64,000 nucleotides of DNA from an uncultured Acidobacteriota bacterium. Its GTDB lineage: Bacteria; Acidobacteriota; Terriglobia; Bryobacterales; UBA6623. The translations under genes and the position numbers were made by a program. This document shows, one piece after another, positions 1 to 64,000 of this stretch (position 1 is its first letter; each line of letters starts with the position of its first letter). Below the pieces are notes generated by a model. The model did no database searches, had not been told where the DNA came from, and saw nothing but the letters and a program-made list of their open reading frames with translations. The stretch spans positions 395,133-459,132 of the forward strand of contig CAWDWB010000007.1 of the NCBI GenBank assembly GCA_963805925.1, given 5' to 3'.

Positions 1-1159
1 CAGCGGTCCGAGTCCAGGCGAAGGCTTCCAATACTTGACGGGCTGTTCCATGCCCTCTTTGTGGGTGAGGTCAGAGATGACCGATCCGTCATAGTCGAGG
101 CCGTAGGTGATCACCGGCCAGCCGTAGTTTTTGCCCTTCTCGAGAATATTCAATTCGTCGCCGCCCATCGGCCCGTGCTCGACCGCCCAGATGTCGCCGG
201 TGACCGGATGCCGACCAATGCCCTGCACATTGCGGTTGCCGATGGTGAAGATCGCTTCGAGAGCGCCGGGCGTGCCGACGTAGGGATTGTCGGCGGGAAT
301 CGAGCCGTCAGGGTTCACGCGATAGACCTTGCCGGCCGGCTTGCTCAACTGCTGCACTTCGTCGTTGCGTCCAATGTCGCCGATCGAGAAATACAATCGG
401 CCTTCGGGGTCGAACATCATCCGGCAACCCCAACGCATGCCTTTGGCGAAATGCAAATCGTCGGGTAGGGCAAAGACCGTTTCTTGCTCCACCCAGCGAT
501 GCTCCGAGACCCGTCCGCGAATCACGCGCGTCATCGCCGGCGTTTCGTTCGTCGTCGGATCGCCCAAAGCGTGGACGTAGCTGATGTAGACCCAGCCATT
601 GTTGGCGTAGTTCGGGTCGAGCGCGACATCGGTCATGCCTGACTCGCCGTACTGCACCGGCACGGGTATGCCCGTGATCGGCTCGGGGTCTAGCTTCCCG
701 TCAATCAACCAGCGCAGTCCGCCGCGTAACTCGGTGATCAAGGCGCGGTGGTCGTCGACGAACTCAATCCCCCAGGGCGCCGAATGCAACTCGTCCCCTT
801 GAGCCAGGGTTTCGACGCGGATGGCGTAGTCGGATGTTTGCAGCGACTCCGGAATGGTTTTAGTCACCGGCGGCGAGGTTTGCCTGGCAATGATGAAGTC
901 GACGACGGAGTGCACTTGGTCCGGGGTCATCACCCGCGACCAAGGCGGCATCTCCGTCCCGGTGATGCCGTACATTACCGTCCGATACATCGCAGCGCGG
1001 TCGCCGCCGTAGCGCCAATCGGTCTTGCGCAGCGCCGTGTATTGCGTGCCTTCGAGGTTCGCGCCGTGGCAGCCGCGCGCAGTTCTTTACGTAGAGTTCT
1101 TCAGGCGTCTGGCCGTAGGCGGCGGCAACGGCAACAAGGGCAAGGATGATTGTTCTCAT
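1..1159 (-). pseudogene. PQQ-dependent sugar dehydrogenase (soluble GSDH/YliI type) with N-terminal signal peptide and cytochrome c domain; 3' end lies beyond the window; frame broken inside the CxxCH motif
   Basis: The minus frame ending at nt 1 reads ..CHGANLEGTQYTALRKTDW..MPPWSRVMTPDQ..GRLYFSIGDIG..GNRNVQGIGRHPVTGDIWAVEHGPMGGDELNILEKGKNYGWP, which are GSDH-family hallmarks. The Met and signal peptide (MRTIILALVAVAAAYGQ..LYVKNCA, ORF 860..1159) are in another frame. The junction reads TGC GCG CGGC TGC CAC, with 4 nt where 3 are expected (plus-strand 1063-1080). A TAA at 1087-1089 closes the downstream frame. Confidence 0.7.
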
Positions 1160-1204
1160 GTCTTCGGGCGCAGTCTATCACGAACGATCCGCCGCGGTTT
1201 CGGA

Positions 1205-2503
1205 CTATACAGGATCTCGCAACCCAGCCGGCACGTGACTCCGGTCGTCACCATAGAGCAGCTCCATCGGCCTGCCGCCCTGGTCCAACGAACGCCGCCC
1301 TGCTTCGAGAATGGCTGTGGTACCCGCCGTCGTTTCAATCGTCGCCAACTTGCCGTCGAAATCCCTCGGGGCCTTCGTCCCCTGATTACAGCCGGCCGCG
1401 GCGTCGATGAAACTCTCGAAGCTGATATAGCCGTAGCCCCGTTGCCCTTTGAACTCCTTCGTCACAGGGTCCGCCGCCGGCTTCCAGAACAGCGGGTTCA
1501 ACGAGGCGTAGGGCGTGCCGTCTTGGGCGATGGTGTAGCCGCGATGCGCTTGGTCTACCGTCACCTCGCCCCCGTGGCCCATGTAAAACCAGCGCTGCTG
1601 CGAGTGGACGTCCGCCTTGGGCGCGATCCACGAAGCCGTATAGAGCGCATGAGCCAGGGTCCCATCTGGGAACGATTCCCCCGATCCCCGGTTCCGCCAC
1701 TGGACCGCCAGCGTAATCGTGTCTTCCGTCTCGACGCCGTTCCCTAGCCGCGCATCGGCGACACCCGTCGACGCCAGGGCCGTGACGCGCTCCGGCCGCG
1801 CCGAGCCCCGCAACGCCCATTCGTGAAAGTCGATGTGATGGGAATTGAGGTAATAGGAAATATCGCTCGACTTGCCCGCCCAAGCCTTGAACGTATCGAG
1901 CTGGTGCTTGGGCTGCGACATGTAGGCTGAGAAGTACGAGAAGGGGCCAAGCCCGGCAATCCGGTCGCGGGCATCGACATAGATCGGGTCGAAGCGTTTA
2001 TGTACTTCGATTACGCAAAGACGATTCGCCTCCGTCGCCAGGCCGATCAGCTCCAAGTGATCCGCCAGGGTTTGCACCGGAGGCTTGGTGATCATCACAT
2101 GCATCCCGCGCGCCAAGCAGCACGCGGCGATCGTCTTGTGCGTATCGTCGGGCGTAAAGATGATGGCGACATCTCCGGGCTCGAAGGACGTCACGGCAGT
2201 CTTGTAGGCTTCGCGGTCAACCACAGTGTCTGCAGGCCAAGTCTCGATCGCGGCCGGTGCAATGCCGGCGTAGATTTCAGGACCGATGACCCTTTGCATG
2301 TGTTCGCGGATGGCGGGCAATTTCGGTCCGTTGGTTCCGCACATGCCGAGACGGCCGACTTTGCCGCGCTGCTTGAGGTCGAGCATGACCAGGGCCACCA
2401 CGCCGGTGCTCTTGTCGCTGTCGCTGGCGCCCGAGCCCGTGAACCCGGTGGTATACTCGCCGGTACCGAGCATCAAGACGTTGACGGGAGCTGGAAGTGA
2501 CAT
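1205..2503 (-). CDS. Gfo/Idh/MocA family NAD(P)-dependent oxidoreductase
   Basis: 432-aa ORF. N-terminal Rossmann-like [12 protein letters not shown], then IIFTPDDTH and EVHKRFDP motifs typical of this family. Substrate cannot be inferred. Confidence 0.75.
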
Positions 2504-2599
2504 GTTGTGCAGGCCCTTGTCTCGGCAAGTTTACCGATTCACCCAGTCGCGGCGTAACGTAACGGGGTCCGATATCTTCTAATCACTAGGAGGAGGGCG

Positions 2600-2770
2600 A
2601 TGGTGGACGCGGTAACCTTGGATTCAGGCTGGGACTTTTGGGTTTTGGCGCTGCTGGTTGCGCTGCTGCTCCCTGCCGCCTTGCCGGCTGGCGGCGGCCC
2701 GGAGCCTACGCGCAGGGTCCCGCTCTTCGCCGCACGGCTGCTGCCCAGTGCGACTCCTGCTAGCGGCTAA
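2600..2770 (+). CDS. Possible small (56 aa) single-pass membrane protein, hypothetical
   Basis: ATG at 2600 follows a near-perfect SD (AGGAGGAG, 2590-2597). Translation is MVDAVTLDSGWDFWVLALLVALLLPAALPAGGG.., with one hydrophobic helix. It falls below the 60-aa cutoff of the ORF track. Its 3' end overlaps the convergent MFS gene by 11 nt. No homology is recognised. Confidence 0.25.
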   Translation: MVDAVTLDSGWDFWVLALLVALLLPAALPAGGGPEPTRRVPLFAARLLPSATPASG

Positions 2771-4019
2771 AGGCGCGCCGAAGGCGCAGTCGTTGCGCGA
2801 CGCCGGCTAGTCGCTGCGTTTGGTGCATGACCAACAGCAACGCCGAGGTGGTGCTGACGACGACGATGGCCATCGAGCCGAGCAGCATGTGCTCAAAGTT
2901 GAAGCCTAGCCGGAACAGCGCACCGACCAAGATCGGGCTGGCAGCCGCCCCCAGGATAGTCCACGAAGAGGCCACGCTGCGGATGCGTCCTAGGTATTCG
3001 ACGCCGTAGAGTTCGGCCCACAGAGCCGAACCGATGTTCGAGTTCGCCCCTGCGGTCATGCCGATGAGCATGAGGTATGGGAAAGCAGTCCAGGGCTGAC
3101 TAGCCCAGTAAAACAAGGCCACCGCTGCGCCTAGCGGCATCAGGAAAAATGGAAACAGGCCAACAGCCGAGAAGCGATCAATCAGCCCGCCGATAGCGAT
3201 GGACGACAACGCGCGGCTGACGGCGAAAGCGGAAAACGCGGCCGCCACCCAACTCGGATCCCAGCCTTTCCATTCGGCCATGGGCACCTGATACAGAAAC
3301 AGCCCGGTGAAGACGAACGGCGGCGTCAGCAAAACCGGTATCGCCAGAAAGGTATTGAGGTCGCGGCCGAACGTGTTCTCGCCGAGCGCTTTCGGCGGGG
3401 CCGTTGTCGGGGCCGGCGGAGCGGCTTCCGTCTGCCCGTTGGCGTTGGACAGCAGGCCGAGCGCCAGCGGAAGAATCAGAACGATGGCTCCTGCCGAGAC
3501 AATTTGCCAAACCGCCGTCCACGGCAGCACCCGCAAGCCGAGAGCGCAAACCAGAGGCAACACTGCCTCGCCCAGGGGGTAGCCGAGACCGGCAACGCCC
3601 AGCGCCTTGCCGCGGCTGGCAAAGAACTCGCGAGCCATCACGGTTTGCGAAATGTGTCCGAGGAGGCCTTGTCCCGACAGGCGCAAACCGACGATGCCCA
3701 AGGCAAGAAACACGACGTGCGGTGCGGTCGAAACCGTCAGCGCCGCGACCGCGAGGCCGACGATGGTGAAGGTCGTATAGCGCTTCAGGTCGAGGCGGTC
3801 GATGTGCGAACCGAGCTTCGGCAAACACAGCGCGCTCAACAACGTGCAGCCGCCGTAGAGGATTCCGAAGTCGCCCTTGGTCAGGTCGAAATCGGCCATG
3901 AAGTACGGCAAAAACAACGAGATGAAAAACGTCTGCCCAAAGCTCGACGACAGGGCCGTAACCAGTCCAAATGCCAGGATGGTCCGGTAGCTCGCCAGAA
4001 ATCGGAAATAACCGCTCAT
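2760..4019 (-). CDS. MFS transporter
   Basis: 419-aa ORF with about 12 hydrophobic segments in a 6+6 arrangement around a central loop (..NANGQTEAAPPAPTTAPPK..). Composition is typical of MFS_1 permeases. Confidence 0.8.
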   Translation of the reverse strand: MSGYFRFLASYRTILAFGLVTALSSSFGQTFFISLFLPYFMADFDLTKGDFGILYGGCTLLSALCLPKLGSHIDRLDLKRYTTFTIVGLAVAALTVSTAPHVVFLALGIVGLRLSGQGLLGHISQTVMAREFFASRGKALGVAGLGYPLGEAVLPLVCALGLRVLPWTAVWQIVSAGAIVLILPLALGLLSNANGQTEAAPPAPTTAPPKALGENTFGRDLNTFLAIPVLLTPPFVFTGLFLYQVPMAEWKGWDPSWVAAAFSAFAVSRALSSIAIGGLIDRFSAVGLFPFFLMPLGAAVALFYWASQPWTAFPYLMLIGMTAGANSNIGSALWAELYGVEYLGRIRSVASSWTILGAAASPILVGALFRLGFNFEHMLLGSMAIVVVSTTSALLLVMHQTQRLAGVAQRLRLRRAFSR

Positions 4020-4263
4020 CTAGATTCAGGGTGGAGAAACGTCCGGCTCGATCAGGCTCGTATATACAGATCGACCAGGCCGGAAGCCGGCGTGACTCAT
4101 CAATACTTTCGGGAAGGCGGGTCGAAGACGGGGACTCTAAATTGCGCCGAACAAATCTTTAACCGCCTGTTTTCAGGGTACGCGGGCTCGGCTTCGGCGT
4201 CAAGGCGCCGGGCAGTTGCAAAAGCGACGGGAAATCCTGAACTCTAGGACTGAGGATTCTCCT

Positions 4264-4827
4264 TTGGACGTTCAAGCGACACAACTGCGCCCCGGCATGC
4301 TGATCAAGTGGAAGGGCACGCTCTACTCTATCTTCTCTGTGATGCATCGGACGCCCGGCAACCTGCGCGGCTTCGTTCAAGCCAAGATGCGCAACGTGAA
4401 CACGCGGTCGATGAACGAGCATCGCTTCGCATCAGAAGACTTCATCGAGCGCGTCGTGCTCGATGAGCATGAAATGGAGTACCTCTACACAGACGGCGAC
4501 GTCTACCACTTCATGAACACCGAGACCTACGAGCAGATTGGCCTCAACTCCGACGACCTCGGCGACCAGGTGCTGTATCTGTTGCCCAATACGAAAGTCA
4601 GCATCCAGTTCTACGAAGACGACCCCTTCAGCGTGAACCTGCCGGCCACTGTTGATATGGAGGTCTTGGAAACCGAGCCGGCCATCAAGGGCGCCACGGT
4701 CACCAACGTAACCAAACCAGCTAAGCTCGAAACCGGGCTGGTGGTGCAAGTGCCGCCGTTCATCAAAGAGGGCGAAAAGATCCGCATCAATACGACCGAC
4801 GGCAGTTACGTCACGCGGGTGTCCTAG
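4264..4827 (+). CDS. efp: Elongation factor P
   Basis: The sequence ..QATQLRPGMLIKWKGTLYSIFSVMHRTPGNLRGFVQAKMRNV..VLETEPAIKGATVTNVTKPAKLETG.. is canonical EF-P. A TTG at 4264 preceded by GAGGA gives the usual 187 aa. The ORF-track start at 4216 (also TTG) would add 16 atypical residues. Confidence 0.95.
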   Translation: MDVQATQLRPGMLIKWKGTLYSIFSVMHRTPGNLRGFVQAKMRNVNTRSMNEHRFASEDFIERVVLDEHEMEYLYTDGDVYHFMNTETYEQIGLNSDDLGDQVLYLLPNTKVSIQFYEDDPFSVNLPATVDMEVLETEPAIKGATVTNVTKPAKLETGLVVQVPPFIKEGEKIRINTTDGSYVTRVS

Positions 4828-4836
4828 GGCATCCGC

Positions 4837-5489
4837 ATGAAGCTAATCCTCTTCGGTGCGACAGGCATGGTCGGCGCGGGCGCGTTGCGCGAGGCTCTGG
4901 CCGACCCCGGCGTTGATGAGGTGCTGGCGATCAGCCGCCGCACGTGCGGCGTCCAGCATCAAAAACTCCGCGAACTGCTATTGCCCGATCTGTTCGACCT
5001 GGACGCCGTACTGGAAGACCTCGCCGGCTGGGACGCCTGCATCTGGGGCGCAGGCATCAGCGCCGTCGGACTTGACGAAGCCGCCTACGCCAAGGTCACT
5101 GAGGAACTGACCCTGCTTTGGGCCCGCGCGCTGCTAACGCAGAATCCGAACTTGAGCTTCTGCTACTGCTCCGCCGTCGGCGCGGACGGTTCCCAAATGT
5201 GGGCGCGCGTGCGTCGCCGCGTCGAACAGCAACTCGAAGACATGCCCTTCCGCCACGCCGGCTGCGTCGACCGGCCTACATCCAGCCCGGGCCGGGCATC
5301 AAGAGCAAGGTGAAGCTCTATCAGGCGTTCATCGTAATGGTGAAGCCCGTATCGGGATTGCTGGTGCGTCTGTTGCCCTCGATGGCCACGACGTCCGAGC
5401 GGCTGGGCCGGGCGATGTTGCGCGTGGTCGAAGGGCGTGCCGACCGCTTTATATTGGAGTCGGCAGACATCAATCGCATCGGGGCGTGA
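4837..5489 (+). pseudogene. NAD(P)H-binding (atypical SDR/epimerase-like, about 215 aa) protein interrupted by a 1-nt deletion
   Basis: The N-terminal part (MKLILFGATGMVGAGALREAL..MWARVRRRVEQQLEDMPFRHAGCV) is in the frame of ORF 4837..5313. The C-terminal part (RPAYIQPGPGIKSKVKLYQAF..ILESADINRIGA) is in the frame of ORF 5118..5489. Joined, they read ..HAGCVRPAYIQPG.. with no gap relative to the family pattern I recall (..FRPGYIQP..). The break is at about nt 5268 (gtcga where gtccga is expected). Confidence 0.75.
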
Positions 5490-5508
5490 TTGAGGACAGG
5501 CGCGCCGG

Positions 5509-7953
5509 TCACTGGATGTAGCCGAGACTGCGCAGCCGATCCAACTCCTTGGACGACATATCTTCGGCAGCATCCCCGGCGGGCAGCTTGTTCTGCTCCA
5601 CCATGCTCTTCCAGGCTTCGAGTTCGGCCTTGAGCTTCTCGACGATGTCCGGGTGTCCGGCCGAGACGTCGCTTACGTCGAGCGGGTCCTTGGCGTGATC
5701 GAACAGTTCGAACTCGGGCGCGTCATTAGGCCTCACTGCGTGTTGAATCAGCTTCCAACCGTCCGAAACGATGCCCAAATCCCGCGTGTTGAAAGGCGGC
5801 GTACCGGTCTTCGCTAAGGGTCTTTCCGAGACGGCGCCCGGCTTTGTCCAGCCGAGGGTCTGGGCTGCAGCGATAATTTTCTCCGCATCCCCTCCGTCGC
5901 GAGCAGCCGCCAATAGCGGCACAAGGCTTTCGCCCTGCATGAACTGCGGCGCCGACAAACCGCTCAGGTCGAGCAACGTCGGCATCACGTCGATGCTGCG
6001 CACTGTCGCCGAAATCTTCGCGCCCGCTGGTATCACGCCCGGCCGTCTGAAAATTAGCGGTACCCCGGTCAGCTCGCCATAGACGGTCTGACCGTGGAAC
6101 ATGCGGCCATGCTCGATGAACTCTTCGCCATGGTCGGACATGAAGACGATCTGCACTTTGTCCTCAAGTCCTTGCTGGTGCAGATAACGGATGAGGCGGC
6201 CTACTTCGGCGTCCATTCCCAAGATGGAGCCGTCGTACCAGTCGACGTCGTGCGCTACAAACTCTTCCGGATTCACCCCGGCGGCCTCCATCTCGGCCTT
6301 GGCAGGCATGCCGAAGGCGCGCAGGGTCGGATTCTCAATGTGTGGACGGATCTGAGTCAGCTGTTGCTCGTGGTATTCCTTCTTCGCCGGATCCGCCCAT
6401 ACCGCATCGTAGGGAGACCGCGGCTCGAAAGGATCGTGAGGGTCAAAAAGGTGCAGGAACATGAAGAACGGCGCGTCGTCATGCCGATCGATCCATTCTG
6501 AGGCCCGATCGACGTATTCCCGCGCGGTCTTGGCGACGTGCGCGGGATCATCGACGGACGAAAACTCGTGCAACTCCTCAAAACCTTGATGCATGTTGCT
6601 GAACTTGCCGGTGAACTGCACCGAAGAGTAGGCGACCGTCGCAAAGCCCGCGGAGCGGTAGGACTCGGCGAGCGTCTCGGCCTGGGAGGATAGCCGGTCA
6701 GTCAACTCGGCGACGCGATGCGAGGTGGGGTAAAGCGAAGTCATGATCGACGGCGTGGAGACCTTGGTCCAGGTCGCCTGCGCCACATCATCGAGAAACA
6801 TCGTGCCTTCGCCCGCAAGCAATTCGAGATTCAGTGATGTCCGCCGCTCGTATCCATAGGCGCTCAGGTGATCCTTGCGCAACGTATCGCAGAGGATGAG
6901 GATGACGCCTTGGGGCGGTGCGATTCCGCCCAGCGCTTGGCCGGGAGCGCGAACGGTCGCGGGCATGGCGTCGTGGGTGCGGATAGTCGGAGATCCCCAG
7001 AAACCGACGATGCGGTCGTCGCCAACGTCGAGTGAGAAGTTCAGCTTTTGGGGCCCAGTATGGGCCGAGAGATCGATCGGCGCGGGCCGCCATCGATGCG
7101 GCGTGGTGATCGTCTCGGAAAGTAGGGTCTGCTGGGCGTCGGCTTCGCCGACGGAAACGTGGAAGGTGACCGCTCCCTCGGCCACCGTGCCGAGATTCAA
7201 ATCGAGCCAGGCGTTGCGGGGAACATCGACTTCAACGGAGAACGTTTCCGGCGATCGCGAAACGATCGTCTCGTGGAAGATATCCGCTAATCCCTGCCAG
7301 CCGACTCCAGACGGGATGGAGGCGCGATTCTCTGCTTGGGACACCAGTCGAATCGATTCGATCTCGAAATCGGCGCCGGGCGCATCGACGGGCCGGATCA
7401 TGATGGTCGTAGCCTGGCTCAGACGGGGCGTTAGGGTCGGCAACATCGTGAGATCGTGGAACGACTCATCGGATTGCAGCGGACTGGCCATCGGCCAAGC
7501 AAAAGTGCCGGTCGTGCGGACTCGTGCGATCACGGCGGGGAAATCAGGCGCCGCCTCGGGTGCGCCTCCGGCGCTCGCGTTGGCGCCCGCGCTCGCACGA
7601 ATACGAAGCTCCATGGAGTGGATGCCGTCGTTGACGTCCAGCGCTGCGGGCCGGGTGACGTAGAGCAGCGGGAAATCGGTGGTGGAACGTCCGATGAGCT
7701 TGCCGTCGACGACGCGCAGACCGGTGACTCCGGGGCCCGCCTGCCAGCCAAGCGTATCGCCTGCCGCCGCAGTAGTGAAATCCCACAGGGCTAAGGGCTC
7801 GGAGGCTCCGGCAGTGGGCGCGCCCTCAACGCTGGCAGGGTCGAACACATCAACCAAACGGACTGTGACGGGATTGTCCGTGCCGCCTCCGCAAGCGAAA
7901 GAAAATAAGACTGGAGTTAGGGCGAGCAGCGAAGGCCAAAATCGGAAGGACAC
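5509..7953 (-). CDS. Sulfatase-like hydrolase/transferase (alkaline phosphatase superfamily) lipoprotein with a ~340-aa N-terminal domain of unknown function
   Basis: 814-aa ORF. Lipoprotein-type signal (..LFSFACGGG). The C-terminal half has sulfatase-fold motifs (ILILCDTLRKDH.., ..FLHLFDPHDPF.., ..VFMSDHGEE..). The nucleophile region reads KVSTPSIMTS, not C/S-x-P-x-R. Confidence 0.8.
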   Translation of the reverse strand: MSFRFWPSLLALTPVLFSFACGGGTDNPVTVRLVDVFDPASVEGAPTAGASEPLALWDFTTAAAGDTLGWQAGPGVTGLRVVDGKLIGRSTTDFPLLYVTRPAALDVNDGIHSMELRIRASAGANASAGGAPEAAPDFPAVIARVRTTGTFAWPMASPLQSDESFHDLTMLPTLTPRLSQATTIMIRPVDAPGADFEIESIRLVSQAENRASIPSGVGWQGLADIFHETIVSRSPETFSVEVDVPRNAWLDLNLGTVAEGAVTFHVSVGEADAQQTLLSETITTPHRWRPAPIDLSAHTGPQKLNFSLDVGDDRIVGFWGSPTIRTHDAMPATVRAPGQALGGIAPPQGVILILCDTLRKDHLSAYGYERRTSLNLELLAGEGTMFLDDVAQATWTKVSTPSIMTSLYPTSHRVAELTDRLSSQAETLAESYRSAGFATVAYSSVQFTGKFSNMHQGFEELHEFSSVDDPAHVAKTAREYVDRASEWIDRHDDAPFFMFLHLFDPHDPFEPRSPYDAVWADPAKKEYHEQQLTQIRPHIENPTLRAFGMPAKAEMEAAGVNPEEFVAHDVDWYDGSILGMDAEVGRLIRYLHQQGLEDKVQIVFMSDHGEEFIEHGRMFHGQTVYGELTGVPLIFRRPGVIPAGAKISATVRSIDVMPTLLDLSGLSAPQFMQGESLVPLLAAARDGGDAEKIIAAAQTLGWTKPGAVSERPLAKTGTPPFNTRDLGIVSDGWKLIQHAVRPNDAPEFELFDHAKDPLDVSDVSAGHPDIVEKLKAELEAWKSMVEQNKLPAGDAAEDMSSKELDRLRSLGYIQ

Positions 7954-8019
7954 GGGCGCACCTCTTCAAGACCGGTTAGACGGGCTGCGGGGATTGTAGC
8001 TCCAAGCGGTCGCGGGATG

Positions 8020-8071
8020 AGCGTCTTTCTTCGCGACCTCCAATTAGGGCCCCAAGCCAAAGAAAGACGCT
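8020..8071. promoter_or_regulatory. Perfect 12-bp inverted repeat (AGCGTCTTTCTT-N28-AAGAAAGACGCT) in a divergent promoter region
   Basis: Arms at 8020-8031 and 8060-8071 are exact reverse complements. The element lies between the start of the sulfatase-like gene (7953, minus) and the cupin gene (8176, plus). Confidence 0.3.
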
Positions 8072-8175
8072 ATGGCTAACGGAAATCGAAAACTGCGCCT
8101 GATAGTGAAAATCCCAGCAGTTTGATCTATGCTTGCTTCGGCTAGGAAATCCCGATGGATTTGATAGGAGGAAAG

Positions 8176-8640
8176 ATGAAGCTCTGCATGTTGTTGTTCG
8201 TGGCGGTGTCGGCCATGGCCCAGTCTGCTACGGAGATCGTCTATTGGTCGGCAGACAATCTGGAAGGCTACTCGACTAGTCTTGGGGCGAAGGAGACCGA
8301 ACGCAAGGCCACGTCCGCTTCGGAGTACCTCGCGAACCTAGGCAACTATAAGTTTGAAATTTTGAGGCGCGATGCCAGCGGCGCCGGAGAACTGCACCAG
8401 AACTGGACGGACGTATTCGTCGTCCAGCAAGGCGAAGCGACGATCTTGTACGGCGGCGAGATCGAAGACGCGAAAGAGACGACGGGCGGCGAGATTCGAG
8501 GACCGCGCATGCTGGCAGGAAAGTCCCAGAAAGTCTCTGCCGGAGACGTCATTGTCGTACCGCCAGGCGTAGCGCATCAAACGATCGTCGAGCCCGGAAA
8601 GTCGTTCTTGACGCTCATCGTCAAGATCGAGAAGAACTGA
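8176..8640 (+). CDS. Secreted cupin-domain protein
   Basis: ATG at 8176 follows AGGAGGA (8166-8172). Signal peptide MKLCMLLFVAVSAMAQS. Cupin-like core ..GELHQNWTDVFVVQQGEATILYGG..SAGDVIVVPPGVAHQ. Confidence 0.6.
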   Translation: MKLCMLLFVAVSAMAQSATEIVYWSADNLEGYSTSLGAKETERKATSASEYLANLGNYKFEILRRDASGAGELHQNWTDVFVVQQGEATILYGGEIEDAKETTGGEIRGPRMLAGKSQKVSAGDVIVVPPGVAHQTIVEPGKSFLTLIVKIEKN

Positions 8641-8753
8641 CGTCTGCAAAACCGCAGTCCGTGCTTCTCGATCGCTGCAGATTACTTCGACGCCTTCCGC
8701 GACGATTCCCAGCACTAGCTCAACCACTGCGTGGGATTCGCTAGACTCCGCCC

Positions 8754-9215
8754 ATGCGAATGCTTCTTCTTCCGATCTTGTGCGCGGTTGCGGCTTGTTC
8801 GAGTCAGCCATCGGCGCCGTCCCCTCATGAGCAACTAGTCGGCCTTTGGCGTGTCGTTGAGATTAAGAACCTCGATGCGGACGAGGTGCAGCCGGACCGC
8901 AACGAGTACCACATGTATACCGAGTCGCACGAGATGATCATCTTGGCCGGTCGCGATCGGCCGAAGATCAACAAGTCAATTGCGGATATGACCGTGGATG
9001 AGGTGATGAGCCAACAACCGATCGGCGCCGGCTTCTATAGCTACCGCGTCGACGGCGACAAGCTAATGCGCACCAATGTTGTCGCCCTGTCGGCCCACTA
9101 CGAGGGACAGACCTTCGAGACTGAGTTCACGATTGATGGGGACAAGCTCATCACGCGCGATCGTCACGCTGCGGACGGCGCCCTGCGGCAGTGGACCATG
9201 GAGCGGATGGAGTAG
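8754..9215 (+). CDS. Lipocalin-like domain lipoprotein, hypothetical
   Basis: Lipobox (LCAVAACSS). LVGLWRVVEI.. followed by repeated beta-strand patterns ending ..TIDGDKLITRD, resembling lipocalin-like (PF13924-type) proteins. Confidence 0.5.
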   Translation: MRMLLLPILCAVAACSSQPSAPSPHEQLVGLWRVVEIKNLDADEVQPDRNEYHMYTESHEMIILAGRDRPKINKSIADMTVDEVMSQQPIGAGFYSYRVDGDKLMRTNVVALSAHYEGQTFETEFTIDGDKLITRDRHAADGALRQWTMERME

Positions 9216-9255
9216 CCGACTGTTAGACTAATCGCCGGATAGGGAGGCTGGCCGA

Positions 9256-10470
9256 ATGCACCGTACTTGCTTGGTCGTGTTATCGACAGCGTTATTCGTC
9301 AGTTCCGCTGCGGCGCAGAACGTGGGCCTGGGCCGCAGCGCGCCCGGCGGCGCGGCGACCGGCTCCGTCGGCGGCGATCTTGGCGGCCAGCCGGGGCTCA
9401 ATAGCGGCGGCGGCTTCAATAGCGGACCTTCGACCTCACGCGCGGCGCAGCCCATTGTCATCTCCGGCAATGTCGTCTTGGCCTCGGGCGAAGTCCCTGT
9501 TGAGCCGGTTCCGATCAAACGAGTCTGCGGCCCGCAATCCTACTTGGAAGGCTACACGGATCAGAAGGGCAAGTTCGGCTTCCAGGTGGGAGGCAATACG
9601 GCGTTCGCTCTGACCGACGCCTCGATAGGCTCGGCGGCGCCGGGCATGCCGCAGGGCAGCGCCAGCAACGTTTTCAGCGGCTCGGAAAGCGAGGTTGGTT
9701 TGGGCGTTGACCTGACCGGTTGTACCCTGGTTGCCGATGCGCCGGGCTATCGTTCGAGCATCATTTATCTAAGCCGCCGCCGCAGCTTCGACCGGCCCGA
9801 CGTAGGCGCCATCACCTTAACGCCGAACGGCGAATCTCAAGACATTTTCGTCAGCGTGACGTCGCTAGCCGCGCCGAAGAAGGCGAAGTCGGCCTTTGAA
9901 AAAGCCATCAAGGAACTCAATAAAGGCGCCAGGGCTGATCCTCAAAAGGCGATTGAAGATCTTGAGAAGGCGGTGACCGAGTATCCGACCTATGCCGCGG
10001 CGTGGACGATCCTGGGCGAGACGAAGCAGAGAATGGGCGATCCGGTCGGCGCCGGCGAGGCTTTCGACCGGGCCATGGAAGCCGACCCGCGATACCTTCG
10101 TCCCTATGAGCCGTTAGTGCTGATGGCCGTCGACAAACAGGACTGGGAGCGGACGGTGCAGTTGGCGAGCGTGGCCTTGGGACTCGACCAATCGAACGTC
10201 AAGCTGCAGTGGTTAAATGCCGTCGGCCAATTCGAGTTAGGAAATCACGACGAGGCGCTGAGCGGTCTGACTAAAGTCGAAGCCGACGAGGCCGGCGCGC
10301 AAACGTATCCGCAGACGCACCACATCAAGGGGCTGATTTACTCGCGGCGCGGCCAGTACGCCGAGGCCGTCGCGGAACTGGAGCAGTTCTTAGAAGTTGC
10401 CCCGGACGGCCCCACGTCGGATGCGATTCGAACGCAGATCGCGGATTGGAAGGCGCAGGGCCTGGTATAA
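9256..10470 (+). CDS. Secreted carboxypeptidase-regulatory-like domain / TPR repeat protein
   Basis: Signal peptide, Gly-rich linker, then a CarboxypepD_reg-like segment (ISGNVVLASGEVPVEPVPIKRVCG..YTDQKGKFGF). The C-terminal half has TPR-like repeats (..AAWTILGETKQRMGDPVGAGEAFDRAMEADP..). Confidence 0.6.
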   Translation: MHRTCLVVLSTALFVSSAAAQNVGLGRSAPGGAATGSVGGDLGGQPGLNSGGGFNSGPSTSRAAQPIVISGNVVLASGEVPVEPVPIKRVCGPQSYLEGYTDQKGKFGFQVGGNTAFALTDASIGSAAPGMPQGSASNVFSGSESEVGLGVDLTGCTLVADAPGYRSSIIYLSRRRSFDRPDVGAITLTPNGESQDIFVSVTSLAAPKKAKSAFEKAIKELNKGARADPQKAIEDLEKAVTEYPTYAAAWTILGETKQRMGDPVGAGEAFDRAMEADPRYLRPYEPLVLMAVDKQDWERTVQLASVALGLDQSNVKLQWLNAVGQFELGNHDEALSGLTKVEADEAGAQTYPQTHHIKGLIYSRRGQYAEAVAELEQFLEVAPDGPTSDAIRTQIADWKAQGLV

Positions 10471-10488
10471 CGCAGGCCCCGCGGTTGG

Positions 10489-12792
10489 CTACGGCAGCGC
10501 TATGGGGATAACCGGCCCGACCGGCGTCGATTTGCCGTAAACGGTTAACACGACCTGTTGGTTGCCGGCTTGGGCGTTCGCCGGAATGCGAATGGCCGCT
10601 TGGTACAGGCCCGCCGTTCCTGGAGTCACGCCGACGTAGATCAAGTCCTCGGCGGCCAGTTGGATTCCGCCGAGGGTGATCTTAGGACTCGCCTCGGGGA
10701 GCAGCACTTGAGCGGCGGCGCTTGCCAGTTCACCTGTGGTCAGCCCCGCGGTCGTCTCGCCCCAGCCGGTGCCGTAAAGCAGGATGATGTCGCCGGGACT
10801 CGCCGGGCGGGACGGACCGTATTGGTCGTTGAACATGCCTGCCGGCGCCACGGCGACAGCGGCCTGCGTAGCCGTCGCATTGAAGCGCGCGGCGATGAAG
10901 CCGTTGGCGGCGACCGGGTTGAAGATGAAGAAGGCTGGCGTTGTTGCTTCCACCGTCACCATCTCCACGCCGCTGGTTAGATTCCGGGGCGCCGGCGATT
11001 CAAGCGACAGCGGGGCGCTCGTGAGCGCCGCGGCGGAGCCGCAATTGGCAACAACCGTAAAGCTTGCCGGGCCGAAGGCTTTGTTGGCCGAGACCTGGGC
11101 GTTGATTTGGCCGGGCGTCACGGCGAAGATCGGCAGTGCCTCGCCGTTCATCATCAAACAGGCGTCGCCGAGTGTTGTGGCAAGTTTGCCGTCGCCGGTC
11201 AAGTTGGGATAGAGGATCGTTTCGGTCGAGAAGTTCTCTCCGAAGACGCTGATGATCGAAAGAGGCGAGACGGTGTTTACCGTGGGCAACAAGTTGGCCA
11301 CGACGATTCCGCCGCTGCTGATGACCGGCTGTAGGCCGCCCGGTCCGCCCGAGAGCTTCGAGATGAAAATGTCGTCGCCGCCGGAAGAGGTCAGATTGAA
11401 GACGTCGGCCCCCGGATCAAAGTCGACGGTTCCGCCGAACACCCCGGAGGTGTAGATGTTGCCGTCGCCGTCGAGAGCAATGTTGGTTGCCCAGTCGTAC
11501 TCTGGACCGCCCATGCGCCGCGCCCAGACGAAGTTGCCGGCGCTGTCGAGCTTGGATACGTAGACGTCTTCGTTGCCGGCTGGGGTGAGGCTCGCCACGC
11601 CTGAGCCGGGGTCAAAGTCGACGGAGCCGGAAAAATAGCCCGCTGTGTACACATTGCCGCCGGCGTCTACGGCCACGTCGTCGCCCTGGGAATATCCGGT
11701 CCCTTTCAGCGCCTTGGCCCAGACGAAGTCGCCGCCGCTGTCCAGTTTGGAGATGAAGGCGTTGAACTCACCGGTGGAGGCGAGGTTGGCGACGCCGCCG
11801 CCGGGGTCGAAGTCAGCGGTTGCTGCGAACCAGCCGGTTGTGTAGACGCTACCGCCGGCGTCCACGGCCACCTGGAGGCCTCCATCCGAATCGCTTCCGC
11901 CCAGTTGCCTGGCCCAAACGAAGGCTCCTGCACTGTCGAGCTTCAGGACGAAGATATCGTTGTCGCCGGCGGAAGTCAGGTTAGCGCCTCCGGCGCCGGG
12001 GTCGAAATCGACGGTCCCGCCGAAGACCCCAGTGGTGTAGACGTTGCTGTTGGCGTCGAGAGCGAGGCCGTTGGCCCAGTCGTAATCGGAACCGCCAATC
12101 CGCCGCGCCCAAACGAAGTTGCCGGCGCTGTCGAGCTTGGATACGTAGACGTCTTCGTTGCCGGCTGGGGTGAGGCTGGCCACGCCCGAGCCGGGGTCAA
12201 AGTCGACGGAGCCGGAGAAGTAGCCCGCCGAGTAGACGTTGCCGCCGGCGTCTACGGCCACGTCGTCGCCCTGGGAATATCCGGTCCCTTTCAGCGCCTT
12301 GGCCCAGACGAAGTTGCCGCTGCTGTCCAGTTTGGAGATGAAGGCGTTGAACTCGCCGGTGGAGGCGAGGTTGGCGATGCCGGCGCCGGGGTCGAAGTCA
12401 GCCGTCCCTTCGAACCAGCCGGTGGTGTAGATATTGCCGGCGGCGTCCACGGTCACGTTCAAGCTCCGTTCCGAATTGCTTCCGCCCAACTGGCGGACCC
12501 AGACGAAAGCGCCTGCACTGTCGAGCTTCAGGACGAAGACGTCATCTTCTCCGGCGGAGGTCATGTTGGCGACGCCGGCGCCGGGGTCGAAATCGACGGT
12601 CCCGCCGAAATACCCCGTGACGTAGACGTTGCCGGCTGCGTCGGTCGTCACGTCATATCCTCCGTCGTCTTGCGTGCCGCCCAATCCGCGAGCCCAAGAG
12701 AAGTCTTGACCGTGCAGGGCGGCGACCGGTAGGAACAAGGCGATGAGAACCGATAAGCCGAATTTGATAGTGGAGCTAGCCGAACGAGTCAA
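10489..12792 (-). CDS. SBBP (beta-propeller) repeat surface protein with TIGR03437-type 'Solibacter' C-terminal domain
   Basis: 767 aa with a signal peptide. There are about 11 repeats of ..G(T/S)VDFDPG.G...LTS.G..D.F(V/I)(S/L)KLDS.G.FVWA... The C-terminus (..GQINAQV..PGDIILLYGTGWG..YVGVTPGTAGLYQAAIRIP..) matches the Solibacter C-terminal domain as I recall it. Confidence 0.85.
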   Translation of the reverse strand: MTRSASSTIKFGLSVLIALFLPVAALHGQDFSWARGLGGTQDDGGYDVTTDAAGNVYVTGYFGGTVDFDPGAGVANMTSAGEDDVFVLKLDSAGAFVWVRQLGGSNSERSLNVTVDAAGNIYTTGWFEGTADFDPGAGIANLASTGEFNAFISKLDSSGNFVWAKALKGTGYSQGDDVAVDAGGNVYSAGYFSGSVDFDPGSGVASLTPAGNEDVYVSKLDSAGNFVWARRIGGSDYDWANGLALDANSNVYTTGVFGGTVDFDPGAGGANLTSAGDNDIFVLKLDSAGAFVWARQLGGSDSDGGLQVAVDAGGSVYTTGWFAATADFDPGGGVANLASTGEFNAFISKLDSGGDFVWAKALKGTGYSQGDDVAVDAGGNVYTAGYFSGSVDFDPGSGVASLTPAGNEDVYVSKLDSAGNFVWARRMGGPEYDWATNIALDGDGNIYTSGVFGGTVDFDPGADVFNLTSSGGDDIFISKLSGGPGGLQPVISSGGIVVANLLPTVNTVSPLSIISVFGENFSTETILYPNLTGDGKLATTLGDACLMMNGEALPIFAVTPGQINAQVSANKAFGPASFTVVANCGSAAALTSAPLSLESPAPRNLTSGVEMVTVEATTPAFFIFNPVAANGFIAARFNATATQAAVAVAPAGMFNDQYGPSRPASPGDIILLYGTGWGETTAGLTTGELASAAAQVLLPEASPKITLGGIQLAAEDLIYVGVTPGTAGLYQAAIRIPANAQAGNQQVVLTVYGKSTPVGPVIPIALP
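11400..12650 (-). repeat. Intragenic in-frame tandem duplication (unit 585 nt = 195 aa, about 3 SBBP repeats)
   Basis: Segment 11528-~11830 matches 12113-~12415 at about 95% identity (offset exactly 585 nt). Flanks align at about 75-80%. The protein shows STGEFNAFISKLDS.G.FVWAKALKGTGYSQGDDVAVDAGGNVY..AGNEDVYVSKLDSAGNFVWARR twice. Confidence 0.8.
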
Positions 12793-13033
12793 TGCCGCAC
12801 CTCCCGTGCCGCGACCGAACGGATAGAAAAAACAGGACGTCTCCGCAGAGAATTGCCTGACAGGAACGCGGCAAGTCGATGCAAGAACGGCGAGCGAAGG
12901 GACTGCCTTGCGATCGACTCGCAGAGTTTAACATGCGAGATTTGTCCCGTCATTAGAATAATTCCGCCTTGCATTTCTGACGGGGAAATGCCTGCCGGAC
13001 TAGACTGAATGGTTCGTTACAGCGTGATTTGCG

Positions 13034-13438
13034 ATGCGACCCCAGCCTTTGATCTGCGTCCAAGACGTTGAGGCGAGCAGCCTTTGGTATCAGCGGTTGC
13101 TGGGCTGTGACAGCGCTCATGGCGGCTGCGAGTATGAGCGGCTGGTCACCAAGGATGGGAAGCTCATCCTGCAGTTGCACAGTTGGGAAGTTGACCATCA
13201 CCACGGGCCGATCGGGGATCCTGCGATCGCTCGCGGAAACGGCGTTTTGCTGTGGTTCGAGGTGGACGATTTCGACGAAGCGGCAGCGCGGGCGGAGCAG
13301 CTTCAGGCGCAAGTCGTGATGGCCCGCCACAGGAACCCGCCCGAGGGCGACGGCGGACCGAATCATTGGGAGACTTGGCTTCGGGATTTGGACGGGTATA
13401 TGGTTGTGCTCGCGAGCCCGGACGGATCGGCCGGCTAA
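13034..13438 (+). CDS. VOC (glyoxalase/bleomycin-resistance/dioxygenase) family protein
   Basis: 134 aa. ..ICVQDVEASSLWYQRLLG.. and ..WLRDLDGYMVVLASPDG.. are typical beta-alpha-beta-beta-beta module ends of VOC proteins. Confidence 0.7.
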   Translation: MRPQPLICVQDVEASSLWYQRLLGCDSAHGGCEYERLVTKDGKLILQLHSWEVDHHHGPIGDPAIARGNGVLLWFEVDDFDEAAARAEQLQAQVVMARHRNPPEGDGGPNHWETWLRDLDGYMVVLASPDGSAG

Positions 13439-13649
13439 ATGACGCCCCGTCTCCAGAAAATTTGGAGGCTCATGCTACAACGGAATTAGAAGATCCCTGG
13501 TTGGGCCGAGCACGGTCAGGGGCGCCGGTGCACCGGCTGCAGTGTTTGGGGCATGCCGATGAGGCCAAACGAAACGGCAGCGTAAGAGCGAAACAGAAAC
13601 TAGGGTCGACCCAAAGACATCTCCGGTTCCCCGCTTGGAAGGGAATCCG

Positions 13650-13679
13650 CCCGCCGTTCCGGCGGGTTTTCTTGTTTTA
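13650..13679 (+). terminator. Rho-independent terminator-like hairpin with T tract
   Basis: CCCGCCG-TTC-CGGCGGG (7-bp GC stem, 13650-13666) followed by TTTTCTTGTTTT. It lies about 210 nt downstream of the VOC stop, inside a 544-bp convergent intergenic region. Confidence 0.5.
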
Positions 13680-13982
13680 CGGCAAGAAAGCCCGTCGGGC
13701 GGCGGTATTTTCACTCACTTCGTCAATCCCCAGCCCCAGGTCCATCCCAGGGCCAACCCTCGCCCCAGCCTCGATGCGGAATGCCTACCGCAGCAGAGCC
13801 GCGAACGTCAGGGAGCGATCTCTTCACCAACCTCCAACCCAAGGTCCTTCTCAGGGCCAAACCTCGGCCGCTCGTAACGGGCGTTGTCCCCTTTGTTCTG
13901 TTCCCTTTGTTCAGAAAGGGCCGACTCCGGGAAGGGAGTATGCCCCCCCCGGCAGATCGACTTCATGCAGGTTCGTTACGGC

Positions 13983-16302
13983 TCAATTCAGCGCGACGGG
14001 AACGACGGGGCCAACTGGCGTTGACTTGCCGTAGACGGTCAAGACGACTTGATTGTTACCCGCCTGCGCGGTGGTGGGGACACGAATCGCTGCTTGGTAG
14101 AGGCCCGCTGTGCCGGGCGTGACCCCGACGTAGAAGATGTCGTCGGGCGACATCACGATACCGCCGAAAGTGATTTTCGGACTCGCTTTGGGCAGTACCT
14201 CGGCTGCGACGGAGGCCAACTCGCCCGTGGCCAACCCTGCTGTGGTTGGGCCCCAGCCCGTTCCGTAGAGCAGAATAATGTCCCCCGGCTTGGCCGGCCG
14301 CGATGGGCCGAACTGGTCGTTGAACAGACCGACTAGGGCACCGGCCACGGCCGGTTGGGTCTCGGTTGCATTGAAGCGTGCGGCGATCAGTCCGTCAGCC
14401 GCCACCGGGCTGAAGATGAAGAACGCGGGCGTCGCTTCCTCAACGGTCGCCATCTCGGCGGCGCTGGTGAGCGTTCGACGAGCAGGCGACTCGGAGCGGA
14501 ACGGCTCGCTGCTGAGAGCGTTTACCGTGCCGCAGTTGGAGACCACGGTTGAAGCTAGCTGGCCCCAAAGTCTGCGTCGCCGAGACCTGGGCGTTGATCT
14601 GTCCCGGCGTCACCGCGAAGATGGGCAGCTCTTCGCCATTCATCATCAGGCAGGTATTGCCGAGGATGGTTGCCAGTTTGCCTTGGGCGTCGAGGTCAGG
14701 ATAGAGAATGGTCTCGGTGGAAAAGTTTTGACCGAAGACGCTGATGATGGAGAGCGGCGAGATAGTGCTGACGGTCGGCAGCAGATTGGCGACGACCACG
14801 CCGCCGCTGCTGATAACTGGCGGGAGGCCGCCTTGTCCGGTGGACAGCTTGAACAGGAATATGTCATCGCTGCCGGATGAGGTTAACTTCGAGGGGGCGC
14901 CGGTGGGGTTGAAGTCGGCCGTTCCGTTGAACCAGCCTGTCGTCAAGATGTCGCCGCTGCCGTCAATGGCGATGCTCTCGGCGGACTCGTCTGCTTTCCC
15001 GCCTTTTCTTTGAGCCCAGACGAAGTCTCCGGAACTGTCGAGCTTGGAGACGAAAATGTCGTCCCCGCCGGCAGAAGTCAGGTTGGAGACGCCTGTACCG
15101 GGATCGAAGTCGGCTGTCCCGTCGAACAAGCCGGCGATATAGACGTTGTTGGCGCTGTCGACGACAAGGCCCGCGCCGTAGTCATACTGTGATCCGCCCA
15201 GGCGGCGAGCCCAGACGAAGTTGCCGGCGGCGTCGAGCTTGGAGACGAAGATGTCGTCGCTGTTGCCGGAGTTGATGCTAAAGGCGCCCGGACCGGGGTC
15301 GAAATCGACGGCGCCGAAGAAAGTCCCGGTCGTCAGGACGCTGCCGCTGCTGTCGACGGCAATTCCGCCGCCGAAGTCGCCGCCCGACGCGCCGAAAGAT
15401 CGCGCCCAGGCCAGGGTTCCAGCGGAGTCGAACCTGGCGACGTAGACGTCGATGTCTCCCTTCGAGGAGAGATTGGAAATGCCCGGGCCGGGGTCGAAGT
15501 CAACAGCATTTTGGAACGCCCCGATGGTGTAGATATTTGCGGCGGCGTCCAGAACCAGACTGTTGCCGTAGTCATAGCCCGATCCGCCATAGCGTCGACC
15601 CCAAATGAAGTTGCCTGCACTGTCGAGCTTGGAGAGGAAGACGTCATCGAATCCAGCCGCGGCGGCATTGGAGACGCCAGCGCCGGGATCTAGGTCGATA
15701 GTCCCGTAGAAGTATCCCGTCGAGTAAACATTGCCGGCGCTGTCCGCCGCAACGCTGTCGCCTTCGGAGAGGTCCGTTCCGCCGAGTTGTTTGACCCAGA
15801 CGAAATCGCCGTTGCTGTCTAGCTTAGAGATGAAGCAAGAGTATTCGTTGGCCGTCGTAAGGTTGGATTCCCCGGGTCCGGGGTCGAAGTCGACGGTCGC
15901 CCGAAACCAGCCGGTGGTCAGCACGTTTCCGGAGGGATCCACAGCGATACTGGTGCCGGCGTCCGAGTCCGGGCCGCCGAAACTGCGCGCCCAGAGCAGC
16001 ATGCCGGCGCTATCGTACTTGGCGACGAAGATATCGCGATCGCCGGCTGAAGTGAGTTTGGAGACGCCTGCGCCAGGATCGAAGTCGACCGTGCCGCGGT
16101 AGTACCCGGTGATGTAGGAGTTGCCTGCAGCGTCAGCTGCTACGTCAAAGCCGACGTCGGACTGCGACGAGCCCATCTTTCGGGCCCAAGCGAGGTCTTG
16201 ACCCTGTGCCTGCGAGATCGGTAGAAACAATGCGGAGAGAATGAAGACAAAAATGAAGGTGAATATATTGGGAATGAACACCATATACCTCAAGCGATAC
16301 AA
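13983..16302 (-). pseudogene. SBBP repeat protein with TIGR03437-type C-terminal domain, paralog of 10489..12792, split by a 1-nt insertion
   Basis: ORF 14440..16302 has a signal peptide and SBBP repeats, and ends ..GQINAQVSATQTLGPASF. ORF 13983..14546 reads VVSNCGTVNAL..PAFFIFSPVAADGLIAARFN..GDIILLYGTGWG... The two are contiguous when compared with the paralog (GPASFTVVANCG). The junction reads TTC AAC CGT GGT where TTC ACC GTG GTC is expected (extra base at plus-strand ~14549-14550). Confidence 0.8.
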
Positions 16303-16445
16303 TCAAAATTGAACCGGCGAGAGGCCTGGAGCCGCTCCCGACCCGCCGAGCGACGGAGGAAGCGGATACCGCTTCCCGCTCGATTTCGAATCGTAACATG
16401 TGGTTTCGGAAGCCGTCCCATCGGGACGCCGATTGAGAAGCCGCG

Positions 16446-18338
16446 TTACCCGAGGAACTTCGGATCGAGCTCAACACCGCAGCCGCGGACGGCTTCTTCG
16501 AGAGCCCAGCCGGTGAAGGCGTTGTACATGAAGTCGATGAAGCCGCTGTTGGTGGAGTCGTCGCGGCGGACTTCGATGGCCTTTTGCATCGCCGGCAGAA
16601 TGGGGCAGGCGTCTTTGCCGACCAGTAATGCTGTGCGGGCGGCGTAGAGGACAGTTGTCACGCGTTCGTCGGCCAGCCACTTTTCTAGAGTCGGCAGGGC
16701 GGCGCGGCAGTCTCCCATGGTGCACAGGGCGTGGGCGGCGGCGATGGCGACGGCGGGTGATTGATCGCCCAGCGCGGCCCGCAAATTCGGGCGAGCGCTA
16801 GCTCCGTCGAGGCCGAGATTCAGCAAGGCTTGGACAGCCCAGAAGCGGACGATGGATTCGGGGTCGTCGAGTTTAGCGACGATCGCGGGCACGTCCGTCG
16901 TGCCCACGAGTTCGGCGGCGTTGATGATCTTTTCGATGTCGTAGTCGGGGCTATGCGCCCACTCATAAGGCGACGAGCCTTCCGAACGAATCATCATTTC
17001 GGGCTCGAAGCTAATTCCCACATCGCGAATATCGATGAGTTGATCGTGCAGCTGTTTGCGGAATGCATTGATGCGGTCGGCCTGGTCGGGCGCGGTTGCC
17101 AGGTTCGTCAGCTCGTGCGGATCGTCGACGAGGTTATAGAGTTCTTCGGCTGGCTTGCGGTGGTACATCTTTTCGGACTCGGCGGGCAGTTCGCCGGCGG
17201 CGTGCAGGCGGTTGAGTTCCTTGAACGAAGTCTTGCCGTCGCCGAAGATGCGTCCGGGTTGGATGTAAGGCAGATAGGGCATGAAGTGCCGGACGTAGAT
17301 GTATTCGCCGGTGTGGATGGCGCGGGAGACTTCGTGCATGTCGTCGGCGCGTCCGCGGTAGCCGAAGACGTAGTCGCGCCGGGCCGGGAGGTTGGGGCCG
17401 AGGAAGGGCAGGCCTTGCATGTTCGCGGGAATCGCGACGCCGGCAAGGTTCAACGTGGTGGGCCCGAAGTCGACGAAACTGACCAGGTCGGCGTCTTCAG
17501 AGCCCGGCGCGGTCTGAGCGAGCTGGCGGTATTTCTCCGGCACGTACGCGATGAACGGTACGCGCATGCCGGAGTCGGTGAGCCAGCGCTTGTAGCGCGG
17601 CATGCCCCAGCCGTGGTCCCCGAAGATGAAGATGATGGTGTTGTCGAGTTGGTTGTCTTGGCGAAGGCGTTCGACGATGTTGCCGACTTCGACGTCGAAG
17701 GTGGTGACGAGGTCATGGACGCGGGCCCACTGGCGATGAAACTCCGGGGTGTCGGGGTAATAGGGCGGGACAGTGACCTTGTCAGGATCGTGCAGCAGTT
17801 CCTTGGGCAGATCGGCGATGGCGCGCTTGTAGCTCTCGAGGTTGTTGCTGGGGCCTTCGTGGGTCGGGCCGTAGGTGATGATGCTGAAGAAGGGTTGACC
17901 TTCGGCGGCGCCGCGCCAGGGGGCGGGGTCGTTTTTGCGCAGATCGAAGATGCCATCGGCCGTGAAGTTGAAATCGGTCTTGCTGCCGGAAGTGACGTAA
18001 TAGCCGGCGCGCTTCAGATATTCCGGTACGGTGTCGATGCCGGGAGTGCGCGGGATGTCGGAGCGTAGGTGCTCGGTTCCGAGCGAGGGCGCGTACATGC
18101 CGGTGATGAGGGTGGAGCGGGCGGGCGCGCAAATGGGAGCGTTGGCGAAGGCGTTGCGGTAGAGGATGCCTTCGGCGGCGAGCTTATCCAGGTTCGGCGT
18201 ATAGGCTTCGGGAATGTCATAGGCGCCCCAGGAAGGGGAGATGTCCTCGGCGTTGAGCCAGATGATATTGGGCGGGCGGTCGGGCTGCGAAGAGCAGGCG
18301 CAGACGAAAAGGAGCAGGATGGCGAGGCTTGTACGCAT
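16446..18338 (-). CDS. Cys-type sulfatase (arylsulfatase family) lipoprotein with C-terminal HEAT-like repeat extension
   Basis: Lipobox LLFVCACSS. FGly motif PICAPARSTLITG (C-x-P-x-R). ..IFIFGDHGWG... The last ~160 aa carry HEAT/PBS-lyase-like repeats (..DDPESIVRFWAVQALLNLG..LGDQSPAVAIAAAHALCTMGD..). Confidence 0.9.
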   Translation of the reverse strand: MRTSLAILLLFVCACSSQPDRPPNIIWLNAEDISPSWGAYDIPEAYTPNLDKLAAEGILYRNAFANAPICAPARSTLITGMYAPSLGTEHLRSDIPRTPGIDTVPEYLKRAGYYVTSGSKTDFNFTADGIFDLRKNDPAPWRGAAEGQPFFSIITYGPTHEGPSNNLESYKRAIADLPKELLHDPDKVTVPPYYPDTPEFHRQWARVHDLVTTFDVEVGNIVERLRQDNQLDNTIIFIFGDHGWGMPRYKRWLTDSGMRVPFIAYVPEKYRQLAQTAPGSEDADLVSFVDFGPTTLNLAGVAIPANMQGLPFLGPNLPARRDYVFGYRGRADDMHEVSRAIHTGEYIYVRHFMPYLPYIQPGRIFGDGKTSFKELNRLHAAGELPAESEKMYHRKPAEELYNLVDDPHELTNLATAPDQADRINAFRKQLHDQLIDIRDVGISFEPEMMIRSEGSSPYEWAHSPDYDIEKIINAAELVGTTDVPAIVAKLDDPESIVRFWAVQALLNLGLDGASARPNLRAALGDQSPAVAIAAAHALCTMGDCRAALPTLEKWLADERVTTVLYAARTALLVGKDACPILPAMQKAIEVRRDDSTNSGFIDFMYNAFTGWALEEAVRGCGVELDPKFLG

Positions 18339-18400
18339 TTTGGGGAACCGGATGGGGGGAACTGTAGCATGGAGAGGAGTGGGTTGGACGCACTGACGAA

Positions 18401-19312
18401 ATGAGAGTATTGATTAGCGGGGCGACGGGGTTTGTGGGGCGGGCGCTGTGCCGGCACTTGATCGGCAAGGGCGACGAGGTGTGGGCGTTTTCGCGGAGAC
18501 CGGCGCAGGCCAAGGCTTCGCTGGAAGGCGTGAGCCGGGTGTTCGCTTGGGATGCGGCCTCGCACGAGCCGGCGGCGGAGGCGTTCGAAGGCGTGGATGC
18601 GGTGGTTCATCTGGCGGGCGAGTCGGTGGTCGGGCGCTGGACGAAGTCGAAGCGCGAGGCGATTCGCGCTAGCCGTGTGGACTCGACCCAGCTGCTCGTC
18701 GCGGCGATGGCCAAGCTGGCGACGCCGCCGACGGCGCTGATCTCGGCGAGCGCCATCGGATATTACGGAGAAAAGGGCGAGGCGGAGGTCACCGAGGAGT
18801 CGGCGCCGGACAACGATTTCTTGGGCCAGGTGGCGATTGCCTGGGAAGCGGCGGCGTTGCGGGCGGAGTTAAGCGGCGTGCGGGTGGTTTGTTTGCGCAC
18901 GGGGATCATTCTGGGGCAGGGCGGCGGGGCGTTGCAGGCAATGCTGTTGCCGTTCAAGATGGGCGTCGGCGGTCCGTTGGGGTCCGGCAAGCAGTGGTGG
19001 TCGTGGGTGGCTTTCGACGACGTGATCGGGTTGATTGATTTCGCGCTGCGGACGCCTGCGGTCGAGGGTCCGTTGAATGTGACGGCGCCGACGCCGGTGA
19101 GGCAGAAGGATTTCGCTAAGGCGTTGGGCAAGGTTTTGCACCGTCCGGCGTTTATGCCGGCCCCGGCGTTCGCGCTCAAGTTGGCGCTGGGTGGGTTTTC
19201 GACCGAACTGCTGTCGAGTAAGAAGGTGTTGCCGAAGAAGGCGGAGCGGCTGGGGTATCGCTTTCGCTTCAGTGACTTAGGGGAGTGTTTGGAGCACGTA
19301 ATTCGAAGTTGA
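18401..19312 (+). CDS. TIGR01777/YfcH-type epimerase family protein (SDR39U1-like, DUF1731 C-terminus)
   Basis: MRVLISGATGFVGRAL.., ..VHLAGESVVGRWT..K..I..SRV..T.., ..GSGKQWWSWV..DDV.. match the YfcH-family pattern. 303 aa. Confidence 0.85.
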   Translation: MRVLISGATGFVGRALCRHLIGKGDEVWAFSRRPAQAKASLEGVSRVFAWDAASHEPAAEAFEGVDAVVHLAGESVVGRWTKSKREAIRASRVDSTQLLVAAMAKLATPPTALISASAIGYYGEKGEAEVTEESAPDNDFLGQVAIAWEAAALRAELSGVRVVCLRTGIILGQGGGALQAMLLPFKMGVGGPLGSGKQWWSWVAFDDVIGLIDFALRTPAVEGPLNVTAPTPVRQKDFAKALGKVLHRPAFMPAPAFALKLALGGFSTELLSSKKVLPKKAERLGYRFRFSDLGECLEHVIRS

Positions 19313-19396
19313 CCCCTACGTCGGGCGTTGATAGACTTGTTGATTGGAGAGCGGCGTTGGGGTCCTCCCGGGACTCAACGTCATTTTTGTGTCGCC

Positions 19397-19546
19397 ATGC
19401 CGAAGAGAACGTTTCAACCTAATCGCCGCCGCCGGTCCAAGACTCACGGCTTCCGTGTGCGCATGAGCACACCGGGAGGCCGCCGCGTGTTGGCGAATCG
19501 GCGCCGCAAGGGGCGTCATGCCCTTACCGTCAGCGACGAGCGATAG
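19397..19546 (+). CDS. rpmH: 50S ribosomal protein L34
   Basis: [49 protein letters not shown] is canonical L34. ATG at 19397. Confidence 0.97.
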
Positions 19547-19952
19547 TTCGTCGCGCGACGCAAACCGTTCCTCCGTTCCGCCGACTGATCAAGGACTTCC
19601 GAAACACCGCCGGTTGCGGAAGCGGGCGGAATTTCAAAAGGTCTACGAAGAAGGTCAACGGATTTCCGGAAGGCTGTTCACGTTATTTATTCGGCAGAGT
19701 TCCACGGATGCGCCAGGCCGATTTGGCTTGACGGTTTCGCGGAAAGTGGGACGCGCGGTGGTGCGCGTGCGGGTGAAGCGGTTGCTGCGCGAGGCGGTTC
19801 GTCTTTGTTGGGACTTGTTCCCAACGGGGAGCGAGGCGGTATTTCACGCCAGGCCGGTGATGCGGGATGCGGACTTCGCAGCGGTACAATCCGAAGTGAA
19901 ACGTGCACTCGAAAAAGCGGCAAGACGAATCGGGGGAGAGGCTACGACTTAA
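19518..19952 (+). CDS. rnpA: Ribonuclease P protein component
   Basis: ..[56 protein letters not shown].. (RNR motif region). Position directly after rpmH. The exact start is uncertain; the ATG at 19518 overlaps rpmH. Confidence 0.9.
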
Positions 19953-20172
19953 CCCGGGGCAGCGAATCGCGCTGTTTGCCTTAGTTGCGTATAAGAGTAT
20001 TCTTTCGCCGATATTGCCGTCTGCTTGCAAGTTCTATCCGACCTGTTCGATGTACGCTAGAGAAGCAGTTGAACGCCACGGCGTGATGAAGGGCTCGTGG
20101 CTGGCGGCTAAACGCCTGATCCGATGCCGCCCTTTCGCGCGCGGCGGATTCGACCCAGTCCCTGATGCCTGA
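19903..20172 (+). CDS. yidD: Membrane protein insertion efficiency factor YidD
   Basis: ..[58 protein letters not shown] is the YidD signature. The GTG start at 19903 is uncertain. Confidence 0.9.
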
Positions 20173-21898
20173 CAACGAGGAACAGTTCGTACAACGCCGC
20201 CTGCTGGTGGCGTCCCTTTTATCAGCGGTAGCCATGATGGGCTACTTCTACTTCTATCAGCCGCAAGGTTCGCCTTTGGTACAGCCGGCCGAGCAGGCGG
20301 TAGAAGCTCCCGCCGAGCAAGCCGAGGCGCCGCAGATGGCGCCGGCCGCAGCAGTCCCGGAAGCGGCGGCCGCGGAAGGCGAGCCAGTAGCGGCTCCCGC
20401 GCAGGCCGAGGCTGAGCGCGAGATTGTCGTCGAGACGGACACCTTCGAAGTGACCTTCTCCAATCGCGGCGGCGTCGTGAAGCGCTGGGTGTTGAAGGAC
20501 TATCAGGACGTTCGCGGCGAGCCGCTGGATCTGGTCCATCAAGCCGGAGCTGAAGCGCACGGCTATCCGTTCCGCTTGCAGTTGAGCGGCGGCGAGGCGG
20601 TGCCCGGCTTGGACGACGCCCTCTACGAAGTGAATGAAGGCCCGGATCGGCGCACGGGCGATGCGGTTGTCGAGTTTCATTACGCCGACGGCGTGCGCGA
20701 GGTTCGCAAGACGTTTCGTTTCCGCCGCGAAGGGTATGAGCTGGACGTTGAAACCGACCTGACGGAGAATGGCGCGCCGCGCATGCACTTGATCGCGTGG
20801 CCGGGCGGTTTTGGCGATACCGCTCACTTAAACGACCAGAACTACAGCACCGTATTCTATTGGGATCCGGCGGAAGGACTGGAGCGGAACAAAGCTTCCG
20901 CTGCTGAGGACGCCCGAATTACGAACCAGGGCGAGTATCCGTTTGCGGGCATCGACGACCTGTTTTTCACGGCCGTCTTTCGGGCCAGAGAAGCTCAACC
21001 CATGCAGGTGGAAACCGCGGCGATTGAGATCGACCCTTTGGTCCCCGACCGGGACGCATTGAAGATATTCGCGGCGACGGCCATCGGTTCTTCGACGGGC
21101 AACCAGTTTGAGTTATACGTCGGTCCCAAGAGCCTAAACGGCTTGCGCACTCTGGATAGCCGAATGGGCGATATCGTGAATTTCGGCTGGGCGGGATTCA
21201 TCGCCGAGCCGCTGTTCTTGATGCTGCAGTGGACGCATGCCAACGTGGTTGCGAATTGGGGTTGGTCGATCGTGTTAGTGACGATCGTGATCAATATCGC
21301 GCTCTTCCCGCTGAAGTGGAAGGGCAATAAGTCCCAGAAGCGCATGCAACAGATCCAACCGTTGATTAAGCAGATCAACGAGAAATACAAGGGTCTGAAG
21401 ATGAGCGACCCGAAGAAGCAGGGTCAGCAAGAAGAGACGATGGAGCTGTACAAGAAGTACGGCGTCAACCCTGTCGGCGGCTGCTTCCCGATGCTCTTGC
21501 AGATGCCGGTCTTCTATGGCTTTTACAGCCTGCTGACCCAGGTGATCGAGATGCGCGGCGCCGAGTGGCTTTTCGTGAGCGATCTATCGCAGCCGGAGCA
21601 TTGGCTGATCATCGGCGGCACCTCGATTCACGTGCTGCCTCTGTTGATGATGGCGACGCAGTTCTGGATGCAGACCTTAACGCCGATGCCGAGCGTCGAC
21701 CCGGCACAGGCGCGCATGATGAGATTCATGCCCTTGATGATGGGCTTTATCTTCTACGGGTTCCAGGCCGGGCTGGTGATATACTGGCTCACGATGAATT
21801 TGGTCGGCGTGGGTCAGCAGGTGTTGCTGAACAAGATGCCGGGCGAGGAACTCGAGATCGAGATTCCTGGCCGCAAGCCAAACCGCAAAAAGAAGTAA
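20165..21898 (+). CDS. yidC: Membrane protein insertase YidC
   Basis: 577 aa. N-terminal TM, periplasmic domain, and the conserved C-terminal core (..[51 protein letters not shown]..). The ATG overlaps the yidD stop. Confidence 0.95.
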
Positions 21899-21934
21899 CC
21901 CTCCGCCCTGCGAACCCGCCCTACTGTCCGTCCC

Positions 21935-22438
21935 ATGCCCGTGCAACCCTGGAATTTGGATAAGATCATCGACGATATCGATGAGTTCTTGGACGCCGTC
22001 CTGGACACGGCGGGGCTGGATCTCGACTACGAGATTCGCGAAGGAGGCGGGGACTCGGCGGAGCTGATTAGCCCGGACTTGACCGTCGATTTCAGCGGCG
22101 ACGATTTGCCCCTGCTGTTGGACCACCGCGCCGAACTGCTGTTGGCGTTGGAGCACCTGACGCTTGAGGCGCTCAAGATCTCGCACGATGACCGCTACCG
22201 CTTAATCTTCGATGCCGACGACTATCGGCTCATGCGCATCGAAGAGTTGCGCATGAGCGCCGAGGCGGCGGCAGAGAAGGTAGTCAAGTCGGGGCGGCCG
22301 TTCCACTTCCAGCCGATGACGTCGCGGGAGCGGCGCATCATTCACCTGACCTTGCGCGACAACAAAGACGTGATGACGACTTCCGAAGGCATGGCCCCAG
22401 GACGCCATACGGTCATCTACAAGGCCGACAAACGTTAG
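21935..22438 (+). CDS. jag: Jag/KhpB-like RNA-binding protein (KH-like + R3H), short form without Jag_N
   Basis: C-terminal R3H motif ..MTSRERRIIHLTLRDNKDVMTTSEGMAPGRHTVIY. Conserved position downstream of yidC. Confidence 0.8.
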   Translation: MPVQPWNLDKIIDDIDEFLDAVLDTAGLDLDYEIREGGGDSAELISPDLTVDFSGDDLPLLLDHRAELLLALEHLTLEALKISHDDRYRLIFDADDYRLMRIEELRMSAEAAAEKVVKSGRPFHFQPMTSRERRIIHLTLRDNKDVMTTSEGMAPGRHTVIYKADKR

Positions 22439-23238
22439 TTGTGGCCGGCGAGCGGCCAGGCGGCGCCTGCTGATTCTTCCCTGGCGAGCGTTATTTTGGC
22501 GGCGCGGCGGTTGCGCACGATGCCGATCTCAACAGAAGATGCGGCACGATGCATTTCGCGCCGGATATCCGCGGCATCCTCAACCGAGTTGCCTGCGACG
22601 CTGACGATAACGTCTCCGGCGACGAGGCCCGCTTTCGCGGCCGGGGAACCTTCTTCCACCGAGCGCACGAGCACGCCTTGCTTCACGCCGAAGTGTTTGG
22701 CGAGCTGGTCTTCGATGGCTTCCAGTTCCACGCCGAGCGAGCGATTGCGGACCACCGTCACGGCCCGGGGGAAGTCGAAGCCGAGGCCGGCTTGGCGCTT
22801 GAACTGCTCGGCGATATCGGTGGAGGTCGGCAAACCGCGAGTTTCGACGACGATATCGACGTCCCGCTTCTTGCCGTCCCGCCAGATTTCGAGTTGAACG
22901 GTCTGTCCGCCGGGGGTCTCGTGCACGAGTCGGGCTAGCTGCTCGGCGCCGAGGACTTGCTCATTGCGATAGCGGGTGATGACGTCGTCTCGTTGGAGGC
23001 CAGCCTCTTGGGCCGGGCCGCCCTCGGCGACTTGGGCGATCTCTACGCCGTGAATGTTGTCTAGCTTAAGCTGGCTAGCCTTCTCCGGAGTCAGGTCGAT
23101 GATACCGACGCCCAACCAACTTTGCGAGCCGGCTGCCGTCTGGGGCGGCGCGCCTTGGGCGGCGGTGTACAACGTAAACGGCGAGGCGGCCAATGCTAGC
23201 GATAAGGTCGCTTGGGCGATGCAAGTGTGCAGCGTCAT
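22435..23238 (-). CDS. Secreted protein with two PDZ domains
   Basis: Signal peptide. Two PDZ-like modules (..GVEIAQVAEGGPAQEAGLQRDDVITRY.. and ..GVLVRSVEEGSPAAKAGLVAGDVIVSVAG..). No protease domain is visible. Confidence 0.75.
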   Translation of the reverse strand: MTLHTCIAQATLSLALAASPFTLYTAAQGAPPQTAAGSQSWLGVGIIDLTPEKASQLKLDNIHGVEIAQVAEGGPAQEAGLQRDDVITRYRNEQVLGAEQLARLVHETPGGQTVQLEIWRDGKKRDVDIVVETRGLPTSTDIAEQFKRQAGLGFDFPRAVTVVRNRSLGVELEAIEDQLAKHFGVKQGVLVRSVEEGSPAAKAGLVAGDVIVSVAGNSVEDAADIRREMHRAASSVEIGIVRNRRAAKITLAREESAGAAWPLAGHN

Positions 23239-23244
23239 CCGAAG

Positions 23245-24438
23245 CTACTCCCTGCGGCGAATGTAGATCCGGCCGCTTGTGTTGCGGACTCGCAGAAGAG
23301 GACCGCCGCCGTTCAATTGGCCGGCGGCTTGGACGCCGCCGAAGCTGTCTCCGCGAGTGACCTGAATGTCAGGGAAGTCGCTCTCGATGCGCTGCAGGTT
23401 TCTGGCGAAGTCGACCATGGCGTCGATGGTGACGCGCATGTCCGCAGGCAAGAAAAGCACAATGGAGCCGGCGTTCGTCTCGATGAGCGAATCCATCATC
23501 TGGCGGTCAGAAATGAAATAGGCCTGCACGTTACCGGCGGCGCTGAGAGCGTAAACGCGTCCGGCGACGTCGTTGAGTTGGATGTCGCCGGATGCGGTTT
23601 CGGCGTGGATGCCGGCCGGAGCGCGGGCGACGCGAATGGCTCCGCCGGCGGTATCGAGGGTGACTTCGCCGCCTGCTTCGCCGACGACGATGGAGCCGCC
23701 GGAGGTCGCTGCGGCGATTTTGCCGCCGACAAACTTCGCTTCGATGTTGCCGCCGACGGTTTCCGCCTGCAAACGGCCGCGAACGTTGCCGACGCGGATG
23801 CCGCCGCCGGCGGAATTGAGAACGGCGTCGCCTCCGGAAGAGGTCAGCGCAATGGAGCCGCCGGCTGTTTCGCAGCGCACGTTTTTGCCGATAGCGCCGA
23901 GTTCAATGTTGCCGCCTCCGGTGGTGACCAATACGTCGCCGCCGATCCGGTCGAGAGTGATGGCGCCGCCGGCAGAGTCGGCGTTGACCCGACCGCGAAT
24001 ATCGCTGACATCGAGTTCGCCGCCACGGGTGACGATCACTGCATCAGTGATGGTCTGCGGGACGGTCATTTCGATCTCGGCGCGCATGCTGCAACGACCG
24101 CAGTTGACTTCGCCGATACCCAGTGTGGTGGTGTCGGCGCTGCTGGCAGCTCCCGCTTGCGCTTGCTGGAAATATTGGCGCGCTTCTTGTTCGTTGCTCG
24201 CCCGGACTTTCAAGAGAATTCGGTAAGCGACGGTTTGCGTATCGGAGCCGCGAACGGTGATTTCACCCAGAGCGCTGATGCGCAAACGCGGTCTGCCGGC
24301 GACTTCGCCCTGATAGGTCTGGGTGAAATAGCCGCCGTCTTTCACGATCGGCCCGCCCGTCGTCTGGGCGCCCAGCGGCGCGGCTAGGACGGCGAGGAAA
24401 CAGGCCGCACTCTGAAGTCTTCTTGTCGCTTGCAGCAA
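23245..24438 (-). CDS. DUF4097-type beta-helical repeat protein (putative adhesin-like)
   Basis: Signal peptide. Long run of GG.I.. repeats (..TTGGGNIELGAIGKNVRCETAGGSIALTSSGGDAVLNSAGGGIRVGNVRG..TSGGSIVVGEAGGEVTLDTAGGAIRV..) typical of DUF4097. Confidence 0.7.
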   Translation of the reverse strand: MLQATRRLQSAACFLAVLAAPLGAQTTGGPIVKDGGYFTQTYQGEVAGRPRLRISALGEITVRGSDTQTVAYRILLKVRASNEQEARQYFQQAQAGAASSADTTTLGIGEVNCGRCSMRAEIEMTVPQTITDAVIVTRGGELDVSDIRGRVNADSAGGAITLDRIGGDVLVTTGGGNIELGAIGKNVRCETAGGSIALTSSGGDAVLNSAGGGIRVGNVRGRLQAETVGGNIEAKFVGGKIAAATSGGSIVVGEAGGEVTLDTAGGAIRVARAPAGIHAETASGDIQLNDVAGRVYALSAAGNVQAYFISDRQMMDSLIETNAGSIVLFLPADMRVTIDAMVDFARNLQRIESDFPDIQVTRGDSFGGVQAAGQLNGGGPLLRVRNTSGRIYIRRRE

Positions 24439-24449
24439 AATCGAATTCC

Positions 24450-25406
24450 TCAGTACAACCCAATGGACGCATTGAGTTCGGCTAACGTTTGTTCGGAGCG
24501 CAGGCGCACGTAGCTGTTCGGCTCATCACGCACGACGTCTTGCAGCACCTCGACCAGTTCGCGGTCGGGGTGAGCAGTCAGCAATTCGATGGCGTTGACG
24601 CGCATGCCGGGGTTCGAGTCATTGCGCAGGGTCTTCATCAGCGCGTGACGGACGTCCATGTCTTCCTTGTAGGGGGCCAACGCTTCGAGAGCCTTCAAAC
24701 GGGCGCCGCCGTTTTCGTCTTCGAGCATGGCTTTGACCAGCGCTCCGCGCACTTGCGGGTCATCGGCGCGTTGGCGCAGCAGATCGATCATGTCCAGCCG
24801 CCGGCCGGAGTTGGAACTGCGCGACATGGCGATCAGTAGCGCTTGGATTTGCGGGTCGTTGGAGTTGCCGCGGATGGTGCGACGTTCTTCGACGACGATT
24901 TCCACCGAGGACGAACCGGGACCGGTGGAGACGGAACGCACGTCGGGGATGTCTTCGTAGGAAGCGAGCGCGGCGCCGTCTTTGGGAAGCGCACTTTGCT
25001 CAGCGACAGGCGGCTGGTCGGAGAAGGCCATGCGGAATTGCTGGGTGGCGCGTCCGCCCCAGAAGCCGGCGGCGACGAACAGCATCGCCAGGGCGCCTTG
25101 CCAGGCCAGGTTGGGCGCGGACGGAGTGAAGATGGAGCGCAAGCGGGCGCCCCAGGATTGCTGCTGGGCGACGATGGCCTCTTGGCGAATCGCCCGCATC
25201 AGGTCCATGCGGCAATCGGCGATTTCGGCGGGACTAAAATCAAGCGTCTCGCGCTGACGCAGCGTTTCGATGAGCAGACGTTCCTCTTCGACGACAGCCG
25301 CAAGGGTCGCCGAACGCCCCAACTCTTCCTCAAATTGCGTCTCGTCTTCGGCCGACAACTCGCCGTAGAGATAAAGACCGACTCGGTTTCTGATGTCTTC
25401 GCTCAT
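24450..25406 (-). CDS. Putative anti-sigma factor: N-terminal anti-sigma helix, one TM, C-terminal HEAT-like repeats
   Basis: Starts 1 nt after the ECF sigma stop. N-terminus ..VGLYLYGELSAEDETQFEEEL.., TM WQGALAMLFVAAGFWGG, C-terminus ..RLDMIDLLRQRADDPQVRGALVKAMLEDENGGARLKALEAL..NPGMRVNAIELL... Confidence 0.6.
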   Translation of the reverse strand: MSEDIRNRVGLYLYGELSAEDETQFEEELGRSATLAAVVEEERLLIETLRQRETLDFSPAEIADCRMDLMRAIRQEAIVAQQQSWGARLRSIFTPSAPNLAWQGALAMLFVAAGFWGGRATQQFRMAFSDQPPVAEQSALPKDGAALASYEDIPDVRSVSTGPGSSSVEIVVEERRTIRGNSNDPQIQALLIAMSRSSNSGRRLDMIDLLRQRADDPQVRGALVKAMLEDENGGARLKALEALAPYKEDMDVRHALMKTLRNDSNPGMRVNAIELLTAHPDRELVEVLQDVVRDEPNSYVRLRSEQTLAELNASIGLY

Positions 25407-26054
25407 CTAGGCCCTCGCATCCTGCAGAGCGGCTCGTAACTTGTGAGTCGCCCGGAACAGACTGTTCTTGGCTGCTTCTTCGCTGATTCCGACGGCCTCG
25501 CCGATGGCGCGCAGCCGCATGCCGTCGTAGTGGCGCAGTTCAAAGACGACGCGCTCATTGGGGGAAAGTTGTTCCAGAGCGGTCTCGATTCGGTCGGCCA
25601 GCGCTTGTCCTTCAAAGGCGCGGTCGGGGTTGCCTTCGACGCGCGGTTCTTGAGCGGCTTGCAAGGGGTTGAGGCCCCGGGCGTCGTCGCGGTCGTCGAC
25701 GCCGACTTCCTTGCGGACTCCCTTGCGCCGTAGCTGGTCCAAACAGACATTGGTCGTAATCCGGTAGAGCCAGGTGTGGAAGCTGCACTGGAAGCGGAAA
25801 GTATCGAGCTTCCGATAGGCCTTAAGAAAAGCTTCCTGATAGGCATCTCGCGCGTCCTCCGGGGAGCGCAACATATTCATCGCCAGCCGCAGGACTGAGC
25901 GCTCATACAGGCGCACCAACTCCTCGAAGGCGGCTGGGTCCTTCTTCTGGGCCGCTTCAATCAGCGCAGTTTCGCTGGGAGCGGCTGACTCAGGCTGGGT
26001 GCTGAGCCCGATCGATTCCGCATCGGCCAATTCCACGTGGTCTTGCCGGTTCAA
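25407..26054 (-). CDS. ECF-type RNA polymerase sigma-70 family factor
   Basis: Region 2 (..FEELVRLYERSVLRLAMNMLRSPEDARDAYQEAFLKAYRKLDTFR..FHTWLYRITTNVCLDQLRRK) and region 4 (..LSPNERVVFELRHYDGMRLRAIGEAVGISEEAAKNSLFRATHKLR). The start may be the GTG at 26036 rather than the TTG at 26054. Confidence 0.9.
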   Translation of the reverse strand: MNRQDHVELADAESIGLSTQPESAAPSETALIEAAQKKDPAAFEELVRLYERSVLRLAMNMLRSPEDARDAYQEAFLKAYRKLDTFRFQCSFHTWLYRITTNVCLDQLRRKGVRKEVGVDDRDDARGLNPLQAAQEPRVEGNPDRAFEGQALADRIETALEQLSPNERVVFELRHYDGMRLRAIGEAVGISEEAAKNSLFRATHKLRAALQDARA

Positions 26055-26058
26055 TGAG

Positions 26059-26087
26059 TTAGACGCTCGTCCGGGTTGAACGTTTGG
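26059..26087 (-). promoter_or_regulatory. Candidate ECF-type autoregulated promoter (CCAAAC-N16-CGTCTAA)
   Basis: The minus strand reads GCGCCAAACGTTCAACCCGGACGAGCGTCTAACTCA immediately upstream of the sigma gene. This resembles the AAC-N16-CGTC architecture of many ECF promoters. If real, the TTG at 26054 is too close and the GTG at 26036 would be the start. Confidence 0.25.
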
Positions 26088-26189
26088 CGCGCCACTTCAG
26101 TATTTTCGCTCTTTGGGAGGCGAGACGGGGCGGGCGTTGTTGCGCAGGCCCGGGTTAGAGGCGTTCCGTCGGCGTTTTTGGGCCCTGGC

Positions 26190-26500
26190 TCAGAAGGAAT
26201 CGCGGCCCGAATGCGACTTGTCGGAAGCTACTTGGGATGGAACGGCTAGCGCGTCGACCATGCCCCATTGCGCTCGTCCTAGTTGGGTGCTGCGACCCTG
26301 TGGGCTGAGACTGCCGACCAAACGTTCCTTTTCTTTCGCCGTCGCCTCAAGGCTCAAGAAGTTTTCGGCATGTTCCCCTGCAACTGAGGTCAGGACAACG
26401 ATATCGGGCCGGACGACCGCAGCGGCCCTCCACATGAGCCCTTACCGTCCATGGCACGACGCTGCTAGACGGCCTGGTATGCTCTGGGATCGACCGTGAA
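26190..26500 (-). pseudogene. Decayed fragment of a Mur-ligase-family gene (MurF/CapB/cyanophycin-synthetase-C-like central domain)
   Basis: An 81-aa ORF reads ..AAAVVRPDIVVLTSVAGEHAENFLSLEATAKEKERLVGSL... This resembles the Mur ligase segment ..P(D/E)I.V(I/L)TN(I/V)..(A/E)H...F.S.E.IA..K..(I/L)... An upstream TAA and a frame change (..AMDGKGSCGG.. in another frame) show that only a broken remnant is left. Confidence 0.4.
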
Positions 26501-26600
26501 GGCGGTCGCTACGTGATGCACGAATGCACCGAGATCAAGCATGTGTCATGGGGGCCGTAGGAAGGGTGCTGCTAGAGCCCTTGGATGTCAACCAGTTAAC

Positions 26601-27923
26601 ATGTCACTAATGAACAACACCGCGCGCCTCCTCGAACGTCGCAAGAATGCTGTTCCACGGGGGGTAGGCAGCTTTGCGGGGGAAACCTCCGCGGTCTCCG
26701 GTTCGGGCGCTCGGCTAACGGACGCCGACGGCAGGGAATTCATCGATTTTGCGGGTGGAATCGGCGTTGTGAATGCCGGTCATTGTCCCCCGGAAGTCGT
26801 CCAAGCGATCCAGGAACAGGCTGCGAAACTGCTGCACGCGTCCATTCACGTTGCCACCTACGAGCCGTATGTGGAGCTGTGCGAGAAGCTAAACGCTCTG
26901 CTGCCGCACGGCGATCACACCAAGACGATGTTGGTGAATTCGGGCGCCGAAGCGGTTGAAAACGCCGTCAAGATTGCCCGTCAAGCCACCGGCAAGAGCG
27001 CCGTTTTCTGCTATTCGGGCTCATTCCACGGGCGCACGATGATGGGCATGTCGTTGACGTCGAAAACTGCCTACAAGCTCGGTTGCGGTCCGTTCGCCCC
27101 GGAGGTCTATCGGCTCGACTTCCCCAACTACTACCACTTCAACGATGGGCTCTCTGAGCAGGATTTCTCCGATCGCGAGCTGGCCAAGTTTGTCGAAGCC
27201 TTCAGCATGTATGCGCCGGCGGAACATGTCGCCGCGGTGATTCTTGAAGTCGTGCAGGGCGAAGGCGGTTTCGCGCCGGTCCCCAAACGTTATCTGCAGG
27301 GCTTACGACAAATCTGCACGGAGCACAACATCCTGCTCATCCTCGACGAGGTCCAATCAGGCTTCTGCCGCACCGGGCGCTGGGCTGCCTACGAACACTA
27401 TGACGTCGTGCCCGACCTTTCGACTTGGGCCAAGTCCATGGGCAGCGGCATGCCGATTAGCGCCGTGATCGGGCGCGCCGAAATCATGGATGCCGCCCGC
27501 CCTGGTACGATCGGCGGCACCTACGGCGGTAATCCAGTCGCCTGCGCCGCTGCGCTAGCCACCATCCGCGTGATGGAGAAGCAAGACCTAAACGCGCGAG
27601 CCACAGTGATCGGCAATAAGATTCGAGCCCGTTTCGAGGCCCTCAAGGCGAAGGTTGACGTGATCGGCAATGTGCGCGGTTTGGGCGCGATGATCGGCAT
27701 GGAGTTCAGCTACAACCGCGACCCGACCAAACCAGCGGGCCCGGTAGTGGCGAAGGCCCTCAGCCTTGCCCGCGAGAAAGGCGTGTTGGCGCTGCCTTCG
27801 GGCGCACACGGCAATACGATCCGCACCTTATCGCCGCTGGTGATCTCGGACGCGGACCTAGATCGTGCTCTCGACGTAATTGAAGAATGTGTATTGGAAG
27901 CATCTAGGGGAACCACTGAATGA
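26601..27923 (+). CDS. Class-III PLP-dependent aminotransferase (GabT / omega-amine aminotransferase-like)
   Basis: ..DFAGGIGVVNAGHCPPEVV..NSGAEAVENAVKIAR..GSFHGRT..ILDEVQSGFCRTGRW..DLSTWAKSMGSGMPISAV..GGTYGGNP.. are canonical class-III motifs, including the PLP lysine. The likely start is the ATG at 26601 (MSLMNNTARLLERR..) rather than 26541. Confidence 0.9.
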   Translation: MSLMNNTARLLERRKNAVPRGVGSFAGETSAVSGSGARLTDADGREFIDFAGGIGVVNAGHCPPEVVQAIQEQAAKLLHASIHVATYEPYVELCEKLNALLPHGDHTKTMLVNSGAEAVENAVKIARQATGKSAVFCYSGSFHGRTMMGMSLTSKTAYKLGCGPFAPEVYRLDFPNYYHFNDGLSEQDFSDRELAKFVEAFSMYAPAEHVAAVILEVVQGEGGFAPVPKRYLQGLRQICTEHNILLILDEVQSGFCRTGRWAAYEHYDVVPDLSTWAKSMGSGMPISAVIGRAEIMDAARPGTIGGTYGGNPVACAAALATIRVMEKQDLNARATVIGNKIRARFEALKAKVDVIGNVRGLGAMIGMEFSYNRDPTKPAGPVVAKALSLAREKGVLALPSGAHGNTIRTLSPLVISDADLDRALDVIEECVLEASRGTTE

Positions 27924-28807
27924 CGCCGTTCGCCATTGCAGGCATGCAGCTCCACGTATCGGCTGTTCACGACAACGTGGCCTACATGAAGGCGCGACTC
28001 GATCTATTGATGCACATCTACCCTTGGGTACAGATGGTGGTCTTCAGCGAGTTGGCCGCCTTCGGTCCCTCGACCAAGCGCGCGCAGCGGCTCCCTGGGC
28101 CGGCGGAAGACGAGTTCCGCGACATGGCTGCTCGTCACGGCATTTGGCTGCTTCCGGGCACTCTATTCGAGCGCGACGGCGAGCACGTCTACAACACGGC
28201 CTCAGTCATCAATCCTGAAGGCGAGGTTGTCGGGCGCTATCGCAAGATCTTTCCGTTCCGGCCCTACGAGTTGGATGTCACGGCCGGCGATGAGTTTTTG
28301 GTGTTCGACGTCCCGGAAGTGGGCCGTTTCGGTGTGTCGATCTGCTACGACATGTGGTTCCCCGAAACCTCTCGCACATTGGCTGCGATGGGCGCCGAAG
28401 TCTTGTTGCATCCGACGCTGACAGGCACCATAGACCGCGAAGTTGAGTTGTCGATTGTACGCGCGACGGCCGCGCAGCAACAGTGCTTCATGTTCGACAT
28501 CAACGGCTCAGGAGATGGCGGCAACGGGCGGTCCATTATTGTCGGCCCTTACGGAGATGTGCAGTATCAAGCCGGTCACGCCGAAGAGATGATCCCGATT
28601 GAGATCGACCTCGACCGCGTCCGGCGCAGCCGAGAAGTCGGCCTTCGCGGCCTAGGCCAGCCGCTTAAGAGCTTCCGCGACAGGAACGTGCGCTTTCCCG
28701 TCTACGGCGACAACCCCACCGTCGGGGGCTATTTCGATTCGTTGGGGCCCCTGAGCAAACCCCACCGAGGCTCGACGGCAGGCCTGAAGAAGAGGGAGAC
28801 GGAATGA
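27920..28807 (+). CDS. Carbon-nitrogen hydrolase (nitrilase superfamily amidase)
   Basis: The Glu-Lys-Cys triad is visible (..VVFSELAAFG.., ..GRYRKIFPF.., ..GVSICYDMWFPE..). The start overlaps the upstream stop (ATGA). Confidence 0.85.
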   Translation: MTPFAIAGMQLHVSAVHDNVAYMKARLDLLMHIYPWVQMVVFSELAAFGPSTKRAQRLPGPAEDEFRDMAARHGIWLLPGTLFERDGEHVYNTASVINPEGEVVGRYRKIFPFRPYELDVTAGDEFLVFDVPEVGRFGVSICYDMWFPETSRTLAAMGAEVLLHPTLTGTIDREVELSIVRATAAQQQCFMFDINGSGDGGNGRSIIVGPYGDVQYQAGHAEEMIPIEIDLDRVRRSREVGLRGLGQPLKSFRDRNVRFPVYGDNPTVGGYFDSLGPLSKPHRGSTAGLKKRETE

Positions 28808-31572
28808 CGTTTAGGGAAAAGCGAAAATTGTTAGGCGAGAAGGCTTTTCGTGCCTACTACGACGCTTCGCAGTTTCGCACCGACGCTTGGAACGAGTTGA
28901 AGGTCGTCGTAGCGAAACTCGCGCAACAAAAGGAGCCGGATAGCGAGAAGACAGCGGACCTCAACCAGACTGTGGCCAACACCCTGGAGGTGCTCGAGGG
29001 AGTCGAAAACTACTGGGCCTTCCCTGGTGATCGCACGGTAAAGAAGCTTCGGACCGCTCTGAAGCGCGGCTGGAATCAGTCGTTGAAGCTCGACGTGGAC
29101 CGCATCGCGCGCTTGCTCGATAACGATGCTTACCGCCGCCGCGATCAAAGCGACATCTTTCGCGAGATTGAGGAGCACGAGGCCGCTCAGAAGGTAATCG
29201 ATGAAGACCGGGCGGTCGTCATTGAAAAACGACCTTATTTCGAACTCCTCGTTGTCGATCGATTGTCCCCCCGAGAGGAAGACGAGCTGCGGACAAGCTT
29301 GCTGGCCTTGCGACGGGATGACGATGCCTTCATCTACGACATTGTGGTGGTTCCCAGTTGTGAAGACGCCGTTATCGCGACGCTTTTCAATCACAACATT
29401 CAGTGTTGCTTGCTGCGGTATGGCTTCGACGCCCGCTCGCAGGCCAAGATTCCAGAACTACGAGCCTACCTCGATCAAGCTGACCCGGGCTTGCTGGCAG
29501 ACTGCGATGACGACGGTTATGTCGAGTTGGCCAATGTGCTCAAGGAACTGCGACCCGAGCTCAATCTCTTCCTGGTTACGGACGATTCGGTGGAGAATAT
29601 CGTCGCCCGCTCGGGAGGGATCTTTGATCGCATGTTCTATCTTGCCGAGGACTACCTGGAGTTACACCTCAGCATCCTCAAAGGCATTGATTCGCGCTAC
29701 GACACGCCGTTCTTTACGGCTCTAAAAGACTATAGTGCAAAGCCCACCGGCGTCTTTCATGCCTTGCCGATCTCCCGCGGCAAGACAATCGCCAAGTCTC
29801 ATTGGATTAAAGATATGGGCGACTTCTACGGTCGCAATATCTTCCTGGCCGAAACGTCGTCCACGACCGGCGGACTGGACTCTTTGCTGCAACCGACCGG
29901 CCCTATCAAAGAGGCTCAAATCAAGCTCGCCCGAGCTTACGGCGCACGCCAGAGCTACTTCGTGACGAATGGCACTTCAACCGCCAACAAGATCGTCATG
30001 CAGGCGCTGTGCCAACCCGGCGACATCGTGCTCGTCTCTCACGACTGCCACAAATCGCACCCCTACGCGATTCTGCTGAGCGGCGCTTTACCGGTCTATC
30101 TGGACCCCTACCCGCTTCCGCGATACACCATGTACGGCGGTGTGCCGCTTCGGCTCATCAAAGAAAACCTGCTCAAGCTCAAGAGAGCCGGAAAGCTGGA
30201 CCAAGTTCGCCTGCTGCTGCTGACGAATTGCACCTTTGACGGCGTTGTCTATAACCCGCTGCGGGTCATGCGCGAAGTTCTAGCGATTAAGCCAGACATG
30301 GTTTTTGTCTGGGATGAGGCATGGTTTGCGTTTGCCCGTTTCGCGCCTGCATATCGCCGACGCACAGGCATGTGGGCCGCAGGCCGTCTCCGTCGACTAC
30401 TGAAGAGCGACTCTTACGCGAAAGAATACGCCGCATGGGAAGAGACTTTCTCCGCCCTCGATCCCGAGGATGACGCGACCTGGCTTGACCAGGAGTTAAT
30501 GCCGGACCCCAGCAAGGCGCGGGTGCGCGTGTACGTCACACAGTCCACGCACAAAACGCTCACGTCATTCCGCCAGGGGTCGGTCATTCACGTCTACGAC
30601 CAAGACTTCGCGCGCAAGTCAGAGGGCGCTTTCGAGGAAGCGTATATGACGCACACCTCAACCTCCCCGAACTACCAGATTCTGGCTTCGCTCGACGTCG
30701 GACGCCGTCAGGTAGAACTTGAGGGCTACGAATTCGTCAAGAAGGCGGTTGAGTTGGCGATGTCCCTGCGGGAGCGTATCGAAGACAATCCGCAGCTCAA
30801 TCGCTGGTTTAAACTGCTGCGGGTCAGAGACATCATTCCGGCCGAGTATCGCTCTTCCGGTTTGGATCAATTCTATAGCCCCGATACGGGTTTCACGCGC
30901 ATGGAGCATGCCTGGCGCGACGATGAGTTCGCCTTGGACCCGCAGCGAGTAACGGTGGAAGTCGGAGGAGCCGGACTCGAAGGCGACGTGTTCCGTAGGA
31001 TCCTGATGGACCGCTTCGACATCCAGATCAACAAGACTTCTCGCAATACGGTCCTATTCATGCTCAACATCGGCACCACGCGAGGAGCAATTGCCTACCT
31101 GCTCGAAGTGCTGGGCAAGCTCGCGAGCGAGTTGGATGAAGAAGCCGAAGAGTGCAGCCCGATGGAGCAACGTCTATTCGATCAGAGCGTCGACAGGCTC
31201 ACCAAGCAGCTCCCGCCGCTGCCTCTATTCAGCCGTTTCCATAAAGCCTTTCGGCCCGATCCAACCGGCGACACGCCGGAAGGTGATCTGCGCACGGCGT
31301 TCTTCTTGGCCTACGACGAAGAAAAGTGCGAGTACCTCATGATGGACGGTACAGTCGCGCAAGCGATGGCCGAGGGCCGCGAGGTCGTCTCGGCCACCTT
31401 CGTGACGCCATACCCGCCCGGCTTCCCCGTTCTCGTCCCGGGTCAAGTCATCAGCGAGGGGATCTTGAGCTACCTTAAGGCCCTCGACGTGAAAGAAATT
31501 CACGGATACAACCCGCAGTTCGGTCTGCACGTGTTCCGGCAGAGCGCTCTGGATGCGCTCGCTCCGTCATGA
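28804..31572 (+). CDS. Fold-type I Orn/Lys/Arg decarboxylase family protein (922 aa) with extended N-terminus
   Basis: Major domain ..FHALPISRGK..SYFVTNGTSTANKIVMQA..DCHKSH..LLLLTNCTFDGVVYN..VYVTQSTHKTLTSFRQGS.. (S-x-H-K PLP lysine). A receiver-like 'wing' is at about aa 150-290. An extra ~140-aa helical N-terminal segment is present. The start overlaps the upstream stop (ATGA). Confidence 0.85.
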   Translation: MTFREKRKLLGEKAFRAYYDASQFRTDAWNELKVVVAKLAQQKEPDSEKTADLNQTVANTLEVLEGVENYWAFPGDRTVKKLRTALKRGWNQSLKLDVDRIARLLDNDAYRRRDQSDIFREIEEHEAAQKVIDEDRAVVIEKRPYFELLVVDRLSPREEDELRTSLLALRRDDDAFIYDIVVVPSCEDAVIATLFNHNIQCCLLRYGFDARSQAKIPELRAYLDQADPGLLADCDDDGYVELANVLKELRPELNLFLVTDDSVENIVARSGGIFDRMFYLAEDYLELHLSILKGIDSRYDTPFFTALKDYSAKPTGVFHALPISRGKTIAKSHWIKDMGDFYGRNIFLAETSSTTGGLDSLLQPTGPIKEAQIKLARAYGARQSYFVTNGTSTANKIVMQALCQPGDIVLVSHDCHKSHPYAILLSGALPVYLDPYPLPRYTMYGGVPLRLIKENLLKLKRAGKLDQVRLLLLTNCTFDGVVYNPLRVMREVLAIKPDMVFVWDEAWFAFARFAPAYRRRTGMWAAGRLRRLLKSDSYAKEYAAWEETFSALDPEDDATWLDQELMPDPSKARVRVYVTQSTHKTLTSFRQGSVIHVYDQDFARKSEGAFEEAYMTHTSTSPNYQILASLDVGRRQVELEGYEFVKKAVELAMSLRERIEDNPQLNRWFKLLRVRDIIPAEYRSSGLDQFYSPDTGFTRMEHAWRDDEFALDPQRVTVEVGGAGLEGDVFRRILMDRFDIQINKTSRNTVLFMLNIGTTRGAIAYLLEVLGKLASELDEEAEECSPMEQRLFDQSVDRLTKQLPPLPLFSRFHKAFRPDPTGDTPEGDLRTAFFLAYDEEKCEYLMMDGTVAQAMAEGREVVSATFVTPYPPGFPVLVPGQVISEGILSYLKALDVKEIHGYNPQFGLHVFRQSALDALAPS

Positions 31573-31602
31573 ACCGACTGCCCAACCAAGAAAAGGATTC
31601 CT

Positions 31603-33066
31603 ATGAAGACACTGCACGGCATTTCCGACATCAGACGCTACTTCTACCAGAACACCACGCCGACCTACTTCGTCTCCGCGACGAACTTCAACTTGCTGGG
31701 CATGGACGAGTGGGTTCGGAACTTCAAGTTCATCAGCTACATCGACTGCTTTGACGGAGCGCACCCCAACGTCATCACGCCGTCGCAGAAAACCGATCAA
31801 GTCTTCAATTCCATCGAAGAGATCAACAACTATCTGCTTGAGCACAAAGAGATCGTCGATTACATCAAGTCTCGTGGTCCAGGCGGTCGCGTGGTCTTCC
31901 TCATGTTCGACGAGCGAACCGAAGAACTAGCCAAAGAGTTGGGTCTTGAAGTCTGCTTCCCGCCGGCTGCGTTGCGCGAGGCCGTCGACAACAAGATCGA
32001 GACCACCCGCATCGGCGATGAAGCAGGCGTGCCTAGCGTGCCCAACTGGCTCGGCAAGGTCGAGAGCTACGAGAAGATGCGCGAGTTGGCCCAGAAGGCC
32101 GGGCTTGGCGACCGCGTCGTGATTCAATCCGCTTTCGGCGACTCCGGACACACGACGTTCTTTATCGCCTCGAAAGAGGACTATCAGAAACACGCCGAAG
32201 AGATCGAGAAAGAGCGGGAAGTCAAGATCATGAAATGGATCAAGCCCCGCGGCTCGGCGCTTGAGGCTTGTGTGACGCGCCACGGAACCATCGTTGGTCC
32301 GCTGATGACCGAGCTGGTGGGATTCAAGGAACTAACGCCCTACAAAGGCGGCTGGTGCGGCAACGAGGTCTTCGCCGGGGCCTTCTCGGCAGATCAGCGG
32401 CGAAAGGCCCGCGAGTACACGTTCCAGTTCGGCGAGGCGCTTCGCAAGCGTGGTTACCGCGGCTACTTCGAGGTCGATTACTTGCTCGACGAGGATTCCG
32501 GCGAACTGTATCTCGGCGAAGTGAATCCCCGCATCACCGGCGCCAGTTCAATGACCAACCTCGCCTCCTTCGCGCAAGCCGATGCTCCGCTGTTCTTGTT
32601 CCACTTGCTAGAGTTTTCGGGCGTCGACTTTGAACTGGATGTGGAAGAGCTGAATGAGCGCTGGGCGGACCCAGACAACGTCGATTCCTGGTCGCAACTC
32701 GTCGTCAAACATACTCGCGATACGGTGGAGTTCATCAACGAGGCTCCACGTACCGGAATCTGGAAGCTTCACGAGGATGGAACCACGGAGTTCCGGCGCA
32801 CCCAGACTCATCGCCGCACCGTGGAAGACGAGAGCGAAGCCTTCTGGCTGCGTATCTCCGACGTCGGGGACTACTTTTATGAAGGCGCCGATCTCGGCAT
32901 CCTCGTCACGCCAGGCCGCCTCATGACGGACGACTTCCAACTCACTGACCGCGCTAAAGCCTGGATTCACGGGATTCGTAACCAGTACCGCGCACGCCCT
33001 CTGCAGGCTACCGAAACGACCGCGGCTGAGCGCGTCGCGGAAGTCGCTGGCTTTAAGCTCCTTTAG
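31603..33066 (+). CDS. ATP-grasp domain ligase (carboxylate-amine ligase-like) with N-terminal pre-ATP-grasp-like region
   Basis: ..AALREAVDNKIETTRIGDEAGVPSVPN..VVIQSAFGDSGHTTFFI..KIMKWI..GWCGNEV..GYRGYFEVDYLLDEDSGELYLGEVNPRITGASSMTN.. shows the ATP-grasp fold including the E-x-N Mg/ATP site. Substrates are unknown. Confidence 0.8.
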   Translation: MKTLHGISDIRRYFYQNTTPTYFVSATNFNLLGMDEWVRNFKFISYIDCFDGAHPNVITPSQKTDQVFNSIEEINNYLLEHKEIVDYIKSRGPGGRVVFLMFDERTEELAKELGLEVCFPPAALREAVDNKIETTRIGDEAGVPSVPNWLGKVESYEKMRELAQKAGLGDRVVIQSAFGDSGHTTFFIASKEDYQKHAEEIEKEREVKIMKWIKPRGSALEACVTRHGTIVGPLMTELVGFKELTPYKGGWCGNEVFAGAFSADQRRKAREYTFQFGEALRKRGYRGYFEVDYLLDEDSGELYLGEVNPRITGASSMTNLASFAQADAPLFLFHLLEFSGVDFELDVEELNERWADPDNVDSWSQLVVKHTRDTVEFINEAPRTGIWKLHEDGTTEFRRTQTHRRTVEDESEAFWLRISDVGDYFYEGADLGILVTPGRLMTDDFQLTDRAKAWIHGIRNQYRARPLQATETTAAERVAEVAGFKLL

Positions 33067-33073
33067 CCCGCTC

Positions 33074-34093
33074 ATGCACCTCCGCTTCCGCAGCGTCAGC
33101 GAAATGCAGCCGGGCAAGCACACCCAGCGACGCTTTGAACGTCTCTGGCCGGACATGCGCGCCTGGTTTTTGCGGGAAGGCGAGGGCGCTCGGCCGGGAT
33201 ACGTCAGTTGCCGTCGAGCGCTTGAGCAGTACATGCCCGAGTTGCTGCCCTTGTGGGGCCGCCTGTGTGACCTCGTGGGGGGCGGCGATCAGGAGGCGCG
33301 CATGCTCAGTCTTTACCGCCCGACACCCTACATGAGCGGGTGTTCGCAGGCGGTTTGGACGCGCGATCCATGCCCTCTTCTTGCCCGCAACTACGATTAC
33401 CATCCCCTTCACTGCGAGGGCACGATCCTGCTGAGCAAGTGGCACGGGGTCAAGACGATCGTGCAGACGGACTGTCTCTGGGGCGCTCTCGACGGGATGA
33501 ATGAGTATGGGTTGGTCGTCTCCTTGGCTTTCGGCGGCAGCCAAACCGTCGGCGACGGTTTTGGCATCCCGCTCGTCCTGCGATACATCCTGGAGTTTTG
33601 TAAGGATGTCGATGAGGCCCGTGCGGTGTTGATGCGCGTGCCGTCTCACATGGCCTACAACGTCATGGCCGTCGACCCCTCCGGCCGATTCATCAACGCA
33701 CATGTTTACCCTGGCCGTGAGACGCTCTTCGCCAATAGCGCCGCGGCGACGAACCATCAGAGCGAGGTCGAATGGGCTCGCCACGCAGAGGTTACTGACA
33801 GTGTGGGACGGGAGCAGTACCTCCGAGAACAGCTCGATTCGCCGACACTGAACCGAGGACGGTTCGCCGACCAATTCCTCGAATCACCGCTCTACAACAC
33901 GCGATGGGCCGAAGGCTTCGGCACCCTCTACACCGCTGTTTACGACCCGTTGGAGAAGTCCGTTGAATACCGCTGGCCTAGCCATACCTGGCAGTTGAAC
34001 TTCGACAGCTTCGCTGAGTCGACGTTGCTCCTGCGGGCCCGGAAGGCCACAGCAGAAGCACCCCAGGCGGGTTTGGCGATTGACGGATATTGA
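33074..34093 (+). CDS. Peptidase C45 / acyl-CoA:6-APA acyltransferase-like Ntn amidohydrolase
   Basis: 339 aa. ..PTPYMSGCSQAVWTRD..LLARNYDY..DGMNEYGLVVSL..AYNVMAVDPSG.. resembles the C45/choloylglycine-type Ntn hydrolase pattern with a putative nucleophile Cys in SGCS. Confidence 0.65.
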   Translation: MHLRFRSVSEMQPGKHTQRRFERLWPDMRAWFLREGEGARPGYVSCRRALEQYMPELLPLWGRLCDLVGGGDQEARMLSLYRPTPYMSGCSQAVWTRDPCPLLARNYDYHPLHCEGTILLSKWHGVKTIVQTDCLWGALDGMNEYGLVVSLAFGGSQTVGDGFGIPLVLRYILEFCKDVDEARAVLMRVPSHMAYNVMAVDPSGRFINAHVYPGRETLFANSAAATNHQSEVEWARHAEVTDSVGREQYLREQLDSPTLNRGRFADQFLESPLYNTRWAEGFGTLYTAVYDPLEKSVEYRWPSHTWQLNFDSFAESTLLLRARKATAEAPQAGLAIDGY

Positions 34094-34233
34094 GGCGGGT
34101 CACGGTGGTCGAATGGAATCTCCATTCGAGGGCGATTGGGTTCGGGGCCAGGGGCTCTCAACACCTGCGAGGACCGCCGCCAGTCATCCAGATGCAGCAG
34201 GCGAGACTCCTCGCGGAGGCTCGATTCGGGCGT

Positions 34234-35814
34234 TCACTCGGGCCGCGATATCGACAGATCGAATACCGAAGAGCGTCCGACTTGCCGGTCGGGATTGTCC
34301 TCGCCGAAGCCATGCTCGGAATTCCAGGCTTGGATCTCGCTCACGGACATCCTCGCGAACCAAGCGTCATAGTAGGGTCTCTCGGCCTTGTCCATCAGCT
34401 CGTTCAGCTGTCCCCAGAGCCTTTTGCGAACGTCGAGATAGGCGGGATTGGTCAACAGGTTCTTGTCCTGGTAGCCATTACCGTTCTTCCACAGCCGGTG
34501 CTCGCCCCGATCCGTCACGGCGTATGTGTAATCGTCTGTCACGATCGCCCGCCAGATGATCTCGTGGCGGCTGCCGCGGTTGTTCATGTTCGAAGGGTGC
34601 GCCATATAAACTGGACCAGGCTTGGCGGCGTCCGGCTGGCCCCGCAGCAGCGGCGCAAGATCGGTCCCGGGGAGCGATGCGATGTAATCTGCGGATTCAG
34701 ACGCCTGCGGCGTTCCAGCTTCTGCCAGTCGACCCTCAAGCCCGGCGAGCGAGGCCAGCGTCGGGAAGACGTCGATGGTCGAGGTCGGCCTGTCGATCAC
34801 CGCATCTGCCGGCAGCCGACCCGGCCAGCGGATCAGGAAGGGCACGCGCGCTGACTCGTCGTTGGGGTGTCGCTTCTGTCCGTAGGCGACGCCGTCGATC
34901 CCCGTCATTGCGCCATGGTCGGAGGTGTAGATGAGGATCGTATCCTCTGCGATTCCCAGCTCGTCGAGCCGTGTCATCACTCGCGCTAGGTCGTCATCGA
35001 TGCCGCTGACAAGCGCGTGGTAGTCACGGTGCTGATCGAAATCGCGAATCTCGTCAAGCGGATGAAAGGGCAACTCCTTCTCGCTCGGATACAACGCCTT
35101 TTTCTCTTCGGGCGCGTCATCAAACGGGCCATGCGGGGGGTTGAGCGAGATCACCGCAAAGAAGGGAGCAGGGTCTTGCGAGACTTGTCCGATCCACTCG
35201 AGCGCCTGTTCGGTCATCGCGGCGGCATTCGATTCGCCTGTCCAGATCTGCGGCTCGCCGCCATCGACGATGTAGGGGTTCCTTCTGTGGTTGTTGGTAT
35301 CGTTCCAGACAATTGAGCGATCGAAGCCGAATGGGCGAGCGTCACTGCCGCCCAGGTGCCATTTGCCAAAATGCCCTGTGCGGTATCCGGCATCCTTGAA
35401 GGCCCAGCTCATCGTGCCGCGCGTCTGCTTGCCTTCGGGCATGTCAACTCGCTCGGCAAGGTGCATGTGGTTTGCCATCAAGCCCTGCTGATAAGGCCAG
35501 TGCCCTGTCATCATGAGCGCACGGTAGGGCGTACAGAGGGGTAGATTGACGTAGTAGCGCTGCAGCGAGACGCCCTCCGTCTTCAGTCGCTCCATCGCCG
35601 GCGTTTGGACCTGCGGAGTCTGAGTAAACGACATTGCGCCCCAGCGATGGGTGTCGCTCTGAACGTACACGACGTTCGGAGCCCTCTCGGGCGGCGGTCC
35701 GCTGCAAGCCAGCAAAGCTCCCGACAGCGCACTGAGCACAACCAGAAGCCCGGTAGGCAAATCACGCCTGATGCCGGCGAATCGTCTGTTTGTCAAATGG
35801 TCGCGCGGGTCCAT
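34234..35814 (-). CDS. Cys-type sulfatase (arylsulfatase family), probable lipoprotein
   Basis: ..VYVQSDTHRW.., FGly motif LPLCTPYRALMMTG (C-x-P-x-R), ..GKWHLG.., ..LIYTSDHGA... N-terminal ..GALLACSG lipobox. Confidence 0.9.
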   Translation of the reverse strand: MDPRDHLTNRRFAGIRRDLPTGLLVVLSALSGALLACSGPPPERAPNVVYVQSDTHRWGAMSFTQTPQVQTPAMERLKTEGVSLQRYYVNLPLCTPYRALMMTGHWPYQQGLMANHMHLAERVDMPEGKQTRGTMSWAFKDAGYRTGHFGKWHLGGSDARPFGFDRSIVWNDTNNHRRNPYIVDGGEPQIWTGESNAAAMTEQALEWIGQVSQDPAPFFAVISLNPPHGPFDDAPEEKKALYPSEKELPFHPLDEIRDFDQHRDYHALVSGIDDDLARVMTRLDELGIAEDTILIYTSDHGAMTGIDGVAYGQKRHPNDESARVPFLIRWPGRLPADAVIDRPTSTIDVFPTLASLAGLEGRLAEAGTPQASESADYIASLPGTDLAPLLRGQPDAAKPGPVYMAHPSNMNNRGSRHEIIWRAIVTDDYTYAVTDRGEHRLWKNGNGYQDKNLLTNPAYLDVRKRLWGQLNELMDKAERPYYDAWFARMSVSEIQAWNSEHGFGEDNPDRQVGRSSVFDLSISRPE

Positions 35815-36001
35815 CTTGGTAACTGGCTACCGGAGCACTTAAGGGCTCCACCAGTATTCGGTCATTATGTCCGAGTTGGACGACGGTGACCAAGCTGCAT
35901 GAAAGCACTCGAACACTCTTCTTCCAGGAGGCAGCGGCGCTTACTCGGAGTCAATTCAAATTGACATCCGGGCTGCAGACCGGTCGGCCTGATTGGGGGA
36001 A

Positions 36002-36874
36002 CTATCTCGGCGCACAGGCTTGGTAGTCGAAGAGGTCGCGGGGGCCGACAAGTTCGATGCCGAGGTCGTTGATGAGGCGGCGGATCTCGGGGTCGGTCCA
36101 CAGGGCTAGGACGGAGCTGCGTTGACGGGCCCAGCGTTCGCCGGAGGTGGTGTCGACGGCGCGGAGTTCAGGGGTGTCGACGGCGGGGTGGGCGACGTAC
36201 ATCCAAAGGCCCGGGGTGAGCTTGCGCAGTTCGGCTTCGAGCAGGCGGCGGCCTTCTTCGGGGGTTCGCTGGTCCCAGGCGAGGCTGATGTTCTGCATGC
36301 CGGCGAAGGACTCGGCGCCGGCGACAGGGATGCAGCTCTCGGCGGCGAGTTTCAGGGTAATGGGCAGCATGTCTTCGCGGCAGGCCATACCCATGTGGCA
36401 ATCGACGTAGGCGACCTGGACGCCGTAGGCCTTGGCGCGGGCGATTTGGGCGCGGAATTCCTTTTCGACTTCGGAGAGGTTGGGCAAGTGGGTCGCTCGC
36501 AGTCCGGCTGGATCGGCCGGACCGGGACGATAACCGGAAGTATGCAGATAGCCGTCGGTGGCCACAAGCGAAGGAACTTCGCTGATCGGGGAGATAGGCC
36601 GCCAACGCAGCACATTCCATTCGCTGGTGATGGTCAGGTGGACGCCGAAGTTCCAGTCAGGATGGGCCATGGCCATAGAGGCGGATTCGCTGAACCAGGG
36701 GCCGGGAACGAGCAGGCTTGCGGAAGACATGAAGCCTTCGTCGAAGGCCTTTCCCATGGCCATATTCGAAGCGTGGGTGTAGCCGAAGTCGTCGCCGCGC
36801 AGCCACAGACGAATCTTGCCTTCTTGAGCCGGGAGTGCCGAACAGAGGAAAAAGAGCAGAATGAGGGCGCGCAT
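36002..36874 (-). CDS. ChbG/HpnK (YdjC) family carbohydrate deacetylase, secreted
   Basis: The real start is the ATG at 36874 (MRALILLFFLCSALPAQ, signal peptide). ..LRGDDFGYTHASN.. and ..VYVDCHMG.. fit the YdjC-family D-D/H metal-site motifs. The 424-aa ORF-track version is an upstream read-through. Confidence 0.7.
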   Translation of the reverse strand: MRALILLFFLCSALPAQEGKIRLWLRGDDFGYTHASNMAMGKAFDEGFMSSASLLVPGPWFSESASMAMAHPDWNFGVHLTITSEWNVLRWRPISPISEVPSLVATDGYLHTSGYRPGPADPAGLRATHLPNLSEVEKEFRAQIARAKAYGVQVAYVDCHMGMACREDMLPITLKLAAESCIPVAGAESFAGMQNISLAWDQRTPEEGRRLLEAELRKLTPGLWMYVAHPAVDTPELRAVDTTSGERWARQRSSVLALWTDPEIRRLINDLGIELVGPRDLFDYQACAPR

Positions 36875-36887
36875 AGCGCCCGCTAGC

Positions 36888-38069
36888 TTAGCGCACGGCG
36901 GCGGGTTCGCCGACCTTGCTGTAACCCATCTGTTCGAGCAGTCTGGAGATGTCTTCGTCGAGCACGCCCTTGCGGGTGTCGGCCATGGTGGTGAAGGCCT
37001 CGTAGACCTTGCTGGTATCGTCCGCGCCGAGATCGCCGTAGCCGAGGTCGACAATGCGTTGGTGCAGGGCGTGGCGGCCGGAGTGCTTGCCGAGGACCAG
37101 GCTGGTGGCGGGTACGCCGACCGAGGCGGGCTCCATGATTTCGTAGGTGGAGCGGTGCTTGAGGTAGCCGTCCTGGTGGATGCCGGCCTCGTGGGCGAAG
37201 GCGTTGCGGCCGACGATGGCCTTGTTGGGTTGCGGACCGAAGGTGATGACTGATGCGAGCGCTTGGCTCGCGGCATAAAGGCCTTCGGTGCGGATGTTGG
37301 TGTGGAAGGGTAGGCGGTCCTTACGGACGTTCATGATGACCGCGACTTCTTCGAGAGCGCAGTTGCCGGCGCGTTCGCCGATGCCGTTCATGGCACATTC
37401 GATCTGCCGCGCGCCGGCATGCAGAGCGGCCAGGGCGTTGGCGGTGGCTAGACCGAGGTCGTCGTGCGTGTGGACGCTGACGATGGCCCGATCGCCGACT
37501 TCGTCGACGATGGCCCCGATGATCTCGGCGTAGTGCTCGGGCGTGCAGTAGCCGACGGTGTCGGGGATGTTGATTGTCGTGGCCCCGGCGTCGACGCAGG
37601 CTTTGGATATGCGCCGCAGGTAGCCGATTTCGGTGCGCGAGCCGTCTTCGGCGGACCACTCGACGTCGTCGACGTACTTCTTGGCAAGTTCCACGCCGCG
37701 GACGGCTTGTTCGAGGATCTCGTCCTGCGTCTTGTTGAACTTGTACTTGAGATGGATTTCGCTGGTGGCGATGAAGCAGTGGATGCGGGGATTCTTGACG
37801 CCCTCGAGAGACTTGGCGGCGCGCTCGATGTCTTTTTGTACGGTGCGGGCGAGCGCTGCTACGCGTACCTCGGGGAACTCGGCGCCGACCTTGCGGACGG
37901 CCTCGAAGTCGCCGTCGGAGGCGATGGGGAAGCCAGCTTCGAGGATATCGACGCCCAAATCAACGAGCGTGCGGGCCACCAGCAGCTTTTCGGCGGTGTT
38001 CATGGAGCAGCCGGGGGACTGCTCGCCGTCGCGCAAGGTAGTGTCGAAGATGTAAACACGGTCGGACAT
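36888..38069 (-). CDS. 2-isopropylmalate synthase / homocitrate synthase family enzyme, short form (393 aa) lacking the LeuA C-terminal regulatory domain
   Basis: The real start is the ATG at 38069: MSDRVYIFDTTLRDGEQSPG..HCFIATSEIH..SVHTHDDLGLATANALAA..ECAMNGIGERAGN..AHEAGIHQDG..LGKHSGRHA... The protein ends about 40 aa after the catalytic and subdomain region. Confidence 0.85.
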   Translation of the reverse strand: MSDRVYIFDTTLRDGEQSPGCSMNTAEKLLVARTLVDLGVDILEAGFPIASDGDFEAVRKVGAEFPEVRVAALARTVQKDIERAAKSLEGVKNPRIHCFIATSEIHLKYKFNKTQDEILEQAVRGVELAKKYVDDVEWSAEDGSRTEIGYLRRISKACVDAGATTINIPDTVGYCTPEHYAEIIGAIVDEVGDRAIVSVHTHDDLGLATANALAALHAGARQIECAMNGIGERAGNCALEEVAVIMNVRKDRLPFHTNIRTEGLYAASQALASVITFGPQPNKAIVGRNAFAHEAGIHQDGYLKHRSTYEIMEPASVGVPATSLVLGKHSGRHALHQRIVDLGYGDLGADDTSKVYEAFTTMADTRKGVLDEDISRLLEQMGYSKVGEPAAVR

Positions 38070-38107
38070 AGGCTTATGCGCCTCAGTAGACCAGGCCGCG
38101 ACGCATA

Positions 38108-38137
38108 ATGCAAATTTATTGTTGTTGGGGTTTGCAT
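38108..38137. promoter_or_regulatory. AT-rich dyad ATGCAAA-N16-TTTGCAT (candidate LysR-type operator) in the divergent leuA-like/LysR intergenic region
   Basis: Arms at 38108-38114 and 38131-38137 are exact reverse complements. The flanking GCATAA/TTATGC half-sites are at about 38075, 38103 and 38134. The region is conspicuously AT-rich for this genome. Confidence 0.3.
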
Positions 38138-38163
38138 AAGTAGAGATAATCATTGAGGCCGAT

Positions 38164-39045
38164 ATGGATCTAGCACTCCTCGATACGTTCCGCATGATTG
38201 CCCGCGAAGGCAGCTTTTCGAGGGCGGGGCAGAAGCTGTTGCGCACCCAGCCGGCGATCTCGCTGGCGCTGAAGCGGCTGGAGACGGACCTGGGAGTGCG
38301 GCTGATCGACCGTTCATCGAAGCAGCTAATGCTGACTGATGCGGGCCGGTTGGTGCTGGAGTACTGCGACCGGTTTGACGGGTTGGAGAGCGAACTGCGG
38401 GTCGTGTTGGGGGAATTACAGGACCTCAAGGCCGGCAAGCTGACGATTGGGGTGAACGAATCGGCGGCGTTGTATTTGCTGAAGCATGTCACAGCGTTTC
38501 GCCGCCGGCACCCGAAGATGAAGGTGGAGTTGCGGCGGAGCTTGTCGAGCCAGATTCCGGATGAGCTGATGCGGGGTTCGCTGGAGATGGGAGCGATCAG
38601 CTATGACCCAGGCGACGCTCGGTTGAAGCTGGTAGACATCTACACCGATTCACTCGTGTTTATCGTGTCGCCGGAGCATCGGCTGGCGCGGCGCAAGAAG
38701 GTGGGCATCCAGGAATTGGGCGACGAGGTGTTTATCGCTCACAACGTGGTGTCGCCCTACAGGCGTTCGCTGGTGGAGACGTTCCAGCGCCATCACGTAC
38801 CGCTGAATATTGAGATTGAGCTGCCGACGATCGACACGATCCGGCTGGTTGTCCGCGAGAATTTGGGGGTGACCTTCATCCCACGAATGTGCGTGGAGAA
38901 CGAGTTGGCGTCACGGGAGCTGAAAATGATTCCAGTCGAGGAAGTCCAGATGGAACGCAAGGTGCGGCTGGTTTATCCGGCGCAACGGCAACTGTCGCAC
39001 GCGGCGCAGGCGTTTCTGGAAATGATGGGCAAGACCGAGAACTAG
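38164..39045 (+). CDS. LysR family transcriptional regulator
   Basis: N-terminal wHTH (..FRMIAREGSFSRAGQKLLRTQPAISLALKRLETDLGVRLIDR..) plus a LysR substrate-binding domain. Divergent from the leuA-like gene. Confidence 0.9.
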   Translation: MDLALLDTFRMIAREGSFSRAGQKLLRTQPAISLALKRLETDLGVRLIDRSSKQLMLTDAGRLVLEYCDRFDGLESELRVVLGELQDLKAGKLTIGVNESAALYLLKHVTAFRRRHPKMKVELRRSLSSQIPDELMRGSLEMGAISYDPGDARLKLVDIYTDSLVFIVSPEHRLARRKKVGIQELGDEVFIAHNVVSPYRRSLVETFQRHHVPLNIEIELPTIDTIRLVVRENLGVTFIPRMCVENELASRELKMIPVEEVQMERKVRLVYPAQRQLSHAAQAFLEMMGKTEN

Positions 39046-39563
39046 AGCAGCGAACGCAGATAGTTGACGATCTCGGGACGCATCCAGTTTTCGGCGCCGA
39101 TGTACTTGCGAACGACGCGGCCGTCGCGGTCGATCAGGTAGGTCTCGGGGTACATGTTGGTCCCATAGAGGCTGGCGACGGTCATTTCCGGGTCGCGCAC
39201 GGTCGGGAAGGTGACGTTGTAGCGGGTGAGAAACTGCTCGTAGGCCTCTTTGTTTTCGTCGACGCTAACGCCGAGGACGACCAGGCCATTCGATTCCAAC
39301 TCCTGGTGCAAGGTGTTAAGTGACGGCAGTTCCTGAATGCAGGGAGGGCACCAAGTCGCCCAAAAGTTCAATAGAACGTACTTGCCGCGGTAGTCTTCCA
39401 GGCGCGCGCCCGAGCCGTTGTCGCCGGCGAGTTCGAAGCTCGGCGCACGGTCGCCGGCATCGACCTTATAGACCCGCAGATAAGGGGACACCCGCCACAT
39501 CAAAACCCCTGCAAGTAAAAGAGTTAGGCCGAATGAAACGGCGGATTTTCGGCTTAGTGCCAT
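39042..39563 (-). CDS. TlpA/ResA-like thiol-disulfide oxidoreductase (redoxin), membrane-anchored
   Basis: N-terminal TM, then ..VLLNFWATWCPPCIQELPSL.. (CxxC thioredoxin fold). Confidence 0.85.
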   Translation of the reverse strand: MALSRKSAVSFGLTLLLAGVLMWRVSPYLRVYKVDAGDRAPSFELAGDNGSGARLEDYRGKYVLLNFWATWCPPCIQELPSLNTLHQELESNGLVVLGVSVDENKEAYEQFLTRYNVTFPTVRDPEMTVASLYGTNMYPETYLIDRDGRVVRKYIGAENWMRPEIVNYLRSLL

Positions 39564-39610
39564 AATGAAGCTTCGTCCTCAATCTAGCCCTTAGAGGCCG
39601 TCCGCCGCAA

Positions 39611-40036
39611 ATGGTCCTGATCACGCGCAAGGCAGAATTTTCCGCATCGCACCGCTTGGCCAACCCGAACTGGTCCGACGAAAAGAACGCGGAAGTGTTC
39701 GGCCTCGAGAGCCAAACGCACGGGCACAACTACGTGCTTGAAGTGACTGTCGCCGGCGATGTGGACCCGGTTAACGGGATGATCATGGATTTGAAAGAGC
39801 TCAAGGATATGATCACCAAAGAGATCGTCGAGCCTTGGGACCACCGGCACCTCAATCATGAGGCGCCGCCGTTCGATCAGGTGATCCCTACGGTTGAAAA
39901 TTTGGCAAAAGAAACCTGGAAGCGTCTGGAGCCGGCGATTCGCGGCGAGGGACGGCGCCTCTATTCGATCCGGCTGTACGAAACGGCCGACCTCTACGTG
40001 GATTACGCGGGACCCGAAGCCGCGCAGGCCGCCTAG
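39611..40036 (+). CDS. 6-pyruvoyl-tetrahydropterin synthase family protein, Glu-type active site (PTPS-III-like candidate)
   Basis: ..AEFSASHRL..FGLESQTHGHNYVLEVTV..MIMDLKELK..DHRHLN... Glu33 (39707-39709) occupies the position of the catalytic Cys. Confidence 0.85.
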   Translation: MVLITRKAEFSASHRLANPNWSDEKNAEVFGLESQTHGHNYVLEVTVAGDVDPVNGMIMDLKELKDMITKEIVEPWDHRHLNHEAPPFDQVIPTVENLAKETWKRLEPAIRGEGRRLYSIRLYETADLYVDYAGPEAAQAA

Positions 40037-40044
40037 GCCCGGGG

Positions 40045-40482
40045 TTGCCTGCCGTGATGGAGCTGACTCGCGTTTATCCTTTCAGTGCGTCCCACCGGCT
40101 GCATGTGGATTCGTTGTCGGAAGAAGAGAATCAGCGCCTGTTTGGCAAGTGCAATAACCCCTACGGCCACGGACACAATTATGTGCTGCACGTCACGGTG
40201 GGGGGCGAAGCGGCGGCGGACTCGGGAATGATCGTAGATCGCGAAGCGGTCGATCGCGTCGTCAACGAGGCGGTATTGCCGCGGATTGACCGCAAGGACA
40301 TGAACGCTGCTGTCCAGGAATTTGCGAATTTGACGCCGACGACGGAAAATTTGGCGAGAGTGATCGGCGGTTGGCTGAGCGCAGCCTGGCCGCAACATTT
40401 TCCCGCCGGAGAGCCCAGCCTGCGGAAGATCCTCTTGCAGGAGACAGGGCGCAATACGTTTGAGCTAAGGATGGGTCTCTAA
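40045..40482 (+). CDS. 6-pyruvoyl-tetrahydropterin / 6-carboxytetrahydropterin synthase family protein, Cys-type (QueD/PTPS-I/II-like)
   Basis: ..[37 protein letters not shown].. with the catalytic Cys (40150-40152). The start could be the TTG at 40045 or the ATG at 40057. Confidence 0.85.
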
Positions 40483-40484
40483 AA

Positions 40485-41114
40485 ATGGCGCTACACCATC
40501 TACCGGATGACCTCCATCCGACCCCGCCCCAAGGGGGCGGCCCGGATAATACGCGTTTGGAGGAACTGGTCCACGAATTATTGGGACAGATCGGCGAGGA
40601 CCCCGCGCGCGACGGGCTTGTCAGCACGCCGCGAAGAGTGGCGACGGCCTGGCGCGACCTGACCGCCGGCTACGACATGAACGTCGACGAGTTGCTCAAC
40701 GATGCGCTCTTCGACGTCGCGTATGACGAAATGGTGATCGTCAAGGACATCGAGATCTTCTCATTGTGCGAACACCATCTGCTGCCGTTCTTCGGCAAGA
40801 TGCACATCGCATACATTCCGCGAAACAAAGTGATCGGGCTGAGCAAGGTGGCCCGCGTGGCGGATATGTTTGCCAAGCGATTGCAGGTGCAGGAGCGGCT
40901 GACGCATCAGGTCGCCGAGACGATCCAGAAGGCGGTCGATCCGATCGGCGTGGGCGTGGTGTGCGAGGCGCGGCACCTGTGCATGATGATGCGTGGCGTG
41001 GAAAAGCAGCACTCGGCGACGATCACCAGCTCGATGTTGGGTGATTTTCGTGACAATCCGGCTACGCGCAAAGAGTTCTTGAGCCTGGTGGGCAGCCGTT
41101 CGAACGGCGCCTAG
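40485..41114 (+). CDS. folE: GTP cyclohydrolase I (FolE, type IA)
   Basis: ..[67 protein letters not shown].. is the canonical FolE sequence. Confidence 0.95.
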
Positions 41115-41117
41115 GCG

Positions 41118-42044
41118 TCAGACGGCCTTGTAGAAGGCGCCCTCGTAGACAACCGCATCGGAAGGTTTTTCCGAATCGTGCAAGACGGTGACCTGGTCGT
41201 TATTGCGACGACTGGGATTGCGCTCGGCGGCGCGTACGACGTGGTCGCTGCCGCCTACGCGATAGCGGGCCTGATAGGTGCGCGAACCGCCCCTGCGACG
41301 CAAAGCTTCAACGGTCCCCGCCACCGGCAACCCGGTGCGCACGAGGCGTTTGTGGCGACGGCGCTGAGCATCCACAAAGAGCAGCATGAGTGCGGCGACC
41401 ACTCCTCCGACGAGCAGCCCGCGTAGGGCGAAAGGGCTTTGGGTGAGTTCCGGAATGAACACGACAGGGGGCGACATCGGCAACAGCTTTAGTGCAAGCG
41501 CATCCTGGACCTGGTAACGGTCGTAAAGACGTTTCGTGACGGAAGTGGAGGCGCGCACTTCCGACCCCTTGGGGTATTCGAAGCTGTAGTAGAGGTAGTA
41601 GCGCGGTTCGCCGCGGCTATTCGTACGCTCGATCTTTTCGTAGATTTCGGCGACGGCGGAAACCCCTTGAGTCTCGATCAACGATTGGGAGGGGATCGGA
41701 GGATTGAGAGCGAGAACGCGGTCGGCCGCGAACCAGCCCAATGCCGCAAGCGAGATCAACCAAGCGGCGGCGATGACGTAGCCCAGCGGCCGCAGCCGCA
41801 CGGAGCGGGGCAGGGGCTGGCGCAGCGCCGGGTCGAGCTTCCAATCCGGGGCTTGCGGGGCAGATGCGGCTTGGTTGAGATTCCGGCTGGAGGCGCGGGT
41901 GATGAGCGCGGCCCCGGCCAATAGGCAGGCGACGCCGGCGGCGAGCGGCAGGCCGCCTTCGGGCAGCGACCAGACGACCAGCGCCAACCCGACGAGATCG
42001 AGGGCCGCACCTGCCGCGATCGAAGGATTGGTCAGAAGCTTCAC
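41118..42044 (-). CDS. Membrane protein with two DUF3592-like domains, hypothetical
   Basis: 308 aa. The pattern is TM pair, soluble beta-rich module, TM, second module (..TVEALRRRGGSRTYQARYRVGG..VTVLHDSEKPSDAVV..), as in DUF3592 proteins. Confidence 0.5.
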   Translation of the reverse strand: MKLLTNPSIAAGAALDLVGLALVVWSLPEGGLPLAAGVACLLAGAALITRASSRNLNQAASAPQAPDWKLDPALRQPLPRSVRLRPLGYVIAAAWLISLAALGWFAADRVLALNPPIPSQSLIETQGVSAVAEIYEKIERTNSRGEPRYYLYYSFEYPKGSEVRASTSVTKRLYDRYQVQDALALKLLPMSPPVVFIPELTQSPFALRGLLVGGVVAALMLLFVDAQRRRHKRLVRTGLPVAGTVEALRRRGGSRTYQARYRVGGSDHVVRAAERNPSRRNNDQVTVLHDSEKPSDAVVYEGAFYKAV

Positions 42045-42126
42045 ATTCGGTCCCTTGTGGTCCAGGGTAGCTCAGCGGCATTTCAGGGAGCGTGTGGGAT
42101 AATCCAGGCGGGCCGGAGCAGACACG

Positions 42127-42798
42127 ATGATGCACCGAATGATGCTGGCGTTCGTCCTAATTGGAGCAGCAGTTGGAGCCGACGCGCCTGTCTGGCGAAA
42201 GGCCGATCTAAAAGATGTGGCCTTCGAGTTTCGCTTGGTCCAGGACTTGGACGAGATCGAGGGGTTGCTGGGCGACAGGCTCGACGAAGATTTCACCCTG
42301 GTTGAAGTTCGTTTGCGGGCGCTGTACGGCACGAAGGTGAAGTTAGACCGCGAGTCTTTCATGCTTCGTTCGTTCAAAGGAAATGAAAGGTCAACGGCCC
42401 AGTCGCCTGACCGTATCGCGGGCTCGAACATCCTAACCTTACGGGAGGGCCGGGCCGGCGGCGGAATTTTTTCCGAGAGCACGGACGGAATTCCCGTGGG
42501 CGGCGTGCCCGGCACGACAGGCCAGCCGCGGCGGATCGGAAGCCAGATTCCCAACGTGGTGGGCGGTCCGGTGGGCGGCTCCCCGTCGTCTGTGGAGACG
42601 GCGCCGCAATTGCCTAAGCCCGAACAGGAGCAGACTTTACATGGGCGCTTGGAGCGTTTGGAGTTGCCTCTGGACGCCGGCGACGCTGACGTGAGCGGGT
42701 ATCTGTACTTCCAGGTGGACCCGAAACTGAACCGAAAACACATCAGCCTGAACTACGACGGACGGTACGGGCAGTTCCGGGTCGCGTTCGAGAAGTGA
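42127..42798 (+). CDS. Secreted hypothetical protein with a Gly/Pro-rich central insert
   Basis: 223-aa ORF with a signal peptide (MLAFVLIGAAVGADA). Coding-like codon usage. No family recognised. Confidence 0.5.
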   Translation: MMHRMMLAFVLIGAAVGADAPVWRKADLKDVAFEFRLVQDLDEIEGLLGDRLDEDFTLVEVRLRALYGTKVKLDRESFMLRSFKGNERSTAQSPDRIAGSNILTLREGRAGGGIFSESTDGIPVGGVPGTTGQPRRIGSQIPNVVGGPVGGSPSSVETAPQLPKPEQEQTLHGRLERLELPLDAGDADVSGYLYFQVDPKLNRKHISLNYDGRYGQFRVAFEK

Positions 42799-42866
42799 AG
42801 CCCTTGTGCAGAGACCCTTCGCAAAAGGGACGACTCATTCGATAGAATAGTCAATTGTGTTCTTGG

Positions 42867-42953
42867 GCCAAGGCATCCTGAGATGTCGGGGCTAAGGAAC
42901 GCCGTGAAACCGCCTAACGGGGCGGTGCGTAATATCCCCGAGACAGCCTTGGC
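42867..42953 (+). other. Candidate structured RNA element (nested ~87-nt hairpin) in the bamA leader
   Basis: Nested perfect helices: GCCAAGGC/GCCTTGGC (42867-74 / 42946-53), TCGGGG/CCCCGA (42886-91 / 42936-41), ACGC/GCGT (42899-902 / 42927-30), ACCGCC/GGCGGT (42909-14 / 42921-26) with loop TAACGG. It ends 52 nt before the bamA start. Confidence 0.3.
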
Positions 42954-43004
42954 ATACGACCTTCATCCGGCGAACCGCCGCAAGATCAAACAGAGGATGC
43001 GCAG

Positions 43005-45998
43005 TTGAAGTTGGGAAACACCGCTACTCGCGGCGCGATGGTTATCACCGGTTGCCTAGTTCTTGCCGGGATGCTCTGCGCTCAGGACATCCAGCTCACT
43101 GAACGTCTCGTTCAGCGGGAGGACGGTCGAGTCGTCTACATCTTGGCCCAGGCCGCGCCGGACCAGCAGGCATCGCCTTTTGAGGACGTGCAGGCTCCGG
43201 CCGACGCGCCGCCGCAGGCTCCTGCGTCACCGTTCGAGGACGTGACGCCGACGAATCCGAACCAGCAGCCGTCGCCTTTCAACGACGTCGAAAACCCCAA
43301 TCAGCCGGCGGGTAAGGGCGACTTCATCGAGGACGTCGAGTTCCGCGGCGCCCGGCGCATTCCGCGCGACAGTCTGATGGCCCGCATCTTTACCAAGAAG
43401 GGCGATTCGTACAACCTGGATGCGCTGCGGCGCGACTACATGGTGCTATGGAACACCGGGTATTTCGACGATCTGCGATTAGAGGTTGAGGACGGCGAAG
43501 TCGGCAAAATTGTCCGCTTTGTGGTGACCGAGCGGCGCATCGTCCGCACCATTCGCTATGAGGGCAACAAGTCGGCCACCGTGTCGGACATCCTAGAGCG
43601 GTTCTCGGAGCGCAACGTGGGCCTGTCGGTGGAGAGCCGCTACGACCCAACGGTCGTTCAGCGGGCGCTGGTGGTTCTGCGGGAACTGTTGGGCGAACGC
43701 GGACGTCAGTATGCGGTCGTTACGCCGCAGGTCCGCCAGATTCCGCCGTCGTCGGTCGAGATCGTCTTTCAGATCGAGGAAGGCCCGAAGGTCAAGATGG
43801 GCAAGATGGAGATCGAGGGCAATACGTACCTGAGCGATCGCCAACTGAAGAGCGCCCAGAAGGCGTTGAAGCCCGTCGGCATCCCCAAGAGTATTTTCTT
43901 CGAAAACCTGTTCGCCAAGACCTTCGACATTCAGAAGCTCGAGGCGGACAAGGAACTGATGCGCAACGAGTATCAGATCCACGGGTTTTTCCGCGCCTCG
44001 GTCCCGAGGCACGAGTTGGCGATAGAAGACCAAACGGGCCGCCGCTTGCTGCCGATTCCCTTCATTTGGAAGAAGAAGGCGAAAAAGGCCAACGTCAAAG
44101 TGTTCGTCGAAGAAGGTCGCCAATATCGCCGCGGCCGCTTGAGCTTCACGGACGTAGCCCTGTTCCGCAGCCCGGAAGACATTCTCACGCCCGTCTTCAA
44201 GATGGAAGAGAATGCGATCTTCAACGTCGAAAGCTTGCGCACAGGCCTCGAAAACCTAAAGAAGCTTTATGGCGAATTTGGTTATATCGACTTCGTGGCC
44301 GAGCCGACGTTCGAGTTCCGCGATGCCGAGGATCCGCCGCTGATCGATCTGAATTTGACGGTCGACGAAGGCAAGCAGTTCTTCGTCCGCCGGATCAATT
44401 TCTCGGGCAATAATACGACGCGCGACAAGGTGATTCGCCGCGAGTTGCTGTTGGATGAAGGCGACATGTTCAACACGCGTTTGTGGGACTTGTCGATTCT
44501 GCGGCTGAATCAGCTGGGCTACTTCGATCCGTTGGAAGAAGAGAAGGCGACGAACATCTCGCGAGACACCCGGAACGGCCTAGTCGACCTGACGCTGGAT
44601 GTTAAGGAGCGGGGCCGGAATACGGTTAGCCTCAACGGCGGCGTATCGGGTTTTGCCGGTAGCTTTATCGGCTTCGGCTACTCGACGAATAACTTCTTAG
44701 GATTGGGCGAGACGCTAAGCTTCACGACGCAATTGGGCAGCCGGGAACGAATCGTGAGTTTCGGATTCACGGAGCCGTACCTGTTCGATCGGCCGATCCA
44801 AGCGGGCTTCACGGTGTTCTCGCGGCGCTTCAGCTTTAACTCGGCGCGTGAGGCGTCGATCTTCTCGGGCCAGGATCTGACCAGCTACTTCGGCGAGGGC
44901 AATATTCTGGACTACCGCCAGAACAGTACGGGGTTCACGACCTTCCTGAGCTATCCGATGAAGCGCAGCTTTTCGCGGCTCGGTTTGACGTACAGCTTCC
45001 AGATATCGGACATCTCGACGTTCGGCGATACGACGGCGAACTATTTCAACTACTTGAACTTCCAGGGCGTTACGGGACCGAATTCGCTGGAAGGCATCAC
45101 GGTGTCGGAGATCACGCCGAATTTCTTCCACAACACGGTGGACCATCCGATCACGCCGACGCGCGGCAAGAGCTTATTCGCCAGCGTGTCGATGGCCGGC
45201 ATCGGAGGCAACACGAAGTTCATCCAACCGACGATTGAGTTCAAGTACTTCAAGCCGCACACCAAGCGCCGCAACGTAATCGCGATGCGCGTGCTTGCGT
45301 CGTTGCTGACCGGCTACGGCGGCAGCGTGCCCCCGCCGTTCCGGCGCAGCTTTATGGGCGGCGAGAACGATATCCGCGGCTTCCGCCTGTTCCAGGTCAC
45401 CCCCGTCGCGTGGATCCCGGACAGCGCCACGGTACCGCTGCTAAACGACAACGGCACGGTGCGAACGCAATCGCAAATCGTCAACGGCATCGAGCAGCAA
45501 GTGCCCGTAACGACGAGAGTTCCCGTGTATCGGCCCATACAGCCGGGCGGCGACACGCGCTTCGTCTTCAACGGCGAGTACCGCATCAAATTGTTCGGTC
45601 CGTTGATCGTGGCGCCGTTCTTCGATATCGGCTTCAACAAGATCATTTTCACGGACCAGGTTCGATTGAACTCGGGTCGCGTCAACGACCTCAACAGCGA
45701 GTTCCCGCAAGCTGGGATCGAGGAGAAGATCCAGGTGATCAACGAGACCCAGAAAGTGCGCGCCTCGACCGGTTTGGAGTTTCAGATTGTGCTGCCGATT
45801 CTGCAGGCGCCATTCCGTGTCTACTGGGCCTATAATCCAATGCGGGTGCGGGACGTTCTGCAGCCGCCGATCGTCGCCGACCGGGCGCTGTTCCCGAATC
45901 AACGCAGCTTTGTGCAGGGTATCAGCCGTTACGCCACGCCATTCCCCTATGTCGAAGACAAGAGCACGTTCCGTTTTACTATCAGCCGCACGTTCTAA
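43005..45998 (+). CDS. bamA: Outer membrane protein assembly factor BamA (Omp85), long form
   Basis: 997 aa. Signal peptide, low-complexity N-terminal linker, POTRA repeats (..IEDVEFRGARRIPRDSLMARI.., ..IRYEGNKSATVSDIL.., ..MEIEGNTYLSDRQL.., ..INFSGNNTTRDKVIRREL..) and a C-terminal Omp85 barrel ending ..FRFTISRTF. Confidence 0.9.
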   Translation: MKLGNTATRGAMVITGCLVLAGMLCAQDIQLTERLVQREDGRVVYILAQAAPDQQASPFEDVQAPADAPPQAPASPFEDVTPTNPNQQPSPFNDVENPNQPAGKGDFIEDVEFRGARRIPRDSLMARIFTKKGDSYNLDALRRDYMVLWNTGYFDDLRLEVEDGEVGKIVRFVVTERRIVRTIRYEGNKSATVSDILERFSERNVGLSVESRYDPTVVQRALVVLRELLGERGRQYAVVTPQVRQIPPSSVEIVFQIEEGPKVKMGKMEIEGNTYLSDRQLKSAQKALKPVGIPKSIFFENLFAKTFDIQKLEADKELMRNEYQIHGFFRASVPRHELAIEDQTGRRLLPIPFIWKKKAKKANVKVFVEEGRQYRRGRLSFTDVALFRSPEDILTPVFKMEENAIFNVESLRTGLENLKKLYGEFGYIDFVAEPTFEFRDAEDPPLIDLNLTVDEGKQFFVRRINFSGNNTTRDKVIRRELLLDEGDMFNTRLWDLSILRLNQLGYFDPLEEEKATNISRDTRNGLVDLTLDVKERGRNTVSLNGGVSGFAGSFIGFGYSTNNFLGLGETLSFTTQLGSRERIVSFGFTEPYLFDRPIQAGFTVFSRRFSFNSAREASIFSGQDLTSYFGEGNILDYRQNSTGFTTFLSYPMKRSFSRLGLTYSFQISDISTFGDTTANYFNYLNFQGVTGPNSLEGITVSEITPNFFHNTVDHPITPTRGKSLFASVSMAGIGGNTKFIQPTIEFKYFKPHTKRRNVIAMRVLASLLTGYGGSVPPPFRRSFMGGENDIRGFRLFQVTPVAWIPDSATVPLLNDNGTVRTQSQIVNGIEQQVPVTTRVPVYRPIQPGGDTRFVFNGEYRIKLFGPLIVAPFFDIGFNKIIFTDQVRLNSGRVNDLNSEFPQAGIEEKIQVINETQKVRASTGLEFQIVLPILQAPFRVYWAYNPMRVRDVLQPPIVADRALFPNQRSFVQGISRYATPFPYVEDKSTFRFTISRTF

Positions 45999-46077
45999 GG
46001 CGTCCGATTAGCATGTTGGGTCGCTATGTTAGACTGGTCGAAACGGGTTCAATCCTTTAAGAATCAACGAGGTTCGT

Positions 46078-46647
46078 ATGAATATCAGAAGAGTAGGCGG
46101 ACTTGCGCTGTGCGCGGCTGTGTTGTCGGCTGTGCCCGCTTTTGCCCAAGCCAAGGTCGCCATCATCAACATGGAAGAAGCCATTGCGAGCACCCAAGAA
46201 GGGCAGCGCTTGATGAAAGAGTTCCAGGAGAAGTACGCTCCTCGCCAAAAGGAGTTGGAGGCTCTGCAGTCTGAGATCCAGAGCCTGCAAAGTCAACTGA
46301 CCAATGGCGCCAACACGCTGAGTGATGATGCCCGCCGAGATATCTCGTTCAAGATTGAACAGAAGCAGACGCAGGGGCAGCGGTTGTTGGAAGACGCTCG
46401 AGGCGAACTGAGCCAGGAGCAAGGCCGCATCTTCAACGAAGTCGGCAACAAGGTCGTCACGGTGATCGACAAGTATGCTCAGGCCAACGGCCTTAGCGTG
46501 GTGTTGAATGTTTCGGCCCAGCCCAACCTCGTATTGTTCGCCTTGAACGAGGTCAATATTACGCAAGCGATTATCGATGCGTACGACGCCGAGCACGCCG
46601 GTGCGCCGGCCGCAGGCGCGCCGACGCCGGGCGCTGGCGGCGAGTAG
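46078..46647 (+). CDS. OmpH/Skp family periplasmic chaperone
   Basis: Signal peptide, then KVAIINMEEAI..T.EGQ...KEFQ.K..PRQKELEALQSEIQSLQ.. coiled-coil typical of Skp. Conserved position after bamA. Confidence 0.8.
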   Translation: MNIRRVGGLALCAAVLSAVPAFAQAKVAIINMEEAIASTQEGQRLMKEFQEKYAPRQKELEALQSEIQSLQSQLTNGANTLSDDARRDISFKIEQKQTQGQRLLEDARGELSQEQGRIFNEVGNKVVTVIDKYAQANGLSVVLNVSAQPNLVLFALNEVNITQAIIDAYDAEHAGAPAAGAPTPGAGGE

Positions 46648-46681
46648 GTCGACTCGGCTGGTTCTGAAATCTTCTATTGAG

Positions 46682-46716
46682 GGGCGCCCGGAGATGACCG
46701 GGCGCCCTTCCCATTT
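46682..46716 (+). terminator. Terminator-like GC hairpin after skp
   Basis: GGGCGCCCGG-AGATGA-CCGGGCGCCC (perfect 10-bp stem, 46682-46707) followed by TTCCCATTT. It lies 35 nt after the skp stop. Confidence 0.5.
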
Positions 46717-47024
46717 ATGGCCTTGCCGCCGCGGTGGGTTCCCCGCGGGCGTCAATTGCCTGAAACCAAGTGGCCTTCGCCGACGTCATACCGAACAGTA
46801 GATCCGCGGCCTTCAAAACATTGTTGGAGCGGGTTGAACTTTTCAGAAAGTCTGGTGTATCCTCAGGTTGCACCGTCCGTCAACTCGTTGAACTCTCCCT
46901 AACGGGCGGCATCTTACAGCCTGAGAACCCACGTTGGTTTTCCCGAGCGTTACGGCGCTCATCCGACCGAGGCCTTGAACGCCTATCGTCGGGGACTTGT
47001 AGCTAGACACACAAAATCTTTCAT

Positions 47025-47342
47025 ATGCAAGAGCAAGTAAACCGTAGGAAACCATCCAAGAGCAACAATCGAAGGAAAGGCCGCAACGGCAATGGCGGCG
47101 GCAACGGCAACCGCGGATCTCAGCCTGGTAACCGGTCGATGAATCCGGGGAACAGCGTCAATTCGCAGCCCAACGGACAGAATAGCGGCGCTCCCGGCGT
47201 CTGCGTTCGGTGCGGACATCCGGCGCCGGACGGCAAGCTGTGCAACTTCCATAAGTCGCTGCTGAACTCGATCCGTAACGATTCCGGCAACAAGAGAACT
47301 AGCCGGACTCCGATCCCGCCATCGCCTAACGCTTACTGCTAA
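47025..47342 (+). CDS. Small basic protein (105 aa): Arg/Lys/Gly/Asn-rich disordered N-terminus plus C-x2-C-x8-C-x2-H zinc-ribbon-like motif, hypothetical
   Basis: MQEQVNRRKPSKSNNRRKGRNGNGGGNGNRGSQPGN..GVCVRCGHPAPDGKLCNFHKSLL... It stands isolated between long non-coding flanks. A sigma70-like TTGAAC-N18-TATCCT lies at 46834-46863. Confidence 0.4.
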   Translation: MQEQVNRRKPSKSNNRRKGRNGNGGGNGNRGSQPGNRSMNPGNSVNSQPNGQNSGAPGVCVRCGHPAPDGKLCNFHKSLLNSIRNDSGNKRTSRTPIPPSPNAYC

Positions 47343-47424
47343 GGGCTTAAAGCGACGCCTGTCGACCGGTACGGCCGATTGGCTCGAAGGCCGAATTGTT
47401 GCTGCGACGGCGAAGTTGTTTCGA

Positions 47425-48192
47425 TTAGTTGCCCGACGTGGAGTCGGGCCTGCGCTTGAGATCGTCGGACAGAACGATCGCTTCAGCGACTTGTTTCATC
47501 GTTAAACGCCGCTGCCTCGCCTGACGCTGAAGGGTGAGATAAGCCTCTTCTTCCGTGAGCCCGACGTCGCGCTGAAGAAGTCCCTTCGCCCTTTCCACCA
47601 GCTTCCTCGTTTCTAGCTGGTTCTGCAGCTCGTCCAGTTCATCATCCAGGCGGGCGAGTTGAATCTCGGATCCCACCAGATATCCGACCGCCGTGACGAA
47701 ATTGATTTCGCGCTTGGTGTGCATGTGCGGCATGCGATGTTGCAGATTGATGACGCCGACAAGATTGCCGCGGCTCACCAGCGGCACCGACAAGAACGCT
47801 TCGTACTGGTCTTCAGGAAGTTCCGTAAAGGCTAGGAATCGCGGGTCCCTGGCGGCGTTTCGAGCGACCGCGACGGGCTTCTGGTGTTCGGCGACCCAGC
47901 CGGTGATGCCCTGGCCGACCTTGAGGGCGATCTGATTCAGCGCCTCGGGGTGCGGGTTCTTGGACGCCATGAGCCGGAGCTGATCGCCCTTCAATACGTA
48001 GATAAACGTCGAATCCGGCCCGATAACGTCGTGCAGAAACTCGACAACTCGATCGAGCACGACCTGTAACGGCTCGGCGGCCGCGAGTCTGCTGCCGATC
48101 TCGTGGAGAAAGCCAAATTCGACATCGCCGGACCCGGGCTGCCCCGGCTCGGTCGAATCCGCCGGCCGTGAGCTAGGGGTGTTCTCAATCAT
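47425..48192 (-). CDS. GAF and ANTAR domain-containing RNA-binding antiterminator-like regulator
   Basis: GAF core (..VLKGDQLRLMASKNP..GQGITGWVAEHQKPVAV..SVPLVSRGNLVGVINLQH..) and C-terminal ANTAR (..LETRKLVERAKGLLQRDVGLTEEEAYLTLQRQARQRRLTMKQVAEAIV). Confidence 0.85.
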   Translation of the reverse strand: MIENTPSSRPADSTEPGQPGSGDVEFGFLHEIGSRLAAAEPLQVVLDRVVEFLHDVIGPDSTFIYVLKGDQLRLMASKNPHPEALNQIALKVGQGITGWVAEHQKPVAVARNAARDPRFLAFTELPEDQYEAFLSVPLVSRGNLVGVINLQHRMPHMHTKREINFVTAVGYLVGSEIQLARLDDELDELQNQLETRKLVERAKGLLQRDVGLTEEEAYLTLQRQARQRRLTMKQVAEAIVLSDDLKRRPDSTSGN

Positions 48193-48280
48193 ACCCCTAC
48201 GCTAGACTTCTGCCGCACGGAAGTCCAATAGAGGTTTCTTATCTCCCGCATAACGCTAGGGAGGCCTATTCCTTCTCGCC

Positions 48281-49555
48281 TTGGAGAGCGATGAGGCAAT
48301 CATGGGAGGAATTCGCATCGGGCTGCGGGAGACCAGCTGGGCGTCCTTGGCCGGCGTGCTGCAGTCGCTGGGGCCTTTCGGATCGTTCTTGATCCTGGCG
48401 CGGTTGGTCTCAGCCGAGGAACTGGGCCGGTATTCGCTTGCCGTTGGCGTCGCGGTTCCCATCTTTCTGGCGTCGCGCATGCAGTTGCGCCAGGCGGCGG
48501 TGGCCGACCCAGAGGGAGGCGCCTCGTTCGGGTCCTACCGGCGGCTTCGAGTCATTTCGGCGACCGTCTCTTTCGCGGCAGTCGGCTTGTTCGCCCAAAT
48601 GCTGCAACCAGAGTCGTGTTGGGTGGTGTGCGCCGTCGCCCTGGTGCGCTGGTCAGAGGAGATCGGCGACATTCACTACGCTCCGGCGCAACGGGCGAGC
48701 CGCTGGCCTAGAATTGCGGCCTCTCAACTGCTGCGCTTAAGCGGCGTCTTGGTATTGCTGCCGCTTGGCTGGCGGTGCGCCGGGTTGCCGGCCGCGCTGA
48801 CTGCCGTTGCCTTGTGGCAGGGAAGCGTCACCTTGTGGTTCGACGCGCCGTTGGTCCGCGTCTTAGAGCCGGGCTGCCGGAACGCGATCGGCGCACGGGC
48901 ATTGCTTCGGTTGAACTGGCCGCTGGGGGCTACGGCGGCCGTAGTCAGCTTGATTTCATACGTGCCGCGTTACGCGCTGGCCTGGTCGAGCGGCGAGAGC
49001 GTGGTGGGGGACTACGCAGCGCTGGCGCAAGCGGCCCTATGCGGGAACCTCGTGGTGCAAGGCGCTGGACAGGCTTCGCTCGGAAGGCTGGGCGTCGCTT
49101 TCGTCAACGATCGCGGCGGATTCCGGCGCCTGGTCCGCCAGCTGCTGTCGGTTGCAGGGGGCGTTGGCGTTGCGGCGCTGTTGGCGGCGGCGCTGTGGGG
49201 CGGCGTGTTGTTGAGCGTCGTTTTCCATCCGCGATTTGCGGCCCTGCAGCCGGAACTGGTCGTGATGATGATCGCCTCGCTGTTCGTCTACGCGACATCA
49301 GTATTCGGCTATGCTTTGACCGCCGCTGGAGTGAAAGCAGGTCAGCCTGCCGTCTTTGGAGTCGCCTTGGCTGTAGGGCTGGCGACGGCCTTCCCCTTCA
49401 GCGCCGCCTACGGCATTTCGGGCGCGGTTGCCAGTACCGCCTGCAGTTGGGCAACGGCGGCCGTTTTGTCGGGCAGGCTGCTGCGAACGGTTAGCGGCGC
49501 ATCCCGTCGAGAGCAGGCCGAGGCCCACAGCAGGATACGGAGCCGTGCGGTATAA
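48281..49555 (+). CDS. Polytopic membrane protein, Wzx/MATE-like polysaccharide flippase family (tentative)
   Basis: 424 aa with about 12 hydrophobic helices. The N-terminal ..SLAGVLQSLGPFGSFLILARLVSAEELGRYSLAV.. resembles the start of oligosaccharide flippases. Confidence 0.55.
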   Translation: MESDEAIMGGIRIGLRETSWASLAGVLQSLGPFGSFLILARLVSAEELGRYSLAVGVAVPIFLASRMQLRQAAVADPEGGASFGSYRRLRVISATVSFAAVGLFAQMLQPESCWVVCAVALVRWSEEIGDIHYAPAQRASRWPRIAASQLLRLSGVLVLLPLGWRCAGLPAALTAVALWQGSVTLWFDAPLVRVLEPGCRNAIGARALLRLNWPLGATAAVVSLISYVPRYALAWSSGESVVGDYAALAQAALCGNLVVQGAGQASLGRLGVAFVNDRGGFRRLVRQLLSVAGGVGVAALLAAALWGGVLLSVVFHPRFAALQPELVVMMIASLFVYATSVFGYALTAAGVKAGQPAVFGVALAVGLATAFPFSAAYGISGAVASTACSWATAAVLSGRLLRTVSGASRREQAEAHSRIRSRAV

Positions 49556-49562
49556 CAGCCGC

Positions 49563-50765
49563 ATGAGAGCAATCTTGGCGCTCGGTTTGGCGCTGCCGCT
49601 CATCTGTGTAGCGGACTGGCCCGAGTTTCGCGGACCGACCGGGCAGGGCATCGTCGGAGAGCAGCCCGCTCCGGTGAAGTGGAGCGAAACCGAGAATGTT
49701 CGCTGGAAGACGCCGTTGCCGGGGACCGGATGGTCTTCGCCCGTCATTCGCGACGGCGTCGTTTGGTTGACAACGGCTACCGAAGGCGGGCGGTCGTTGA
49801 GAGTGCTGAGCGTGGACGCGGTTTCGGGCGAGTTGACCCGCAACGTCGAGGTCTTTCGCTCCGAGCGCCCGCCGTACAAACATCAGAAGAACTCGTACGC
49901 CTCGCCGACGCCGATTCTTGGCGACGATCGGGTTTACGTGCATTTCGGGGCGAAGGGCACGGCGGCGCTCGATCTCGACGGCGGCGTTCTGTGGCGGAAT
50001 ACGGAGCATCGTTACCAGGATGTCCACGGCTCCGGCGGCTCGCCCGTGTTGTGGCGCAACCTGTTGATCTTCAACTGCGACGGCGCCGATGTCCAATACG
50101 TGGTCGCGCTGGAGGCAAGCACGGGCAAGACCGTTTGGCGGGCGCCGCGGAACGCCGATCGATTTTCGTTTTCGACGCCGTTGTTGATCCCCAGGGGCGA
50201 GTCCGGGCAGCAGGTCGTTTCGACGGGACCGGACATGGCGGCTTCCTACGACCCCGAGACCGGCAAAGAGTTGTGGCGGATTCGGTTCGACGGCTTTTCG
50301 GTCGTCCCGCGGCCCGTTTACGGCAACGGCCTGGTTTATCTGACGACGGGCTTTTATGGTCCGTTGCTGCTGGCGATCCGTCCGGACGGACAAGGAGACG
50401 TGACGGCGACGCACATCGCCTGGCAGGTGAACCGCGGTGTTCCGTTGATCCCTTCCCCGCTGCTCGATGGCGAGCGCATCTACATCGTCAGCGACAACGG
50501 CATTGCTTCGTGCATCAACGCGCTGAACGGGCGTGAATTGTGGAGGCAAAGACTAAGCGGTACGTATGCAGCGTCGCCTGTGTTGGCGGATGGCCGTGTT
50601 TACTTCTTGAATGAGACGGGAGAAACGACGATTGTCCAATCGGCGAACCAGTACGTCGAAGTCGCCCGCAATCACGTGGAGGGCAATACGCTGGCGTCGT
50701 TGGCGTTTGGCGACGGCGCGATGTTCTTGCGCAGCGATACGGCCCTGTACCGCATCGAGAATTAG
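49563..50765 (+). CDS. PQQ-like (BamB-type) beta-propeller repeat protein, secreted
   Basis: The ATG at 49563 gives signal peptide MRAILALGLALPLICVADWPEFRG. Repeats ..WSSPVIRDGVVWLTT.., ..SPTPILGDDRVYVH.., ..LIPSPLLDGERIYIVSDNG.., ..ASPVLADGRVYFLNETG.. are typical of PQQ-enzyme-repeat propellers. Confidence 0.75.
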   Translation: MRAILALGLALPLICVADWPEFRGPTGQGIVGEQPAPVKWSETENVRWKTPLPGTGWSSPVIRDGVVWLTTATEGGRSLRVLSVDAVSGELTRNVEVFRSERPPYKHQKNSYASPTPILGDDRVYVHFGAKGTAALDLDGGVLWRNTEHRYQDVHGSGGSPVLWRNLLIFNCDGADVQYVVALEASTGKTVWRAPRNADRFSFSTPLLIPRGESGQQVVSTGPDMAASYDPETGKELWRIRFDGFSVVPRPVYGNGLVYLTTGFYGPLLLAIRPDGQGDVTATHIAWQVNRGVPLIPSPLLDGERIYIVSDNGIASCINALNGRELWRQRLSGTYAASPVLADGRVYFLNETGETTIVQSANQYVEVARNHVEGNTLASLAFGDGAMFLRSDTALYRIEN

Positions 50766-50800
50766 GCCAATCCCGATTCAGTTGAGAGAATAAGGGCGCG

Positions 50801-51646
50801 ATGGTCGACAAGCGCGAACTGAAGCAGTCGTCGCTCGTTCTGGCGGGCGGACTTTTTGGCCTTTGTATTGCTGCCGTCCTTCTTTTCTTGCTTTCGGGCC
50901 GTGTTGACCGGTTAGAACGGCGAGTCGAACAAGCCGAGCAGCGGGAGAACCAACTCAGCGCGGAAAAGGTGGAGCTCAACGAGAGAGCGAAGGACTACGC
51001 CGATTTGGCCGAGCGGGCCAAGAATCAGGCCTTCGAGGCTCAACAAAGGCTAGGCGAAGCGCAAGGTCAGCGGACCCGGGCCGAATGGGAGCGCCAGTTG
51101 GCGCGCCAGATGGCCGATCGCGCGGAACGGGATTCCGCCAAGGCGCAAGCCGACGCCGCGCGCATACAAGAGGGATTGGACAACCTCAGGGCCGCCAGAC
51201 GCCGAGAACTGGACCGCATGCGCGATGCCCTCGCCGCGATTGTCGAAACAGAGCGCACGCCACTGGGTATGGTGATGCGGCTGGGTGAGGATAAGCTGCG
51301 GTTTGCATTCGATTCGGCGCAGATCCGCGACCAGGATCGCGAACTGCTTAGCCGGATCGCCGGCGTGCTGCTGTCGTCTCACGGCTACCGTTTATACATA
51401 GATGGGCACACCGACGATCAAGGTCCCGCGATTTACAACAAAGACTTGTCGCTACGCCGTGCCGCGGCGGTGCGCGACTACTTCGTGGCGGCGGGGATTC
51501 CTAAGGAAGTCATCGAGGTGCGCGGCTTCGGCGAGTCGAATCCTCGCGTGCAGGGAACGAGCCAGGAAGCGCGCCGGGCGAATCGCCGGGTGGAGATCGG
51601 GCTGGTCGATGCCATCATTGAGTACGACAGCGACGTCGAGCCCTGA
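50801..51646 (+). CDS. OmpA family protein with N-terminal TM and coiled-coil
   Basis: C-terminal OmpA_C-like domain ..FAFDSAQIRDQDRELLSRIAGVLL..LYIDGHTDDQGPAIYNKDLSLRRAAAVRDYF..GFGESNP..RANRRVEI... Confidence 0.8.
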   Translation: MVDKRELKQSSLVLAGGLFGLCIAAVLLFLLSGRVDRLERRVEQAEQRENQLSAEKVELNERAKDYADLAERAKNQAFEAQQRLGEAQGQRTRAEWERQLARQMADRAERDSAKAQADAARIQEGLDNLRAARRRELDRMRDALAAIVETERTPLGMVMRLGEDKLRFAFDSAQIRDQDRELLSRIAGVLLSSHGYRLYIDGHTDDQGPAIYNKDLSLRRAAAVRDYFVAAGIPKEVIEVRGFGESNPRVQGTSQEARRANRRVEIGLVDAIIEYDSDVEP

Positions 51647-52512
51647 TGCCGAAAAAGAAACGACGCCTCGGCGCCCATACTTCCATTGCCGGATCGCTGG
51701 ATAACAGCGCGCGCGAAGCAATGGAACTGGGCTGTTCGTGTTTTCAGATTTTCACGCGAAGTCCACGGATGTGGCAGGCGCCGCCGCTGGACCCCGCGCA
51801 GATCGAAGAACTCAAGCGGCTGCGCAAGGAGCACGATCTTTGGCCGCTAGCCGTTCATGGCAGCTACCTGATTAATCTGGCGGCCTTGGATGAGGCGAAC
51901 CGGGAGAAGTCGATCCAGGGATTCCACAACGAAGTGGAGCGGGCGATTGCGGTCGGCGCGGATTACTTGATTTTTCATCCGGGCAGCGCCAAGGGGCAGG
52001 AGCGGGAAGAGGCGATCGCCGTATTGGCGAAGTCGTTCGCCAAAGCGGTTCGCGGCATCGATTGGGACGGCCTAGAGGTGTTGCTCGAAAACACGGCCGG
52101 GGGCGGGGCTTCGCTGGGTCGCACCTTCGAGGAGTTGGCGGCGGTGCGGGCGGCGATACGGGCGAAGGCGCCCGATGCACCGGTGGGCTACTGCATTGAC
52201 TCTTGCCATACGTTCGCTGCCGGATACAATATTTCGACGCCGGAAGGGCTGAATGAGACGCTGGATGCGATCGATGCGGCTCTCGGACTTGAGCATGTGA
52301 AAGTCATACATGCCAACGATTCGAAAGCGAAATTCGGCTCGCATCTGGACCGCCACGAGAACATCGGCGAGGGTCAGATTGGGTTGGAGGCCTTCCGGCG
52401 CATTGTCAATCACCCGGCTCTACGAGACAAGCCGTTCATTCTGGAGACGCCCCACGACGAAGATGGAACGCATCGGCACAACACCGAAACGTTAAAGACC
52501 CTGGCACAATGA
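51646..52512 (+). CDS. nfo: Deoxyribonuclease IV (endonuclease IV)
   Basis: ..LGAHTSIAGS..CFQIFTRSPRMW..AVHGSYLINLA..YLIFHPGS..VLLENTAG..CIDSCHTFAAGY..IHANDSK..GSHLDRHENIGEG.. is canonical Nfo. Confidence 0.9.
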   Translation: MPKKKRRLGAHTSIAGSLDNSAREAMELGCSCFQIFTRSPRMWQAPPLDPAQIEELKRLRKEHDLWPLAVHGSYLINLAALDEANREKSIQGFHNEVERAIAVGADYLIFHPGSAKGQEREEAIAVLAKSFAKAVRGIDWDGLEVLLENTAGGGASLGRTFEELAAVRAAIRAKAPDAPVGYCIDSCHTFAAGYNISTPEGLNETLDAIDAALGLEHVKVIHANDSKAKFGSHLDRHENIGEGQIGLEAFRRIVNHPALRDKPFILETPHDEDGTHRHNTETLKTLAQ

Positions 52513-52516
52513 ACGG

Positions 52517-53059
52517 ATGGGGAAAGCGTTCGCGAAGCTTGACGAGACAAACGTCAAGTGGATCAAGAAACAGCGTATGTTTTTCGTCGCCACCGCTCCC
52601 ACGGCGGTCGACGGATTGCTGAACTTGTCGCCCAAGGGGCTCGACGCGTTTGCCGTGATTGATCCGACGACGGTCGCCTATCTGGACCTCGTCGGCAGCG
52701 GCGTGGAAACGATCGCCCATGTGAAGCAGAACGGCCGTCTCATCATCATGTTTTGCGCCTTTGCGGGCCCGCCGCGCATTTTGCGCTTGTGGGGAACAGG
52801 CGAAGTGATCGAGCGAACGGATCCGCGCTGGGCTGAGATGCGTGCGCGCTTCCCGGAAATGCCGGGCGAGCGCTCGATCATCGTGCTGCACGTGGCGCGG
52901 GTGCAGGACTCCTGCGGTTATGCCGTTCCGCGCTACGCCTTCGAGGAAGACCGCCCGACGTTGATCGAGTGGGCCGAGAAGAAGGGTCCGGAAGGGGTGG
53001 ACGAATACATCGCAAAGAATAACGAGAAGAGCATCGACGGCTTGCCTGGCCTCGCTTAG
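52517..53059 (+). CDS. Pyridoxamine 5'-phosphate oxidase-like FMN-binding family protein
   Basis: 180 aa. ..QRMFFVATAP..LNLSPKG..VAYLDLVGSGVETIAH..NGRLIIMFCAF.. matches the split-barrel PNPOx-like pattern. Confidence 0.65.
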   Translation: MGKAFAKLDETNVKWIKKQRMFFVATAPTAVDGLLNLSPKGLDAFAVIDPTTVAYLDLVGSGVETIAHVKQNGRLIIMFCAFAGPPRILRLWGTGEVIERTDPRWAEMRARFPEMPGERSIIVLHVARVQDSCGYAVPRYAFEEDRPTLIEWAEKKGPEGVDEYIAKNNEKSIDGLPGLA

Positions 53060-53091
53060 CCCAAGAACCTGCGTAAGCACGACAATACGAA

Positions 53092-55536
53092 ATGCCCGAG
53101 AAGTCATACAGACCCCTAGAAATTGAGCCCAAGTGGCAGAAGACCTGGCAGGATGCCGGGCTGTACAACACGTCCACCGACGCTTCGAAGCCGAAGTTTT
53201 ACGTGTTGGAGATGCTGCCCTATCCGAGCGGCACGCTGCACATGGGGCACGTCCGGAATTATTCGATTGGCGATGCATTGGCGCGTTATAAGCGCATGCG
53301 CGGCTTCCGCGTGCTGCATCCGATGGGTTGGGATTCCTTCGGGTTGCCGGCGGAGAACGCAGCCATCAAGAACAAGATGGACCCCGGCGTTTGGACGCGC
53401 TCGAATATCCAAAACATGAAGCGGCAACTGGGCTATTTCAGCTTCAGCTACGACTGGGATCGCGAGATTTCGTCGTGCGAGCCGGAGTACTACCGCTGGA
53501 ATCAGTGGTTCTTCATCCAGATGTGGAAGAAGGGCTTGGCCTATCGCAAGAAGAGTCGCGTGAACTGGTGCAACGAGTGCGGCACGGTGCTGGCCAACGA
53601 GCAAGTGGTCAACGGCTGCTGCTGGCGGCATGAAACGACGCCGGTTGAGCAGAAGGAACTGGACCAGTGGTTCTTCAAGACGACGGCCTACGCCGATCAA
53701 CTGCTGGACGATCTCAAAGAGATCGAAGAAGGTTGGCCCGATCGCGTTGTGGCCATGCAACGCAACTGGATCGGACGGTCCGAGGGCACGGAAGTCGACT
53801 TTCAACTCGAAGGCTCCGACGAGAAGGTGCGCGTCTTCACCACGCGCGTTGACACGATCTTCGGCGCGACGTGCGTTATCCTGGCGCCGCAGCATCCCTG
53901 GGTGGCGGAGTTTGGCTTGGAGGATCAGGCGAAGCCGCTGATCGCCGCGCAGCAAGCGCAGCAGAACGACGATCTCGAGAAGGACGGCTTCTTTACGGGG
54001 CGCTACGCGATCAATCCCTATAGCGGCGAAAAGGCGCCCATCTGGGTCGGCAATTTCGTGTTGTGGGGTTACGGCACGGGAGCGATCATGGCCGTGCCGG
54101 CGCATGACCAGAGAGACTTCGAGTTCTGCCGCAAGTTCGGCATCCCTGTCGTGCCGGTGATCAAGCCGTCGGCAAGCGCGTTGCCGAAGGCCGAGGATAT
54201 GACCGAAGCTTATGCCGAATACGGCATTGCCGCAGTCTGCGGGGAATGGAGCGGCCTCTCCAGCGCCGAGGCGAAAGCGCAAATGACGGCTTACGCCGAA
54301 GAGAAGGGCTTTGGCGCAGGGGCGATCACCTATCGGCTCCGCGATTGGGGCGTTTCGCGGCAGCGTTATTGGGGCACGCCGATCCCGATGATCCACTGCG
54401 GAGAGTGCGGCGTGCAGGCGGTGCCCGAAGCGGATCTGCCGGTCTTGTTGCCCAGCAATGTTCAGCTGACGGGCGTGGGCGAATCGCCCTTGCGGCAGGT
54501 GCCGGACTTCGTCAACGTGAAGTGCCCGAAGTGCGGCGGCGATGCGCAACGCGAGGCCGACACGATGGACACGTTCGTCGACTCCTCGTGGTACTTCTAC
54601 CGCTACACGGATCCGAAGAACGACAAGGCGCCGTTCGCGAAAGAAGCGGCGGCGGCGTGGTTCCCGATCGATCAGTACATCGGCGGGGTGGAGCACGCGG
54701 TCTTGCACTTGATCTACTGCCGCTTCTGGAGCAAGGTCATGCGTGACTTGGGCTTGGTGACCTGGAACGAGCCGGTCACGCGCCTGTTCACGCAGGGCAT
54801 GGTGATCAAGGACGGCGCGAAGATGTCCAAGAGCTTGGGCAATACCGTGAGCCCAGAGGAGATGGTCGACAAGTACGGCTCCGATACGGCGCGGGCTTTC
54901 TCGCTGTTTGCCGCGCCGCCGGATAAGGATCTCGACTGGCAGGATTCGGGCGTCGAAGGCATGTCGCGCTTCTTGGCGCGGGTATTTCGCTTGGTCACGC
55001 GCAATGCCGATTCCGGCGCGGCGCCGACGACCGAAGCGGCCAACGAAGCAGACAAGGCGATTCTGCGCAAACTGCATCAGACGATTGAGAAGATTACCGG
55101 CGACTTTGAGTCGCGCTGGCACTTCAATACCTCGCTGGCGGCGGTGATGGAGTTGACGAACGATCTGTACGCCCGCGAGACGGAACTTTCCCCAGGCGTG
55201 ATCGCTGAGACCTTGCGCAAGCTGGTGCTGCTGCTAGAGCCGTTCGCGCCGCACATGGCTGAGGAACTCTGGCAGGAACTGGGTGAACAGGGGCCGGTTC
55301 TCGACGTGGCCTGGCCGGAGTATCGAGCTGACCTGACAGTCGAGGACGCCTCGGAAGTGCCGGTGCAGGTCAACGGTAAGATGCGCGGCAAGGTGACGGT
55401 TGCTAAGGGCGCTGCTCAAACAGCGGTTGAGGCGGCGGCCCGTGAAGACGAAAATGTTGCCCGGCATCTGGAGGGGAAGACGGTAGTGAAGGTGATCTAC
55501 GTCCCCGACAAACTGCTGAATATCGTCGTGCGCTAA
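53092..55536 (+). CDS. leuS: Leucine--tRNA ligase
   Basis: 814 aa. ..[21 protein letters not shown].. (HIGH), ..[11 protein letters not shown].., CP1 editing domain, ..KMSKSLGN.. (KMSKS). Confidence 0.97.
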
Positions 55537-55548
55537 CGGTCCTGGTAA

Positions 55549-55563
55549 ATAAGCTATACTTAT
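55549..55563. promoter_or_regulatory. 15-bp palindrome ATAAG-CTATA-CTTAT (LysR T-N11-A-like box) just upstream of the LysR gene
   Basis: Exact dyad at 55549-55563, 12 nt before the GTG start at 55575. It is AT-rich in a GC-rich context. Confidence 0.3.
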
Positions 55564-55574
55564 GTCTTATACCC

Positions 55575-56471
55575 GTGAGTATTGCGCATTTTAAAGTCTT
55601 TCGGGACATCGGTCAGTCCCGATCGATCTCTCAGGCGGCCGCCCTCAACAGCATCAGCCAGTCGGCGGTGAGTCAGACGCTGAAGGCGCTGGAGAAGCAA
55701 CTTGGCGTGGTACTCATCGATCGAACCACCCGGCCGTTGAAGCTGACCTCCGCCGGCGAAATCTACTACGAGGCGTCGCGGGACATCGTCCGCCGCCACG
55801 AGGAAATGGAAGCGCTGCTGGAGGCTCACAAGAATGTTCTATCCGGCGCCGTCCACGTCGCGTCGATCTACTCGATCGGCCTGTACGAGATGACCCAGTA
55901 CCGGGAGCGTTTCTTAGAGATGCATCCGGAGACGAAGATCCACTTGGAGTTCATGCGGCCGGACAAGATTTACGAGGCCTTGCTGGACGACCGAGTCGAT
56001 TTCGGCCTGGTCAGCTACCCGGCGCCGACCAAGTCGCTGAGCGTGATCGACTGGCGGATGGAGCAGATGGTGCTCGTCTGCCACCCGGCCCACGAACTGG
56101 CGAAGCGCAAAATAGTTGCTCCGCAGGATTTGGCGCGGCGGGACTTCATTAGCTTCGATCAGGGGCTCTCGATTCGCAAGGCCTTGGACCGGTTCTTCCG
56201 TGAGCACGGCGTCTCCAGGGGCGTGCAACTGGAGTTCGATAACATCCAGATGATCAAAGAGGCGTTGTCGATTAACCAGGGAGTCAGTATCCTGCCGGAG
56301 CGAACGGTTCGCCAAGAGGTAACCGAACGCCGCCTCGTGGCGATACCCATTCAGGCGAGCGGGCTGGTGCGCCCGGTTGGTATCTTGTTAAACCGGAAGA
56401 GAAAGTTGTCGCGGACCGCCCAGGAGTTTCTGGAGTTTTTGCGCGGCAACGAGAGAGCGGAAGCCGCTTAA
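55575..56471 (+). CDS. LysR family transcriptional regulator
   Basis: wHTH ..FKVFRDIGQSRSISQAAALNSISQSAVSQTLKALEKQLGVVLIDR.. plus a LysR substrate-binding domain. Confidence 0.9.
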   Translation: MSIAHFKVFRDIGQSRSISQAAALNSISQSAVSQTLKALEKQLGVVLIDRTTRPLKLTSAGEIYYEASRDIVRRHEEMEALLEAHKNVLSGAVHVASIYSIGLYEMTQYRERFLEMHPETKIHLEFMRPDKIYEALLDDRVDFGLVSYPAPTKSLSVIDWRMEQMVLVCHPAHELAKRKIVAPQDLARRDFISFDQGLSIRKALDRFFREHGVSRGVQLEFDNIQMIKEALSINQGVSILPERTVRQEVTERRLVAIPIQASGLVRPVGILLNRKRKLSRTAQEFLEFLRGNERAEAA

Positions 56472-56503
56472 GGCGGACGATTCGACGGACAGGAGATAGA
56501 TTC

Positions 56504-56932
56504 ATGAACCGAACGATACTGGCAATGATTCTCGCGATTGGCTGTTGGGCGTGTTCCTCATCGGAGCCTGCCGCCGAAACTGCTGCGGCCCAAGAGCAAG
56601 CGGCTCCTGCAGCGGTCGAAATGGACGTTGAGTCCGTGGCGGCACGGCTGGACGCAGGTGAAGATATCTACCTGCTGGATGTTCGCAATCCGGATGAGTT
56701 GAAAGAGTACGGCATGATCGCCGGGGCCATCAATATTCCGGTCGACCAGTTGGAAGCGCGGCTGAGCGAAGTTCCCAAGGACAAGGAGATCGTCACCTAC
56801 TGCATGCGCGGCGGACGCGCATCGAGGGCGGCGGACATCTTGCGCGCAGCGGGCTATACCGAGCCGATCGAATACGGCGGAATCACGGCCTGGAAGGAAG
56901 CAGGGAAGCCGGTGGTCCAACCTGGCGAATAG
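56504..56932 (+). CDS. Rhodanese-like domain lipoprotein
   Basis: Lipobox (LAIGCWACSS). ..YLLDVRNPDE...G.I.GAINIP..IVTYCMRGGRASRAA.. with the active-site loop C-M-R-G-G-R. Confidence 0.8.
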   Translation: MNRTILAMILAIGCWACSSSEPAAETAAAQEQAAPAAVEMDVESVAARLDAGEDIYLLDVRNPDELKEYGMIAGAINIPVDQLEARLSEVPKDKEIVTYCMRGGRASRAADILRAAGYTEPIEYGGITAWKEAGKPVVQPGE

Positions 56933-56959
56933 GTCAATCAAGACAAAGAGGAGTGTTGG

Positions 56960-57490
56960 ATGTCAGCAGCGCAGGGTAACCGGCCGTTGGTCGGGATCAT
57001 TATGGGCAGCGATTCGGATTTGCCGGTCATGAAGGCGGCAGCCGAAGTGCTGGAAGAGTTGGAGATTGCGTACGAGATCAAGATCTCTTCTGCTCACCGC
57101 ACTCCAGCGACTGCCCACGAATTCGCCACTACGGCGGTTGAGCGCGGCCTGGCGGTGATCATCGCCGGCGCCGGCGGCGCCGCACACTTGCCGGGCGTGA
57201 TGGCTGCATCGACGGCTCTGCCGGTGATTGGCGTGCCGGTTAAGGCGGTATCGCTGAGCGGCTTGGACTCCCTGCTTTCGATCGCCCAAATGCCTCCGGG
57301 CGTGCCGGTGGCGACCGTGGGCATCAATGCCGCCCGCAATGCGGGTATCCTAGCAGCCCAAATCATCGGCGCCGGAGACGCCGCGGTGCGCGGCCGCGTC
57401 GAAGCTTTCAAAGACCGCATGCGAGCGGGAGTCGAAGCCAAAGACGCCAAGCTGGAGTCGAAAGGCTGGCGAGCCTACCTTGAGGGCTAG
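56960..57490 (+). CDS. purE: 5-(carboxyamino)imidazole ribonucleotide mutase
   Basis: ..[62 protein letters not shown].. is canonical PurE. Confidence 0.95.
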
Positions 57491-57526
57491 CCGGGCCGAA
57501 GCGGGTTCGGGTTCTACAATGTTGCT

Positions 57527-58096
57527 GTGCGGTACTTCCTTACCAGACGAGCGCCGCCCGTCACGCGAATCCTACTGATTGAGAGCGGGCCGCGGGAATT
57601 GGGTGAAGAGGCTATCGGCTGCTTGCGCAAGGCATTCGGCGCCGGCATTCCGATTGACGTATTGGGCTGTAGGCGGGCGCCCCTGCTGGGCGTTGAGAGC
57701 TATGCCGACGTGTCCGAGTCCCGCACGTTTTCAGCGAGGCTGGCCATTCTACGCCGGATTCGGCGCGGGGGCTATTCGGTCGCCGGCGTTCTGTCGTCGG
57801 GTGATTCAACCATGGCGCTTTGGAAGTGGGCGGCAATTGTCGTCGTTCCTGCCAAGTTCCTGGTGCTCAATGAGAATGTCGACTTTTTCTGGATCGACCG
57901 CGCTCATTGGACCAATGCGGCCGCGCTGCTGCAGCAGCGCAGCGGACTGGGCGGCGAGTCGACCGTTCGCGCAATGGCTTGGTTCGCAGCCCTCCCGTTT
58001 GCCGCACTCTTTCTGCTCTCCTACGCAGCGTGGGTGCACCTTGCCCGGATATTTCGTTTGCTCCTTGGCATTCGAACGACTGTTCGCTCGAACTAG
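57527..58096 (+). CDS. Hypothetical protein with C-terminal TM helix
   Basis: 189-aa ORF in the same operon-like string (37 nt after purE, 3 nt before the cysteine desulfurase gene). No family recognised. An alternative-frame ORF 57579..58103 overlaps it, so the frame choice is tentative. Confidence 0.4.
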   Translation: MRYFLTRRAPPVTRILLIESGPRELGEEAIGCLRKAFGAGIPIDVLGCRRAPLLGVESYADVSESRTFSARLAILRRIRRGGYSVAGVLSSGDSTMALWKWAAIVVVPAKFLVLNENVDFFWIDRAHWTNAAALLQQRSGLGGESTVRAMAWFAALPFAALFLLSYAAWVHLARIFRLLLGIRTTVRSN

Positions 58097-58099
58097 GTT

Positions 58100-59257
58100 T
58101 TGAAGCTGCCAATCTATCTCGACCATCAGGCAACGACTCCGGTGGATCCTCGCGTCCTGGAGGCGATGCTGCCCTATTTTTCGGAATTATTCGGCAATGC
58201 CGCGAGCCGTAATCACGCATTCGGCTGGAGCGCCCGCGAGGCGGTCTCGCGAGGAAGAGATCAGGCGGCGGAACTGATCGGCGCCAGTTCGCGTGAGATC
58301 GTTTTTACCAGCGGCGCGACGGAATCCAATAATCTGGCGATCCGCGGAGCGGTTGAGGCGTCCGGACGTGCCGCGGGGCGCATCATTACTTGTGCGACGG
58401 AGCACAAAGCGGTCCTCGACCCTTGTTTGCGGCTGCGGCGGCTGGGATATGACGTGGTGGTCTTGCCCGTCGACTCTGGCGGCTTGCTCGACCCTCAACG
58501 CGTAGCGGACGCGCTGACCGACGACACGCTGCTGGTTTCGGTGATGTACGCCAACAACGAGATCGGCGTGCTGCAGCCGATCGCACAAATCGGGGCCATC
58601 GTGCGTGAGACGCGGGCGCTGTTTCATGTGGATGCCGCTCAAGCGGTCGGTAAGATCCGGGCGGATGTCGAGCGCGAGGCGATCGACCTGCTCTCGTTGT
58701 CCGCTCACAAGTTCTACGGGCCGAAGGGCGTCGGCGCGCTCTATGTCAGGAGGCGGGTTCGCCGCGCAGAGATTGCCGCGCAAATGGACGGAGGGGGACA
58801 CGAACGCGGGCTGCGATCCGGCACGCTCAATGTACCTGGAATCGTTGGACTTGGCGCTGCCTGCGAAATCGCCCGCGCGGAGATGGAAATCGAAGGACCG
58901 CGGCTCACGAGACTCCGCGACCGATTGAAGGACAGGCTCTTCGCCGCGCTCGATGGTTTACAGGTGAACGGATCGCTGGAGCGGCGGCTGCCGCACAATC
59001 TGAGCATCAGCTTCGCGGGCGTGGACGGCGAATCGCTGCTGATGGGCCTCGACGACGTGGCTGTTTCGAGCGGATCTGCCTGTACTTCAGAATCTCCTGA
59101 ACCAAGCCACGTCCTGCGCGCCCTGGGCGTTCCGGAAAAGCTGGCGCACGCCTCGTTGCGGTTCGGTCTGGGCCGCCAAAACACCGAAGAAGAGGTGGAC
59201 TATGCCGCCGACAAGGTGGCCGCCGTCGTTTCGCGTCTGCGCCGGCTGTCCGCCTAG
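58100..59257 (+). CDS. Class I (IscS/NifS-type) cysteine desulfurase
   Basis: ..[45 protein letters not shown].. (PLP Lys), ..SSGSACTS.. (catalytic Cys loop). TTG start. Confidence 0.9.
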
Positions 59258-59357
59258 GACGTTTACCAAAGCCTGGGAAGGGGAAACCCTTACTGACGAT
59301 TCGGGGGCTCGAGGGCGAAACTGGCCAGGACTCGCCATGTAACGAGTCCACCCTGGC

Positions 59358-60530
59358 GTGCTGACAGCTTTCATTCTCGGGACGAACACTTCCAACGTGG
59401 ACTACTTCCACCGTTGCTGTCTGGGAGTGCGAGATCTGTCCATTCCGCACATTCTGGACATCAAGCCCCCGTTGCATCAGCTGGTGCGGATGTTGAACAC
59501 CCACCTGCCGCAGGTCGTCTTCCTCGAAGTCGACGAGCAGGGGCGATCGTTCCAAACGGCGGTGGATATCGTTGTTGCGGCGCCGGGTACAGTCGTGCTC
59601 GGCTTTGGACCGGAGGCTAGCGACGAACTGCTGGCGGAGGCCAAGGAGTTCGGCATCGAGGATATCCTGCCGGCGCCCTACTCGGATCGCGAGGTGTTCG
59701 TCGCCATCCAGAAGGCGATCAAGAGTCCCGGGACTCAGAGACGTCCGGTTGTCGCCTTCCAGCCGGCCAGCGGCGGATGTGGATCTTCGACGGTCGCCCT
59801 CAATGTTGCCAGTGCGCTGGCAAGTCAGTTCAATCGCAAGGTGCTGTTGGTCGACGCGGACCTGCGGTCCAGTCCGCTGCCGTTCTGGTTTAACCATGAT
59901 GCGGAGCCGACGATCGTTCAGGCTCTTGAGGCCTGCGACAACTTGAGCGAGAAGCTCTGGAAGAAGATGATCTGGACGGACCGCGGCATGGATCTGCTGC
60001 TGACTGGCCGCCGCCGCAGCGGGGCTGCGCCGGCGTTCTCGTCCTGGGACTTCCTGCGGATGTTGAGCTTCGCCACGCGCCGCTACGACTCGGTGATCGT
60101 CGATCTGCCTGAAGTGATCGACGATGTCTTCGGCGTCATTCGAGAACGCGCCGACTTCAAGTTCATTGTTTGCAATCCGGACCGCATCTCCGCCATGATG
60201 GCGCGCCGGCGCATCGATGAGATGGAAACGGGCGGCGCCGAGGTCAAGAATCTCGGAATTATCGTCAACAAGGTCGGCCCGAAACCGTTGGCCAAGGATA
60301 AGGTTGAGCAGATTGTGCGGCGGCCGGTTGTTCTCGAACTGCCGGTCGACGAAGACCCCAATGCGGAGGTTTCGTTGCTGGATACGCTGCTGCAGAGACG
60401 CTCCAAGATCGTCAAAGGCTACCGCAAGTTGGCCGAAGCCATCGATCGGCAAGTGGTCAGTTCGCGCCCTCCGGGCACGGCCAAGGCCGCCGAAGAACTC
60501 GCCGCGGGCGTCTCGCGCATGGGCTATTAA
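59358..60530 (+). CDS. CpaE/TadZ-like protein: receiver-like N-domain plus MinD/ParA-type domain with degenerate Walker A
   Basis: Architecture and motifs (..VVAFQPASGGCGSSTVALNVA..VLLVDADL..DSVIVDLP..IVNKV..) resemble Flp-pilus CpaE/TadZ. The P-loop reads GGCGSST at 59766-59792, with no Lys. No tad/cpa genes are nearby. Confidence 0.6.
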   Translation: MLTAFILGTNTSNVDYFHRCCLGVRDLSIPHILDIKPPLHQLVRMLNTHLPQVVFLEVDEQGRSFQTAVDIVVAAPGTVVLGFGPEASDELLAEAKEFGIEDILPAPYSDREVFVAIQKAIKSPGTQRRPVVAFQPASGGCGSSTVALNVASALASQFNRKVLLVDADLRSSPLPFWFNHDAEPTIVQALEACDNLSEKLWKKMIWTDRGMDLLLTGRRRSGAAPAFSSWDFLRMLSFATRRYDSVIVDLPEVIDDVFGVIRERADFKFIVCNPDRISAMMARRRIDEMETGGAEVKNLGIIVNKVGPKPLAKDKVEQIVRRPVVLELPVDEDPNAEVSLLDTLLQRRSKIVKGYRKLAEAIDRQVVSSRPPGTAKAAEELAAGVSRMGY

Positions 60531-60533
60531 AGG

Positions 60534-61535
60534 TTAGCCGCGCGATTTGCGATCAAGGGACGCCAGAATCACCTGGAGAATGTCGTCCTCGGTTTTGCCT
60601 TCCGCGTGGGCGTCGAAATTGAGGATGATGCGATGGCGCAGCGCACTGCCGGCCAACTCGCGGACGTCTTCTTCGGAAACATTCAATCGGCCGCGGAACA
60701 GCGCCCGAACGCGGCCGCATTGCAGCAGCGCCTGCACGCCCCGGGGAGAAGCGCCATAGCGGACGTACTTGCGGGCTACCTCGTGGGCTTGCGCGCTTTC
60801 GGGCTGTGTCGCGAGAACCAGGTCGATCGCGAAGTCTCTGACGTGCGGCGCGACGAGTACCGAATTGGCCTGGCGGCGAATCTCAAGGACCTGGCTTTGG
60901 TTGATCGTCTGCCGAACGCTCGGCTGCTGGGACGCCATAGTGCGCTCGGCGATCGTTTGCATCTCTGCTCGATTCGGATAGGGGACTAGAATCTTCAGCA
61001 AGAATCGATCGAGCTGCGCTTCCGGGAGCGGGTAGGTCCCCTCCATTTCGAGAGGGTTCTGCGTGGCCATGACCAAGAAAGGATTTTCGAGCCCATGGGT
61101 CTCGTTGCCGGTCGTCACGGTCCGCTCCTGCATGGCTTCGAGCAGCGCGGACTGCGTGCGGGGCGTCGCCCGATTGATCTCGTCGGCCAAAACCAAGTTG
61201 GCGAAGATGGGGCCTGGCTCAAAACGCAGAGCGCGCTCGCCGGCCGCGCCGCCATGCATCACCATGCTCCCGAGGATGTCGGCGGGCATCAGATCGGGAG
61301 TGAACTGGATCCGCGAACACTTCAGATGCATGGCCTCGCCCAGCGTTCTGAGCAGGGTGGTCTTGCCCAGTCCGGGGACGCCCTCGAGCAGCACGTGACC
61401 GCCCGCGATCAGTGCCGTCAAGACGCCCTCGACCACCTCTTCGTGCCCGACGATGACTTTGCCGATCTCATCTCGAACGCTTTGCAGTTGTTCAGAGACC
61501 ATCGGTAGTGAAGTATCAGGTGCTGCCATGCTCAC
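60534..61535 (-). CDS. MoxR family AAA+ ATPase
   Basis: ..GHVLLEGVPGLGKTTL.. (Walker A), ..ILADEINRATPRTQSALLEAMQE.. (Walker B/sensor), ..ATQNPLEMEGTYPLPEAQLDRF... The start overlaps the upstream stop. Confidence 0.9.
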   Translation of the reverse strand: MSMAAPDTSLPMVSEQLQSVRDEIGKVIVGHEEVVEGVLTALIAGGHVLLEGVPGLGKTTLLRTLGEAMHLKCSRIQFTPDLMPADILGSMVMHGGAAGERALRFEPGPIFANLVLADEINRATPRTQSALLEAMQERTVTTGNETHGLENPFLVMATQNPLEMEGTYPLPEAQLDRFLLKILVPYPNRAEMQTIAERTMASQQPSVRQTINQSQVLEIRRQANSVLVAPHVRDFAIDLVLATQPESAQAHEVARKYVRYGASPRGVQALLQCGRVRALFRGRLNVSEEDVRELAGSALRHRIILNFDAHAEGKTEDDILQVILASLDRKSRG

Positions 61536-63016
61536 TCTTGTTTGGAACGGATTTCCCTAAAGTAATTCTCGACAAACGTTCGGTATGCTGCCGGGGCTTC
61601 GTCGCGAACCGCGACGCCGGCGCCCTCGCGCCGGCCGGCTTGCTGCGTCTTATATGGAGTCGCCGCGGCAGAGACTTCGCTAGTGTTGGTCTCGACCATC
61701 ACATCGCCGCTCAGTTCCTCGGCGCGCTGCAGGTAGAACTCCTCCAAGGCCTCGAAGGCTGCGTCCTGCGTCTGCTGCTGCTGGATCTCTTTCGAGCCGT
61801 CTCCATCTCCGGCGGCGCCGGCGGAGTCGCCTTCGCCTTCGCTTCCTGCTCCGCTGTTGGAGCCGCTCCCCTGCGAAGCCTGTTGCGCTCCCGGCTGGGG
61901 TTCGCCTGGGTCCATCGAGGCTTCCGCCGCGGCGCCCTCTCCCTCAGCGGCCTGCTCGCCTTGCTGCTCGCCGCTTTGCGGCGAAGCGGCTGAGTCAGAG
62001 CCTTCTTCGGCGGCGGAAGCTCCTTCTTGGGCGGATGCTTGCGCCGGCTCGGACGACATGTTCTCGCGCATTTGTTTCAGCGCATCTTTCAGCCGATCGA
62101 GCAGGGAGTTTGATTTCTCGCTCCAACTGCTGTCTGCATCGGCCTTCTCGGGAGAGTCACCCGAACGTTCGAGATTCGAACCCTGCTCATTCGCCGCATT
62201 GTCTTGTTCGCCTCCCGGCTTTCCGGACTGGTCGCCGGGCTGTTGGAAGTCCAACTCGTCGCCGGCTTTGGCGGCCTGATCGAGGCCTTCGGCCTCAGCG
62301 GCGGCTGCGGCCTCCTCGCTGCCGGCGACGAGGGGATCGAAGGGAAAAGCGGGCGCTTCGGCCGGTTCTCGAGCATCCGCTAATTCATCTCCGAGAGTAG
62401 CCGCCTTGTCGTTGGCCGCAGCCTTGGCGCTCTGCTCCAGTTCCGAATCCAAAGCAGGCTGCTGCGCGGCTTTGGATTCGCCGGAGAGCAGCGCAGGAGT
62501 CAGCGCTGATTCCAGCGCCAGCGTCGGTGCGACACTGTAACGCAGTCCGGTCAAGGCCAGGACAGCGAGCAACAGAGCCGCCGCAACCCAGACCGCCGGC
62601 GTCGTCTGCAACGGCAGAGCCTCTGCCGCATCGTGATTGGCGACTGCGCTCACGGCCAACTGGCGCTGGGCGCGCACCACTTCGGAAGCCTCTGTGGAAT
62701 CCCCGGCAAAATGGTACGCGGTGGAGACTTGATCGTTCGATTGCCACTCGCGGTCGAGGATACAGGCGATTTCGTAGCCAGAGAACTCCGACCGCCGCCA
62801 GGCGACCGCTGCTGCGCCAGCGCCGCCGAGGATGCCAAGCCAAAGCAGCGGGGCTGGAAACCAGGAGGTTCCCAGCAGCAGGAGCGCGGTGAGGCTAGCC
62901 AAGGCGACGGACAGACCCAGCGCCGCCGCACGCAGTGCACGCCGAAGCTGAGCGGACTTGTAGCCGGCGGCTACCGCCCGATCCACGGCGTCTGCTGCAT
63001 AGTTTGATGAACCCAT
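61532..63016 (-). CDS. Membrane protein with a long acidic low-complexity region (DUF4175-like?), hypothetical
   Basis: 494 aa. 2-3 TM helices in the first ~170 aa, then a ~280-aa E/D/A/G/S/Q-rich tract. Conserved-looking C-terminus ..PAAYRTFVENYFREIRSKQE. Translationally coupled to moxR. Confidence 0.55.
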   Translation of the reverse strand: MGSSNYAADAVDRAVAAGYKSAQLRRALRAAALGLSVALASLTALLLLGTSWFPAPLLWLGILGGAGAAAVAWRRSEFSGYEIACILDREWQSNDQVSTAYHFAGDSTEASEVVRAQRQLAVSAVANHDAAEALPLQTTPAVWVAAALLLAVLALTGLRYSVAPTLALESALTPALLSGESKAAQQPALDSELEQSAKAAANDKAATLGDELADAREPAEAPAFPFDPLVAGSEEAAAAAEAEGLDQAAKAGDELDFQQPGDQSGKPGGEQDNAANEQGSNLERSGDSPEKADADSSWSEKSNSLLDRLKDALKQMRENMSSEPAQASAQEGASAAEEGSDSAASPQSGEQQGEQAAEGEGAAAEASMDPGEPQPGAQQASQGSGSNSGAGSEGEGDSAGAAGDGDGSKEIQQQQTQDAAFEALEEFYLQRAEELSGDVMVETNTSEVSAAATPYKTQQAGRREGAGVAVRDEAPAAYRTFVENYFREIRSKQE

Positions 63017-63072
63017 GAGACTACCGAAGGCTTTTCAATTATAGGCGGCTCCAAGCGGTGATCGGTCTTCGG

Positions 63073-64000
63073 TTACGGCTCGGAACTCTTGGCGGTCTCG
63101 CGTTGGAGCCAGCCATCGCGCACCAGTTGCTGCGCCGCCGTAATTCGAGCTAGCGAAACGACACGGTGGACCGTTTCCGACTTTTCCGTCGTACGCAGTC
63201 GCAGGGCGATCTTCGCTCCCTCACGCTCAAGGGTGATCGACTGCGGGCTTTCCTCGCGGCCGAGCTGCGCCGCTACCGCTTCCGCACTGCCGATTACTCT
63301 TTGACCGTCAATCTCGACCATGCGGTCGCCAACCTGAACGCCTGCTTTCTCCGCTGCTCCTCCGGGCGCAATCACGGCGACGAGGATGCCCTGACCGGGT
63401 GGACTGGCTAGGCTCATGCCGCTGTCGCGCCAAGAGCGGCTGATCCTCTCCAAGTGCAGACCGGCGCGTCCGAGGTAATGGTCCCAGTCGATCGGCTTGG
63501 CCGTTCGCACCAGCTCGTCAAAGACTGCGGTCATGTCGCTGCCGGCGACCTCGGAGGCGATTTCGATCAAGGCGGCCGTATCGTCGAATAGCCGACCCTG
63601 TTGAGCGTAGTCGTCGTCCAGACGGCGCAGGACATCGTCGAGGCTACGGCGGTTTTCGGTGCGGCCGCGTATCTCTAGGTCCAGCAGATAGCCGATGAGT
63701 TCGCCCTTGAGGTAGTACGAGACGCTGCGGTCGGGGCGATGGTACGAAGGGTCGCCTTCTAGCCAGGCGTCGATACTGGACTCCTCAGCCGATTGGGTTA
63801 GGCGTGCAGGACGCGCCTCATATTGATTAATGCGCTCTTCTAAGCGCGCCAGCATATCGCGCTCGGTGGTGAGTCCCGCCGCGGCCAACAGGTAGCGCGC
63901 ATAGGTCGATGAGACGCCCTCGGCGAACCAAAGCGACGGGCTGGGAACGGGGCGGCCGTAGTCGACGGGTTCCATCGAGGCGGCGACGGATACGCTTCAC
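63073..64000 (-). CDS. M61 glycyl-aminopeptidase family protein, C-terminal part with PDZ domain (5' part beyond window; possible frameshift at ~63985)
   Basis: ..PSLWFAEGVSSTYARYLL..ESSIDAWLE..SYYLKGELIGYLLDLEIR.. plus PDZ (..GILVAVIAPGGAAEKAGVQVGDRMVEIDG..). An in-frame TGA at 63997-63999 stops this frame, while another frame reads VKRIR at the window edge (see findings). Confidence 0.7.

Follow-up and report, generated by a model that had tools for sequence, protein, structure and literature searches.

Five adjacent genes in the window (the whole stretch of 64,000 nucleotides of DNA that was analysed) encode an aminotransferase, a nitrilase-superfamily (CN) hydrolase, a large PLP-dependent decarboxylase, an ATP-grasp ligase and a C45-family hydrolase. 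Which amine does this combination of enzymes handle, and what is made of it? The first-pass annotation could assign the set to no textbook pathway. Our literature search agrees with this, as no match was obtained and no paper describing the five-gene combination was found in the searchable literature.

Gene layout and conservation

The junction sequences confirm the layout first described, with five same-strand genes at 26601-34093. ATGA stop/start overlaps connect the aminotransferase with the CN hydrolase (27920-27923) and the CN hydrolase with the decarboxylase (28804-28807), and the remaining genes are separated by gaps of 30 nt (decarboxylase/ATP-grasp, 31573-31602) and 7 nt (ATP-grasp/C45, 33067-33073). 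DNA homology to the closest relative starts at 26610, and the aminotransferase start is placed at either 26601 or 26610. A start at 26541 was rejected, since the longer reading frame extends into the remnant of the upstream gene.

Table 1. Features of the cassette and of its left border, in window coordinates
Feature	Coordinates	Strand	Remarks
SSADH (gabD) 3' remnant, ~28 codons + stop	26471..26557	+	Left breakpoint of the conserved block
Class-III aminotransferase, GabT-like (4-aminobutyrate:2-oxoglutarate transaminase)	26601..27923	+	PF00202, PDB matches; alternative start 26610
Nitrilase-superfamily (CN) hydrolase, E44-K109-C142 triad	27920..28807	+	PF00795, triad conservation
Four-domain long-form Orn/Lys/Arg-superfamily PLP decarboxylase, 922 aa	28804..31572	+	Predicted Rv2531c-type L-glutamate decarboxylase
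ATP-grasp ligase, NF005096/PRK06524	31603..33066	+	Predicted GABA-conjugating ligase, Rv1722 (GabtS)-related
C45-family Cys-Ntn autoproteolytic hydrolase/acyltransferase	33074..34093	+	PF03417, NF040521; predicted nucleophile Cys90 after Gly89

In relatives, an intact SSADH gene is located directly 5' of the aminotransferase gene. The intact aldehyde dehydrogenases of L001 and L002 score 652.8 and 651 bits against the SSADH model TIGR01780, passing its cut-off of 646.35. The L001 protein matched the window by tblastn at 71% identity over residues 422-449; the frame-0 translation of the remnant ends in ...SGIDREGGRYVMHECTEIKHVSWGP and the relative's counterpart in ...SGIGREGGKYVMDEYTEIKYVSWGL. 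Judged from these alignments, deletion has reduced the SSADH gene of this genome to a remnant. The reported lack of an aldehyde dehydrogenase therefore holds for this genome only, where about 28 codons are left, and not for the relatives with their adjoining SSADH.

In 80 species-level loci, the ATP-grasp gene directly follows the decarboxylase gene 74 times and directly precedes the C45 gene 67 times, and the shared gene set and order recur in many bacterial phyla. Because the gene order is kept across many phyla, the cassette represents more than a chance arrangement. The earlier hypothesis of a single co-directional cassette, which had been staked on synteny in other genomes, is supported by this conservation of the block. 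As read from gene layout and synteny, the five genes are a real, conserved operon.

A second (type II) context was observed in Thiofilum flexile, Shinella zoogloeoides and a Roseateles sp., where orthologous ATP-grasp, C45 and CN genes occur without the decarboxylase. The operon around this trio encodes an amino-acid permease, an agmatinase-family ureohydrolase, 5-guanidino-2-oxopentanoate decarboxylase, an aldehyde dehydrogenase, a D-amino-acid dehydrogenase, a racemase and RidA. The arginine transaminase/dehydrogenase route leads to GABA and urea, and GABA is most plausibly the product shared by the decarboxylase cassette (type I) and the arginine operon. Universal stress protein genes recur near the ATP-grasp, C45 and CN genes in both contexts.

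The decarboxylase and the aminotransferase

Profile matches and ortholog conservation bear out the domain and catalytic-residue assignments of the first-pass annotation. The 922-aa decarboxylase (PF01276 and PF03711) matches the Rv2531c structures 9n0n/9n0o in the PDB with E = 4e-253 (845 bits, residues 12-918 on 13-903); the two proteins are identical at 46% of 889 aligned positions, a share that rises to 62% within the catalytic core. Residues H416, K417, K584 (the PLP lysine), R590, T620, R731 and N743 correspond to H405, K406, K570, R576, T606, R718 and N731 of Rv2531c, and each is kept in at least 74 and up to all 76 of the cassette orthologs, with either K or R at position 731. All PLP- and glutamate-binding residues named in the description of Rv2531c (PMC13506015) are retained in the window protein. 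Rv2531c of M. tuberculosis decarboxylates L-glutamate and not Lys, Orn or Arg (PMC13506015, PNAS 2026). Its K0.5 for glutamate is 509 mM (PMC13506015), and therefore free glutamate may not be the best Rv2531c substrate. By homology, the window enzyme is predicted to be an L-glutamate decarboxylase of the Rv2531c type.

The aminotransferase matches PF00202 with 411 bits and the GabT model TIGR00700 with 489.5 bits, slightly below the cut-off of 506.65. Its best NCBIfam and PDB matches are all GabT or PuuE; the top 13 in the PDB are GABA aminotransferases without exception, E. coli GabT (1sf2, 377 bits) being the first. The cassette orthologs in L088 and L092 bear the RefSeq name gabT, and the cassettes of Chondrinema litorale and Roseobacter ponti contain genes annotated gabT, accompanied in Chondrinema by SSADH. 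Since the decarboxylase is Rv2531c-like, the aminotransferase GabT-like and the aldehyde dehydrogenase of the relatives an SSADH, the amine in question would be GABA, and three of the genes would amount to no more than a GABA shunt.

These assignments leave the route first proposed for the locus very improbable. It was modelled on the Puu pathway, with a diamine made by an Orn/Lys/Arg decarboxylase, given an acyl or aminoacyl protecting group by the ATP-grasp enzyme, transaminated at its free end and deprotected by the Ntn and CN hydrolases. Such a protect/deprotect logic would employ all five enzymes, and the decarboxylase does belong to the Orn/Lys/Arg superfamily; however, it scores only 150-214 bits against the LdcC, CadA, AdiA and SpeC/F models, far under their cut-offs of 794-1310, and it keeps the glutamate-recognition residues of an enzyme inactive on Lys, Orn and Arg. 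The aminotransferase does have PuuE among its best PDB matches, and a PuuR-like regulator (160.6 bits, under the cut-off of 211) is found near some cassettes, but the partner aldehyde dehydrogenase is an SSADH and not of the PuuC type, and the ligase/C45/CN trio exists elsewhere without such a decarboxylase. The Rv2531c homology thus speaks against a diamine-making decarboxylase.

The ATP-grasp ligase and the two hydrolases

The ATP-grasp protein (PF02786/PF02655) matches NF005096 with 771 bits (cut-off 684) and has more than 6,000 homologs, with 63-91% identity across phyla. Its AF2 model (pLDDT 89.6) comes closest in fold to biotin carboxylase domains and PurK (11-16% identity), and the nearest solved fold over its full length belongs to the same branch (TM about 0.6). 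The E and N that bind Mg are kept, as is the R after them (EVNPR), whereas the biotin carboxylase 'QVEH' motif, containing the glutamate that we take to be E296 of the E. coli enzyme, reads 'TGAS'. The NF005096 database name, 'biotin carboxylase', is a misnomer.

A biochemical function is available for a relative, Rv1722 (GabtS), which joins GABA to trehalose using ATP to form the ester 6'-GABA-trehalose; the source is a preprint that gives n=1 for its enzyme assays (bioRxiv 10.64898/2026.04.15.718621). The connection of the window protein to Rv1722 runs via one intermediate, the M. barrassiae protein P0447, presumed to be MCV7300379.1. P0447 passes the NF005096 cut-off of 684 with 737.6 bits and is 50% identical to the window protein (E = 7e-170), and an M. 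barrassiae protein appears at E = 2.8e-168 among the Rv1722 homologs in Table S1 of the preprint, a blastp listing filtered at >= 50% identity (bioRxiv 10.64898/2026.04.15.718621). Through this indirect family link, the window enzyme is predicted to be an Rv1722-related GABA-conjugating ligase. The amide bond first expected of it is at odds with the ester made by the sole characterised relative. The preprint regards GABA-trehalose as a mycobacteria-only metabolite (bioRxiv 10.64898/2026.04.15.718621), and Rv1722 and Rv2531 have been listed jointly as horizontally acquired (Veyrier et al. 2009).

The window and actinobacterial clades share ~50% identity and differ at 37 of the 130 positions invariant in the window clade; fixed changes include E36R, C223V, F323G, R404W, M441Q and W454L. 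Given this separation, the enzyme may use another acceptor than Rv1722, or even another donor. The actinobacterial ligase also precedes a hydrolase, of the beta-lactamase fold (PF00144) instead of C45, which suggests that the ligase and hydrolase pair is a recurring unit. This clade-dependent choice of partner hydrolase counts against the GABA module proposed below.

The CN hydrolase (PF00795, 114 bits) reaches no NCBIfam equivalog cut-off; its best match is AguB, an N-carbamoylputrescine amidase (84 bits against 410), and Lnt is among the weak matches (62.7 bits). The nitrilase superfamily includes Lnt as an N-acyltransferase. The nearest PDB entries are archaeal nitrilase/PH0642, Nit2, formamidase and N-carbamoylputrescine amidase. 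Of the triad, E44 is kept in 67/69 orthologs, and K109 and C142 in 69/69.

The C45 protein matches PF03417 with 109 bits and NF040521 with 171 bits (cut-off 85), while a sequence search of the PDB returned no match. Its AF2 model (pLDDT 93.9) is closest in fold to Penicillium isopenicillin-N acyltransferase (IAT; TM 0.66-0.70), followed by NAAA, acid ceramidase and bile-salt hydrolases. The nucleophile C90 is invariant in 73/73 orthologs and preceded by G/A89; R105 and D108 are invariant, and N106 and N227 nearly so.

The database name and the biotin carboxylase and PurK folds could also be taken to mean a biotin-independent carboxylase of the PurK/biotin-carboxylase type, forming an N-carboxy or ureido intermediate for breakdown by C45 and the AguB-like CN hydrolase, as might serve to remove a guanidino or ureido group. 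The weak AguB match and the urea produced in the type II context would fit; however, the main type I context yields neither urea nor a guanidino compound, 'QVEH' is replaced, and no biotin carrier or carboxyltransferase gene is present in the neighbourhoods examined. Furthermore, Rv1722 was shown to be a ligase (bioRxiv 10.64898/2026.04.15.718621), so that a probable NF005096 family member joins a carboxylate to a hydroxyl. We consider this the least probable of the readings weighed here.

A predicted GABA module and its relation to known systems

We propose, with a probability of roughly 55%, that the cassette is a module for GABA production, conjugation and turnover and not for diamine handling. 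The decarboxylase would convert L-glutamate to GABA, and the GabT-like aminotransferase would convert GABA and 2-oxoglutarate to succinate semialdehyde and glutamate, with the SSADH adjoining in relatives finishing the shunt to succinate. At the expense of ATP, the ATP-grasp enzyme would activate GABA at its carboxylate and link it to an acceptor molecule. The C45 and CN hydrolases may free GABA from the conjugate, transacylate it onward, or hydrolyse a related GABA or glutamate amide. Combining production, catabolism, conjugation and turnover, the module could buffer, store and finally burn GABA. The fallback of the first-pass annotation, a small conjugate that carries an amine, for example an osmolyte or a stress metabolite, comes close to this reading. 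Two arguments against the module are that an operon encoding both the synthetase and the hydrolase of one conjugate would, without regulation, run a futile cycle, and that the CN hydrolase is given no definite step in it.

Uptake systems and a PuuR-like HTH-cupin repressor often border the cassette, and the transporter families vary by genome. APC permeases and TAXI-TRAP transporters each occur in 10 loci, the Novipirellula cassette lies alongside an SSF symporter and the PuuR-like HTH-cupin regulator, and that of Roseobacter ponti is flanked by two family-5 binding proteins and Dpp/Opp components. These APC, TAXI-TRAP, SSF and Dpp/Opp neighbours suit uptake and catabolism equally well as, or better than, internal buffering. 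The cassette might accordingly serve the uptake and breakdown of an external amide, peptide or ester containing glutamate or GABA, with gamma-glutamyl compounds, N-acyl and N-carbamoyl derivatives and dipeptides of the opine type among the candidates. C45 and CN would release glutamate or GABA for the decarboxylase, GabT and SSADH, and the ATP-grasp enzyme would serve in breakdown, by activation or re-ligation, and not in forming a conjugate for storage. We regard this as unlikely, though with a real chance of being right. The catalytic residues of both hydrolases are intact, every structural relative of C45 acts on N-acyl amides, by cleavage or exchange, and GabT and SSADH are catabolic; yet ATP-consuming ligases are uncommon in simple hydrolytic catabolism, and the one activity measured in the ligase family is a synthesis, from GABA and trehalose. 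Moreover, no specific family match of the proteins points to a substrate, and this window contains no uptake transporter of the cassette-flanking families.

Distinctly less probable is the biosynthesis of a dedicated GABA-derived signal, osmolyte or antimetabolite, in which the ATP-grasp enzyme would make an activated GABA ester, the IAT-like C45 and/or Lnt-like CN protein would transfer GABA to a final amine, and GabT and SSADH would merely trim the precursor pool. The closest C45 fold is indeed an acyltransferase (TM about 0.68), Lnt is a weak CN match, the ligase-hydrolase pairing is conserved and the ATP-grasp protein is unusually so. However, the conserved block lacks an exporter, tailoring enzyme or resistance gene, catabolic genes and uptake systems surround the cassette, and the type II trio is located within an arginine catabolic operon.

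The proposed GABA module resembles the E. coli Puu pathway in that a metabolite bearing an amine is conjugated with the use of ATP and a cysteine hydrolase acts next; the Puu pathway also has a GabT paralog (PuuE) and likewise leads to succinate semialdehyde. Unlike the Puu pathway, the cassette has no glutamine-synthetase-type ligase, PuuB oxidase or PuuC-type aldehyde dehydrogenase, its decarboxylase would feed GABA and not a diamine, and its ligase and hydrolases are of unrelated folds. With IAT (MEROPS C45) and the Cys-Ntn amidases, the window C45 protein has in common the fold, including the pro-segment and Gly-Cys self-cleavage site, as well as the R-N-x-D motif and the Asn; in contrast, identity is 15-16%, and the cassette has no CoA-thioester-forming enzyme.

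The closest parallels are found in M. tuberculosis. Rv1722/GabtS is also an ATP-grasp protein long annotated as 'carboxylase' or 'biotin carboxylase', and its substrate GABA suits the window context, with a predicted glutamate decarboxylase directly upstream of the ligase and GabT nearby; its acceptor is trehalose, and that of the window enzyme may differ. Rv2531c is likewise a four-domain protein (~920-950 aa) with the same extra N-terminal domain. The kinship of the decarboxylase and ATP-grasp enzyme with characterised proteins weakens the complete novelty first claimed for the cassette, but the two characterisations are themselves from 2026, and the cassette is treated in neither. In the M. 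tuberculosis GABA shunt (the 'cloaked' glutamate decarboxylase Rv2531c, GabT and GabD1/D2) the decarboxylase gene is solitary, whereas here it adjoins the GabT-like gene and, in relatives, SSADH, is translationally coupled to the CN hydrolase gene and is followed by those of the ligase and C45. The cassette joins relatives of two enzymes that were characterised separately in M. tuberculosis in 2026.

Organization and conservation of the cassette

The first-pass annotation had described a tightly coupled five-gene cassette, and its ORFs, gene junctions, five protein families (by Pfam and NCBIfam) and conserved catalytic residues all show that this observation is real. The first two junctions are ATGA stop/start overlaps (GAATGACG at 27920 and GAATGACG at 28804), followed by gaps of 30 nt and then 7 nt. 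No Rfam families were found in the whole window, and promoter- and terminator-like sites were not commoner than in shuffled sequence, a scan that is silent, either way, on internal transcription units. The unit upstream of the cassette on the opposite strand is unrelated to it. The junction between the C45 gene and the convergent sulfatase gene recurs on a short Logan contig (ERR11594398) together with an identical C45 protein. Long antisense or out-of-frame ORFs overlie the five genes in the window and in all related loci. We rejected them as real genes; they are an artefact, and their clustering across genomes mirrors the conserved coding strand in G+C-rich DNA.

Features of the cassette, its flanks and the related loci (window coordinates unless another sequence is named)
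Feature	Sequence	Position	Strand	Basis or remark
gabD (SSADH) remnant, last 28 codons	window	26471-26557	+	directly upstream of aminotransferase
Aminotransferase (Aminotran_3)	window	26601-27923	+	ORF + Pfam/NCBIfam; longer ORF call from 26541
CN hydrolase (CN_hydrolase)	window	27920-28807	+	ORF + Pfam/NCBIfam
Decarboxylase, 922 aa (OKR_DC_1 + its C-terminal domain)	window	28804-31572	+	ORF + Pfam/NCBIfam
ATP-grasp protein	window	31603-33066	+	ORF + Pfam/NCBIfam
C45 (AAT) protein	window	33074-34093	+	ORF + Pfam/NCBIfam
Antisense/out-of-frame ORFs	window	27710-33874	both	rejected as genes; e.g. 33053-33874 (-), 273 aa
Unrelated upstream unit	window	22435-26054	-	
ECF sigma factor	window	25407-26054	-	part of unit 22435-26054
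Anti-sigma factor with zf-HC2 and HEAT repeats	window	24450-25406	-	part of unit 22435-26054
DUF4097 protein and double-PDZ protein	window	within 22435-26054	-	
Sulfatase gene	window	34234-35814	-	convergent with C45 end
Decarboxylase called as two ORFs	MFD05684.bin.1.257 (L001/L004)	7201-9970		closest relative
Decarboxylase-ligase pair	Rhizobium leguminosarum p3 (L087)	6150-11727		more distant
Decarboxylase-ligase pair	Sinorhizobium meliloti SM11 pSmeSM11c (L090)			more distant
Type II locus	Thiofilum flexile (L043)	8843-21134		
Type II locus	Shinella zoogloeoides plasmid (L089)	656-14933		
Type II locus	L091			
Ligase-PF00144 locus	M. barrassiae (L084)	10001-12877		
Ligase-PF00144 locus	Arthrobacter sp. 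CJ23 (L086)	10001-12783		

Homologs of the ATP-grasp protein number in the thousands and are 63-91% identical across phyla, and a search limited to one genome per species gave at least 590 carriers. Synteny was counted by tblastn with the five window proteins in the best 80 loci of these carriers. The decarboxylase is present in 76 of the 80 loci and lies immediately 5' of the ligase in 74; the C45 gene is present in 69 and lies immediately 3' of the ligase in 67. The CN hydrolase was found in 69 loci and the aminotransferase in 52, and the order CN hydrolase, decarboxylase, ligase and C45 is colinear in 57/80, many of the other contigs ending early. These best 80 loci come from Acidobacteriota, Myxococcota, Planctomycetota, Gemmatimonadota, Chloroflexota, Verrucomicrobiota, Sumerlaeota, Eiseniibacteriota, and Alpha- and Gammaproteobacteria. 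The complete cassette is also carried by a Bacteroidota plasmid (Chondrinema litorale) and by Roseobacter ponti p1.

The nearest relatives are Acidobacteriota MAGs. DNA similarity to the closest of these is limited to window positions 26610-34020 and the flanks are unrelated, so the five genes travel as a unit. In that MAG the decarboxylase is split between two overlapping ORF calls (465 and 476 aa), the cause being a frameshift or faulty assembly. Rhizobial plasmids carry a decarboxylase-ligase pair with 44-56% identity, and on R. leguminosarum p3 the C45 gene is truncated beside IS30 and ISNCY transposases.

Decarboxylase, aminotransferase and aldehyde dehydrogenase

The first-pass annotation had the decarboxylase producing a diamine, and in this central step the proposed chemistry is most likely wrong: a predicted Rv2531c-type glutamate decarboxylase, a GabT-like aminotransferase and a succinate semialdehyde dehydrogenase (SSADH) partner together point to a GABA shunt. 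The 922-aa protein matches PDB entries 9n0n/9n0o (‘probable amino acid decarboxylase’, 947 aa) with E = 4e-253, the latter being M. tuberculosis Rv2531c, whereas canonical Lys/Arg/Orn decarboxylases in PDB reach just 94-199 bits. Residues 12-918 (of 922) align to Rv2531c residues 13-903 (of 947) over four domains, including the extra N-terminal domain, with 46% identity overall and 62% in the catalytic core. The window protein shares with Rv2531c the PLP lysine and each of the residues H405, K406, R576, T606, R718 and N731; 74-76 of the 76 cassette orthologs keep them as well, the R718 position being either R or K. None of the NCBIfam models for LdcC/CadA, AdiA and SpeC/SpeF was reached (214, 177, 168, 157 and 150 bits versus cut-offs of 968, 1056, 1167, 794 and 1310), and scores so far under all cut-offs speak against a canonical lysine, ornithine or arginine decarboxylase. 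Judged by sequence, the window protein is most likely a long-form L-glutamate decarboxylase of the Rv2531c type, a subfamily of IPR000310/PF01276.

The cassette carriers include one Enhygromyxa species and one Litchfieldella species, the latter once assigned to Halomonas. The genera of the Rv2531c cluster likewise include Enhygromyxa and Halomonas (PMC13506015). In the same work (PNAS, August 2026), Rv2531c is described as a ‘long form’ with an extra N-terminal domain, which acts on L-glutamate, is inactive on Lys, Orn and Arg, requires Mg2+ and supplies most of the cellular GABA; its K0.5 for glutamate of 509 mM is a caveat to the glutamate reading (PMC13506015). Public names for the long decarboxylase are inconsistent, being either ‘aminotransferase class I/II-fold PLP-dependent enzyme’ or ‘ornithine decarboxylase’ (in L088, L092 and other related loci).

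For the aminotransferase, the best NCBIfam models are all GabT, with a score just short of the TIGR00700 cut-off (489.5 versus 506.65 bits) and one below the PRK06918 cut-off (495.7 versus 676 bits). All 13 of its 13 top PDB matches are GABA aminotransferases (GabT/PuuE), and in L088 and L092 its orthologs bear the name gabT. In each of the three first neighbourhoods examined, the cassette comes with an Aldedh gene; it lies immediately 5' of the aminotransferase in two of them (L001 and L002), whereas in L003 it is on the opposite strand, a few genes off. The L001 and L002 proteins score above the SSADH model TIGR01780 (652.8 and 651 bits, cut-off 646.35). In the window, only the end of gabD persists upstream of the aminotransferase; the remainder of this gene is deleted in the window genome. 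Given this remnant, the aminotransferase start is 26601 or 26610 rather than 26541. The earlier statement that the cassette has no aldehyde dehydrogenase thus holds for an intact gene in the window, but not for the relatives, which an SSADH gene accompanies, nor for the remnant itself.

A logic parallel to the gamma-glutamyl Puu pathway had also been proposed, and neither the cassette nor its relatives contain any of the Puu families (glutamine-synthetase-type PuuA, oxidase PuuB, aldehyde dehydrogenase PuuC and class-I amidotransferase-type PuuD); the aldehyde dehydrogenases score 284-342 bits versus the PuuC model (cut-off 850). We also rejected an agmatine/N-carbamoylputrescine route, since a deiminase is lacking and the decarboxylase does not belong with the arginine decarboxylases.

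The ATP-grasp ligase and its hydrolase partners

The window ligase scores 771.2 bits versus the NCBIfam equivalog NF005096/PRK06524 (‘biotin carboxylase’, cut-off 684), and other members from M. barrassiae (P0447) and Arthrobacter score 737.6 and 735.5 bits. The folds nearest to its AF2 model (pLDDT 89.6) are biotin carboxylase domains and PurK, at 11-16% identity. The QVEH segment of biotin carboxylases is absent, since EMNTRLQVEH of MCC-alpha aligns to EVNPRITGAS in the window protein (QVEH replaced by TGAS), and no Pfam families of biotin carboxyl carriers or carboxyltransferases occur in any annotated neighbourhood examined. On these three grounds, we regard ‘biotin carboxylase’ as a fold-level label and not a function. 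The ligase is invariably annotated with this name (in L088, L092 and other loci).

The window protein shares 50% identity over 474 residues (E = 7e-170) with the M. barrassiae ‘biotin carboxylase’ P0447. An M. barrassiae protein, presumably the same one, is in turn listed as a blastp match of Rv1722 (E = 2.8e-168, filter of at least 50% identity) in Table S1 of a preprint of April 2026, according to which Rv1722, long annotated ‘possible carboxylase’, joins GABA to trehalose using ATP (bioRxiv 10.64898/2026.04.15.718621). The window ligase therefore very probably belongs to the Rv1722 family, in a different clade, the predicted link running through the M. barrassiae intermediate and not through direct alignment. 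Among 130 positions invariant in the window ligase clade, 37 differ in Actinobacteria, several as fixed changes, suggesting that the acceptor of the window ligase may differ from trehalose.

The CN hydrolase retains the catalytic residues E44, K109 and C142, which are conserved in its orthologs. It reaches no NCBIfam equivalog, and archaeal nitrilases, Nit2, formamidase and N-carbamoylputrescine amidase are among its relatives. The C45 protein (PF03417 family) scores 171 bits versus NF040521 (cut-off 85) and has a Gly89-Cys90 pair and an R105-N106-x-D108 motif that are conserved in orthologs; C90 is invariant in 73 orthologs, of which 58 have Gly at position 89 and the others Ala or Ser. No PDB match was found by sequence. 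The top structural match of its model (pLDDT 93.9) is isopenicillin-N acyltransferase (IAT), followed by NAAA, acid ceramidase and bile-salt hydrolases. All are Cys-Ntn enzymes acting on N-acyl groups, by cleavage or by exchange. Its family score, predicted Gly-Cys cleavage site and IAT-like modelled fold identify it as a MEROPS C45 Cys-Ntn enzyme, predicted to be autoproteolytic. Together, the C45 protein and the CN hydrolase might free GABA from the ligase product or pass it on, or they might hydrolyze a related amide.

Besides the contexts with the long decarboxylase (type I), there are others in which orthologs of the ligase, C45 and CN hydrolase occur without it (type II): one in Thiofilum flexile, the others plasmid-borne, in Shinella zoogloeoides and Roseateles sp. 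Identities of these type II orthologs are 60-66%, 45-50% and 52-58%, respectively. The surrounding operon encodes an amino-acid permease, an agmatinase-family ureohydrolase, an aldehyde dehydrogenase, a D-amino-acid dehydrogenase, an (arginine) racemase and a 5-guanidino-2-oxopentanoate decarboxylase (770 bits, cut-off 500). These enzymes make up the arginine dehydrogenase/transaminase route, which leads to 4-guanidinobutyrate and then to GABA and urea, and the product common to the type I and type II contexts is most plausibly GABA. In the Shinella and Roseateles plasmids, RidA follows the racemase and a universal stress protein is also encoded. A carboxylase-like degradation of urea or guanidine was rejected, since urea is not a product of the main context and the ligase lacks the biotin carboxylase motif.

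In Actinobacteria, a conserved PF00144 beta-lactamase-fold hydrolase, and not C45, follows the NF005096 ligase; such partners turned up in M. barrassiae and Arthrobacter alone, and the PF00144 proteins of these two are 70% identical to each other. In M. tuberculosis, the neighbour of rv1722 (UniProt P71980) is Rv1723, a beta-lactamase-fold ‘probable hydrolase’. The window lacks this arrangement, its downstream gene being C45, as in 67 of the 80 loci. With a C45 partner in the cassette and a beta-lactamase-fold partner in Actinobacteria, the recurring unit is a ligase plus a hydrolase. Arthrobacter also has pairs of CN-hydrolase and flavin amine-oxidase genes upstream of the ligase.

The proposed GABA pathway and its mycobacterial counterparts

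We propose that GABA would be made from glutamate by the long decarboxylase and conjugated at the cost of ATP by the ligase, that the conjugate would be turned over by the cysteine hydrolases, and that GABA would be drained to succinate. We put the probability of this whole system at roughly 0.55. The main rival, which we consider unlikely, is the catabolism of an imported amide or peptide of glutamate or GABA, to which the varied transporters adjoining some cassettes would lend support. By NCBIfam typing, the neighbouring permeases and binding proteins give generic amino-acid/peptide transporter matches, with no GadC or GabP assignment. Two other candidates were dropped: a glutaminase and amidoligase pair, for which there is no supporting evidence, and a LysW-type carrier-protein pathway, for which there is no carrier ORF.

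Starting from the proposed conjugation of GABA, a broader reading can be offered tentatively, at somewhat below even odds. The CN-hydrolase/ATP-grasp/C45 trio would make and turn over a new GABA conjugate (an ester or amide with an acceptor other than trehalose) in hundreds of species of at least ten phyla, tied to either glutamate decarboxylation or arginine breakdown. Conjugating GABA would then be a form of stress or nitrogen-carbon buffering common among bacteria and not a mycobacterial peculiarity, the missing breakdown step would fall to C45 or, in Actinobacteria, to the beta-lactamase-fold neighbour of the ligase, and Rv2531c and Rv1722 may be scattered remains of a horizontally acquired operon. 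List A of Table 2 in Veyrier et al. 2009 (PMC3087520) has Rv1722 (‘carboxylase’) as well as Rv2531 (‘arginine decarboxylase’) among the genes that the M. tuberculosis lineage acquired horizontally; homologs of these two genes adjoin in the cassette.

Searches of the literature for the gene combination or the family names brought up only the two 2026 papers on Rv2531c and Rv1722. Neither of these mentions the other gene or gene neighbourhoods (PMC13506015; bioRxiv 10.64898/2026.04.15.718621), and the whole cassette thus appears to be undescribed. It exposes a systematic misannotation of both the ligase (‘biotin carboxylase’) and the decarboxylase (‘ornithine decarboxylase’ or ‘aminotransferase class I/II-fold enzyme’), and cultured carriers that are not pathogens are available for study (Chondrinema litorale, Roseobacter ponti, Enhygromyxa salina, Novipirellula sp. 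and Shinella zoogloeoides). The C45, CN hydrolase and PF00144 neighbours are concrete candidates for the breakdown pathway left open by the Rv1722 preprint (bioRxiv 10.64898/2026.04.15.718621), and the spread of the cassette challenges the claim that the GABA conjugate is confined to mycobacteria. Rv2531c and Rv1722 were found independently in M. tuberculosis in 2026, and their homologs are adjacent genes from Acidobacteriota to Bacteroidota, an adjacency that provides genomic support for both functional assignments.
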